A stretch of DNA of 64,000 bases from Phoronis australis (Eukaryota > Animalia > Phoronida): NCBI GenBank assembly GCA_002633005.1, contig NMRA01000445.1:311816-375815 (forward strand), in the 5' to 3' direction. The notes beneath the pieces were generated by a model. The model was not told the origin of the DNA. It did no database searches and saw only the letters and a list, made by a program, of their open reading frames with translations. Below, in pieces: positions 1-64,000 of the stretch; position 1 is the first letter of the stretch; the number at the start of each line of letters is the position of its first letter. Made by a program: the position numbers and the translations under genes.

Positions 1-146
1 TTTTCGCCAGCTCCGCCACGATGACTGATGTGGCGCGCGACAAACTTCAGATGCTTCTTGGCGTGCAACAGATGCGGAAAGAAAAACAAAATGACGGACG
101 TTGTGACGTAGGCAAGTGCGAACGTCAGTAGTATGTCCACTGCCAT
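1..146 (-). CDS. GDPD1: 5' part of a GDPD1/GDPD3-like lysophospholipase D paralog, running off the left edge
   Basis: The reverse strand from the ATG at 146 reads MAVDILLTFALAYVTTSVILFFFPHLLHAKKHLKFVARHISHRGGAGE: an N-terminal TM segment plus the SHRGG motif, collinear with the N-terminus of the 5339-6277 ORF. Confidence 0.85.
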   Translation of the reverse strand, partial: MAVDILLTFALAYVTTSVILFFFPHLLHAKKHLKFVARHISHRGGAGE

Positions 147-3100
147 GATCTACAACAAAAATAAAAGTACGTTAATAAAACACGCTTTTCAGGAAGATCC
201 TTGTCAAAAGGCCGGCAGATTTTAATGCACTCTGAGACTTTCACGGGAATACGGCTTTAATGACTAGTTCAGGCTCCGCAGTAAGGGGGGCGAACCCGTA
301 CAAGTCTACCCCGCCCCTGACATGAAACCTGGAAAACAGTAAAATAGTTCAACAGGGATGTCTACGGTAATTGGTTTTGGAGATTTTTGTGAATAAATAC
401 AAAGGAAAACATGTTGCACAAAATTTTGAGCAACTATCGAAATGTTGTCAGAGCTAAATTCGTGTTATTGCTGTCAACTTTACGCGTTTACTTCATGGTT
501 TATTGTGAATGAAGATTCTTTGAATCACGAGTCCTTCATGTACCACTGCGTGATCTTAAATAGCAGATCCGATCCCACTAAAGTGAACTTGTTGCATGAA
601 CGTCTTAACCGGGCCGGAATGGATAATCGATATCAACAACAGAGGGCCTTCGGCAAAAAGTACCGGGTATCGACTGCTCTCCTAAATGGACTCTCTTAAG
701 AACATATGAAACATTGGCAAACAACAGCAAGCGACATCAATTATGTACACTATTCGTGAAAATTACGGAAAGTTCTGGTAACACAGAAAACAAATCGGGC
801 AGCGCTGCGGCAAGATCCGAAGTGCATGCCAAAAATACGGAAAAAAACGCCACTGACAGCAAAATAATTATAAGGAAAAGAAACAAAAACGAGATTTTGT
901 GTCAACTAAAATCATTTGCCGCAGTAGATGGAACTTGCAGTTGCCCCCCCCCCCCCAAAAAAAACAGAACATTTTCAAGCATCAAGATACTAATCCCAAA
1001 CAGCCACAAACGTGACTGAGACTGGGTTAAAAACCATGCAAAGCCATTCAGGCCGCAATCAAAAGAACTTGACGACCGCTATAGTGAAGTTCGTATAATT
1101 GTACAACATACATACCAGACAGTGTGACGCAATGAATCGCGGAGTAGACATATTCATTATTCAGTGTTATCCCACTCAGTAGCACGAGACGTCACGTCGG
1201 GAAGTAGCATTAAGTTTTGACCCCATAAAATAATGACCCCATGGATCTCCGAATGTCGAAAATGATCATGGGTTGTTTATGATTAGGTTCGCTAAATTCG
1301 CAGTGAGTGAACATCAGTTCGTGAGAAAATGACCCCAGAAACATTTTCAACAGACAAGCCTAGTGACCATTATAACAGTGAGTGACGAACTCATCGCCGT
1401 GAAGACGTGATTCTACATATAGTCACGTTTTATCTTCTGTAATTCTAAGAAAATGCAGTAGGCCTACATGGAGACTCACAGAGAAACGGCGCTGCATCAT
1501 GGTGGTGTTGTCATCACGGCAAATCGGCTGATTTCACAGTATTGACAACCAGCTGCAGGGCTTCGGCGATCATTGAGCAGGTGGGTCAGTGGGGGGCGGT
1601 GCCCATGTTGCAGCCCTGAATTGCACCCCCGGCTCCGTTGAGAACAATTTCCCCCACCCCAGCCCTTACGCCAATGATTGACTCTCATCACCAGCCGTGC
1701 CGGGTAGGCCTACTTTTAGTATTCGCCCGCCCCAGGCTCGGGTGGCTCGCGCGGGCAGTCGGCAAACAGCCACCATAGCCCGGTGGCCCCGGCCGCCAGG
1801 CAGTGCTATGAGACGCCACTGAATACGCAGGTCACTTCAATCAGCTTACGAATTCGACCAAACAACTGGCACAAACCAACTTTTTGGACTGAGGACACAT
1901 TTTTCACAGCGGGGTCAAAGTACGGTACAAGTCGGAGGACCTGTCCACGTTAGAAGTGCTGATCGAGTGACATCCTGCCGACTGTCAGTACACCCTGGCA
2001 CCCCCCAAAACTGCCACGAATTGCTTCCCTACCCCTTTCAATGAACGAAGTCTCTGATTTGCAACAGCACGCCGAAAGCAGAAACGGGAGTACCCGATCG
2101 GCTAACGCCGGAACCCGACGCACAAACAGTCAATTATGTTGACATACCTAATTTATCCAGACTCAACTGGCAGGACCGGTCCCAGTCCTGTTGTCACCGG
2201 GACACGGTCAAGATTTTGAGAACAGAACTGTCAACAGCTCGGCAAGCGAGACGGGCAGCTATTTCGAAATAATCCGACTGAGATCGATAGAGTGGCAACC
2301 CGAACATTCGTCCCCGACGATCTACGAACACAATCCTTCAACACAGAATTGTCTAAACAGCAACATTCAGGACTACGGTCTGATATTATTGACTTGTAAT
2401 GTTCGGGGAAATTTGAGCAGCCAAACACAGCTGAGATTTGCCAATACCTTGTACGGAGCCACCGGCTGTCTTACCTGCCAACTTCAGGCCACACAGCTGA
2501 TTGCCGAAAAGGGAACCTATCAACCGTCGTGAAAATACAGAGCGCCATCTGTCGAAAAATGCGGAAGTAGCGGGGTTCTTGACACTCCAGCGGATCAAGT
2601 TGGCAGAAAAAATGTTAAATGTTCTCGACGTTCTAGACAAGAATTGTGACCCAATATNAAGTCGAATGTGGTAATAAAATTCGTGCAAAATAAGACGAAA
2701 TCAGCCATGAAAGAAACATGGAAATAGCTTTTACAAGACTTTGTCCGTGTCCTGGAATCATGGAATGCCCTGATAAATATCTGAAACCTTTTTGTATATA
2801 ATACGCCCTCGGCCAACCTGTGACTTTGGTATTAACAAAAATGTCATTTATTAATGTAGAATGCAGAAAAAATCCATTAAAGGCTTTTGTCACCAGAGTT
2901 TTGAAAAACAATAGAGAGAGTAGGGTTTACTATTCAAGCATGAAATCTGTGGTAGGCCTACTTTAGGAAAACACGAAAAATGGCACTTAGTACAGTTACA
3001 ACGCCCGTAAACTGTATATCAATTATTAGTTTGTTACAATAAATTTTGGAAAAATGTGAATTTGAAGGCCAACTAGTGGCTTGCATGAAACTTAAACGTT

Positions 3101-5338
3101 ATGTTTGTTTCCCCAATCCCCCTACTGAGATCTGAACTATTTAGGAGCATATTTGATAGTTCAGACAATGGGATATTTTCTATAAAGTTTCCTTAGTTGA
3201 GTCCGGCATCACCGTTTGCGAGTTGTTCAGTTAGCTAGCCTTGTGTTTAATTTTTAAGCGCACGTATGGTGACGTCAGTGTTTGCTTCGAATTTGTAAAT
3301 GCCATCGTCTTGGGGATTTCATAACTCAGAGTAATGGAGCCGGAGGTACAACAGAACTGTCATGCTGGGTTAAATATTAATTTCGGAAGCAAAAAGTTAA
3401 TAAAATTACATTCATGCACTGAAAATGGTATGTGCAATTATCATGGGAAACACATTGTCAAAATCCACTGAAAGCAAAACGCCATAGGAACGTATAGTAC
3501 ACGTCGGCAGTAGGCTACACGGCAGAATTTAGATAATCTTTCAGATTGTGCAGCGAAATAGTACAAATTTGAGTCATGCAGCGGCACAACCATGCAGCCA
3601 TGGCAAACCCGCATCTACGGTAATGAAACTGCGAATGATGGAAACTATGGTTCTTTCGACAAACAGGCACAAACCTGTACGGCTATTTGTCGTATTTGTT
3701 TGCCTGGTTTCGCCCGCAATAAAAACGACTTCCTTTACAGCTGGTGATAAATGATCATGTAGACAACAACAACACCCAGACCCAACTTCATGATTGGTTT
3801 TCTAGAATGTTCTCAATGCTCAAGATGTAAGATTTCAGGTAAATCCGGCACTGAACGGACAATTACAATCTGTATCATAAGAGATTGTTTCCGATTAGCA
3901 TAAAATGAACTCAAGCACAAACCAAAAATTAATACTGACGTGTTCATTGATGCTTTCAGTAGGCCTACACTTTTGCCGAGTTACAGTCTATAGTTTTACA
4001 GATATTTGGCAAAATGACCAAACTTTTCAATTACGTCCAACATGATAACCTTTGCTACGTAATGATTGTCAGCACATCACTGATTATTAGTAACGTACAA
4101 ATCATCCAACCATGCAATTATACTAATTGTAGCCATATTCTGAAGAGGCTGAGTACTCGGTTGAAATGCGCGATTAAAATATTTTTTAGAAACAGTTATT
4201 TGGAGTTTAAGTCTCATTTAAGTCTTAACCCGTTTTTCATAACATGTACCCCATGGTTTTATAGAATTTTTACCGCACCTTATATGTACATGTAGTTTTG
4301 ACGAAAAGGTAAGGTATTACCCAAACATATCCAGAACAATTTGACATCCTCCTACTTTTTAGTAAAAAATTTAGTGCTACACCGCAGATTTCTTGGCCAA
4401 AGGCTCGTTAGCATAACATAGACATGTTTCCTCAAAGAACAAGTACACTCCTCAAAATTCGACAGCTAATTTTTGAGGGAGCAGGGGGCGCCCTCCTGCC
4501 ATCATGACCAAACATGATGTCGACATCGAATTTTGAGTTATCGTGAATTAAATGTGGTGCCCCCTCCCTCTCGTGATAGAACCACCAATATCATTGCGCA
4601 TGTTGTGGTGAATTCCCTTGATGCTCCACTTCGGTAGAAATTAAGCGAAAAACACACTGGGGTCCTGGATACGACTCATTTATTGTACTCCTCAACCGGA
4701 ACTGCCAATACGCAGCAGGCCACAACTCATATGAAACACAATCGCAGTTTACCTAACAATAGTTTGTATACAAATCCCAATTGACCCTTATATTTACATA
4801 TAAACAGACTGAGTTACAACAGCACTCACTCACATTTTAATTTCAACGGTCTATTATTCATTTCGCGATCATTAATGTACCCGATTGCACAGCCAGACTG
4901 AAAACAGACTGGTAGTTCTGAAATCGCACAGTACAACAATTCTGATTTTTACGAGTCATGTCCACGCTTCTTCGCTTTCACATGTACTAGTAAAGACATC
5001 TCATATCCTTACAATTGTGTGATTCATCACTGTAAACGTGATTCTGGATGCGCGATACTCTTCCCTCATTAATCAACTCAGGAGTGCCTGCCATTTTGAA
5101 GTGTGTGAGTAATGCCGGGCAGTGCATTTTTACCGCCACGAGAGGAGAGTTCGATCCAGGGTGGGTCTATTTCATTTGACGTTTTAGAGCAGAACCAGTG
5201 TCTTTCCAGGCTCGTTAAAGACCACTATGAATCACAAAATATATAACAACCATTATACTATTATATTGACACTGTGCTAGGTTTATACGCACACAGTTTC
5301 CCCTTTACTGGCATAACTGTCCCACTTAGTAACTATAC

Positions 5339-6277
5339 TCAATGGCTATGAAACTTTGAGGGGAAGTCGGTTATGATACCGGAAACGTTATAATGTTTCG
5401 CAAGGGCGTACTGTTCTTCGGTGTTAATGACCCAAAGAAACACACGAATACCGCGCTTCTTCAAGTGGAAAAAAAGAAGGCGATTCATCAAGATGAGGTC
5501 AAGGAAAAGATACAACGGATACCTCGCCAGTCTTCGTATAGCAGACATCTTTCTTTTATCCCGCAAATACATTCGAGGAATTGAAATTTCCAGGCAGTGT
5601 TCCTTTAGCGGTAGAAATGGAAGCAGACCGGTATAAAAAGCGGCAACCAGGGCAATTATACGTTTCAATGAAAACATTAAAGGGATACGGGGGTTTGCCT
5701 TGTAGCATTTCCCTGCAACAGTAGCGGACTTATTCCCCCACACTGTGATTTCCTCTCGATTGAATTCCGCGATCAGATCTCTGACCTTCTCTATAAGAAG
5801 GTCATTGTCTACTTTAACATCGACATTTATGGGAGTGTTCGGGAATTCCTTAAACAGTTCGCGTAGCGTGATTATTCTCCTATCGCCATTACCTTCAGTC
5901 ACGTGAACGTAGCCAAACTGAGAGTAAAGCTCTAGGTCCGGCAATAACATCGGCAAATTCTCGAAATCGGTCTCAGAAATTCTGACATCCTGCCCCGTGA
6001 CTCGCTTTAAATCATCGTCATGTGACACGACGACATGGCCATCTTTGGATAGCTGAGTGTCAATCTCCAGCATTTCCGTTTCCATGGCAACCGCGTGCTT
6101 AAAGGCGCTTAGAGTGCTTTCCAAATTCTCGCCAGCTCCCCCGCGGTGACTAATGTGGCGCGCGACAAACTTCAGCTGCTTCTTGGCGTGCACCAGGTGC
6201 GGAAGGAAGAAGAAAATGACGGACGTTATGATGTAGCCAAGTACAATAGTCGATACTATGGCTATGACCACTGCCAT
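5339..6277 (-). CDS. GDPD1: Glycerophosphodiester phosphodiesterase domain protein (GDPD1/GDE4-like lysophospholipase D), 312 aa, uninterrupted CDS
   Basis: N-terminal TM helix, HISHRGGAGENLE, EMLEID, VVVSHD, PINVDVK, second hydrophobic segment (AFYTGLLPFLPLKE), WVIN and GIITDFP. All are characteristic GDPD1/3 motifs at normal length. Cannot distinguish GDPD1 from GDPD3. Confidence 0.93.
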   Translation of the reverse strand: MAVVIAIVSTIVLGYIITSVIFFFLPHLVHAKKQLKFVARHISHRGGAGENLESTLSAFKHAVAMETEMLEIDTQLSKDGHVVVSHDDDLKRVTGQDVRISETDFENLPMLLPDLELYSQFGYVHVTEGNGDRRIITLRELFKEFPNTPINVDVKVDNDLLIEKVRDLIAEFNREEITVWGNKSATVAGKCYKANPRIPLMFSLKRIIALVAAFYTGLLPFLPLKEHCLEISIPRMYLRDKRKMSAIRRLARYPLYLFLDLILMNRLLFFHLKKRGIRVFLWVINTEEQYALAKHYNVSGIITDFPSKFHSH

Positions 6278-9229
6278 GACCTAAAACAAAAATAAATATT
6301 ATTAAAACGCATAACAAGATAATCCTGCTTATAATGTGAGCATAATTTAACTTAACGTGTACTAGAACTAAACGGCAACATAATGGCTGAAGTTCAGCTC
6401 CCAGTGCGCTAAGGGTGCGAACCACAGCAAGAGAAGCATGCGGGGAGTTCTGTCCGTCATTGATTTTGGAGATTTATGTTAAAACAAAGACAGTTTTGCG
6501 TAAAAAATAGAAGCATTTTAACGAAAGACTCTGAACAACCGTTGGAGTGTCGTCTGAAATCAAATTTCCGTTATTTTTTGTCAACTTTGAGCTTTTCCTG
6601 GACGGTTCATTGCCCCACCTAGATAGTCTTTTTGAAAGACGAGTCTTTCGTATACTACGCCACCACAATGTCACTAGTCCAATAAGAGAACTCATGTCCA
6701 ATGAAATTCTAAATAAGGGGTAGATAATAGTCGGACATCAGAGTATACCAGATGCAAACATTGGCGACAGAGGATTTCCATTTTCGGCGTTGCAGGAGAG
6801 AAAAAGTGTATGGAAGAGGCCTCCTCTAAACTGCAAACTACGTCATAAGATGGCTAAGTCAAGTACAGGGGGCCTGGACCTCTTTGTTGATAAGCACAAG
6901 GTCACTGGGAATTTTTTCATTGGCGTTCGTTGATTCCCCAGCAACATTATTTCACGCCCCCTTGNTGATAATTACAGGGACCAGACATGTTCAAATCCGG
7001 TTGTAGGTTTGAACTATCACTTGAACTAAGATTCAGTAATATGAAAAATATTAATAATATACGTTAGTAAATGCACAACAATTTTTAACCTTCTGTGGTA
7101 TACAAAAACGCACTCCGCCATAATACCGAAAACTATTTCTAAAATATGCGTGAAAGATTTCATTGAAATGGTCTGAGTTTATCTGATTGCCCATTTTCCA
7201 AACAATGTTGTCTTTTAAATTATCTGCTTTTCTATTTCAGTCTAAACTAATATCTGCTTCAATTTTGGAAATTTCCGAAGGAACGCACACGTTACTGTTT
7301 AATGCTAGACACGTGTAGAACACCAGAATGGTGTTCCATTGACGTTGAAAAAATGTTTTTTCACTCCATCAGATTCAAAAAACAATTAGTATGAACAAAG
7401 ACATTTTTTGAATCTGGAACATGGCATCTTCATCGCAACAAACGCAAAAGTAATACAGATAAGTCTAAATGCTATAATTATTGAGTTTTTAAAATACAAG
7501 TAGATCTGTTCACGAAGTTAGACTTTATAAAGTCTGGCTTCATGAGCAGATTTGTCTCAAAAGCGATCACTACACGCTATCTTCTTTTGATTGGGCGCTC
7601 GATCTTTCGGAAGTGTTTTTAGGGATGCACGGCGTGTTAGGAAAGTCCCACAATCAGCAACCACAAAATACAAACGCAGAAAGTGCTTTGGATATCCTCT
7701 CAATGAAAATATTCTCTATTTACTGATCGGCGTTTGGGATACCTCGCCATCAAGACGGTGAAATGGCGACTCACTGTATATGAAACCACTGGCTGCGCCG
7801 CATTAGTATGTCGTGTGTACACCAAAATGTATCTCAGTGGCAAACAGCTTGTGGACTGTTTTCAGCACCCAATCGTCAGCAAGACTCAGTCAAGAATTCG
7901 AGAGCAATAACAGTCAAAACAGCCCAAGCTCAGATACAAGCCGAGCAACAGCATCGAAATACACCGACTGAAAGAGGCAAGTTTGCAGTCGGTGGGCAAC
8001 TTCATCGATCCATTCCCACACTGTACGTTCACCTCTAGACATCCGGGATCACACGTACTCCGTTCTAACTCAGATCTATCAAGGAGACTGACCTTTCTGT
8101 ACAATAGTTCGACGTCTGACTAGCTAGTGTGACGCAAATGCTTACCGTTACAGATAACATTCTGAGCAATCACTATTACTAAACAATGCTGAAATTGATA
8201 CACCTTGCGACAAACCGGTGGTCTTCTACGGACGTCGAATCACCGCTGACACCAATCCCGTTGGTGTCAACAATCCGTCTGAGTGACAAGCTGTGCGCGC
8301 AGGCCACAACAACGAATAGTGAAAAACACTCTGTGCTTGACCTAATATATTACACAGCTACTGACGTCACATTGATGGTGGTGCGTGTCACAAGAGTTCA
8401 TGACTGAACCAACAAGGATGCGAGTACGACGGAATATTTTTAATCGAAAATGAGGGTTCTTATTATAGAAGCCTGAGGTGGCCACATCTGACCCCAACGT
8501 AACAAAGCACCGGCCTTCGGGAACAATTCACACCTCCACAAACTTAATTTGTATTGATCAGTATTTTTGAATGACCTAATTCGATCAAGCAATTTATCAA
8601 ATTGGCGCGCCCCGTAACGTCTAGGAGATTTATTGTTTATTGATTGTTATTTTTGCACAGGTAACTGCCTGCGTCTGCGACATGAAGTGGGGTTTGGAAA
8701 CGAAAGCCTCAAAACTGAATGTAAAGGTTCACGGTGCAACAGGAACACGCCGGCTTTCAGAAATACTACCTCAAAAACTGGCGTTTTGTCAATCAATTGA
8801 CAACAACACTGTTGTTGGCAATACCCGACCACTGACATGTACGTTCTACCTGCCACTTCAAATTTTTATTCAGTAGACACGTCATCGCACTGAGTAATGA
8901 GGAGATAGACAGTTGTTGCTATTCATCATTGAACGTCGACGCACTCGATGACTCATTTAATGAAAAAACTACATGTAAACAGGCACGTAAATAAGCCACT
9001 TGCAAGGAAGCGAGATGAAACACATGTAGCTGAATCAAGTATTATTGAAGACAACACATTAATTGGATAAAGTCTGTTTAGTTTAAAAAACCGGTTCTCC
9101 AATAGGCCTACTGCTTGATTGATGAACAATGAACAAACTTATTTATGTTGCTCGGTCGTTATCTCTAAGTTCCAGTAACTTTTTTCTTATAAATAAAGGA
9201 AACATGCTTTAGCCATGGGCTAATATACA

Positions 9230-9406
9230 ACATGGTCCCCAACACTAGGTTCCCATTCACTCCCTTGCACACATTCACAAGCAATACCGGACTCAGAGGA
9301 ATAAGAAACACCTTTGTGCAATGCTCGAATGTCAGCCGGTGAAGCCAGGATTTGAACCCAGGTCTCTCACGCGGGAGTCCGGAGCTCTAAACACTGAGTC
9401 ATACTG
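9230..9406 (-). mobile_element. tRNA-derived SINE
   Basis: The reverse strand has an A-box-like TGACTCAGTG and B box GGTTCAAATCC at tRNA spacing, followed by a non-tRNA body ending GAGTGAATGGGAACCT. Confidence 0.6.
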
Positions 9407-10670
9407 TGTGCGACTGTTCTACCCTAAAGAAAGGGCTCACGAAAAAAATCGCCATTGTTTTTTCTTTTTTTGTCGCCAAACTACTAATTAACATGGGATA
9501 AAAATTTCGAAAAGATATATAAATTCAGGGAATATTTGTATACCACCATTTCCAAATTTTGAATGAGCTGTCCCACTCCAAAAATAGTATGTTTTGTTAC
9601 CCTTTGGACAGGGCACAAATCATGTGAAATTTTTCTCCGAGTGAAGTTTTTCAGCCGAGACGAGTAACACAATTTTTTCTTAGTAAACCGCGGGCGGCCG
9701 ATCAGCTTGAGCTGACGACAGCATTTCAGTTATACAGCGCAGCGCGCCTGCGGTGAGTAATGACAGACTGAGATACATGGCATCATGACCTAGGTCGGAA
9801 GACGTTACCTAACTATAAAATGGGTCATTGACCTCAGGAGAAAACTTGGCTTATAATGTCACAAAATGGTATAGAACATTATCTGGGCTTGATAATTCAT
9901 TCATCTTCTGTAAAATAAACCAAGAGATGTCGAGATTACGTATTTTGTTGGGTACTTTGTGAGGTTTGTGCCTACTTCAGAAAGAAAACTAATCACTGGG
10001 AAAAACGAAAATCACTTAGACATCTACACCCTGTTGACAATTTCCCTGCAAACCTTTGGGGAGAATGTGTCAGGACTTTGCTGAGAGACATTTGAATCAA
10101 CTCTACATACACTCACAATTTTGTATAATTCTTCTGTAGTATTCGGAAAGCCATATGTAGTATTATAGCTCTTTAGACTTAGAGATAAATATATCGAGTT
10201 CCGGTTCCATCAGCGTTGTTGTTCCTACATGGTGGCAGCGGTGGTTTGTGTCATTTTGGTGATTCTGGCCAACCAACTGGGCATTATAAACTGATACCTT
10301 CCAACGGTTTGTGTCAAGGATCTTTCGTGCTGTTTTCGGAGGATTTTGTTAGTGAAATATCAGAAAATAGCCTGGAACTGTTGATAGTTGTCGTACACTG
10401 AGTACTTCGAAATTTTCCATGACGTCATAGACACATGTGCATTGTATATATTTTGAGGTGACAGTTCACATGATCGAAGTTCGCGGGGAAAGTGTGAGGC
10501 TGTATAGGATAACTTTTACGCGCGACTTTACATTATAAGTAGCGATACATAAAAGTTAGTGAATTTATTGACCGAATAAATTTACCAGTAACTGCACGAG
10601 TGACACGCAACATTAGTGAACACGTTAACGAAGTGACACATAAACTGACAACATTCAGAACATTACAAAA

Positions 10671-10764
10671 ATGGCAACATATCAGATACCGGCCCCAACC
10701 CCAATGTCAGTACAGGGGAATGTGGCAGAGAACTGGCTTGAATTTGAAACCGCGTGGATAGACT
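10671..10764 (+). pseudogene. gag: gag N-terminal fragment of the Gypsy element
   Basis: MATYQIPAPTPMSVQGNVAENWLEFETAWID resembles Mag-type gag starts (GN..ENW..F...W); cut off by the MITE at 10765. Confidence 0.75.
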
Positions 10765-11672
10765 CAGTGGCGGATCTAGGATATCACAAGGGGGGGCCCA
10801 ACATTTTGTCTGGCTGTAAGCATTTGCGCAAACCGAACCACGATTGTAGATGCGCATAGCACCGACAGGAATTTTTTCTGTTTTTACCTCCAAAAATCAA
10901 GCATTTTGCTTGATTCCTGAAGTATTATCCAAGAAAAAAAGGCCAAAAAAAAAAAACACAAAAAAAAAACGGAGAAAGTGTCAAACAAGAAAAACTGCAA
11001 GTTTTAAAGACTCGAACTCACGACCTCGAGTTCAGTGCACGCGTGCGTTACCACTACGCCACCACGATTTAACTACTAGTCTCGTACTAAGAGACCTACT
11101 TGTTTATGGTCTACAGCGTTTGCGCGCGAAACCTACTTCTTTTTGTAATGCTTATTACACGTTTTATATTTTGTGCCATCGATTCTTAACAAATTTGTCG
11201 TATTTTAAATAGTCTTCAAATGCCAAAAAGACCAAATCCGTTTTTCGTCTTGGCAATGATGACGGGATTGCTTTGGAAATCGTCTTAAGATAAGGTTTGG
11301 CAAAGAGAGTATTACGAGTTTCTGCGTGATTCACTAAGGCTTCGATTAAAATTCACATCTTACCAGCAGCTTCTGTTTTTTCATCGTCACTCAGGTTCCA
11401 TTTTCTGTGAAAAATGAAGTAAATTTTCTTCATTGCACAGTGGAGCAGACGACGGAAACGGAGTGCCACTGCCGGTCGCCTGGGATATCGCGGGAGAGCC
11501 TATACTTAGCCATAGTTCCGTTACGAATGCGCCGTGTTCCGAATTTGACACTTGAAATTGGATTTGAGCCCCACCCCTCAACACTAAAACTTCCCTACGC
11601 TCTTACTGTGTTATTTTTTTGCGGCAGCCAAGGGGGGGGGGCGGGCCCCTGCCCCCCCTAAATCCGCCTATG
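10765..11672. mobile_element. Non-autonomous DNA transposon (MITE) nested in the Gypsy element
   Basis: Imperfect TIRs CAGTGGCGGATCTAGG ... CCTAAATCCGCCTATG with G/C-run subtermini. The same termini occur in a copy at 44893-45211. Confidence 0.8.
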
Positions 11673-13990
11673 CTACTGAATGGTGTTCCGGCATGGTGTG
11701 CATCCCAAAGTCCAATGGCCGAGTGCGCATTTGCGTAGATCTCACTCCACTGAACAAAGCCGTGAGGCGTGAAGTTCACCCGATGTCATCTGTTGAGGAC
11801 AGTCTGAGCAGTCTTAGTTATCTTCTCGAAATTAGATGCCAACTCAGGGTTCTGGCAGATTCCTCTACACGAAGCATCCAAAGACCTAACAACCTTCATC
11901 AGTCCCCTTGGACGTTTCAGGTTTAACAGACTTCCCTTTGGAATAAGCTCTGCCCCAGAGATTTTCCAACGCACGATCCTTGAAGGTCTAGATGGTGCCT
12001 TGTGTCATATGGATGACATACTCATCTATGGAAGCACTCAAAAACAACACGACGAAAGAGTCCGTTCAGTACTTCAGCGTCTACAATCTGCAGGCCTGAC
12101 CCTGAACAACAAATGTGAGTTTTCCACCTCAAAGATCAAGTTCCTGGGACACCTTATCAGCTCAGATGGGATAATGGCTGACCCATAAAAGATGCAAGCA
12201 GTTAGAGATTTCCCTGTGCCCACAAATGTGACTTCAAAGATTTAATGGCATGGTGAACCAGCTGGCGAAATTCCTACCTAATCTGGTGAAGCTGAATGAA
12301 CCCCTGAGACAACTATTGAGGAAAGACCAAGCCTTCCAATGGGATGAACCTCAACAGAGATCCTTTCAACAAGTAAAAGAAGCACTCGTCCCAACAGTCA
12401 CACTGGCCCACTACGAACCTAGTCGTGAGACCATAGTAGCAGCTGATGCAAGCCAGTACAGCATTGGTGCTGTATTGCTCTAAATTGATTCTGGTGGTAA
12501 CAGAAGACCAATGTGCTTTGCGTCCAGATCACTTAACGACACGGAGAAACGTTATGCAGTGATAGAAAAGGAAGCACTAGCAGCCACCTGGGCTTGCGAG
12601 AAGTTCTCAATCTTCATTCTTGGACTCAAGTTTACCCTGGAGACCGACCATAAAGCACTAGTGCCTCTACTGTCATCAACAGACTTGTCTAAGATGCCAC
12701 CTCGAGTGCTACGTTTCCGTCTCCGTTTGATGAAATTCAGCCCCACGATAAACCACGTTCCAGGAAAGAACCGCCTGATTGCAGATGCCTTGTCCCGAGC
12801 TCCGGTTGACACAACCTTCAGTTCCTGATGAGATATTCCTAGACGAAGTTGAAGATCAAGCTGAGTATACAGTTAAAAACTTACCTGCAACACAAGTTCG
12901 TCTGAATCAGATCAACGAAGCACAACGTAGTGATGCAAAATGTGGTGAAGTCATCAAGTACTGCCAAAATGGTTGGCCTGCCTTCTCTGCAGATACGCTA
13001 CTGAAACCTTACTACGAGAAAAAGCAACATCTCACCATCGTAGATGGACTACTGATGTACAACGATCGTATTGTTATTCCCCAGTCGATGCAGTTGGAGG
13101 TGCTAAACCAAATCCACCAAGGTCATCTAGGGATAACGAAGTGCCGAGCAAGAGCCATGGAATCTGTTTGGTGGCCACGCATCAGTACACAGATTGAGGC
13201 AATGTGTAAACAGTGCCTAACCTGTGCTCTTCACAGACCAGAGACGAAGGAGCCCTTGTTGCCTTCATCTTTTCCTTACCGACCCTGGGAACGAATTGGA
13301 ACCGACTTGTTCGAACTGAACAAACAACACTACGTCCTTGTGGTAGACTACTTCTCCAGATGGATCGAAGTTCGAAGACTTAGCCAGACAACTGCGCAAC
13401 ACACGATTGAAGCACTCAAGTCAATATTCAGTACACATGGAATACCAGACATTGTTATATCCGACAATGGCCCCCAGTATGCTTGTGAAAGCTTTGACAT
13501 GTTTGCCAAAGACTACGGCTTCGTTCATGTGACATCCTCACCTCTCTACCCTCNNNNNNNNNNNNNNNNNNNNNNNNNNNNNNNNNNNNNNNNNNNNNNN
13601 NNNNNNNNNNNNNNNNNNNNNNNNNNNNNNNNNNNNAAACTTCGACCACAGACACCGAACTATGTCCCTACCAGTATTAGGTGTTGGAGACCAAGTCTGG
13701 GTGCGCGATCAAGACAAACACGGTGAAGTGAAAGAGAGTTCGACAAACCCGAGATCCTACCTTGTCGTCACGGAGTCCGGTGCTACAATTCGCCGTAACC
13801 GGTCAGCGTTGATTCATACCGGAAATATGAAAAGTGCCTCACCAGTGAGAGAATTTTACACCAAAAGAGACGACCCCCAAACCATTTTCAAACCCGGCAT
13901 CAACGCCACCTACCGTAAACACCCCACAGACCCAACAACTACGACGTTCTCAACGGGTTATTAAACCAGTGGATCGCCTGAACCTCTGAA
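11673..13990 (+). pseudogene. pol: Gypsy pol remnant (RT, RNase H, integrase) with frameshifts, stops and an N gap
   Basis: TEWCSGMV, VRICVDL, LPFG, HMDDIL (RT); ADASQYSIGAVL, YAVIEKEALA, ETDHKAL, ADALSR (RNase H); HQGHLG...C..C, VVDYFSRW, SDNGPQY (integrase). Stops at about 12186 and 12481. Confidence 0.92.
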
Positions 13991-16637
13991 CATTTGATTA
14001 ATTTTCAGCGCTTAGTGATAATGACATTAACATAGTTCAGGACATTTATTGCTTAAAGCGTTTACACATATTCTTAAACTATCTTGGGAGGAGATGTAGT
14101 ATTATAGCTCTTTAGACTTAGAGATAAATATATTGAGTTCCGGTTCCATCAGCGTTGTTGTTCCTACACCATACATGTAGGATAGCAGTGCTACCGAAAC
14201 AATGATCCATTTATTTTAACCCCAAGGTTATTATAATACAACATCATTATTCAGTGCATTCGTACATGTAACTACAATTCTGAATACCAAGCAACAAGAA
14301 ACAAAACAAACAAAACACGGAAGCATCGCGCACAACTAAAGAGAAGATAACTTAAATTACAAATTACAATTCCTTCTGCCGGGACCGGGGCTGGTATTCA
14401 GTGTCTCACGGTTCGCACGTGCGTTGCCATTAGCAGCGTCCTTTTCTCAGTCTGCTTGTCATCCACGCATTTCTGTTCTGACGGCCTGCAGTTTTTCTCT
14501 CATCAACCACAGTTGTTCACTTCTTACTTAGTTCTTTTCTCATTAATCGTTTTGAATATATTGTTCGTCATCAGAGTTCTTTTCTCACGTACCGCATTCA
14601 TTAGTCAAAAAGTCTTGTCTTCCATTCCATACCACAACGCACATGCTACTCAGTCCGAGGCGACCAATTTGTACTAATTATGACAAAGATTTCTTTACTG
14701 TATTTTTTCTCCATGTCCCTGCCAATTTCTAACGATTGACACGGGACTTTATTGGTAAGGTCGCCCGGGTGCAGGCGTGTGATTTATGATAAGTGATTTG
14801 TCATAATTTTGTGAAGTCTCCCTCATTGTACAGTGGTTTTGGCTGCTTAAATATATGACCACTTTCATACACATTCTGTCTAAATTCACTTCAGAGACCT
14901 CAACCTGCCTGACCTCAATGCCAGACCACTGTTTTGGATTTCAATCATACTGGAACTGAGGATTTGAAGTGTACATCATTACGAACTTCACTGCCACGTT
15001 CTAGATCATGCAAAAATTTTAAAAGGTCTCAGCGGTCTAAACTTACCATTTCGTGTGCGCAGGGTTGAAAAGAAACAATAAACCGAAGTTAAAGAGCGCT
15101 ACCTTTCGAAAATGTGGAACTATAACTGGCTTTTTGCTGACCTCTTTCCCTTATACGTTCTAGCCTCTAATGCACAGTTGCTCATACTAAAGATACTTGC
15201 TCATACCAGGCCGATCGTTTTGTCTCCTGCACAGACCCGTACCAAAGATACTATATCCCAAGATGGCCGTCCTAGTGTAATTTGCCTAGTCACACATTTG
15301 GAACAGCGCTACCTATTACCTGGAGACCAAGTTGTATTCGGAGACCCTCAAACCAGGTCTGAGCCTGTGGTGAAGATTGTAACTAACTTGAATAAAAACA
15401 CGTATCTATAAAATCTTTGCCTGTACTCTAGATTGGCTTCACAGGCGCTATCCGTGACGTCAGAGTGTGAGCCCCGGGAACCAGGGTAGTCTATTACAGT
15501 GGTTTTTTTGGGAAAAAATCAGTCAGCTATGCGACAAGGTTCTCAGGAAATAGGTCGCCTTTCAACTATTCAACCGAGTAAGACACAGGCACTAAAGCTA
15601 CACTGCCTCCTGGATGACCAAACTTCATAAAAATATGGGTTCGACTACACGTTAAATCGTGTAGTCGAACCTATTGTGGTCTCAGGTCCTGGCATCGTTG
15701 TGCCCTAGGATTCCCATGTGGGCGTGTTAGGTGAAGATGGGGGTAAGACTGAAATCGGTATAGCTAGAAGCGCGTGCAGTATGAGTTTATAAAGAAAACG
15801 TCTCAACGGTTTATTATATAGGCTACCTTTAGGTTGGACACAACAAAGTTGCCATAGGCTACGTGATTGTGTACACAAAAGCTTGATGACATTTATAAGA
15901 GTATCGCATACTTGGTGTATTGGCTTTGAGAATGACGGGAAACACATTGCACAAGGTCGTATTATAGAGAACATGAGGGCAGAGACTTATGTATGCTATC
16001 AGTTCCTGGAAGAAGTTAGCTAATTTTTCAAGCTGTACATAAAATCATAAATCACTGATTTATGATACAGTACATCAAGGATGCGGCCCGGGAAAAACTC
16101 AGAGACGGGTAATAAAATTACGGATTGCAGGAATGGGAATTTTTAAAACTTTGGCAAACGTGATGAAAGTTACAAGTGTATTGCACACACCTTTGCAATC
16201 ATTATTGAAAAAATTAGTGAGCGTTTTATAATTAGATGAACTAGTTGTTCTATATGAACAGAAAGTAATCGATATTTTTGCCAGCAATAATTTTGAAAGT
16301 TGAAGTTAATTGAATTAAGAAAAAAAAATTAATAAAGTTGATACTCTTACCGAATATAAACTAGACCCCATAGAATCCCCAAGTTAAATATCCAAGATTC
16401 TTACCAGAGGCTCGAGAGAATCCGACCAGATAGATCCAAGGGTTCGGAGGGTTCGATCGAACCCCCGCGAAAAAGATCCAGCCCCAGCATATCCGTTACA
16501 GGATATAGACGAATACAAAAATGAACAAAATTTTTGTAGTTATCACCTGTACCACTAACTACTATAATAATCACGTTGGTAATAATTCAAATTTGGTTCG
16601 GAATCAAAGCGCTTTACGTAATCACTTGCACCGTACC

Positions 16638-16944
16638 CAGGGGCAGATCCAGGATTTTGAGAGTTAGGGGGAGGGCAGGGCACGGGAATAAGCAGAATTT
16701 CGACAGATGCACCCGCCCAGCCTAAAATTTGGGTACGCAGAGGCCTCGAGCCTCGAATGGTTGGGGTTGCGGACCTGTTGACTAAAAAAGGTAAACAGTG
16801 TTCAGTTTGTTCAGGGCCTATGCGTTGTTTATTCACACCCGGCAAGCCCGTGCTTGCCGCGCACCCGAACTCCTAAATGGTATCTGGTAGAATTTTGGGG
16901 GGGCNNNNNNNNNNNNNNNNNNNNNNNNNNTAGATCCGCCACTG
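16638..16944. mobile_element. MITE with hAT-like termini and apparent 5-bp TSD
   Basis: CAGGGGCAGATCCA ... TAGATCCGCCACTG flanked by GTACC on both sides; contains an N gap. Confidence 0.6.
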
Positions 16945-18229
16945 GTACCCCGCCAACTTCGCCATGTGCTAGCGTACTAGAGGACAGGTTCATGCAGACG
17001 ATTAGAGGACGCTTTATGTTTCTGACAGTCATAAGTTACCAACTACCACTTTGAACGCCCGTGGTGACTATAGCCGCGAGAGGTCCCCAAAAGTAGCATG
17101 TAAATGGATCAACCAACAAAACAGGAGATAGGTTTGTTATCTAATTTTTCGGTATAATGATGTGCACGTTTTTTTAATTTTCGAATCGAAAAAGATCGTT
17201 AAATATGTTGTCCATCCATTGCATGCTTTGGTTGTGTATTGGTGGATTGACATGAATGTGATGTGTGCGTTTCCATTATTTTAGTACAGTACACATAACT
17301 TCAATATGCAATCCTAGTGTCGTTGATCAAAAAGCAGACATTTCACTACCGTGTTTCCTTGCACTGAGAAAATCCCGCCAACTTGCATGATCCCAAATTA
17401 TTCGGTCAAAGTCTTCTCTTGTATTTTATTGCCAATGGTGCACCTCCTCGCACACTTCATACGAGCAACAAACTTGATGGAAGAAATTTCAAAGATTACA
17501 TATCTCTCTTGCCAAAACTCACTGTTGCGAAACCGTGCTCACAAGTCTGACAGTTTACTATATCTGCTAATGAGGTGGAACTGACATCTATGAACTATTG
17601 TATTTGTGACCATTTAGTAACCATGTGCAAAAGTTGAATAGTTCCCAAAAACATTGATGCTGTTTGCAAATGAACTCAGTTCCAATCACTCACAATCGCG
17701 ATTCTTGAATATAAAAGGACTCCTTTTCAAACAAGGACAACATCCGGGGCACGGAGACAATTTTTTTATATGTGGGTGGCAGCGGATTTTGGTCGGCTTT
17801 AAGTTTGGGAAGACAGGATGTGACTCTCGGACTTGGTGAAGACTGGCTTGCATAGGGTAACCTTCTACATATTTAGTTCCGACCCGGCCATGCCCGTGCC
17901 TTTTTCAGTGTTGCGTTGGGAAATGATGCGATCTTGACATTGATTCGGTGAATGTATCGTGTTTAATAATTCATCAATATTCCTGCTTCATGTTCTTTTT
18001 AAAATGCAAGTACACATTCATTTTTCCGTTTACATAAGAAATGCTTTGGAGCCCACTTTCGCATGCACAAGAAACCCCAAAAAGTTAAAGTGTATTACCT
18101 TCTTCTTCTTCCGGTTTCAACAAAAGATCTAAATACCGACCCTTATATGTTGGTGCACGTTAGTGATTAAGCAAACAAAGTGCTGGTTAGCGCCATGATA
18201 AAAACAAGTTTTATTATTTACTGAGTGAT

Positions 18230-19390
18230 GTTGATGTTTAGGATGCCACTCTTGAACATCTGATGAGATGGCACGTTGTTAGAATCTATTCCAGAGTAAA
18301 ATAGTAGATTGGAAGAAAGAGTTTGCGGAATATGCATTGCGATAGTTCTCTCAAAGGTATGAGAGTGACAATTACGCGATCTAGAAATATGAAGTGGTGG
18401 AAGGTACTGTATGTGTGGGGAATGGCAACCAGGTTGTGTACGGCCTTGTACATGAGGGACACTTTATTTCTTGAAGAGTGGGCCATTGCAGAGTGGTAAG
18501 CATAGACGAAACAGGGGAGTATCTGGAGTGGTCATTTAGGACGAACCTGGCTGCTTTACGCTGTAGTCTTTCTATCTTGCCAATATTGGAGTGAGTGGAG
18601 GCATTCCAGACAGAGGAGGAATATTCAAGTTTGGTCCTCACTAGTGAAGTCAAAAATTGTATACATTAATTAACTTATTTATTTCATTTTTCATTCATCT
18701 GCACATATCATTGTTCGTTATTTATTTATTTATTTCATTTATCTATTTATTGTACTTTTGAGGACCATGTGGTAGATAAGTTTTACACTTAACATGTTTT
18801 TTCCTCTATAAATAAAGTTATTTATTAAGTTTAGGCCAAGGCTTTTGTTTCATGAGGTTCATATTTGAGGTTCCGCACGGTTTAATGGAAAACAAGGGTT
18901 CTGTTTTCCTTAGAGCTGACTGTGTCAATGTGAATGTTCTATGATAAATTATTGGTAAGAGTGACCCCAAGGTAGGGGGCTTGGTTTAACCATTTGAGCG
19001 GTGAGTTGTGAAGACTTTGATTGCATATTATGGGGGAAAGTTTTCTATGGACACTGACGTTGAATATTTCATTTGGAAACGTTGAGATCCATTTTCCAGG
19101 ATTTATTCCCAAGAGCCTAGGGAGTCTTTTCTGCAGTATTTGGCAATCATGCAGGGCGGGGGGGGGGTGGAGCAATGGGTGGGATGCGGGGGGTGGAGCA
19201 ATGGGTCTATTATAGATGACTGCATCATCGGCAAAAAACGGGCGTTTGAAAGAATGAAGTCAAGAAGGTCGTTAATATACATGTAGAGTATGAAGAGTGC
19301 ATGACCAAGGACAGAGCCCTGGGGCTCCTCTGAGTGAACTGAGGAGGAATTTGAGAACTCGCTATCGACGTTGTTCTCAGATTTAATTAC
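18230..19390 (-). mobile_element. Degenerate non-LTR retrotransposon (CR1/L2-group) RT 3' portion, interrupted by short insertions
   Basis: PQGSVLG..LF..YINDL, FADD (frameshifted), YLGVTL and LVRTKLEYSSSVW...IERLQRKAARFV on the minus strand. An unrelated AT-rich LINE-tail-like segment lies at about 18652-18830. Confidence 0.85.
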
Positions 19391-20659
19391 TATAGGTACA
19401 CCACAATGTCTCTGTACGAAATTCAAATATTTTCGAGGTAGTGAACCTCCGGAGTAGTGAACCTTAGTGTCATCTCAAGAAAATGGAGCAGCCAACTGAG
19501 TCATCGTCGTGTATACGGTTTTCCTTTCTGTCGGATTTAGCTGCGTAAGGGCGCTATCGATGAAACAGTCGACCTTCGCGAAATATGATCTAAAGGTCCA
19601 TCGTTTTAGAAATTCGAAATACCCTGTGTGTTCTCTACCACCTAGCGACACGCAGAAAATCATCAAGAGCCGCGGACAATCCGAATAACACCAGCAGGCC
19701 CTGCTTGGCCAAAACAATAGACCAATTAGCCACAAGTGGGGTTCACGTAACAACCAATAACTGAGGCAATCATAACAAACCTGACCTGAAAGGTCAGAGG
19801 TCACGTATATCTGTCAGTTTCAGCGTTCACGACATAACTAATTGGGGATTAAGTTAGTTTTTGGCCACAGTAAGATTAAAAACCGGACGATCATATTTAC
19901 AAATATATATGTAAATATGATCCTGATAATGTCTAATGAATAGACGAAACGTTGATTGGACATGAACTTTTTTATTTGTGCGGCGATCGTCCGGTTTTTT
20001 TAACTAATTTGGGGTAAATAGGAAGCGTAAAATGTACCTTTCTTCTGTAATGAATAATAAATTTCTGTAACGAGGTTATATGTCCACATCGCTCATATGA
20101 AAATACGACGACTGTTTAAATACTTTTTGACACTAAAGGCCAATAACCGAAAGACAATCTGGACCATTACGAGGATAGTAACCATGATGACGTCACAGGT
20201 CGTCATTAACATTTCGTGAACACAGTGGCCAGGGTTGAACATGGAGCTCAGGTGAGTTAAAATTTTACACCGCCGAAAGTTCTTGATTTGTTTCATTGAA
20301 CGCTGGAGCATAAGTAACATTTTTCGTGGTTCTCCAGATCCTAATATTGCTCCCGATCACGCAAATATAGCTCATGAGTGTGCAGTGACAGCGTTGCAAG
20401 ACGGTATAATTGTACATGTCTGACTGCTGCGCTGACTACAACAGTCACTGGGTCAGCCAGCCAGCTCACTAGTAGCTACAGCGTGTTGTGATGACCTCCG
20501 TTAGACCCGGAAATTACAGTCTGGACAGTTCTTCTTGTTACCTAATCGTGAAACTATTATCAAATTGAAAATAAAGAGCTAACACCGCACTGGCGGGATC
20601 AGCCTGTCTGCTAGCTGGACCGCTAGCTGAATGAAGACTATAATTCCTATTACAAAAAA

Positions 20660-22915
20660 GGCCTTTCTGCAAACAATTGCAGCAAGGTTGCCGCGAAGTT
20701 GCACCAAATTTGCCGCAAAAGTTTCTGTAAACCAGCCGCAAACACATGGAACCGTCTCTGACCAAAGAGTGGTCGCAAGTTTCCCGCAACAAAGACTCAC
20801 ATTTGCTGCAAGCTTAATTGATGCAAAGATATTCAACATAGTGGAGTTGTGATCACGTAAATGGTATGAACAATTTAAACGAGAAATGTTCTTGAAAAAT
20901 ATATTATTTTTATTATATGCCCACTTGATAAAAAGAAAATACAGAATCAGATGCATACAATATTTAACATAATAGTTTTCAATATTATAATGTATAATGA
21001 CTAGCAACCAAACCAACATCACTTAAAAAACACTGTAAAAGTGTCTACAGGGGCAGTCTACAGTGGCAGTAATAGGCTAATTCTTGTGACTAGAAACGAA
21101 ACCAACATCATATAACAATGAATAACAAAAGCTATAGCCTAAAAGTGTCTACAGTTGCAGTAATATGATACTTGTATTACAATCAACTTTGTTTAAATAG
21201 AACAACTTAAATGCACATACAAGCTTGCATTGTATTCTTAATTATAATATAGCGAGATGCTTTGTAGTTAACGTAGAGCAAAAGCCTATGGTAATTATAA
21301 AATGATATTCTTTACATGACTAAAAGCGAAACCAAAACAGCAACGCAGAGTGTTGATGAAATGCACCCACGAATGTACCGCCGACGGTATGTTTCTTGGG
21401 GCGCTTATTGGCATTGAAAATGGTGCAAAATATGTCGAATGCCAGTAAAGAGAAAACCAGTCAAACCCATTAGAAAAACAATGTCCGCTGTGGTCTTCTC
21501 AAAACGTAAATTAATTTCAGAATGATTTAGAAGATAGAAAGGCAAAATTAATGTAAAACAGACAATAGATAGAATAAATATGTGGGCGCAGTAGTGTATA
21601 AATTTATCTGTGCTGGATGTGGCTCCAGTTATGTAGGCGAAACTGTTCGCCATTTGAAAACCCGGACCAGGGAACATCTAAAGTCTGACCGTAGTTCAAA
21701 CATTAATATTCATCTGCAGAACTCAGTCAATCAATGTTATGAGCAATGCTCTTTCAATGACTTTGCTATAATAACAGACCAAGCAGAAACAACAAATGAG
21801 CTTAAAATTCGAGAGGCTCAACACATTGATTGGTGCAAGCCCAGTCTCAATAGGAAACCGGCACACCACAGGTTGTCATAGACTATTGTTAGTCTAATCT
21901 ATTGTTACTCCCCAGCAACTGACAGTGTCTGTGTATCACTACTTGTAGTTTGGCCCAGTAAGGTGGCCACTATTTTTTCATCTGCGTTTTTAACAACGTT
22001 CTCGTGAAATCACCCTTTCGAGGTCGAAATCCTGTGTCTATGTGAGCCCGGTGAGAAACTGGTTGTCGGGCTCCGCTGATTGACCGAACTTACAAGTCCT
22101 GTGCTCGCATGAACACCCCGCGCTCTTGCACAGTTCGGCTAAAACTATACGTAAGCGCCCACTTCTTGGGCAGTCGCCCATCCCCGACTTTTTGCCAATT
22201 TTCGGCTTAAGCGCCCAATGCTTGACTAATAGCCCGCCCCCATGTCTCAGGGTTTCCCACTTTAAGCGGCCAGGGCGTTAACACGAGATTAAGGTATATT
22301 CTCCAATTCTTTTGAGTCACATTTAGGTAACTTTGAGCTTTAATGATCGGAGCCTGAAAGAATAGAGACAGGGGGAGTAAATAATAGGTCGCCTATCGGG
22401 TGTGATTATTATAGGTTAACAACGCTAGAGATGTACTTAGGCTACTATTAATGAGGGAATCTTACCACTAATTAAACAATAAACTTAGAGACAAAAGGAA
22501 CATGGCGGCTAAAGCGAACAGCCAGTGCCATCTATATGTCAATTCTCTAATTTCGTTGAAATTGGAAAATAAAAAACAGTCCGGCTTACAATTTCTAGCA
22601 TTGTCACAATCTTAATGCTAACACTTTTTAGACATTCCGCAAAAATGTTTTGATCTAAAGTTTCTTGCAATTTTCCTGCAAAACATCTTTCATCTATAAG
22701 TTTCCTGTAAACACTTAGTCATTTACTAAGTTTGCTGTAGCTTTCCTGCAAACACTTTTTTCATCTACTAATATTCCTGCAACGTTCCTACCACCACCCT
22801 TTGATCTACTAAGTTTGCCGCAACTTTTCTGCAAACTTCAGTGTTTGCAGCAAGGTAATGCGGCAGTGTGTGCGGCCGAGTTATAAAATTGTCTGCCGCA
22901 AGCTTTCTGCCGGCG
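20660..22915. repeat. Degenerate element with short TTGC(C/A)GCAA-type subterminal repeats
   Basis: Recurrent GCAAGTTT/TTTCCTGCAA/CATCTACTAAG motifs at 20660-20840 and 22620-22915. Exact termini are not resolved. Confidence 0.4.
21570..21881 (+). mobile_element. Penelope-like element GIY-YIG endonuclease fragment
   Basis: VVYKFICAGCGSSYVGETVRHLKTRTREH ... LKIREAQHI...KPSLN matches the PLE GIY-YIG C-terminus. Confidence 0.85.
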
Positions 22916-24234
22916 TCGTGAAACCTGAAGTTAAGAGTGGCGGGACACCCACTTTGCTTGTTACAGCCGTTAAAGTGAAAAGCAATCTAATAAACATCAT
23001 TTTTGTGTAATTCTCTGCCTTTTGTAACAAAAAATATTTTGTCATCGTTTTGAAAACGGTACGCTCACGCGATTTCCTAAATTCTTTGCGAAAGACGTTG
23101 ACAGCTTTGCAGCAGAACACAAAGTTTATTGTTCTGAAAATCGGTTTGCTGGTATTAAAATACTGAAAATATGTATCAAAATAAAATCAGTTCCGATAAT
23201 TTGTTACTTGTGGCATGTAGACAACCTCTTGGAAGAGACTTTTTGATTGAAGGATCAGGGAAAAAGAAAATGGACAATATATGGCTGATGCAATATTTCA
23301 TGGCGAGAAAAACCGATGCAGAAATCGCACCACAATTTTAGCAGCAGAATAACGGTAGAACGCTAATTTTTCTATCGCCGGTAAATAATTTAGTATACTC
23401 GAGGAAGAGTGTAATGAAATTTTTAATAATTTAATTTTGTGTCAGATTTCATTTGATCAGTTCTTAACCCACATCGGCGCAAAGCCGTATAATTAGTATA
23501 CCAAATATACAGCTTTGCAAAGCCGTATAATTAGTATACCAAATATACAGCTTTGCACCGAGGCTGATGAGTGTGAGATAACATGTTCTCAGATTTATCA
23601 GTTCTTCGTGACTGTAACATACGGTAATCACCATCTCTTTCTGGCCCCATTGGAGACGACGAAATTCTTATAGAAGGAAGCTATTCGACGAATTATGCCT
23701 CACACTGGTTGAAACATCGTCACCGTGGTATTGAGGGACCTCTTGGAAAGCAGTGCTATCACTGAAGAGGCCACCCTCATTTTAAATATCAAAATAATAA
23801 ATAAATAAATAAATAAATTAGTCCTTTTGAGTTTTGAGATACACCATTAGTATCTACCAACTGGAACAAATATTTTTGTAATCAAACATTTTCTTTGACC
23901 AATCATTGAATTACCCAAATCGGCAACCAGCCATTTTTAAAACTACGCGCGCTCCTATTTTTACCACGCCCACTATGCTCCTAAGGGAGCTTCACCGTCC
24001 TACTGGGGCCAGCTGAAGATGATGGTCATTGTGTACGTGATTGTTACCCCTGCACTCCACTGGTCCACCAACCCGACAGTTCACAACAGTACTTGAGCTG
24101 CTGACTACACCGTTAAGTGGTCTAAACCGAAAATGGTTTTCGTTACATAAGTCAGGTTTTAAACCGCTTTATTGTTCATTTCATTGTTGTACTCATTGGT
24201 ACAATGTAGTAGTTCTAAGTGCTGCTCTCCATAG

Positions 24235-27200
24235 ACTGCTGATGACAAGGCACTGGCTGGGAATCACGATGGAACACTTAGGTGAGTCCCAACTATTGTG
24301 GTCAGAGCCCTGATACTGCAAAGTTATTTGCCATGAAAATGACTTTGGGATGTGCTAATTAGATTGCGTTGTATTTTCCAGAACGACTTTAAGGAGTAAA
24401 ACGAAGAAAGACAAGAGGAAGTATTGCCGTCTTGCCTCTGACATAGAGAAGTATGCACGCGTAGGTAGCCAGGAGCTGCAGAAAGGAAACTTAACGAGGG
24501 CCTGCAGGGCATTGGAATTTGCATATCGTCAGTCATTGAAGCTAGGGAGAGGCTACACAGAGCGAGCGTGCTCACTGAATGTCGGAGCGATCTACGTCGC
24601 ATTGGGACGTTACGAGCTAGGTTTGGAGTTCTTGCAAAAAGCTTTTCCCCCCATGAACAAAATAGACAGCTGGTCCAATGGCGACTTGTACTATAACTTT
24701 GGAATTGGTCATGAGGGTCTTGGGAATTTTTCCGAGGCAGTCAAGTATTACGAGAAAGCCGCTGAAGAATATAAATCTGACGGTTTAGTATTGGCAAACT
24801 CTGATTCTAAAGTATTACTTGATATCTATTCACATCTGGTAACTATCTACAGCAAACAAGGTGATCACGTGAAAGTTGCTAAAAGTTATGAGTTTTATTC
24901 AGCAGAATGTTTAAGATTGAATTTTCCCATTCGTCGTGTCCGAGCGATGTCGTATCAAGCTAACCACCTACATTCTGCCTTGGACATAGACAGAGCCACA
25001 GCTGTTAGCGACGAGTGCTTTGACCTGTGTGTGAAGCTTGACGAATCAACGACCCTGGGTAATTCTGTTGGATAAAAATTTAGATCAATTTTTGACTTAA
25101 CGTATTGCCGTATCATTAGGCCCATGGTCGTCTGTGTGGGATTGTGTTTATAATGTGAAACTTAGGCGCATGCGCAAATATGCGAACCACTGCAAAAAGG
25201 CAGTGAAAAAGGCATATTGTTGTTTATGTATAGGCCCATGGTCAGGCGCAGCAATACGGAAGTACAAAACTACTGTACTTACGAAATTTCTCAAAAGTAC
25301 CTCTAGGTACTCCAGAAAAGTAGAGACGAATGTGAAAAATGCCATTTATATAGGAGGCAAAACAGATGAGCCTATGTGAAAATTAATGCAATAGGCCTAT
25401 GCAGGTTTTTGCACTTTTATGAAAACTAGTAATATGAGAACCACTTGGGTAAAAAGGGGCTCCAAAACAGGCATTATTCAGTTAAAATCCCGTGGTTCGA
25501 AAGGCGCGGCAATAGAGTAGTCGCAAGTAGCGCCATCGGCTGGCTCGTGTTAAGTGTACAAGTTGCAAGACTGCTTTTAAGCAAATTGAGAAAAAAATGT
25601 TCATTTGACAGCATTTGTTTATTGTAAAAGTTGTTTCCGCATTGCGTCTCATGGATTTCGGGACATTTTATAATATAAGCTCTTGTGAAGTTTTGGTTAT
25701 TATAGAGGCGGGACACTGGATTGCCGCAAGACTGAGTAGCCTAGCTGTATTGAATAACGGCTCATTATATCGCTTTTGGCATCAGGTGACGATTAAGCCT
25801 AAACATTAGGTATATATTGCGTATCAAAACTTCATTTGTTTTTATATCTCAAATTCTTTAGTGGTGCGCCGTAACAAATAATAAATAAATAAATAAATAT
25901 ATAATTTTAAAAATTCTTGAGGGCCCAAGCGGGGTCTGTGCGGGTATCAGACAACATCGCCAGATGTGATAATCTACTATTTACGCAGTGCGTTTCGTTA
26001 TTTGTTGTCATTTCAGTATTTTTCCTAGAAAAAAGTGAAGCTATTGAGTATTATCTCTGCTGGGTATAGAAAAAAATTATGTTTGCGTCGGAGACGAAAT
26101 CATCGAAAAAGTCGGATCAGTGTATCCTGAAGTATACATTTGCATTAAGCATAATTTGTCACCATAATACCACGAGTGCTTTAAAAAGTACGAGTTGCAG
26201 AGATAGTGTCATGATTCCCTTTGCAGCCTAAAACAGGCCTAAACTCTGTGTTCTGTACTAAAGCATTTGGTTTTTTGATTGTGTCTCCATTTCATGCAGC
26301 TAAGGTGTTCAACCGGCTAGGCCTGGTCTACAAAGATTGTAAAGTCTACCAGAAGGCGGTGTCATGTTTCAAGGTAGCTCTTCCTATGACACGAGGGTTT
26401 CATGCCAACCGTTCAGTCGAGGCAGTCATCCTGCAGAACCTGGGCGCTGTATATAATATCTTGGGAGATTATCGACGCTCTGTCACTCTACACGAGGATG
26501 CTGTGGAGCTTCATGGTGAGAGCATGAATATTTAATAGGAAATTGAGTATGCTAACCTGTGGTAGTTGTGAAGAAAGCAAACATTTTGATAGATACTTAT
26601 TATGTACTGACCTCTTTTGATGTAAAAAAGAGGAAATAATAGGGTCAAGCATTATGAGAACCTGTTCTATCTGCTGAATAATTATCATCGAACTGGTTCT
26701 CAAAATACGGGACCCTATTGTACGTTCCTATTGCCCAGGAAAGCGCAATGGATCATCCATTACGCTTTCCTGGGTTGCGGCTGCCACACATTTTAACACA
26801 CATGTGCAGTGCTGTAGTGGGGCGTAGGCGCACGTTGGCGCAGCCAATCACCGTTTGGCATTTGAACGTAGCGCATACGCCCCGTAAGTTACATTCAGTG
26901 CTCAAGATGATACGGTGGGCTTTGGCGCCTACTTACCTATAATTTTACCACTACAGCATTGCACATGTGCTGACCTCTAGGTGAACAACTGGAGGCAACA
27001 GTCGGCTTGTTTTTGAGGATCAGTTTACTCCACTGAATACCAAGCATCAGACTGGTTCAGTCTCAAAATCGTGGACCCACGTATATGACTATAATTGCTA
27101 AACATATTTAGAACTAGTTTTCTCCACAGAATAACGGGCATAAAACTGGTTCTCAGGCGCACCTGTAAGCGATTATTGCTGCAACATGGGTGGCGCAACA

Positions 27201-30200
27201 TAGGGGGCTATAGCCCACCCAATTTTTTTTCAGTGCTACGCAACCCAAGGTGTGTAATCGCTACACCACAGGGGCTGGGGGGCTATAGCTCCCACTTTTT
27301 TTCAGCGCTGCGCCGCCCATGCCAAGGTACGGAACAGTCAGATTTTATTGACTTCTTCCCGAAGTGCCTGCAGTGAGCATGAACAAAAACAAACAAAAGG
27401 CTGTGAAATGTAAAGAATTCTGCATTCTTTTCTCTGCACCAACGCTGGCAAATTCAGTTCTTTTTGTAAACGTAAGTTCTCTTGCTATAACTGTCCAATA
27501 TTACAACTGCGAGGTTATTCGTCTCAGTCTGTCTACCCCGACTGCATATACATACTAGGCTACACAAGACAAGGCTGTGCTGCTAAATAATATTCGTCAG
27601 TGCATTTTGTTGAGGGCGAGAATTGCACGAGTCTCATACTGAAGTGTAATTGAAAAGCATGATGTCGCCACCGCGATAAGGTCATCCAATGGCTGAGTGT
27701 TGAACACCTGTCGTTACAGTGACGTTGAAGGTCTCTAAAGCGCCTTTTGCGTTGATGATCTTTGCTCAGATATTGTCATGATGTATCACAGCTGATCCTA
27801 TGATTGTACTAGCTTGCACAACCTAGCTAGTGGTTGTCATGATAAAGAATAACCTCGGTCATTTCTGTGGCTTCATCAGTCATATCGACTCTTTAATTTC
27901 AGGTCAAGTTCGTAACCGTTTGCGTCAATGTCAGAGCTTCATGAACCTAGCGTTTGCCTTCACTCAACTTCAAGACTACACCTCTGCTGGGGACGCCTAC
28001 CTCCACGCACTGCAAGCTGCCAAAGACACTGGTAGGATCCGTCTATTGAGTTCAGAGAGAGTCATATACGCTTTCTGAAACCACTGCATTAGCGACACTA
28101 ATTTGGTGACAATCTCATATGTTATAAATCTGATCGCAAGATAAAACTTGATTTATGGTACCACTATTGCTCTGGATTCATGGAGTTCATTTGACATACC
28201 TTATAGCTGCATGTCTAAAATGTAAATAGAATTAAGCACTCGAATTTATTTTCATAAACATGACGTACATAGCACAGGTTAAAATTCAAGCCAAAACCCA
28301 ATTAAATTTGCGAACTGAAGCACAAGTTTCAAGCGGCTCCTTAGTCTTTTGAAAGTCTCGTTGCCTTGTTTTGATATCTCTAAAGTGTTCAATGACTAAA
28401 GTTATAGTTTTAGTAAAACATTAGTTTCGTTGTTGAGCTTCGACTACTACAGGTCCCACTCTTGTCACTTGAAGATGCGTTTAGCAACTAGGAACGACTT
28501 GTATATCGATGCATGACTATTTGTATTATGCACCCAGTCTTAGTAAATCTCTCTCTCTCTCTCTCTCTCTCCTTCAAGACTCAGGAGACTAGATCGAATT
28601 ACCCCTGCGAAATGTACCTCAGTTAACCATGGTTAACCATGGTTAACCATGGCTGTACAACCATGGTTGACCATGGTTGACCATGCTTCACAACCATGGT
28701 TATAAACCATGGTTACAAACCATGGTTACCAACCATGGTTACCAACCATGGTTACCAACCATGGTTACCAACCATGGTTACCAACCATGGTTACCAACCA
28801 TGGTTAACCATGGCTAACAACCATGGTTGACCATGCTTCACAACCATGCTATGAGACAACTTAACGCGAAATGTTAAAACCATTGTTAACCATGGTTGAC
28901 TATGCTTCACAACCATGGTTATCAACCATGGTTAACCGTGGCTAACAACCATGGTTGACCATGCTTCACAACCATGCTATTAGACAACTTAACGCGAAAT
29001 GTTAAAACCATGGTTTACCATGGTTACCAACCATGGTGTGGAACCATGGTTGACCATGGTTAATGAGACAACTTAACGCGAAATGTTAAAACCATGGTTG
29101 ACCATGGTTACCAACCATGGTATCATGGTTAAAAATCATGGTTGACCNACCGTTTAAAATTTGAAATGCCTGTCAAAGGTTTGCATGGGTCACTTTCCAG
29201 GAATGTAACCTTGACAACCAATTGTTAACACATGTTTGCTGATAACACTCCCAGGCTGTTCAACATGTACATGTAGCTGGGCTAGCATAAAATAAACATT
29301 TGGAAAACCCTTAGGGCAGTTCAACATTAGTGATGATTCAGTAGACTATCAAATAATTTTAGACAATGCATCTTGTGGGGATATTTTAAAAGTTGGTAAG
29401 TGTGATACAACTTTCTGTAGGTCAGTCTAACTTTGTACAGGAATGATCATAAAACATGCACAATTGCTTAGATTTAGTCAAATAATTTTCATGTTTTGTG
29501 TTGTTTTAGAAGAATTCCATTTAACGATGTTAATGAGTTTCTTATTCAATTTAATTAGTGCTTGGCAATTCCAATTTTCTAGTTGGCCAGCATTTTGCAT
29601 TTTATATTGTAGGGTCAGGCAATTAGACACAATTATATAATAGTTACTCCCTGTCCAAGAGTGTCATGTATAACCTGCTCTGGTCAACTAGACCTGCTAG
29701 TTGGAATAGTAAGGAATACTTCTGACCATGGTTAACTATGGTCGAAAGCATAGTTAACCATGGTTGCCTCTTTATAGACCAAGGCAACAATGGTTAACTA
29801 TGGTTTGGCCATGGTTGACTATGGTTTGGCCATGGTTGTCCATTTTTAAAATGGGCAACCATGGTTGACCGTGGTTTGACAGTGGTTTGGCCATGGTTGA
29901 CCATGGTGAGAAGCATAGTCAACCATGGTTGACAACTTGTGGAAAAGGCAACCATGGTTGACGATGGTTTGACCGTGGTTGACTGTGGTCAGAAGCATGG
30001 TCAAGCACGGTCAACCTTGGTTTAACCATGGTTGAACCATGGTTGACTGTGCTTTACCGTGCTTAACCATGGTCAACCAGGGTAACATTTCGCAGGGGTA
30101 AGGCCTAGTTCAATTTTCATTTTTTGTCAACTTAACTAAAGTACCCTTGTCTTGCATGCATTCAACAGAAGTAGAACAGTTACACAACTGTAGTTTTTGG

Positions 30201-33200
30201 ATACTATGAATTGGGAATGAAGAATGTCTCAAAGATAATTGAAATTGGACTTTTAAGATTTTTTGTTTAAGATGCTGCCTTCACTTAGCAGGTCACAGAA
30301 ACTGCCCTTTTGGTCTGCATTCTCAGCGATGTGAAATTTACATTTGGATCATCAGTTGAACTAAAACCCTGTCTGTTCACAGTGATATCTGTTGTTTCCT
30401 TGGTGAAAAGGTTTGTCAGTGGCAGGCACTAGAGGGCCTTGCTGGTGTAGCTTGCACTAGGAATGACGCAAAGAAGGCAGTCACCTACTACAAGCAAGCC
30501 TTAAGCATATTAGCGGCGACGCCTGGTGACAAGACAGAGGTGCAGGAGAGGATTGTGGGCAAACTAACTGATGTCCTCAAGAACCAGGTGGAACAGGTAT
30601 GTGTGGTAAAGAGTACTAGTCACGATGTTTTTGGACCGGATGTCAATGAGGGTGTCTAGAAAGTTGGGACTGCTACATTTTCAACAGCTCTGATTATAGT
30701 TTTCATTTAATTCATTTTAAGAACAATTTTGGCTTCTACCAACTGTTTCTTTCAGAAAGAGGTGGCGCAAAGTTGAGTCTTGAACTGAGGTTTTCCTGTT
30801 GAATGTACAACGCACTTAATAAATAAGTAATCCAGTTGTGCAAACACTTCTAGACAAACTTTAAGATTTACTCGTCTGCTCTCAGTATGAAGGTATCGAT
30901 AAAGACAAGTTTGTTGAAATATCATAGCAAAAGTGTGATATCTGATGCATTTCCTTCATTGGGCAGCTGTGCCTCGTTATGATCTAGTGGTCTGAGGTCC
31001 TGATTGCTGTTGCCACGGTTCAACAAAATAATCGCGTGCTTATGCGAATGTGATGAAAAACACACTGTAATCTTTTCTTTAACCTTAAATTTGACATAGC
31101 GTCATCTCATAGACCTGTAATTACCACCTCTTAATAAGAGGGAATATCCCTGTAGATGTCAGCACCAGTTTATGACGTACCCTTCTTCTGAGAACCATAT
31201 TCTGCTTAGACAAAGGAGTAAGGTTTTTGTTTATATGACCAGTTGGCATTTTTTTAACTTAAAAGTAACCTTGCATTTATTTTATGGTATTACTTGACTT
31301 CCATCTTCATTATACAGCTATTTTATTGACAGAGAATTTTGTTGTCTAATGTATAGAACATTTAAGTTAAAAGTGTTTATTTTCGGTTGCTGGTTATAAG
31401 TAAAATTCTGCCCCAAATGCGTAACTTCCTAGGTATTCAAAGCTCCAATCAATTCATTATGTCTTATGTCCATCTGTGCAGGCCAGCCCCACCCAGTCGC
31501 AGAACGAGAGAAAGCAGGGTCTTGATCCATCAGTCACAGTAAGTAAAAAAGATACACTATAGCATAGCGGTCCCAGTCTTTTGCTTGATCCAGTTTGTTG
31601 TGCAAGACAGACTAAGGAGGAAAGCAAAATCTTTTTAACATGTTGCTTCTAATAGCCAAACAGTACATTTACAAGGAGAGATGTCACTAATCTTCAAAGG
31701 TTTATTACGTATACTTATGTGTACTATAATGCTGAAAAATTAATTGCTTTTAAAACTTTGTATATCACAGCTGCTCTGCGAAATTGGAAAATTTCATTGT
31801 TCACGTTAGAGTCCATGTAGAAGTTGTTTATTTTAAACGAGATACGAGAATGGTCTCTCCTGAGGTGTGCACGCGTGAATAAATGGTGTACTTATTTGTT
31901 TGTTTTTGTATTGTTTTATAAACGATTATAAATTCTTAAAAAAATCTATTATTCACGGCACGTTGAATCATTGGACAAATCCAATCAGACTTTTGTTAGT
32001 AGTGGGCATCTTACCATTGATCTCCATAGTGTGTATAAATAGTGAGGCATGGACATACGTTTCAAACATTTCCTGTATGACCAGTGGTTCCAATGCCTCA
32101 ATGGCTATTTAAAGCGTCTGCAGGATATGCAGAAGGTCCTGAGTTTGAGTACCGGTCAGGGGCAGAAATCTTTTCGGACTTAGTCATTAGGTCACGTGAT
32201 GTGACCAAAAAGATATGGCGTGATGACGGGACAAAACATTCGCAATATATTTCCACGCCTACTTGGAAAAAATATATTTATACACAGTAATAAAATATTT
32301 GTTGCCATTGTTACAGACAGACGGCCATAACTCCGAGGAAGAATTTTTAACTTCGATTAGTGAAGTCCATGAAACTGACAGTGGTTCCGGCAGTAAGTTT
32401 CACAGCAGATTTCTGTTATAGTTTATCAAACTGAATATTTACCATACTCGACCATTTTACTGCATTGTATGCTTTAAAGTGACATTATCGGTGAGAGATC
32501 AGTGTAATCTTGCGAGCTTAGTCCCACTGTGGATTCAAAGTTGGAACTTTCACAGTTTCCACTCGGTAAATTGCTGTGTATTTAACCATTTAAAGAACTG
32601 TTGATAAAATCAACCACCTTGATTTCAGCAAATGTCTGTCAGGCAATGGCGAGAATTGTTGATTTGTTATAAAATCACAAAACAAAGTATTTTATTGCTG
32701 TCTAGATCTACACTGTAGTCAAGGCTTATCACTTCAAAACTCTATCTTATGCAATAGTAATCTCAAAATCTGTTTTTGGTCGCAAAAATGACGATGTTCC
32801 TTTAAGGCATCAAAATAATGTTCAAGTAGGGCACAGTCCGAGAATGCATTAAAACGGGAAGTTCGATACTGCTAGTGCCTACTGGGTAGATAGCGAGGAA
32901 ACAACAAACACTGTGTGCTTTCTGTAGTCTCGTTTCACATTCTGCTGCATGATGGCGCTTGAGCTGTCAGTGACATGTTTGGATGTGTAGAAGTCATGTA
33001 ACAATTCTCACAAATAACTTGTGGGGCCCGACGCTTTTGGAAAACTTCTACGCGTACTTATGAAGGGGTGAGGTTTATAACAGTGGAATACTGCAAACTA
33101 AGTCGTTGATTAACGTAATATTTTTAATTACACCATGCTTCGTAAGATGGATCCACCAGTCTAAAGCTTTTTATAAAATGTCTACTCCAAACATTCTTTT

Positions 33201-36200
33201 TGTTGTTTGTTCCGTGAGACCAGTTATGATGAGACAGCTATTATTCGATTGCCACAAGCTTCTTTTGCAAATTCTATATTTTGGTATGGCATCCATGGCT
33301 CTTGTGTTCAACAAGTATTTCTGCCTGTAAATATCACCATTAATTCTCTATATACCTTTCAACTGGAGATAACAACTTTTTGAGCCTGGTCTGCATGCCA
33401 CCTGTTGGCCACATGAAAGATTTATATTTGAACTGGAGAATTTACAAAGAATCTACCAGAAATCTGATTTGGCAAGATTGATCCTAATGAGAATACAGTA
33501 TTTTTCGTGATTAATCCCCCCTTAATTTTCTGAATGAAAGTTTTGGCTGCAGGGTCTCGTCAAGTGACACAGCTCCTAATAACTGTTGCTCTCCTCATAA
33601 TGGCTTCATACACTGTATATACTAAGCCTTTGATCGCGTGTGATATTGTCTATTTAATAGGAGGAACTTGGTGAGTGTGACTTGTAGTGGTTAATTTCCT
33701 GTTGATTGTTCTAAAACCCCGTCGACCCATGACCCTTCTATTCACGACCCACGATCCCTCGACCCAAGCTCGACTCAATTTGAACATAGAACAAGCGCTG
33801 ACTTCCAGGATCAACGAGTTGGGCGATGGGCTCGGCTGGCTTAATTTTCCTGTTTTTTGCAATTAAAAGTCGATTCGGCAAGTTTGAAAGCCAAAAAACA
33901 GAATAAAGTCACCCGACCAAATCGAATCAAAAACCTACCAATGTTACAAATGTCGTTCCCGCCAGAATGTAATCGTTTCGTCTGCTCTTCAATGGATGGC
34001 AGATGCAACCTTTTAGCGGAGAGTGTGAGGAACCGGCAGAACCGTAATTTCATCACAGTTTGAAAAAAATTCAAACTGTTAAGCCTGCACGCAACCAAAC
34101 ATTTTGATAGATTCTTATTATAGACTGACCTCTTTTGATATAAAAAATAAAAAATAACAGGGTCAAGCATTTTGAGAACCAGTTCTATCTGCTGAATAAT
34201 GATCATCGAACTGGTTCTCAAAATACGGGACCCCTATAATATGTTACTATTGCCCAGGAAAGCGCAATGGATCATCCATTACGCTTTCCTGGGCAACGGC
34301 TGCCACACATTTTCAGCGCACAAGTGCTGACATTTAGGTGGACAACGAGAGGCAAAAGGCGGCTTGCTTTTGGGAATCAATTTTTCCACTGAATACGAAG
34401 CATCAAACTGGTTCTCAAATTCGTGGACTATAATTGCACCACATATTTAGAACTAGTTTTCACCACTGAATACCGGGCATAAAACTGGTACAGAAGCACA
34501 CCTTTAAGTGATTATTGCCCCAACATATGCGGCGCACCATAGGGGGCTATAGCCCCACCCAACCTTTTTCAGTGCTACGCAACCCATCGTCTGTGGGCTG
34601 GGGGGGGGGGGGGNCCACTTTTTTCAGCGCAGCGCCGCCCATGCCAACGTACAGAAAGTCAGGTTTTTATTGTCTTCTTCCTCAAGTGTCTGCAGTGAAC
34701 ATGAACAAAACAAACAAATGGCTGTGAAATGTAGAGAATTCTGCATTCTTTTCTCTGCACCAACGCTGGTGAATTCAGTTATTTCTGTAAACGTAATTTC
34801 TTTTGCTATAACTGTCCAATATTACAACTGTGAGGTTATTCGTCTCAGTCTGTCTGACCCAACCGCATATACATACTAGGCTACACAAGACAAGTCTGTG
34901 CTGCTAAATAATATTCGTCAGTGCATTTTGTTGATGGCGAGAATTGCAGGAGTCTCATACTGAAGTGTAATTGAAAAGCATGATGTCGCCACCGTTATAA
35001 GGTCATCCAATGCCTGAGTGTTGAACACCTGTCGTTACAGTGACGTTGAAGGACTCTAAAGCGCCTTTTGTGTTTATGGTCATTGCTCAGATATTGTCAT
35101 GATGTATCACAACTGAGCCTATGATTGTACTAGCTTGCACAACCTAGCTAGTGGTCGTCATGATAAAGAATATCCTCGGTCATTTCTGCGGCTTCATCAG
35201 TCATATCGACTCCTTAATTTCAGGTCAAATTCGCAACCATTCTGGTCAAGGACAGTGCTTCATGAACCTAGCGTTTGCCTTCACTCAACTTCAAGACTAC
35301 ACCTCTGCTGGGGACGCCTACCTCCACGCACTGCAAGCTGCCAAAGACACTGGTAGGATCCGTCTATCCACCCAGTTCAGAGAGAGTCATATAATCTTTC
35401 TGAAACCACTGCATTAGCGACACTAATTTGGTGACAATCTCATATGTTATAAATATAATCGCAAGATAAAACTTAAGTTATTTTACCACTTTTGCTCTGA
35501 ATTTATGGAGTTCCTTTGATATACTTGTAGCTAAATGTCTAAAATATGAATAGAATTAAGCACTCGAATTCATTTTCATAAACATGACAGACCTAGCACA
35601 GGTTAAAATTCAAGCCAAAACCCAATTAATTTTGCGAACTGAAGCACAAGTTTCAACTATATCCCATTCCCAGCCCTATTCCCAGCCAAACACAATACAC
35701 AGCCATCTGGATCGGCTGCTAACAATCAACACCCTAGGCACATACAGTTTTATGACATATTGAGGTGTCATAAAGGATTGCATTGGTGACCAAGCAACCC
35801 CAAACAACTGCGGGCTAGAGTGTTCACATTTAGTAAACTCCAACTGCTCGAGGATCATCATCCGACGGTCAACTTTTACCTGGACTGGGTTCCTCAAGAC
35901 TAGACTCATAATGTTCCTTACTGTGATTGGATTCTATTTTCGTCATCACCTTCATCGTGGAAACTCTAAGTGGGTACCAGTATACATTGCCTGTGACTTG
36001 ACGTGGTAATGGCAATTTTCAAATTTTCATTAACAATTAAAATTGTATTACATTAAGAAGTATTTATACTACTTAGCTTGCTGCATTGAAAATGTTGACA
36101 AAATACACATTTTCCCTCCAAAGGTCAAAATCCCTTAACAGTATTTATGGATCTCTCAAAGGCATTTCACACCATTGATCACAAATTCTTCTCAAGAAAT

Positions 36201-39200
36201 TACAACACTACGGTATTCGCAACAATGAAATACAGTGGTTCACAAGTTATTCATCATATAGAATGCAATTCGTATCTGTTGACAAAAAAGAATCTGCCAA
36301 CCTACAGATTATCACTGATGCTTCGCAAAGTTCCTTACTTTTTCTGGTATAACTGTATGTAAATGACCTACACCTATCCACTTCATTTGATGTACCCATA
36401 TATGGAGATGACACATGCCTTATAACACATCCGTCTTAACATAGCCTAAACACTTCCTCAACAGATGCATCAGCAGTTTTCATAACCAATTAACTCTCAC
36501 GTCTAAATGCCTGGCTGATAGCAAATAAATTTTCAGTTAACTCCTCAAAAAACCAAATACATGTTGTTTAGCTTTCCCCAGAAACATCTGAATGAGCAAC
36601 ACATTCCCGGTCTGCAAATCCTGAACAAGTCAATTACTTATGTCGAATTATTTAAGTTTTGGGATTAAATCTCAGACACTAATATCTTGGAACAAACGTA
36701 TACAAGAAATAGCAAACAAGACTGCTAAAACAGGTGGTGTACTGGACAAGTTAAAAACAACGTTTCCTCAACACGTACTTCTTTTGATTTATAAAGCTCT
36801 CATTTTACCATCCTTTACTTATGATGTAAAATGCTGGGGTTTCCACAACTGCCGTCGACTACATGTATTACAAAAACGTGCTGTTCGAAAAACATGTATT
36901 ACCTCATCATACTTCCTAGCTCATACTGACCCGTTATTTCGGTCACTGAATGTTCTATCCTTAAAAGATATTTATGTTCGGAATATGTCCCAAAAATAGG
37001 TACGTTTCAAGCTCCGTTTCCAGAGATACAAAGGACACCGTGTATGGGCGATATAAGGTCATTTATTTTGACTGATAAGGTACAGAAATGTGAGTGTACA
37101 AATAACATAAAGATAAAATAAGAATCTCTGGAAAGATGGGCAATAAAAAGTGCCACAAGAGATGTTGAAGACAGCTCATGCCCATTTGCAGGGATGCACC
37201 ACAAGAAAAGGGAGGAAAAAGTTGCAAAACTATTCATAAAAATGCATAATATCAAACTGCAGAATCTGTGCATCTCAGCATCGCTAAAGTTTTAAAATTT
37301 AAAAGTTTTAGAGAGATGTGTCTTACCATCACTTCTGATTATTGTTTCCCTGCGCTGTGTATTGGATTTCAATCATGTACAGTTATGCCTACCGTGCCAT
37401 TTTTTATTCTGTATGTTTAGTTCTTTTTTGTAATGTGGTTTTTATTATATAGTATAATATATTTAACGTACTCAATCGTTTTTTTCATTTATTGTGCCAG
37501 CCATGTTAAAGTTTAGGTTACATCATTCTTACTTTGTACAGTATATTAGTTTCTCCCATTATTGCATTGGTAGTTGATATTGAAAACCCTACATGCACAA
37601 TATTTACAAAGATATATAACCATTTTGTTGATACTCAACACGGGTTTATGTTTCACTCATGTAGTGAAAAGAATTGTTGAAACGAATTTCTAATTTTATT
37701 TTTTGACTAACTACATGTGTAGATATAGGTGGCTTTCATGCAAGCGACTCCTTAGTCTTTTGAAAGTCTCGTTGCGTTGTTTTGATATCTTTAAAGTGAT
37801 CGCTGACTATTATACACCCAGTCTTAGTAAAACCTTAGTTTTGTTGTTGAGCTTCGACTACTACAGATCCCACTCTTGTCACTTGAAGATGCGCTTAGCA
37901 ACTAGGAACGACTTGTATATTGATGCATGACTACTTGTATTATGCATGGCTAAAAAAATTCCCAATCCCCTCTCTCTCTCTCTCTATCTCTCCTTCAAGA
38001 CTCAGGAGACTACATCGAATTAAGGCCTAGTTAAATTTTCATTTTTTGTCACCCTTGTCTTGCATGCATCCAACACAAGTAGAACAGTTACACAACTGTG
38101 AATTGGGAATGGAGAATGTCTCAAAGATAAATGAAATTGGACTTTTAAGGTTTTTTTGTTTAAGATGCCGCCTTCATTCAGCAGTTCACAGAAACTGTCC
38201 CATTTGGCCTGTATTCCCATCAATGTAAAATTTACATTTGGATCATCAGTTGAACTAACCCTGTCGGTTCACAGTGATAGCTCTGTTGTTTCCCAGGTGA
38301 CAAGGTTTGTCAGTGGCAGGCACTAGAGGGCCTTGCTGGTGTAGCTTGCACTGAGAATGACGCAGAGAAGGCAGTCACCTACTACAAGCATGCCTTAAGC
38401 ATATTAGCGGCGACGCCTGGTGACAAGACAGAGGTGCAGGAGAGGAATTTGGGAAAACTAATTGATGTCCTCAAGAACCAAGTAGAACAGGTATGTGTGG
38501 TACAGAGTACAAGTCACATTTTTTTGGATCGCCTGTCAATGAGGGTGTCTAGAAAGCTATATTTTCAACAGCTCTGATTATAAGTTTCATTCAATTCATT
38601 TTAAGAACAATTTTGTCTTGTACCAATTGTTTCTTTCAGAGAGAGGTGGCGCAAAGTTTAGTCTTGAACTGAGGTTGTCCTGTTGAATGTACAACGCACT
38701 TAATAAATAAATAATCCAGTTGTGCAAACACTTCTAGACAAACTTTTAGATTTACTCGTCTGGTCTCAGTATGAAGGTATCGATAAAGTCATTTGTTAAA
38801 ATATCACAGCAAAAGTGTGATAGCTAATGCATCTCCTTCATTGGGTAGCTGTGCCTCGTTGTGATCTAGTGGTCTGAGGTCCTGATTGCTGTTGCCACGG
38901 TTCAACAAAATAGTCGCGTGCTGATTTGAATGTTATGAAAAACGCACTGTAATCTATTCTTTAATCTTAATTTTAACACAGCGTCATCTCAAGACCTGTA
39001 ATTACCACCTCCTGATAAGAGGGAATATCCCTGTAGATGTCAGCACCAGTTTATGACGTACCCTTCTTCTGAGAACCATATTCTTCTTAGAGAAAGGAGT
39101 CAGGTTTTTGTTTATATGACCAGTTGGCTTTTTTTACATAAAAGTAACCTTGCATTTATTTTATGGTATTACTTGACTTCCATCTTCAATATACAGCTAT

Positions 39201-42200
39201 TTCAGTGACAGAGAATTTTGTAGTCTAATGTATAGAACTTAAGTGTTTACTCTCGGTTGCTGGTTATAAGTAAAATTCTGCACCAAATGTGTAACTTCCT
39301 AGATATTCAAAATTCCAATCAATTCATTATGTCTTATGCCCATCTGTGCAGGCCAGCCCCACCCAGTCGCAGATGGAGAGCAAGCACGTTCTTGTTCCAT
39401 CAGCCGCAGTAAGTCAAAACTTTTAAAGTGTTTTCAAAAAAGATACAGTCTAGCATAGCGGTCGGAATCTTTTGGTTGATCTAGTTTGTTGTGCAAGACA
39501 GACTGAGGGGGAAAGCAAAAGCTTTTTAACATTTTGCTTCTAATATTCAAACAGTGCATTTACAAGGAGAAATGTCACAAAATATACCTAATTTTCACAG
39601 GTTTATTACATATACTTATGAGTACTACAATGTTGAAAAATTAATTGCTGATAAAAACTTTGTATATCACAGCTTCTCTGCGAAATTGGAAAATTTCATG
39701 GTTCACGTTAACTCCATGTAGAAGTTGTTTACTTTATACGAGTTACGAGAATGGTCTCTCCTGACGTGTGCACGCGTGAATGAATGGTGTACTTATTTGT
39801 TTGTTTGCTTTTGTACTGTTTTATAAATGATAATAAATTCTAAAAAAATCTTTTATTCACGGGACCTTGAATCATTGGACAAATCCAATCAATGTTTAGT
39901 TAGTAGTGGGCATCTTACCATTGATCTCCATTGTGTGTATAAATAGGTTTTTCAGTGAGGCGTGGAAATATATTGCAAACTTTTCGTGTTTGGCAAGTGG
40001 TCCCAATGCCTCAATGGCTAGAGCGTCTGCCGGTTAAGCAGAAGGTCCTGAGGTTGAGTACCGGTCAGGGGAAGAATCTTTTAGGACATTAGGTCACGTG
40101 ATGTGACTAAAAAGATACGGCGTGATGACGGGACAAAACATTTGCAATAAATTTCCACGACTCATTGGAAAAAAACATATTTATTCACAGTAGTAAAATA
40201 TTTGTTGACAGGACAAAAATGTATTTGGGATGTTTTTGGGATTTTTTTCTGCCTTAAATATGAGTAAAGAGGCACTGCCATTGTTACAGACAGACGGCCA
40301 TAAATCCGAGGAAGAATTTATAACTTCGATGAGAGAGGTCCACGAAACTGACAGTGATTCCAGCTGTAAGTGTCACAGCAGTTTTCTATAATAGTTTCTC
40401 AAACTGAATATTTACCATACTCGACCATTTCACTGCATTGTATGCTTTAAAGTGACATTATCGGTGAGAGAAGTAATCTTGCGAGCTTAGTCCCAGTGTG
40501 GATTCAAAGTTGGAACTTTCACAGTTTCCACTCGGTAAATTGCTGAGTATTTAACCATTTTAAGAACTGTTGATAAAATCAACGACCTTGATTTCAGCAA
40601 ATGTCTGTCAGACAATGGCGAGAATTGTTGACTTGTTATAACATCACAAAAACAAAGTATTTTATTGCTGTATAGATCTAGTCAAATCTTATCACTTCAA
40701 AACTCTATCTTATGCAATAATAATCTCAAAATCTGTTTATAGTTGCAAAAATGACGATGTTCCTTTAAAGCATCAAAATAATGTTCAAGTAGCGCACAGT
40801 TCCAGAATGCATTAAAACGGGGAAGTGCTAGTGCCTCCTGGGTAGATAGCGAGGTAACAAGAAAGTGCTTTCTGCAGTCTCGTTTCCCATTCTGCTGCAT
40901 GATGGCGCTTGAGCTGTCAGTGACATGTTTGGATGTGTAGAAGTCATGTAAAACATTCTCGCAAAATAACTTGTGCCGCCTGACGCTTTTGCAAAACTTT
41001 TGCGCGTACGTATCAAGGTGTAAGGTTTATAACAGTGGAATACTGCAACTTAAGTCGTTGATTAACGTAATTTTTTAATTACACCATGCTTCGATAGATG
41101 CATCCACCAGTTTTAAGCTTTTTATAAAATGTCTACTCCAAACATTCTTTTTGCTGTTTGTTCTGTGAGACCAGTTATGATGAGACTGCTATTATTCGAT
41201 TGCCACAAGCTTCTTTTGCAAATTCTATATTTTTGGTATGGCATCCATGGCTCTTGTGTTCAACAAGTATTTCTGCCTGAAAAGATCGCCATTAATTCTC
41301 TATATACCTTTCAACTGGAAATCACAACTTTTTGAGCCTGGTCTGCATGCCACCTGTTGGCCACATGAAAGATTTATATTTGAACTGGAGAATTTACAAA
41401 GAATCTACCAGAAATGTGATTTGGCAAGACTTGATCCCAATGAGAATACAGTATTTTTCATGATTATTCCCCCCTCAATTTTCTGATTGAAAGTTTTGGC
41501 TGCAGGGTCTCGTCAAGTGACACAGCTCCTAATAACTGTTGCTCTCCTCATAATGGCTACATACACTGTACATGTATATCCTAAGGCTTTGATCACGTGT
41601 GATATTGTCTATTTAACAGGAGGAATTTGGTGAGTGTGACTTGTGGTTAATTTCCTGTTAATTGTTTTAAAACCAGGTCGATCCACGACCCCCTCGTCAC
41701 ATGACCCCTCTACTCACGACGTACGACCCCTCGACCCAAGCTCGACTTAATTTGAACATAGAACAAGCGCTGACTTGCAGGACCAACGAGTTGGGCGATG
41801 AGCTCGGCTGGCTTAATTTTCCTGATTTTTTGCAATTAAGAGTCGATTCGGCAAGTTTGAAAGCCAAAAACAAATCAAATCAAAAACCTACCAATGTAAC
41901 AAATGTTGTTCCCGTCAGAGTGTAATCGTTTCGTCTGCTCTTCAATGGATGGCAGATGCAACCTTTTAGCGGAGAGTGTGAGGAACCGACAAAACCGTAA
42001 CTTCATCGCAGTGTGAAAAAACAAACTGTTAACCAAAAAATTTCAATGTTATAAGGAGTATATTGTAAACAAGTATACAGCAGAAAGCAAATATTAAAAT
42101 GTGAAATTATGTACATTCATGTTAACGTACTCTCTCCCTATGTTTAGCAGAATTGGGCCATTGGTAGCCGCTCGAGGAACTATTTCCATAACGATAGCAT

Positions 42201-45200
42201 GCTCACAGTCCTCTCTTTCAGATCACGTTCTCACGCCACTTTCTGTTTTTAATCACCAAAGTTGAGCGGTAAAGAAGACATACTATCTAAATAATAAATT
42301 TGCATGCTTCAAGTCTGTATAACGAACGAGCTCATTTAGCTTATTGGTATAACTATCTGTCCATCACTCTTGCAGCACAGCAGGGCTTTCAGGAAAGTCT
42401 TCGCCCACCCAGAGCCCCTCTGCCGTCTAGTAGTAGGTTTAACGATGACAAGAAAGTGGAAATCCATGTCCTCAATATTCCCAAAGAAACTGACAGCAAT
42501 CGTGAGGAGGTACGCCAACAAACGGAAATGTTGGCTGAAGCTGCTGTGGATATCGAAAGTGACGATTACGATGTCTATAACCCGATGACAAGTACTCCGA
42601 AGTCCAAACACCTTTCCCAGAATACACTTCATAAAAATCAAAGAGTTCATGCAAAGAAATCAATATATGATGGAACAGCTGGCAAGAAGGTCAGAAAAGA
42701 ATGTTACAAGAGTGCATCGAGAACTGAAGACGACAAAGAACAAGAAGTGAATGTGACACTTGCATCACTTAAAATAACTGAGAAGGAAATGGAGTCACAA
42801 GGGAAGTCTGTGGTAAAAAAAGAACATCGAAGAAGAGACCTATCGAACAAAGGTGCAGCTTCGGACTGTGATGAGGGACTTAAACCTGCTGTGCCACCCT
42901 CACCTCCCCCCACTGCTGTGCCACCCTCACCTCCTCCCACTGCTGTGCCTCCCTCACCTCCCCCCAATTCCCAGCTTGGTACTTATGAGGAACCATTCAG
43001 TCATGGTACGACTTCACGTGCTGAAGATGAGAATGAGGGTATGTGTCGCAGTATGGTTTTGGTGGAAACAAAACGATTAGTAATAATCCTGTGTTCAATA
43101 CTCTATGTTCACTCCATGTTCTACACTCCATGTTCAATACTCCGTGTTTGGTACTTCGTGTTCGATACTTCATGTTCAATACGCCACGTTCACTTCTCCG
43201 TGTTCAATATTCCACGTTCTATACTCCGTGTTCAATACTCAGTGTTATATAGTCCATGTTCAATACTCTATGTTCAATACTCAAAATTCAATACTCCGTG
43301 TTCAATACTCAATATTCAATACTTCGTGTTCAATACTCCGTATTCAATCCTTCAGTTTGACTGCTTCATATTTAATGTTCGATGTTCAATACTCCGCATG
43401 ATCTAGTACTCCATGTACAATACTCTGTGTTCAATAATCAATATTCAATGCCCCGAGTTCAATACTCCGTATTCAAACCTTCATTTTGACTACTTCATGT
43501 TTAATGTTTCATGTTCAATACTCCGCATTCACTATTCCGTGTTGAATACACCAATAGCATGGCTTGTTGACAAACTTCTACTTAATCGGAGGACTTAATC
43601 TTATGCAATGACCAAACACCCACTTGAAGCCAAGATGAAATTGTTTGGCGGTGATTAAGACTTAGATTCTACATATAGTCTTGGAAAGGAAATCAATAGC
43701 AGTAAATGTGCGAGGACACCCCATAAATCCAGTCCTATGAATGATTATTTTCACTAGCAGTCTTTGATGGTAACGTGAGAGAGTGACAATATTGAAAGCG
43801 ATCATAATGTTGTTGTGGTGAAACACTACAGCGACTCATTATTCAAAGTCACTGAAATTGGTAACTGGAAAAATTGAAAAATCCTGTCAGTAATGTTTAC
43901 TCTTTAAGGGAAAAGCAGCTCCATGACATAGGTGAAGTATGCGTCTTAGTTTATCACTTATCTGTGCTTCTGGTGATGTTCATTTGTTTCTATCTTTAAC
44001 AGATCCACCGTATGCTTCAATACCAGATGTTCAGAATGGCCTTAATCACAAGGAGAGTACCAATGTGCCCCCTTCGTTACCTCAAACAAATTCACAGCTG
44101 TCTCGACGTGAAAAGTGAGTATTGAATATGCCTAGGTCTGGGGTTTAATCTTCGTACTCTTCAAAATGAAACTAGAAGTCACTTTAGACATTTTGCATTC
44201 TACTTTTGTGTGAACCCAGTGTAACTGTCTATTAATCTGTGCACATCATGGCTTATGGAGATGGAGGAAATGACCCTATTATTGCTTATAGGTCATTGTA
44301 ATGTCATCATATAATATAGCTATTGCTGTAACACAGCAATCATGATATTAGCCACTATCAACTGACTACACAGTGGGTGTCGAGTTTTGTAGGACTCTTA
44401 GAAAATGCTTTTGGTGAGTAGTTTGGGAGGGCAATTTTGTTTTTGGTGTTTTTTCACTTATGTTTTCAAAATCTGAAAAGCTTCCACTTATGAATTTGCA
44501 CGTTATTTCAGAAATTTGAGTTTAAATTCGCCCTTATAAGCGCCCATGCCCCTATAAACGCTCCCCACGCGTTTTGGTTCAGACTTTGCTAAAATAAGCG
44601 TCCAGTCCATGAACATGAGAAAAATGACTTACCTACAGGTCTAAAATTCTGCAGTAACATCTTCAATTTATCAATAAGATCCGACAGTCATGAAAAATCA
44701 TTGTGCGCGTTATTTGTAGACCACGAGCCTCGCCGCTATGTCGGTATTTAGCTGTGACCATATACACTTCAAACTTCCGCCGTGCTTCAAAAAGAACGCA
44801 AAAATTTGCTGATCTTTCGACGAATGTATCCTATTATGATTTAGCCTTTCAGGACAGACGCAGCGTACTTGTCAACAGGATTGTAGTGTATACATAGGCG
44901 GATTTAGGGAGGGGGCCCAGGGAGCCTGTCCCCCCCCCTTGGCTGCCGCAAGCAAAATGAAACAGCAACAGCGTGAAGCGTGAGGAAATATTGAGTTCAG
45001 CAACTAGGGCCGGTAGCGGAAAAGGGAGGGGGTGGGGGCTCAGACCTTAGATCGCGGCGGAACGGAATCGCGTACTTAGTTCACCGATAGATTTTCCAAA
45101 TATTCCGTCATTCCGGCCGCCGCAACCTTCCGCCTGTGTTGCACGTACAATTGCAATTCCCCGAGGCAGAATGTTGCCTCCCCCCTTAATGGTATCCTAG

Positions 45201-47270
45201 ATCCGCCACTGTATCTTTCCTGTACAGATCTTCTCCCTCAACAGGAATCCAAATTTCATTGTATACGTGAAAGCCGTGAATCGAAGAGTAATAAAAACTT
45301 GACCTCTGTTAAAAGCACGTGGCCAAGAAGCAAGCGCTACCTGTCACCGAAGATTAGTCTTCGGGAACTATCTATCCATGAAACGGGTAGCATAGCATCG
45401 GCAATAAATAAATACTGGCACTTATTTCCGAACATTTCTAATACCGTAAAAAATGTTTGTGTTATTTTTAGCAAGAATTATGAAATTAATCGTAACTGGT
45501 GTTTATAAAGTCAAAATGACCCACTGATAGTGAACACTTCCGCACCCTTACACCCCTCGGATCTCCCAAAAAATAAGTGTTAGACTGTCACGCATCCAGT
45601 AACCCGGCGACTCAAATATCGGCCTTACCGAGACAATTCTCGAACGTTTTTAGCAGATGAGATCAACTTAACAAATGCTAAGTAAAACACGTTCTGCTTT
45701 ACTACTTGTATTAATTTCTTTAGTTGCACACCTAGATCGTTACATTGCGTTTACTCTGGCAAATGAACTCTGATGACACGCGCACGCTCGCTCACTCACA
45801 CACGCAGACGAACTTTAAAACAAGGATCACGTGACAACAACATGTGTGTTCGTCCAGAGATTTTTCTCATGTTGCTAAGTACGATCTAGCGCAGATTTGG
45901 ACTTAACACATGCGCGCACCCGGGAGGGGGGGGCTCGGGGGGCTCGAATGAGTCCCCCATTGTGCGAAGTGGGCAAAAAGGTCCGCCTGCGAGAAACAAA
46001 AAGTCCGAGGCAAAAGTCCACTAAAGAAACACAAACGCGCAATTCACAGTGGTGCGCCCGTGTTTTTTTATTTTTTTTAGTCCGCCCCGGCTATTTTGTT
46101 ACCAAAAGGTCCACAACCTTAGGAATTTGAGCCCCCCATATTGAATGTAACACGCAGTTAATCCCGACTCCACAGGAACTTAAAAGGGTTAGGGACGTTA
46201 TTTGGAAAACTTAAGGAGGACTTTGGGTAATTTGTTGAGTCGAAACTATATTTTTACTCAAGAATTGAAGTTGACCTGTCAGCGATCGCGATCGGGTAGC
46301 GACGCATCGGGTAGCGACGCATCAGTCGGCGAGTTTTCGAAATGGGATTTTCTGAAATAAATCGTAATTTAACAACAAAGTTTGATAGCAATGCACTGTA
46401 ATTTTATAGAAACTCTGTCATAGGTTACAGATGCATCACAGAGCGTAAATTTGATGAATTCTAGCTTACGATTTCACCTATTTCGGAGACCGGGTTTCAA
46501 TCACTTGGCTAAAATAAGCGCCCTCTTCCGTGGTGTTGTGGTTAAGGTGCTGGACTCGAATTATCTGTAGTTTCAGAAATTGTGGGTTCAAATCCTGCCT
46601 CGGACAAAAAATCACACCATGAGTGTACCACATATCCGTGCTCGTTCTTCTAAGAACGCGGGAACACCTGACGATGACCAGAGAATAGACCGACCGAAAC
46701 GTCGTGACAGTGTAGACAAGAGGTCGGCGTAAATAGACCAAGAGATTTTAATAATAGTTGTAACACGCCACCACCTCAGAGCGGTTTTAGAAAGTCATAA
46801 CTTGAACATGTTAGAGCATTTTATTTTGTGCTGTATTGCATATTTGAAAATATCAAATAAAATTTCAGCCGTCGGCCATATTGTGTCCTCCCTTGCACTG
46901 CAACGCCTTAAAGAATATTGTACCTCATATTTCATCTGTCTTACTGAACTGCTTGTCTTTCTTATTAATAAGTGCTTTCATTTTTGTGAAGTCCATATGC
47001 CAAAAACAAGCTTTTAATGCGCCTTTCAAATGTCTCGGGCTAAGCTTGCAGCCATGATGCAGGTAATGATTATAACCTCATGTGGAAGCCCAAGTAGATT
47101 TCTTACCCGAGCTTAACCTGGGTTGCTTGCTTGTTCATGAGCCTATAAAGCTTTTTGTGATGATAGCATATAAAGAAAGCGTGTTATATATCGCTTGTTT
47201 GTTTATTTGCAGTCAAACCAGGGTTACCCCGGCCGGGTGCAACGTATCAAGGATTTGCATAATATTGTAA
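24235..47270 (+). CDS. TTC24: TTC24-like tetratricopeptide repeat protein, multi-exon; start codon not resolved
   Basis: Phase-consistent GT-AG exons: 24235-24281, 24382-25058, 26300-26515, a duplicated module (27903-32392 and 35224-40365), 42376-43038, 44003-44114 and 47213-47270. Motifs RACSLNVGAIYV, GDLYYNFG, LQNLGAVYN, YLHALQAAKDTG, QWQALEGL and ER..GKL match my recollection of TTC24. Confidence 0.85.
24382..25058 (+). CDS. TTC24: TTC24-like large TPR exon
   Basis: TTTTCCAG acceptor, 677-nt open frame (phase 2 to 1) containing IEKYARVGSQEL...RACSLNVGAIYVALG...YYEKAAEEY, GTAATT donor. Confidence 0.88.
26300..26515 (+). CDS. TTC24: TTC24-like TPR exon
   Basis: CATGCAG acceptor, KVFNRLGLVY...LQNLGAVYNILGDY...HEDAVELH, GTGAG donor; 216 nt, phase 1-1. 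Confidence 0.88.
26807..26961. mobile_element. hAT-type MITE, present only in copy A
   Basis: TIRs CAGTGCTGTAGTGG / CCACTACAGCATTG, 8-bp TSD CACATGTG; empty site (CACAAGTG) in copy B near 34320. Confidence 0.85.
27185..27321. mobile_element. Small MITE (second copy at 34524-34643)
   Basis: TIRs CATGGGTGGCGCA / TGCGCCGCCCATG with internal GGGGGCTATAGCC repeats. Present in both duplicate copies. Confidence 0.7.
28602..30098. mobile_element. Foldback-like non-autonomous DNA transposon (CMC/EnSpm-like) with AACCATGGTT subterminal arrays
   Basis: TIR CCCCTGCGAAATGT / ACATTTCGCAGGGG and 2-bp TSD TA. Empty site GAATTAAGGCC in copy B near 38020. Palindrome arrays at 28620-29150 and 29720-30080. Confidence 0.88.
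32478..32801. mobile_element. TTAA-targeting MITE (Kolobok-like); copies at 40451-40764 and, inverted, at 49460-49792
   Basis: TTAA on both flanks, termini AGTGACATTATC ... GATGTTCCT, shared internal TGTGGATTCAAA..GGAACT. Confidence 0.7.
35224..35352 (+). CDS. TTC24: TTC24-like TPR exon, copy B (paralogous exon 27903-28031)
   Basis: QIRNHSGQGQCFMNLAFAFTQLQDYTSAGDAYLHALQAAKDT; TTTCAG acceptor and GTAGG donor. Confidence 0.85.
35657..37740 (+). mobile_element. Degenerate L2/Crack-type LINE insertion, present only in copy B
   Basis: FMDLSKAFHTIDH, YVNDL, YGDDT, LNAWLIANK and LLLIYKALILP...LHVLQKRAVR with frameshifts. Copy A has the empty site TTTCAAGCGGCTCC near 28330. Confidence 0.85.
38297..38490 (+). 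CDS. TTC24: TTC24-like last TPR exon, copy B
   Basis: TCCCAG acceptor, DKVCQWQALEGLAGVAC...YYKHALSIL...KLIDVLKNQVEQ, GTATGT donor. Confidence 0.85.
42376..43038 (+). CDS. TTC24: TTC24-like low-complexity C-terminal exon with three 27-bp Pro-rich repeats (AVPPSPPP)
   Basis: TTGCAG acceptor and GTATGT donor, 663 nt, phase 1-1, charged and probably disordered sequence. Confidence 0.75.
43090..43550. repeat. Degenerate ~14-bp minisatellite (TGTTCAATACTCCG)n
   Basis: Directly visible tandem units. Confidence 0.85.
44003..44114 (+). CDS. TTC24: TTC24-like penultimate exon
   Basis: TTTAACAG acceptor and GTGAGT donor; open frame PPYASIPDVQNGL...SRRE, phase 1-2. Confidence 0.7.
44893..45211. mobile_element. 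MITE of the same family as 10765-11672, opposite orientation
   Basis: CATAGGCGGATTTAGG ... CCTAGATCCGCCACTG; shared GGCTGCCGCAA subterminal segment; TA on both flanks. Confidence 0.8.
45909..46147. mobile_element. GC-rich MITE remnant with 5-bp TSD
   Basis: Starts CATGCGCGCACCCGGG, contains GGGGGGCTC/GAGCCCCC repeats, flanked by TAACA on both sides. Confidence 0.55.
46520..46745 (+). mobile_element. tRNA-derived SINE-like element with a hammerhead-like motif
   Basis: A box TGGTGTTGTGG (46531), B box GGTTCAAATCC (46585), then CAC-CTGACGA...GAAACGTC-GTG (46665-46706). Confidence 0.55.
47213..47270 (+). CDS. TTC24: TTC24-like terminal exon ending in CaaX (CIIL-stop)
   Basis: TTTATTTGCAG acceptor; the phase-2 join to 44114 gives QTRVTPAGCNVSRICIIL*. 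Confidence 0.7.
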
Positions 47271-50200
47271 TCTGCATTTGGGACAACAGGTGGCCATTTG
47301 TAAAATGAGATATGAGTAGGTCATTTATACAATCAGGCTTTATTGGTGATTATCTTACGCATCTTCGTTTGAACATTATGCTTTACTGGAGCTTGTATTA
47401 CTGTTAGTTTTTTAGTTGTTGGCAGAAAAATAATTCACAGAATATACAATTTTGTATTTTTCAAAGCTGACTACTGCATACACATAGTAAAACGTAATAA
47501 GTGTTGTTAATTGACAGCCGTACAATACAAACTGATACTATTGTGATGGGACAGGTTGTTTCCTTCCTTTGCCTATATGGAATTGAGCGTTATCATTACG
47601 TGTAACTGAAATGAAATGTATGCGTGTCGGACGAGGTGAAATACACACTTTTGGTGTTCACTGGAGACTTGCTCTGTTACGCTATGCAAATAGAATTTTC
47701 TTGATGCCCTCGAGACTTTTGTTGAGAATTTTCATAAAGTAATGAAATTCTTATTTTCGCCATATGATTTGGCACTACGCATGTGAGCAGGCTTAATGTT
47801 GAGTGAATGAGTTAGTTAATCTCTCAATGTACATGCAACTGCATCAGGTGGGTGTTCTTGTCCTACCCTGCCATACCTAAGGCAGATTTAAGGGCTCCAG
47901 GGAATCGCCCTCCGAATGGAGACAACCCAAATAAGAAAAACACATTTGGGTGCAGATTTTGTAGCTAATGTGGTGAACTTTTTCTTCAAAAACTGTGTTT
48001 GAGCACTCCCCCTCTTATGGTATCTTATTTTTGCCTATGATACCTTCTCCAGTTAGACGAAATGTGCTACAGAGTATTTACACAACTTACCCTATGGCAG
48101 TTTTACAGTGAGTGGTACATGGTCGCAAGACTTCGTGAGATATCGCAAACCGCGTAAATAAATTAGTTTTCTTGCGTTTATGATATTGTGTCTGTGTCTG
48201 CTTTTCTTAATTGTTCATTTTCTGCTCGATTTTTGTCTGATTGTTGCACAAACATCGCACATAGACTGGTTCCCACATCGTCTGCTTATCTTTGTGAACA
48301 TCTAGTGACGCATGATTCGGCAGAGTTTAATTTTCAGGGAGCCAGTGGCGTCAGTAGCAATACCAAGTACACAAATCGTTTAAAAATCATGAACGATTAC
48401 TCCATGGGTCATTTCATGGTTTCACTCTCACATTAAGTGCTTATACGGTCATCATTTGATTGAAACGGTTACACTTCTCATTTTCATGGAAAATATCGCA
48501 TGAAAAAAACGTGAGGAAGAAACGTATATGATGGGCAGGACAAATTCATCACAAAGGGATAAAAATTCGGTGTTGCTGGAAGGGAAAAGGGAGCCCAGAG
48601 AACTTTTCCATAATCGGATTCCTTTTTTAGTTAAATTTCCTGCAGAAGGCTTTACTTTTTTTCTACTGGGGGTTTCACATTTCACTTAAACATACTCTTA
48701 CACCCAGCCGACTGGTCAAGACTACAAGGCTATTCTGTACTCGACTGGGTTAACACCAATGTTTGCTCATATCCGATATTTCCGAATGCCAAATTTAAAT
48801 GCCTAGGCGCCACCACCAGGCTTTTATCAAGAGGGTGTCCAAATGGACAATCCAACTCACATTTAGACACCCTAGCTAGGGATGCCCTGTTCAGCATATG
48901 GACACTTCATTTACAAACAGCAGCTGAAGGAGCTCATTGGCCTTTCCAGAATAAAAATAAGTTAAGATATATGATGTGATAAACTTTATTACAGACCCAT
49001 GTCTCCATACTAGCATATCTTAGTAAAACTGCAATTTGACTGAAAGAAACCCAGTCACATGTCATTCATACATGCCCTGAGAAATTTGGAAACCAGTTTG
49101 AATGCACTATTTTTAAAATCCTAGATGAACCCCTGTCATCTACACCCAATTTATACAACTGAGACCTCCTTAACAGTGGCATTGTGATTGTGGACGCAGG
49201 TCTCACGTCTAAATGGAAATTTAGCATCAAAATGTACTAGCACCCTATTTTTTGGGAAACTGACATTCAAGTTTCATTGGTGCCTTGTCATATTTGTGCC
49301 GAGAAAAAAATTTATTTAAGGACACGAAATGGTTCTTTTGGTTCATGCACATTCCGACATCATTGTATTTGTGTGAAAAAAATGTTGAAGACATTTCCAT
49401 GATAGAATCGACCATTCAGGTAAAAGCCAATCCCACCTTCTCAAACATTTCATTTTTAAAGGAACAGTATCATTTTTACAGGCCAAAAACACTCTTTTTG
49501 GAAAAAATGCTAGCTAAGATAGACCTGTTAAGCTATTAGCTTTGACCACTGCCAAAAAGAATGGAATCCCTTGTGCTTGTATGGTTTTTTACAAGGCGCC
49601 AATTCTCAGAGATGTCTCACCAAACATTTGCCTGAAATCAAGTGTGTTGAATTTACCACACTTAAAACACTCTGTCATTCATCGACTGCCATTCATCTCC
49701 TCACAGAGCATCTGCCGGGATCGCGTAGTTCCAGTTTGAATCCACACTGGGGCATCTTCAGAAAAGTCACCTTTCTCACCGGTAATGTCACTTTAAACGC
49801 CCAATGCACAGCTTCACACCTATCCCCCAAATTTTGAAGTCCCTGATTTTAGCGCTCTTTACGTAAACCCAGCGAATACAGTGTATCTTAGTAACAGCAC
49901 ATGTCCACTAGCTAAACACAAAAACGAGATTCACGCATCCAGCTAGGAGTGGTATGGGAATCCATTATGTGACAATATCGACACTGACATGGTGGACTCC
50001 CAGTTGACTCATCCACACATTAATCTGTTTCCAATTGCATAGTCGACTTGGTCACGTTTATTGAGGGTGCAGAATTCTGTTGATATCCTGGAACAAAGAC
50101 GCAAAGTTGTCCAGAATAAATGACAGACCCCCTTCACATCACACAGGTTACTTGTAAAACTGCTTGAATTCCTCTTCATTCTTTTGAAACCACACAATAG

Positions 50201-53200
50201 CCATTAACCACATCACCAAACATCCATTCTCTATGCTTTTTAAAATATCGGTTATAATGAACAATGTTCATGAAGATTGCTGCTAAGTCGCACACTAACT
50301 TAAGAAAGACTACAGCTAATGGGCCCATCCTTTGCACTTATGACGTACATCATGCAGTGCTATTCCCATCATCACGTCATGATACTTACTGGAGGCGATT
50401 CAGTTATTTGTGGTGGATCATTTTTGCCACAAAAACTTGTTCTTTTTTATTATAGCAATTTTCAAGCTACTTTGTATTCACATCATCGCTGTATGGTGTG
50501 TTTCTAACTAATTTGGCCAAGCAATCTCAGAGACTAAGTAATTAGCCTGCAATTTCCTCTTTCAAGCCCGTTTGCAATTGGTTACAATAAATTGCTTGGG
50601 CAGCTGAGACAATCCGCCATAACATGCAACAGTAAGGAACCAGTTTTAGATGAAAAATTGGTTTAAGGTGTACCAGACAGCCTGCAATTATTCTTCTATA
50701 GTAGTATCTAACTATTTCTCAACATGCCACACACAACTGGGTTAATTAAAAAGAGAAGCACACCTGACATTTGCCCATTTGTCGATATCTTGGAGTCAGC
50801 ATTGCAACTCAGTATAATAACTAGGATATCATATAGTGATAGGGGGAGCAGGTCAATTGCTTGACACATGTTGCATTGTGGGTAAATACTTTAGAATGAG
50901 AGTGGTGTTGTGTTATTTCAGGATGGGCAGAAGGCCTCCTATTTGTTGTTTTCACATTCACAAATTGTAAGTGAATACAACTAAACTTTGTTTAATAGCC
51001 TTATATTAAAATAGCATTAAGTAAAATTGCAACTGTGTTAAAATAACATGGTTGTTTAGTTCCTGCTATACATCAGCATAATTAGGAACAAGTAAATACA
51101 TCTTTAAACTCTAGCGCAGGAAATTTCTATCACGAAAAGGGCTGACAGTGGGCGCTGGTCACCAAGAGGGTTTGTCCACCAAGTTTAATCTGTCTGTTTA
51201 AGAATCTATCCAGAATACAACACCAAAAGTAGTGCTTCATAAATGATCAAACCTCAATGGCGGTTTCCATGGCGGCAGAATCGGCAACAAACTGTTCATG
51301 GAACAACTGCAAATTTTCTAAACTTTGGTCAACAGCATTTTCCAAGTCTTTGCCCTCTCTTGTAATTTTCTTCAACTCCTGGAAAGTCGAATCAACTAAC
51401 AGGAAATTGAACAAAGACGAAGCTAGTTCTTTGTTGATCAGTGCCAGACAGCAAAGCAATGTGTCACACCATCAAAAAAATCCTCATACCAACTTATGAA
51501 AAAGTACTCCACCAAGAACGAATGCAACTGGATTCACTTTTTGGGAATTAATAAAACACCAGAAACACAAACACGATGAATCATTTGTCTCCATGACAGC
51601 TTTCAATCTGGCTTGAACTTGTTCTTGTCTCTGATTCTATGTCAAGCACAAAGCGATGTTCTTCTTATTTACAAAAAACTCTTAATGACAAATTTCAATA
51701 AAGTGTGAAAGAAGGGTAACAGTCACTTAGAGGGGTTCCAGATTTTGATAACCAGTTAGATGCCTGTTATTATTAGTCGATGAAACTGGTTCCCAAAATG
51801 CGAGACCCCTGTAAGTGCTACAACTACTGAGTTTCCAAAAGAACCATAAAATATTATGCAAAGCACTGGCTAATCGCCTCACAACAAAACCTCCTGAAAC
51901 TTCCTGAAACGTTCATTACATCCAAAGGTCAGTGCGAACAAATCAGATTGTGTACAGCAGAGCCGGTGTAAAGACTTGTGTAATAGAACATTACACACCA
52001 CTGAACTCATGATCTTGATCACGTCTGTTGTAGTGCACTGTGACAGTACATACCATTTCTAATTCCATCTTTTTCTTCTCCATTTCCGTCACTGTATGGA
52101 GCAGTGTGTTGAAATCCTTGGGTTGCTTGGTTACAGAAGGCAGAGACTGTGCACAGTTGAAAATTATCCCATTAGTTTAATAAAAGCACTTATTGTTACT
52201 GTGAAAGGGAGCAAGTGATGGTTTCAAACATCTTTTCATTAGAGAATAGTCAGAATTTCAGAACGAGCAATGTTCGAAATTGCGTAGGCGCCAAGCCCTT
52301 ACAGGACTTTACTTTCCTTATCCCAGCAAGGCAATAATCCAAATTGCGCAGTGCAAGATATTTTCATTTGCCGAGTCATTTTTACAGCAAAAGAATAAAA
52401 ATAACCGCAGCTATGTAAATGTTTGTCTTGCAAAGCAGGAAAAGGTCAGGGGTCAGTAGCATGAATGTAACTGACTCCAGACAGAAATTTAGTCTTACAA
52501 CCATTACAGTGAAAATTTACGATTGTGATGAAAAAAGGATTAGACTCGTCATAATGAGTGCATCAGCTGAGAAAAAACATTACGGAAATTACCTCCTTAA
52601 CTACCAGCTACGTGAATAATCTCAAATGAGATTGCTAGTAATGGATGCCTAGTTGGAAAATTGGGAAATCCATTCTCGACACCCTACTTTAGAAATCATG
52701 GATGTACACCTGCATGGCTCAAACGTTGTGCAGCACAACCTTTGAATATATGCAGGTAGAGTTCTAAACAAATGCTGTGCAATGTACGCATGAAGTTGTT
52801 TCTATGCTCCACCCCAGAAGTTGCTACCTGTTTGCTAACAACAGTGAACACGTGTGAACAGAATGATGTGTGGGAAAACATTGAGCGACTACACAATGGC
52901 TTTACATTGACAAAGTTTGGTCTTACGTTACTTGGAAATGAAGCTCTCGACTTCAGGGCTGGGAATAACCAATGACAAAAGAGAAAATTTACCAGGTGAT
53001 GTATTGTTCTATAAATAAACAGGCTTATGCGATGAGGATGTTTTATGTGTTGTAAAATTTAGTTGCAAGAAATGTTTTTTCCGTGAATTAAGTCAAAATG
53101 ATGATGAAAAAGAGATGAAAAAAGAAGAAACAGGAAATGAAATAAGAGGAAATTGAAACCAACAACGAGGAAATCCTTTTAAAAGAGGAAATTCCAGCCC

Positions 53201-55586
53201 TGGAACTTTCAGACAATTTGTCTGCAAATTACATTTTGGAAAATACCCACAAGTAACTTTTCATATTTTGCAAACGAACTCAAACTTGAGATTTATAACT
53301 CAAGTGTCTACAACACACAGTAAAATCTCACCAGTTCATGAAATAATACGTCTGGCAAGTAAAACTTTATGGCACCTAAATGCAATATTTTGAAAAATTG
53401 TGAGGATTCACATCCATGTTAGAGGACTATGAAAAAATATCAATTTTGACATTACTTTTGTTATTAATTGGAGATTTTACCAGCAGAAAAAGGTGCTTTT
53501 TATCGCTCATCTTACCAGAATTTATCATTTTTTATTTTACTTATCTGTATTACTTGTAATTGTATTAGTCATAATAAATTACCTCATATCGCCTACCTCT
53601 GTCTCTTTTTTATCTCTGGTAACTAGCTTGCGACGTACGTATCCTTTATCTATTATTCGAACATATGTCGATTATAAAAATCCTTTGCTCGCATGTATAG
53701 TATTTACCTCATTTTGATATTCCCGTTGAAGACCTGCATTGATTTGCTTTTGAATGATGTGTCGCTTCTTTCTGAATGCCTTGTATATGTAATACACATC
53801 GGGGTGATGTCTGTAAACAAACGAGCAATTTTAGCATGAACAGTTCAAATAGATAAGCAGATGAAATGCCTTTAATAAACCAGTTTACAGGTTTAATTAT
53901 TCCCTCATCAAATATAAACCAGACACTAAATTTTAACACCTTTTGTAACATTCATTTACGGATTTGGAGCAGTAAATGAGTGAAAAAGCAAAGACACACA
54001 AATAGCCAACCTGTAGTGACCTTGATCTTACCAGTCCTTCGGTGAGGGTCACAAAAAGAATCCTATATTGACACCCTCAATGTCAAGATTGTGCAACTTG
54101 ACCCCTTTGAGTACCTCAAAATCTGGCTCACTGGTCAAAGACTGTAGACACCATGTTTTAGTTAACTACATTGCCTCAGGTTGCTGATGTTATCATTTTC
54201 TAGACAATCAGATCGATCACCAGCACACAGGGGGTGACAAAAAATTTTCACTAAGAGAGTTTCTAAATAGTTGAATAGTTCGTGAAAAGTACACACGATT
54301 AGGTTTGTGATTTTTGAAAATGGTTCAAGAAATGTGACTTTTACAACATAAAACTTTGTAAAATATTGCCATATTGTGCTCTTCATTATAATTCTGATGT
54401 GTGTACAACATAATAGGGCCAATTACCAAACCAGCAGGCAGCAGTTGGATTTTGAGGTAATCCAAGTGTCACACCGTACAATTCTTGTCTTGGCTCACGA
54501 GTTACAAACGTTGTTTAGTTTTAATCATTATGCTTCCTGGATTGTTTTAATTGAATTATGGGTATCAGACTTACAATGTTAATACTAAATTTTGTTTGCC
54601 TTATGGCACACTACATGGGTGAACCCAAACTAACACATCAGATGGTAAACATTCAACATCGGTTTTCATTTACATAAGTTTTGGTGTTACTTCGTAAGAC
54701 AAAAAGTAATTATTTTACAGAGGAAAAAAGTGTAAAGTTCTCTTAATCAGAACTAAATTCACCACATAAGGCTTTTTTTCTTAACCTATACGATTCATCT
54801 AGGTCATCTGACTACGGAAGGCTAGGCAGAAACTCTTCCAAAATTCATGCGGTTATCACCAATTACCCTCTGACACAGCGCCACCTATACTGACAAGTGG
54901 CCTACTGGAAACATAATGAATGACACACGGAATTCCGTGTGTGGGCACCAATGCGCATGCTTGGTCAGAAGTTCCTCAATCACATCGCCACCACTTGCAC
55001 ACGCCTTCAATGCACTGTACTTGTTTGGGCTTAGCCACAAGATCGGAGCTCCCTTGATTTTGTTTACTTTTATTACTGCACCTTTTAATAAATTGCAACT
55101 ACACAAGTCAAAGGTGGTCGCCATACTATGCAGCTGTAAACTGAAAGGGGTTCCCAGATTTCAACCAATGGGAATAACTGAATGTTATGATGTCGGTTTC
55201 CAATGAGAAGCCACATGATCAAAAACATTTCGTAGCACTGTGAAAGAGTGTAATCAACCATCTGCTTTTCAACTTCCAGAATTGTGGCAAAGATAAACCA
55301 AGGTCAAGGACTAATGCTTAGGCCAAATAAAAGTTCTTCGAAAGATTGCTAAATTGTCTACGAAGTGGCTCGGAACTTAAGACAATGCAACTGTTAATTA
55401 GAGACGATATGGTACCATCTACTCGGAAGATGGACACATGACACAGACTCGCAGTGCTGTGCGTGAGCTTGCAATCCTGCATATAATCTCAAGATTAAGC
55501 TGAAGTGAGTGTTGCATGAACACGGAATTGAATATTCTTTAAGGCAAAAGGGAGAAATTTTGTTCGCTGAAAAGAATTTTTGTAAT

Positions 55587-56051
55587 TGTAGTAATAGCCG
55601 AGAACACCCGCCTCGGTACTCGAACCCGCGACCCCAATAAAACCGGCAAGCGTGCTAACCTTTCAGCTAATAGGCAATTGCCCGTTAGCGAGTAGCTAAC
55701 AGAGGCTAATATAATTCACTGGAAGCACATCTACAACATTCCCCCCCTTTCCTACGGAACGGGCACGCGACAGGAAGGTGAACACCAGGATGTCTCGCAT
55801 ACAGGTCGTCAACGTCCCTTGGTACCTTTACCACCACAACACAGGTGAACACAAGGTCGTCTCTCATACAGGTCCTTGACTCCTGGAACCTTCCACGCGC
55901 GCTGTCCCGAGGTCCGTAGTTGGCAGTCCTTCATCGGTAGATCATCCGTTTGCCGACTACGTCATTTGTAATTATAGCCGAGAACACCCAACTCGGGACT
56001 CGAACCCGCGACCCCCATAAAACCGGCAAGCATGCTAACCATTCAGCTAAT
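55587..56051 (-). mobile_element. TRIM (miniature LTR retroelement) copy 1 with a tRNA-derived LTR segment
   Basis: LTR about 55587-55738, ~230-bp non-coding interior, second LTR from 55967 cut by N. Minus-strand PPT AAAGGGGGGGAA and a PBS-like segment (TGACGTAGTCGGCA). Confidence 0.85.
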
Positions 56052-56056
56052 NACAG

Positions 56057-56454
56057 TGTAGTAATAGCCGAGATTACCCGACTCGGGGATCGAACCCGCG
56101 ACCCCCCATAAAACCGGCAAGCGTGCTAACCATTCAGCTAATAGGCAATTGCCCGTTAGCGAGTAGCTAACAGAGGCTTATATAATTCACCGGAAGCACA
56201 TCTACAACATTCCCCCCTTTCCTACGGAACGGGCACGCGACAGGAAGGTGAACACCAGGATGTCTCGCATACAGGTCATCAACTTCCTTGGTACCTTTAC
56301 CACCACAACACAGGTGAACACAAGCTCGTCTCTCATACAGGTCCTTGACTCCTGGAACCTTCCACGCGCGCTGTCCCGAGGTCCGTGGGTACTAGTTGGC
56401 AGTGCTTCATTGGTAGATCATCCGTTTGCCGACTACGCCATTTGTAGTAATAGC
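56057..56454 (-). mobile_element. TRIM copy 2 with a tRNA-derived LTR segment
   Basis: LTR 56057-56209, interior 56210-56442, next LTR from 56443 cut by a gap. Minus-strand PBS TGGCGTAGTCGGCA (56427-56440) is complementary to the tRNA-Ser 3' end. Confidence 0.88.
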
Positions 56455-56482
56455 NNNNNNNNNNNNNNNNNNNNNNNNNNNN

Positions 56483-56529
56483 GGGGGGCGCTTATAGGGG
56501 CATGGGCGGTTATTACGGCGAATACGGTA
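56483..56529. mobile_element. Terminus of a pogo/Tigger-like MITE
   Basis: GGGGCGCTTATAGGGGCATGGGCGGTTATTACGGCGAATACGGTA; the complementary subterminal motif occurs at about 44531-44566. Confidence 0.5.
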
Positions 56530-56659
56530 ATAGAATTCCAATCCTTATCCTTATTTATATGTACTCCGGTTTGACATGTTGTTACCACCACTATTTCAAA
56601 CAGGTTTGACATCATAGGAAGAATGATATTTCTTTCATTACTATGTAGACCGGGATCCC

Positions 56660-57130
56660 AGAGCATTTTTGGGCATGAAAAGGTAACCAATTTTCTTTGG
56701 TGCCACAGTGCCCTATGAGTATCCTGATGCTTGGAAATGGTTGTCTAGCAGGCTCGTTCTGGTGGGTGTGGTCAAAGGAGGCAAGAGAATGACACTCAAA
56801 AATTGAGCTATATCAACCTTTCTGGTAACCACTTCAAACTGCCTTGGATACCTACCATGTAATCCAGTGCATCAAAATTGGTCATTGCCAGACAATTTCA
56901 GTGGTGGGGAGTATCAGCCAGACAGTTATAAACAAGGTGCAAAAATTGAGCTAGATCAATCCAAGAGGTAACCGCGTGAAACCAGTTGCAAAATATTCAC
57001 CGTGAGCCCAGGTATCACGAATAAACACTGCCAGACAAATCTAGTGGTGGGTTAGCCTCGCCAGACACGCCCAAATACCCGAGTTGAGCTAGATCAACCC
57101 ACAAGGTAACCGTTTGAAACCAATTGCACG
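56660..57130. repeat. Diverged ~140-bp tandem repeat, 3-4 units
   Basis: Recurrent TTGAGCTAGATCAA...GGTAACC...AAAC and TGCCAGACAA...AGTGGTGGG at about 140-bp spacing. Confidence 0.7.
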
Positions 57131-57477
57131 ATGTTCAGCATCACTGTACGTGACACAAGTGTTAGTGAATGATTTGAAATTTGTTTTTTAATTTCTAATT
57201 TAAAAATCGTCTTCCATTTCTATTATTAGGTTTTCACTAAGTGAGTAACAACTCGGTAAATAATCTGCTCAAAATTTGTGAATTTATGCCCAATCTTGGG
57301 TACTCCTGTACTTCTAGCCCAATTTCGATACGAACCTGCATTTTTGCATACAGTACACAGGTCTGACATACACTGAAGAGGCCAAGACCAAAACTCAAAA
57401 GCAAACCAATAAAAGCAAATTGCTCCATTGCTTGGCAAACATCAGCATTTCTAATGCAAAGCCTTACATGTACTTAC

Positions 57478-57843
57478 CATCCAATATAAGTTGAGTAAAA
57501 ACAGGTGGGACAGCTATGTTGCGGTTTTTAGTAAACTTTACTTTGTACTCTCCCTGATCACTTGTTGTAATTCCACTTAGAGTGATGGTGAACTGAGTCC
57601 TGCCAGAATAGTAGTTAGTAGAAGCACGGGTTTCATGAAGTCCTGAAAATGATCCATTGGGGAAATTCTGGCCTTGAACAGCGAGAGGTGCAGAAAACAC
57701 ATTCTGTTGGCCCTTATTCAATGCAAAACTGTTGAAGGTATCACCACCACTCTCTGTGTAGCTGATTTCAAATACAGCTAAACCTCCCTTCACCGCGATG
57801 ATCTCACTAGGAACATTCACATCAAGAGCTGCATCAACAACAC
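57478..57843 (-). CDS. Ig V-set-like extracellular domain exon of an unidentified secreted or membrane protein
   Basis: TTATTACAG acceptor and GTAAGT donor, 366 nt, phase 1-1. Ends a signal peptide (VVDA), then has a beta-strand pattern: AVKGGLAVFEISY ... FTITLSGITTSDQGEYKV ... TQLIL. Confidence 0.72.
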
Positions 57844-57999
57844 CTGTAATAAACAAGAGTAAAGCATTTAGCATGGAAATACACCCAAAACTGCACCACA
57901 AATCGGTATGCTTCAATGGGTTTTTATCATTAAATAGCATACATGGTAATATTAAATTCAGACTTATTTTGGTATCCCAGACAAGCACATGATAAAAGC

Positions 58000-58160
58000 C
58001 AGGTGTGGATTCAGGATTTTGAGTTAGGGGGAAGGCTAGGGCAGAGTATTAGCCAGGATTTTGCCTGTCAGACATTCGCACACCCGAACTGCCAAATGGA
58101 ATCTCGGATAATTTTAGGAAGGGCCATGGCCCCCTTGCACCCTTTCTGTATCCGCCACTG
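58000..58160. mobile_element. MITE related to 16638-16944
   Basis: CAGGTGTGGATTCAGGATTTTGAGTTAGGGGG ... TGTATCCGCCACTG. Confidence 0.6.
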
Positions 58161-59689
58161 AAAACCCCTCAAAAATCTGCCAAACAATTTCTTACAATAC
58201 CGAAAAACCAACCAGCGAGTGCTGCAGTACAGTTGAACTTCGTTACTGGGACATATCAAAGATTTTCTTTGTAATCAAGGTTAGCAGCAGCAAGCAAACC
58301 AACTTTTGAGACTAAATAAAAAAACCACTAGTAGAGTACCAGAACATCACTGTTGCCTTTTCATTGGTAAAAATACAAAATTAACATGGTCCAGGGCTGC
58401 ATACTGTATGTAGCAAAAACTTGAACAAGTCAGAAGCACATATCGTTACATACTCGTAACATTCCAGCAAAATACAGGTAGAGTCATGCTGTCGTAACAT
58501 TAAACAATAAACTGATAGGTTTTCATTTGGTCCACATTTTTGATACATAAGGATGTCAACCCGTGTGCCCAGCCACGTACAGCAAATCACGTCCCTGTGT
58601 GTCACTCGCGCTGGGAAGCATGCGCTGGTTCCCTGTAAAGTTGGTGAAAATTAAATTGGCATATTATTACCATATGAACGTTGTATCCATGTCATTGAAA
58701 CCGAAGTATAGAAAGCATTTAGTGCATTGGAGAAAGTGGAACTTGCAGAATGGAATACTGGGTAATTGTTACTTGATTCGAGTGTAGTCCAATCTGTTGA
58801 ATAACCAGCTTGTGTTGATACATCCCAACCAAGAACGCTTCTATCTGTCCTGTTTTGAAAATAACAGACAAGCAATATTTTGTCGTAGAATCTGCAGACA
58901 ATTGTAACTGAAGCTCCGACATACCTCAGTGTCACCCATGACATGTTTTGAATCATGAGGCGTGTCTAGTTTAGGTTGCCTGCATTACATCTCAATAACA
59001 ATGCATGGATTTGCTGCATATAAAAGAAATTTTTTAAACTAGCTATAAAACTGCCTTCCTTCACAACAACCAACTCCAGATTTTGAAAACTTAAGTCTGA
59101 ATTGTTACGAAGTCAAAATAGAAAAGATTTCTGGGCTTGGAGTTTATAATTGTTTAAGACCGATTTTACAAGTTAGGCTTGTCACTAGATATAATTTTAC
59201 TTGCCAATCCCGGTCTCAAACAATAACAAAGTGGAATTTTCTTTTTTTTGCCAGAGCAATGCAGATCATAGAATGTGCCCATGACTGTAATGTAAATGGT
59301 ATACTTCTAGGGGGGTTATTGGTATCATTCATAACAATGGCCATTAAATGGCAGAGAATATCATCCAATGTGTTCGTAATGGGAAGGCAAACATGAAGAA
59401 AACATAATCCCATTTGGAGGCAAAGCTTGACTGTCAAGGCCATGTATAATAAAAATGCAACTGGCTTTACCAAGACACTTAAGTAACTCAGACTGTTTAC
59501 ATCGTGGAAGACACTGCTGCTGAAAACTTTCCTTCTAGTTAAGACTTTTTGAACTTATCGACTTTGACATTACATTAGTATGAAAGTTGCAATCTTTTTT
59601 AAACAAAATGTTTCCACATACAGTTTCAAACTAAACTTCTGTTACAGCTGCACCACACTCGAAAACCATACTTCATAAGTGCTCTCCAG

Positions 59690-61876
59690 ACACAACTGCT
59701 CTCTCTGACAGCTAAACCAACTCTAACTCAGTATTTGGATATTTGAATAGACAGTGAACAGTTTTGTTGCAAGCTCTTTGATGTTATTAAGGGAACATGT
59801 TTAATCATTCAAAGTGGGTGATTACCTCCCAGTGGCCTTTTCAGAACTGACAAGCCTATTTAAATTGTATCTTTATAGAAGAGTTCTATCATATTTTACA
59901 CGTTCGGCACGCTAGCGTGTCACATTTTACACGTTTGACACGCTAACGTGGCAAATTTTACACGTTTGACACGCTAACGTGGCAAATTTTACACGTTTGA
60001 CACGCTCAAAAGTGTGTCAAACGTGTAAAATTCTCACCCGGGAAGAGAGCGATGTCCTTGGTAACTCATAATGAAAGAGTAAGAGGGAACTATTATTAAA
60101 ATCTCTTGGTCTATTTGCACCGACCTCTGTTCAGCTTACTTATCCTAAACTGTTCTCTTTTGAGTCTGTGAGGGGTACTGGCCAGGAGTTTCTCGATTAT
60201 TTTTACAGAAAGTTCTTGTTACCAGTTACCCCGCCCCCCCTTCATTATATAGTCATTGTTTGCAGTATTTCACACCCGCCGTGTCCCACTGTGTGTGTCA
60301 TCAGTTTATCCTCTGTGGTGGCATTACTACGTCATTTTATCTTCACTTGAGAATGAAACAAGTATGTTTCGAAATATCGTGTTCCTTTCAATTACGTCGC
60401 TAGGTCAGTTACTTTATCTATGTTCAGTTTAGAGTAGTTTTGTTCCAAAGGTACATGTATGAACGTAACTGAATAAAGACTGTCAACAATAATATGTGTA
60501 TAAGTGCCGTGCGTTTAATCAATTCTGCATATCCGAAAAGATCTTGTACATTGTATTTTTTGGAAATGAAATGATTACTATAGTGTCAGGAATGTTTTTA
60601 ATGTAATATGTTAAATCTATGATTGCAAAACCGAGTTTGTACATTATGTCTAGTTTGTCCTACATATTGACATGTTATTAGGTAAATCATATTGTTGGTA
60701 GTGCAGTCAGAATCATGTTTTGCTTTGAAGTGTTCACTGGTTTGAGAAGACTTGAAGGAACCATAGTCATTGATAAAGTTACACATTTTGCATCTAGATT
60801 TGTTACATTGTGTGTTGCCAATAGATTTGTCACTTTGGTTTTTATAACTAGATGATTTTTTAAGCTTTTTCATTTTCTCCAATAAATTAGAGGTGGATGA
60901 GGAAATAGGTTTTTCATTTGAGGGTAATTATACAGAATGGAAAGATGCTTTCTGAAGACGTGGCTAATTCCGTTTAAACATGGATGAAAGGTTTGCCATT
61001 AACAGTTATCTTTCACTTTTGTTCTTGAAGATTTATTTCTTCTGATTGAGCGGACTTAGTCAAACTGTTTGTGTATCAGATGTAAGGGGAAATGATGTAT
61101 TGCACTTAGAATTCATCGCAGTGCGAATTTCAGAAGAAAAAAATGCATGATGTTGGTCATGCACCCATTAACTTATTTTGCATAAAGAGCAGCGAAATAC
61201 TTTGACTAGATGCGACATTCCATTATTGCGTGATTGGTTCACTTTGCTTAACCCGGGTGAGAATTTTACACGTTTGACACGCTTTTGAGCGTGTCAAACG
61301 TGTAAAAAAACGTGTAATACGTGTCAAAATTGCCACGTTAACGTGTAAAAAGTGTAAAAACATGACACGCTAGCGTGTCAAACGTGTAAAATTTGCCACA
61401 TTAGCATGTCAAACGAGTAAAATTTGCCACGTTAGTGTGTCAAATGTGTAAAATTTGCCACGTTAACGTGTCAAACGTGTAAAATTTGACACGCTAGCAT
61501 GACAAAAGTGTAAAATTTGCCACGTTAACGTGTCAAACGTGTAAAATTTGCCACGTTAACGTGTGAAACGTGTAAAGTTTGACACCCTAGCATATCAAAC
61601 GTATAAAATGTGACACGCTATGGTGTCAAACGTGTAAAATTTTACACGCTAGCGCGTCAAACGTGTAAAATATGATAGAACTCTTCGATAAAGACACAAT
61701 TTAAATAGGCGTGGCAGTTCTGAAAAGGCCACTGGGAGGTAATCACCCAATCTGAATGATTAAACATGTTCTCTTAATAACATCAAAAAAGTTTGCAACA
61801 AAAGCTTTCACTGACTATTCAAATATCCAAATACTGAGTTAGATTTGGTTTAGCTGTCAGAGAGTGCAGTCGTGTC
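59690..61876. repeat. Long inverted repeat: two arms (59690-60042 and 61252-61876) of a CCC-terminus element with ~31-bp ACACGTTTGACAC satellite
   Basis: About 200 bp of unique sequence plus the satellite are reverse-complementary between the arms; the inner ends are TTCTCACCCGGG and CCCGGGTGAGAA. Confidence 0.85.
60590..60990 (-). mobile_element. Penelope-like element GIY-YIG fragment
   Basis: CNKSRCKMC...DCTTNNMIYLITC-QYVGQT...TRFCNHRFNI. Confidence 0.82.
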
Positions 61877-62215
61877 ACAACATTACTTCTCATGCGCTCT
61901 ATTTTCCTGGAAAATTAACCAAAAAATATTCTGACCACTTTTTAAAATTGGTTGACATCCCTAGCAATGAACGGGTTGCTGTCGCAGATAAAATGTTTGA
62001 GTTAAATTACTCTCAGCTTTGACATGTCTGGGTTATTCCGGAAGTGCCCGTCAGACGGTCATATTGAATAGCAGTTGTGCACCTTTCTCTTTATTGTAAT
62101 GTATAGTTGATGGTAGGCAATGACCATCGCCTCTGTTGACACAAATACAGGCGATGCAGCTCCTATAGGCGCTCCATACGCCGGAAGCTTTTCGGCAAAT
62201 TATGCCTCCATATTA

Positions 62216-62792
62216 TGTCTGTAAGTGCCGACGCACTCTTGTGTTTGTAGTCTGACTATATTCGCCATCTGTTGGTGGTTTATGTGTTTGCTCTTCAGCT
62301 TCTACCGCGTATATTTTCCACGTGACTAATTCTTCAATAAAATTTTGCATATGTATAACTGCTCGGCACACCATAGTTTATAGCTGTAACGCGCGCCAGC
62401 TTAGCTCATTCGTGCTTCAACGTCCTTACATGTATCTTGAGTTTTGAGTTTAGTCGTGATCTATGCCGCAAATTGGTGTAAGTATTTTGTACTTAGTTTT
62501 GTTACAGTATATAGTCAGTACTTCAACGTAATTTTAACGCGTACTCTGTAACTTTAATTAGCGTTGCCTCTAGTAGTTTGACGTTGTCCGAATAAGAATA
62601 TATGCAATGTTTAATATTAGTATTGTAACTTTGTAAACGACCAACGTATTGTTCAATTGTCTCATAGAACGTTTTTTTTTTATGTTACAGTTGAACCGAG
62701 TAACTATAAGAAAGAAACGAATAAAGTTTGTCAACGCAACTTATGCTCGAGTTCTCCATGTGGCTTTAACGATTTTCGCGACCACACAGACA
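62216..62792 (+). mobile_element. Probable solo LTR (BEL/Pao-like)
   Basis: TGTCTGT ... ACAGACA termini, CGCCATCTGTTGG near the 5' end, internal GTAAGT/TTACAG and AATAAA. The TSD is only imperfect (ATTA/ATGA). Confidence 0.45.
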
Positions 62793-63234
62793 ATGAAGTC
62801 ATTTTATACGAGTAAGTGATAAAAATACAGAAGATGAAATACCAAACATTCCATTAAATTCAACACAGCGCTGGTCATTGCTCAAAATCAAATAGGAAGC
62901 TGAAACGTCATGTAAACATGTGATCTGAGACGCTGTGTACTGCCGTCACATTCGTTCTAGACAGAATATGACATTACCTCTTCAAGCAAGCACTTTTATT
63001 ATACTTACAACAAATTGAGAGGAAGGTGGGCGCAAGAAGGCAATGAGCTAATGTGTGACAACATGTCCTGCGTCAAATAGGGGGCGCTACCTGCAACAAA
63101 AAAATAAAAGAAATATGGCATGGGAAGACAATGAGCTCTTGAGTGACAACGTGTCCATCATCAAATAGGGGGCGCTGTTTCGAACAAAAACTAGCAAATG
63201 ATGGTGAGCTATATGTTCATAGGATGGACCATAT

Positions 63235-63770
63235 ACCTTTTGGGTCCTACCCAGGCTCTTTTTCAGATTCCCGCCCTTCATTGTCCCGTGGTAACCAGGT
63301 GAGACACCTATTGGCCATCAGATGTTTTATCCTTAGGGTGGAGCTTAGTTGTCCACCCCTAAGACAAAACATCTGGCTTCAAAAATGTGGTGCGAGCCAC
63401 AAATTCATCATATTGGGGAAACTCAGTAATTTAGACAGAGTGAAGGAACACGGGCAAAAAAATCTTGGTACTCTCACAGTAGTGGTAGACCACTGTGTGT
63501 CAACCCTTCACAATATTACCGCAAATAATGTGACTATCCTGGCCAAGGAGGACATATTCTGGAGCCGCATAATATGTGCGTCTGTCAAGATCAGGAGGGG
63601 GAACCCTACCTTAATATGGATCCGAGTTATGACCTGTCTCTCATCTATAATTCCATAGCTTCATTTCACCACCGGTAGGTGTCTCACCTGGCTACCACGT
63701 GACGGGGAGGGCGGGAAAGTTCGACACTAAAGAAGGGCTCAGGTAAGACCTGAAAGCTAATGCAATCCAA
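63235..63770. mobile_element. MITE-like element with ~80-bp imperfect inverted repeats
   Basis: TTCCCGCCCT..GTC.CGTGGTAACCAGGTGAGACACCTA (about 63268-63310) is the reverse complement of TAGGTGTCTCACCTGGCTACCACG.GAC..AGGGCGGGAA (about 63676-63718). Confidence 0.65.
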
Positions 63771-63825
63771 AGCTTGACCAGACTCCAAACAGGAGTCACA
63801 TCATGAAATTCATTCCACCAAAAAC

Positions 63826-64000
63826 TAGTGATATTAAATAGTGATATTAAATAGTGATATTAAACAGTGATATTAAACAGTGATATTAAATAGTGATATT
63901 AAACAGTGATATTAAACAGTGATATTAAACAGTGATATTAAATAGTGATATTAAATAGTGATATTAAATAGTGATATTAAATAGTGATATTAAATAGTGA
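63826..64000. repeat. 13-bp tandem repeat (AAAYAGTGATATT)n running off the right edge
   Basis: About 13 near-perfect units differing only at a T/C position. Confidence 0.95.

What the first reader, a model, noticed from the sequence alone, without database searches (positions are those of the whole stretch)
55587..56454. Miniature LTR retroelements (TRIMs) whose LTRs carry a tRNA-derived Pol III promoter
Seen: two ~530-bp non-coding units on the minus strand, each LTR (~150 bp, TG..CA) - PBS - ~230-bp interior - PPT - LTR. The PBS TGGCGTAGTCGGCA matches the eukaryotic tRNA-Ser 3' end. Each LTR, in the element's sense, holds an A box TAGCTGAATGG (56130-56140), a D-stem GCT..AGC, and a T-arm CGGG-TTCGATC-CCCG with B box (56087-56096) at tRNA spacing; the anticodon arm is degenerate. 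Known: plant Cassandra TRIMs embed 5S rDNA in their LTRs, and I recall tRNA-bearing animal TRIMs being described as Ajax. Inference: a SINE/LTR hybrid transcribed by Pol III and mobilised in trans by a tRNA-Ser-primed Gypsy. This family and host may be undescribed.
Basis: partly seen in the sequence, partly recalled or inferred. Interest (0 to 1): 0.8.

Follow-up and report, generated by a model that had tools for sequence, protein, structure and literature searches.

The report
New Helenus-type miniature LTR retrotransposon family
This is a small, gene-less, very abundant jumping element with a tRNA-gene-like promoter motif in its end repeats, a kind described in 2024 as Helenus; it is likely a new family, and a short self-complementary motif it shares with published mollusc, ribbon-worm and fish families would let two RNA copies pair for packaging.

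Summary
Real, and of a known kind. The minus strand holds two 93%-identical copies of a non-coding LTR element: 152-153-bp TG..CA LTR, 14-nt tRNA-Ser primer site, ~230-bp interior, polypurine tract. Both 5' LTRs are cut by assembly gaps, so neither ~530-bp unit is whole. A and B boxes lie where stated (2 of 20,000 shuffles). Public runs show a dispersed high-copy family with exact LTR ends, and two flank pairs fit 4-bp target duplications. This is Helenus (Kojima 2024), not Ajax, which carries 5S; this scan has noted the kind before on other DNA (24 notes, at least 9 genomes). No published family matched 11 of 12 motifs, so the family is probably new; the host is an unplaced animal. Pol III transcription and a Gypsy helper remain inferred. 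Added here: just 5' of the A box sit a hairpin and a 12-nt palindrome. By eye the palindrome is also in 31 of 51 bivalve, 3 of 3 nemertean and 18 of 18 chordate Helenus LTRs, its centre changing but staying self-complementary. The paper does not mention it. It suggests one cross-phylum lineage and an RNA dimerisation signal.

The parts
56443..56454 (-). Last 12 bases of unit A's 5' LTR, cut by the 28-N gap 56455-56482
   Evidence: DNA contigs continue from 56454 into LTR sequence in joints to 56112, 56008, 56002
56427..56440 (-). Primer-binding site, 14 nt complementary to the tRNA-Ser 3' end (unit A)
56210..56442 (-). Non-coding interior of unit A (233 bp) with a short internal direct repeat; no TTT run
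   Evidence: fold not better than shuffles, z 0.49
56210..56223 (-). Polypurine tract of unit A
   Evidence: sequence
56057..56209 (-). Complete 3' LTR of unit A (153 bp, TG..CA)
   Evidence: 22 and 21 DNA contigs with unrelated flanks end exactly at 56057 in runs X3, X4
56155..56171 (-). 6-bp hairpin upstream of the predicted start (LTR positions 39-55)
   Evidence: outer two pairs change on both sides in L004, L012
56143..56154 (-). 12-nt self-complementary palindrome directly 5' of the A box (LTR positions 56-67); candidate RNA dimerisation site
   Evidence: 12 of 12 letters paired, self-duplex -19.6 versus hairpin -4.2 kcal/mol; function inferred
56130..56140 (-). Pol III-type A box with D-arm-like stem
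56110..56113 (-). T4 run between A and B box, the only T4 on the sense strand of the element; candidate leaky Pol III terminator
   Evidence: role inferred
56087..56096 (-). Pol III-type B box in T-arm-like stem
55967..56051 (-). 3' 85 bases of unit B's 5' LTR (A and B boxes intact), preceded by one N at 56052
   Evidence: joint 56051 to 56117 in all 4 DNA runs shows the LTR continues
55739..55966 (-). Interior of unit B (228 bp): PBS with one change at 55964-55951, polypurine tract 55753-55739
55587..55738 (-). Complete 3' LTR of unit B (152 bp) with hairpin, palindrome and changed A and B boxes
   Evidence: RNA reads with other flanks end at 55587-55589 and 55738

Best explanation
This is a dispersed, high-copy, non-coding LTR retroelement (TRIM) with tRNA-type A and B boxes in each LTR, of the Helenus kind, likely transcribed by RNA polymerase III from inside the 5' LTR and likely copied and inserted by the proteins of a separate tRNA-Ser-primed Gypsy element. 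Shown: LTR, PBS, purine tract, boxes, dispersal, exact ends; 4-bp duplications shown indirectly. Inferred cycle: Pol III would start about 10-20 nt upstream of the A box (general knowledge of tRNA promoters), which would put the 12-nt palindrome at the RNA's 5' end; two RNAs would pair through it, as Ty1 and Ty3 RNAs do through 5' palindromes, and be packaged by helper Gag; the RNA would end in the 3' LTR, perhaps at the single T4 run, giving a repeat of about 45 nt for strand transfer; tRNA-Ser primes the first strand, the purine tract the second, and a Gypsy integrase makes the 4-bp duplication. LTR-LTR recombination leaves solo LTRs, some of which are read as parts of host transcripts.
For: Anatomy and box statistics. 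DNA contigs: 3185, 2071, 2421 and 2504 laid from 4 runs of one sample, summed depth over the LTR thousands of times that of the unique flank (156,060 and 59,579 versus 25 in X1; not a copy number), 21-22 unrelated flanks at the LTR end. RNA reads: 633, 631, 759 laid, most 85-95% alike; flank pairs GGGC/GGGC (X9) and CTTC/CTTC (X7, X8) fit 4-bp duplications, 2 of 9 listed pairings, P about 7e-4. At the best-supported variant sites in unit B's boxes most reads carry the canonical letter. Helenus definition, animal 4-bp TSD and Gypsy-like PBSs. Shared hairpin + palindrome module in published LTRs (by eye) and in 2 independently fetched loci. Ty1 and Ty3 precedents (abstracts).
Against: No start or end peak of RNA in 3 raw-read runs (table 6), and LTR reads lie mostly in the orientation opposite to the interior's bias, so no discrete Pol III product was seen. 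The T4 run stands in both LTRs and must be read through in the 5' one. No Ser-primed helper in the window; the Gypsy-like element present uses a Leu-type PBS and a 5-bp duplication. Flank pairing is inferred, one pair needs a changed terminal base, and 161 loose-end rows were not shown. The two window copies may be chimeric assemblies (unit B's LTRs match at only 77 of 85).
Confidence: 0.75

Rival explanations
1. It is a TRIM, but the tRNA-like boxes are a relic of an old SINE insertion; the RNA template comes from Pol II (own LTR promoter or read-through).
For: T4 inside the promoter would stop Pol III early; no discrete RNA ends seen; a TATA-like word lies 30 nt before the palindrome in LTR A.
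Against: The TATA-like word is private to this copy: 105,555 of 106,166 summed contig depth in X1 carries another letter at 56179. No AATAAA on the sense strand (sequence). Boxes are kept while acceptor and anticodon arms are lost, here and across phyla.
Confidence: 0.15
2. A retrozyme-like element that replicates through a self-cleaved circular RNA, with the tRNA boxes as promoter.
For: Earlier scan notes report twister ribozymes behind tRNA boxes in other animal LTRs (unchecked).
Against: Rfam E-value scan of 55400-56700 gave 3 hits, all far below gathering score and none a ribozyme; interiors fold no better than shuffles.
Confidence: 0.05
3. A local satellite, a plain SINE or an assembly artefact that only mimics LTR anatomy.
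For: Both units abut assembly gaps; the pairing of the two units is unverified.
Against: Many unrelated flanks at exact TG and CA ends, PBS directly after the LTR in other contigs (joint 56442 to 56057), a 416-nt contig in X5 running LTR-interior-LTR, 4-bp flank matches.
Confidence: 0.03

Closest known systems
Helenus (TRIMp3), Kojima 2024, PMC10886601 (main text parts 1-6 of 6 read; supplement parts 1, 5, 6, 7, 10, 11 of 11 read plus 2 motif searches)
   Same: TRIM under 1 kb, tRNA-type A and B boxes in the LTR, non-functional tRNA, 3'-end tRNA PBS, PPT, 4-bp TSD as in animal members, solo LTRs.
   Different: 11 of 12 motifs from this element have no hit in the supplement (the 12th, a B-box 11-mer, has 4); this Ser PBS is not in Fig. 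S2; T4 lies between the boxes and the T before the A box is not a TTT run as in most module-bearing families; host lies outside the vertebrate, oyster and hymenopteran clades on one gene.
Mytilid Helenus-2 families (Helenus-2_MyGa, -2_MoPh, -2_LimFor)
   Same: Ser primer, similar sizes (LTR 141-156, interior 226-268), hairpin + palindrome + A box module; Helenus-2_MyGa shares the first 9 LTR letters (by eye).
   Different: Other Ser isoacceptor PBS, other palindrome centre, no long shared stretch seen by eye; not aligned by tool.
Ajax (same paper) and Cassandra (PMC7215508, passages)
   Same: Pol III promoter from a small-RNA gene inside TRIM LTRs; Cassandra forms LTR-interior arrays and reads through its LTRs.
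   Different: 5S-derived boxes A/IE/C, 5-bp TSD and Leu primer in Ajax; plants and iMet-type PBS in Cassandra.
Ty1 PAL1/PAL2 and Ty3 5' palindrome (PMC6844567, PMC11381356; abstracts only)
   Same: Short self-complementary sequence near the RNA 5' end proposed or shown to hold the RNA dimer.
   Different: Autonomous Pol II elements of yeast with experimental support; here only position and covariation.

Membership tests
Helenus | Non-coding TRIM shorter than 1 kb | tested here: met
   152 + 228 + 152 = about 532 bp inferred; no ORF of 150 aa overlaps it
Helenus | Two LTRs with TG..CA ends around the interior | tested here: met
   3' LTRs whole; 5' LTRs cut by gaps in the window but continued in contigs (joints; X5 record 4)
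Helenus | PBS complementary to a tRNA 3' end and PPT | tested here: met
   14-nt match to tRNA-Ser; purine tracts
Helenus | [quoted passage not shown] | tested here: met
   Met in LTR A and the partial 5' LTR B; 2 of 20,000 shuffles; LTR B 3' copy is changed
Helenus (animal) | 4-bp target site duplication | tested here: met
   Indirect: 2 of 9 listed flank pairings match over exactly 4 bases; not visible in the window
Helenus / TRIMp3 | Transcription by RNA polymerase III | tested here: inconclusive
   Ordinary RNA-seq shows family reads but no start or end peaks; unvalidated in the paper as well
Helenus (animal) | Gypsy helper with the same PBS | tested here: inconclusive
   None in the window; no genome held
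An already published Helenus family | Sequence identity to a consensus in Data S1 | tested here: not met
   11 of 12 exact motifs of 8-13 nt absent; line breaks can hide a hit; Repbase and Dfam not searchable
Ajax / Cassandra | 5S rRNA-derived promoter in the LTR | tested here: not met
   No 5S hit at E up to 10; boxes are tRNA-type
Retrozyme | Self-cleaving ribozyme in the LTR | tested here: not met
   No ribozyme family among the 3 weak Rfam hits

The most novel reading that the evidence does not exclude
The element belongs to one ancient (or horizontally spread) lineage of animal Helenus shared by bivalves, nemerteans, fishes, coelacanth and this further animal group, marked by a hairpin + palindrome module that replaces the tRNA's 5' acceptor strand. 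The palindrome, whose centre takes 10 different self-complementary forms in bivalves alone, is the 5' RNA dimerisation signal that lets these Pol III transcripts enter Gypsy particles. This would go against separate origins in each host clade and give the first cis packaging signal for TRIMp3 elements.
Probability: 0.4. Interest if true: 0.6.

Novelty: new member of a known kind. Interest (0 to 1): 0.36.

Why it matters
As a further Helenus family it widens the host range of a class known from one 2024 paper and warns that such LTRs can be mistaken for tRNA genes or SINEs. The shared module matters more: how a TRIM without homology to its helper gets packaged is stated as unknown in that paper, and a 10-12-nt covarying palindrome at the predicted RNA start is a small, directly testable candidate. 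It also bears on whether animal Helenus arose once or many times.

Tried and rejected
No genome is held for the window, so no genome-wide copy count, linked TSDs or helper search. Exact 20-mer scan of metagenome contigs: 0 hits. Degenerate module scan: 12 metagenome hits, of which 2 (L004, L012) are LTR-like and 10 lack a B box downstream (one of them, L006, has only 36 bases left) and were set aside as chance; 3 of 3 genome-contig hits have no B box; 0 viral hits. Five of the 13 set-aside hits also pair at the two outer hairpin positions (4 of them one homologous bacterial locus), so that feature alone is weak. The 'Abox GG' column was mis-anchored and is ignored; one search placed the second helix on wrong columns and is replaced, whose covariation is modest (17 of 500 shuffles, 4 sequences, most columns fixed by the pattern). 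TATA-box reading rejected. Absence of TTT in the interiors is not significant (24-27% of shuffles lack it). Interior long stem not significant (z -0.34 and 0.49). The idea that a U3-dependent long hairpin switches the T4 on only in the 3' LTR is not excluded, but a hairpin ends near the same place without U3 too. No RNA holder on record was listed; the RNA runs were added by species label. Host placing: GDPD1 is 46-54% identical to all 37 rows compared, on a long unplaced branch outside the starred vertebrate, arthropod and oyster clades (37 of 120 listed hits used; it is intronless and may be a retrocopy); a TPR exon hit an annelid and a scallop at 36-39%. Phylum not determined. The original Cassandra paper was not held. 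Scan-note search by sequence: 0 look-alikes; by palindrome words: 0.

Full report
Observation. On the minus strand the order is: 28-N gap, 12 bases of an LTR end, PBS, 233-bp interior, purine tract, complete 153-bp LTR (56209-56057), four other bases and one N, the last 85 bases of an LTR, PBS, 228-bp interior, purine tract, complete 152-bp LTR (55738-55587). The two units are 93% identical over 400 columns. The PBS matches 14 letters of the human tRNA-Ser template printed in PMC3299991 (passage; same in PMC7449687). There is no tRNA gene: ARAGORN and Rfam report none here. The claim of two whole 530-bp units is not borne out by the assembly, since both 5' LTRs are cut.

It is a dispersed mobile family. 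Four DNA runs of one sample gave 2071-3185 contigs on 55100-56900, with summed depth over the LTR thousands of times that of the unique flank (the tool warns that this is no copy number). In two runs 22 and 21 contigs with unrelated flanks end exactly at the LTR's last base, and joints show LTR sequence continuing 5' of both cut LTRs and directly before the PBS. Three RNA raw-read runs (about a fifth of each read) gave 633, 631 and 759 reads on 55400-56051, most 85-95% alike. Loose ends pile at both LTR termini. The listed flanks give two matches of exactly 4 bases, GGGC in X9 and CTTC in X7 and X8 (the latter needs a changed terminal base); 2 of 9 pairings has P about 7e-4, but the pairing is inferred and 161 rows were not shown. 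Depth in those reads is far higher on the LTR than on the interior, which fits solo LTRs inside host transcripts. Interior reads lean to first-mate-plus (46 vs 43, 68 vs 38, 44 vs 14 in one bin), which would be element sense if the libraries are of the usual stranded kind; strandedness is not on record. No start or end peak was listed.

Known kind. Kojima 2024 (PMC10886601; whole main text read) names tRNA-bearing TRIMs Helenus and 5S-bearing ones Ajax. Animal Helenus have 4-bp TSDs, 3'-end tRNA primers shared with Gypsy families, and occur in six phyla; Pol III activity is inferred, not validated. This element meets every sequence criterion. It is not one of the published families by exact motif search of the supplement (11 of 12 motifs absent); I read parts 1, 5, 6, 7, 10 and 11 of 11, not 2-4, 8 and 9, and could not search Repbase or Dfam. 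Paper searches for Helenus or TRIMp3 listed no later primary study; a meeting report only cites it (passages). The scan's own notes hold 24 findings of this kind in at least 9 genomes, none alike in sequence.

Host. The window is animal DNA: GDPD1 and TPR proteins hit only animals at the top, at 46-54% and 36-39%. GDPD1 sits on a long branch outside the starred vertebrate, arthropod and oyster clades, so the host is probably not one of Kojima's main groups, but one possibly retrocopied gene cannot place it.

The shared module. Directly 5' of the A box the LTR has a 6-bp hairpin and a 12-nt palindrome (fold z -3.5 for the 33-nt stretch; self-duplex -19.6 versus hairpin -4.2 kcal/mol). Reading the supplement by eye, a 10-12-nt palindrome in the same place, nearly always behind a similar hairpin and followed by T's and the A box, is present in 31 of 51 bivalve LTRs (24 fully self-complementary with G-U allowed, 7 with an unpaired centre), 3 of 3 nemertean and 18 of 18 chordate LTRs, and absent from 3 brachiopod, 1 ctenophore and the 11 hymenopteran LTRs that I saw (of 40 families). 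The other 20 bivalve LTRs show tRNA-like acceptor arms there instead. The four central letters take 10 different forms in bivalves (such as TTAA, GTAC, GATC, TCGA, CATG), all self-complementary. A hairpin loop would not need that and a sequence-specific protein site would not tolerate it, so pairing between two RNAs is the simplest reading (inference). A degenerate pattern for the module fetched 2 real LTR-like loci among 12 metagenome hits; both have perfect 10-nt palindromes in letters the pattern left free, and both extend the hairpin by pairs that change on both sides (weak statistics on 4 sequences). The words palindrome, hairpin, inverted repeat and dimer do not occur in Kojima's main text, which favours separate origins per clade; passages of the bivalve TRIM paper PMC6934838 concern interior hairpins of another element. 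Ty1 and Ty3 dimerise through 5' palindromes (abstracts).

Mechanism and limits. Shown are the anatomy, dispersal, exact ends and, indirectly, 4-bp duplications. Inferred are Pol III initiation at about LTR positions 50-60, termination at the single T4, dimerisation through the palindrome, and help from a Ser-primed Gypsy. The T4 stands in both LTRs, so the model needs read-through at the 5' one; Cassandra arrays are reported to read through their LTRs (passages). A Pol II reading loses its TATA-like word, which is private to this copy. The Gypsy-like element at 10155-14168 has a Leu-type PBS and a 5-bp duplication and so is not the helper.

Verdict. A new family of a published kind, in a probably new host group; ordinary as a class. 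The cross-phylum covarying palindrome is the part worth following, and it rests on by-eye counts.

Noticed in passing
window 10155-14168 (+): Gypsy-like LTR retrotransposon of about 4 kb with very short 74-bp LTRs (98.7% identical), Leu-type PBS, purine tract and 5-bp duplication; RT, RNase H and integrase domains lie in separate, interrupted frames and an 83-N gap cuts the integrase.
   Followed up: partly
window 56483-56531: End of another high-copy repeat, likely a DNA transposon: 71-96 contigs per run leave into unrelated flanks at 56529, and its sequence continues into the 28-N gap, so the gap is undersized or the elements are nested.
   Followed up: partly
window 28723-28819: ARAGORN's tRNA-Thr call lies inside a satellite of a palindromic 10-mer and has no Rfam support; a false call.
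   Followed up: yes
window 55455-55530: Fragment of another repeat in the 3' flank that is well represented in RNA reads, mostly on one strand.
   Followed up: no
window 59689-61876: 2.2-kb foldback-like element with long terminal inverted arms built of 31-bp subrepeats.
   Followed up: no
window 5339-6280 (-): Intronless GDPD1-like lysophospholipase D gene on a long branch, about 50% identical to all animal homologues listed.
   Followed up: partly
window 26575-34082 and 34093-42032: Several kb duplicated at 85-90% identity, a local segmental duplication or two haplotypes assembled in tandem.
   Followed up: no
L004:560-735 and L012:506-640: Helenus-like LTR sequences, resembling the oyster families by eye, inside two metagenome contigs; host DNA in those assemblies.
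   Followed up: partly
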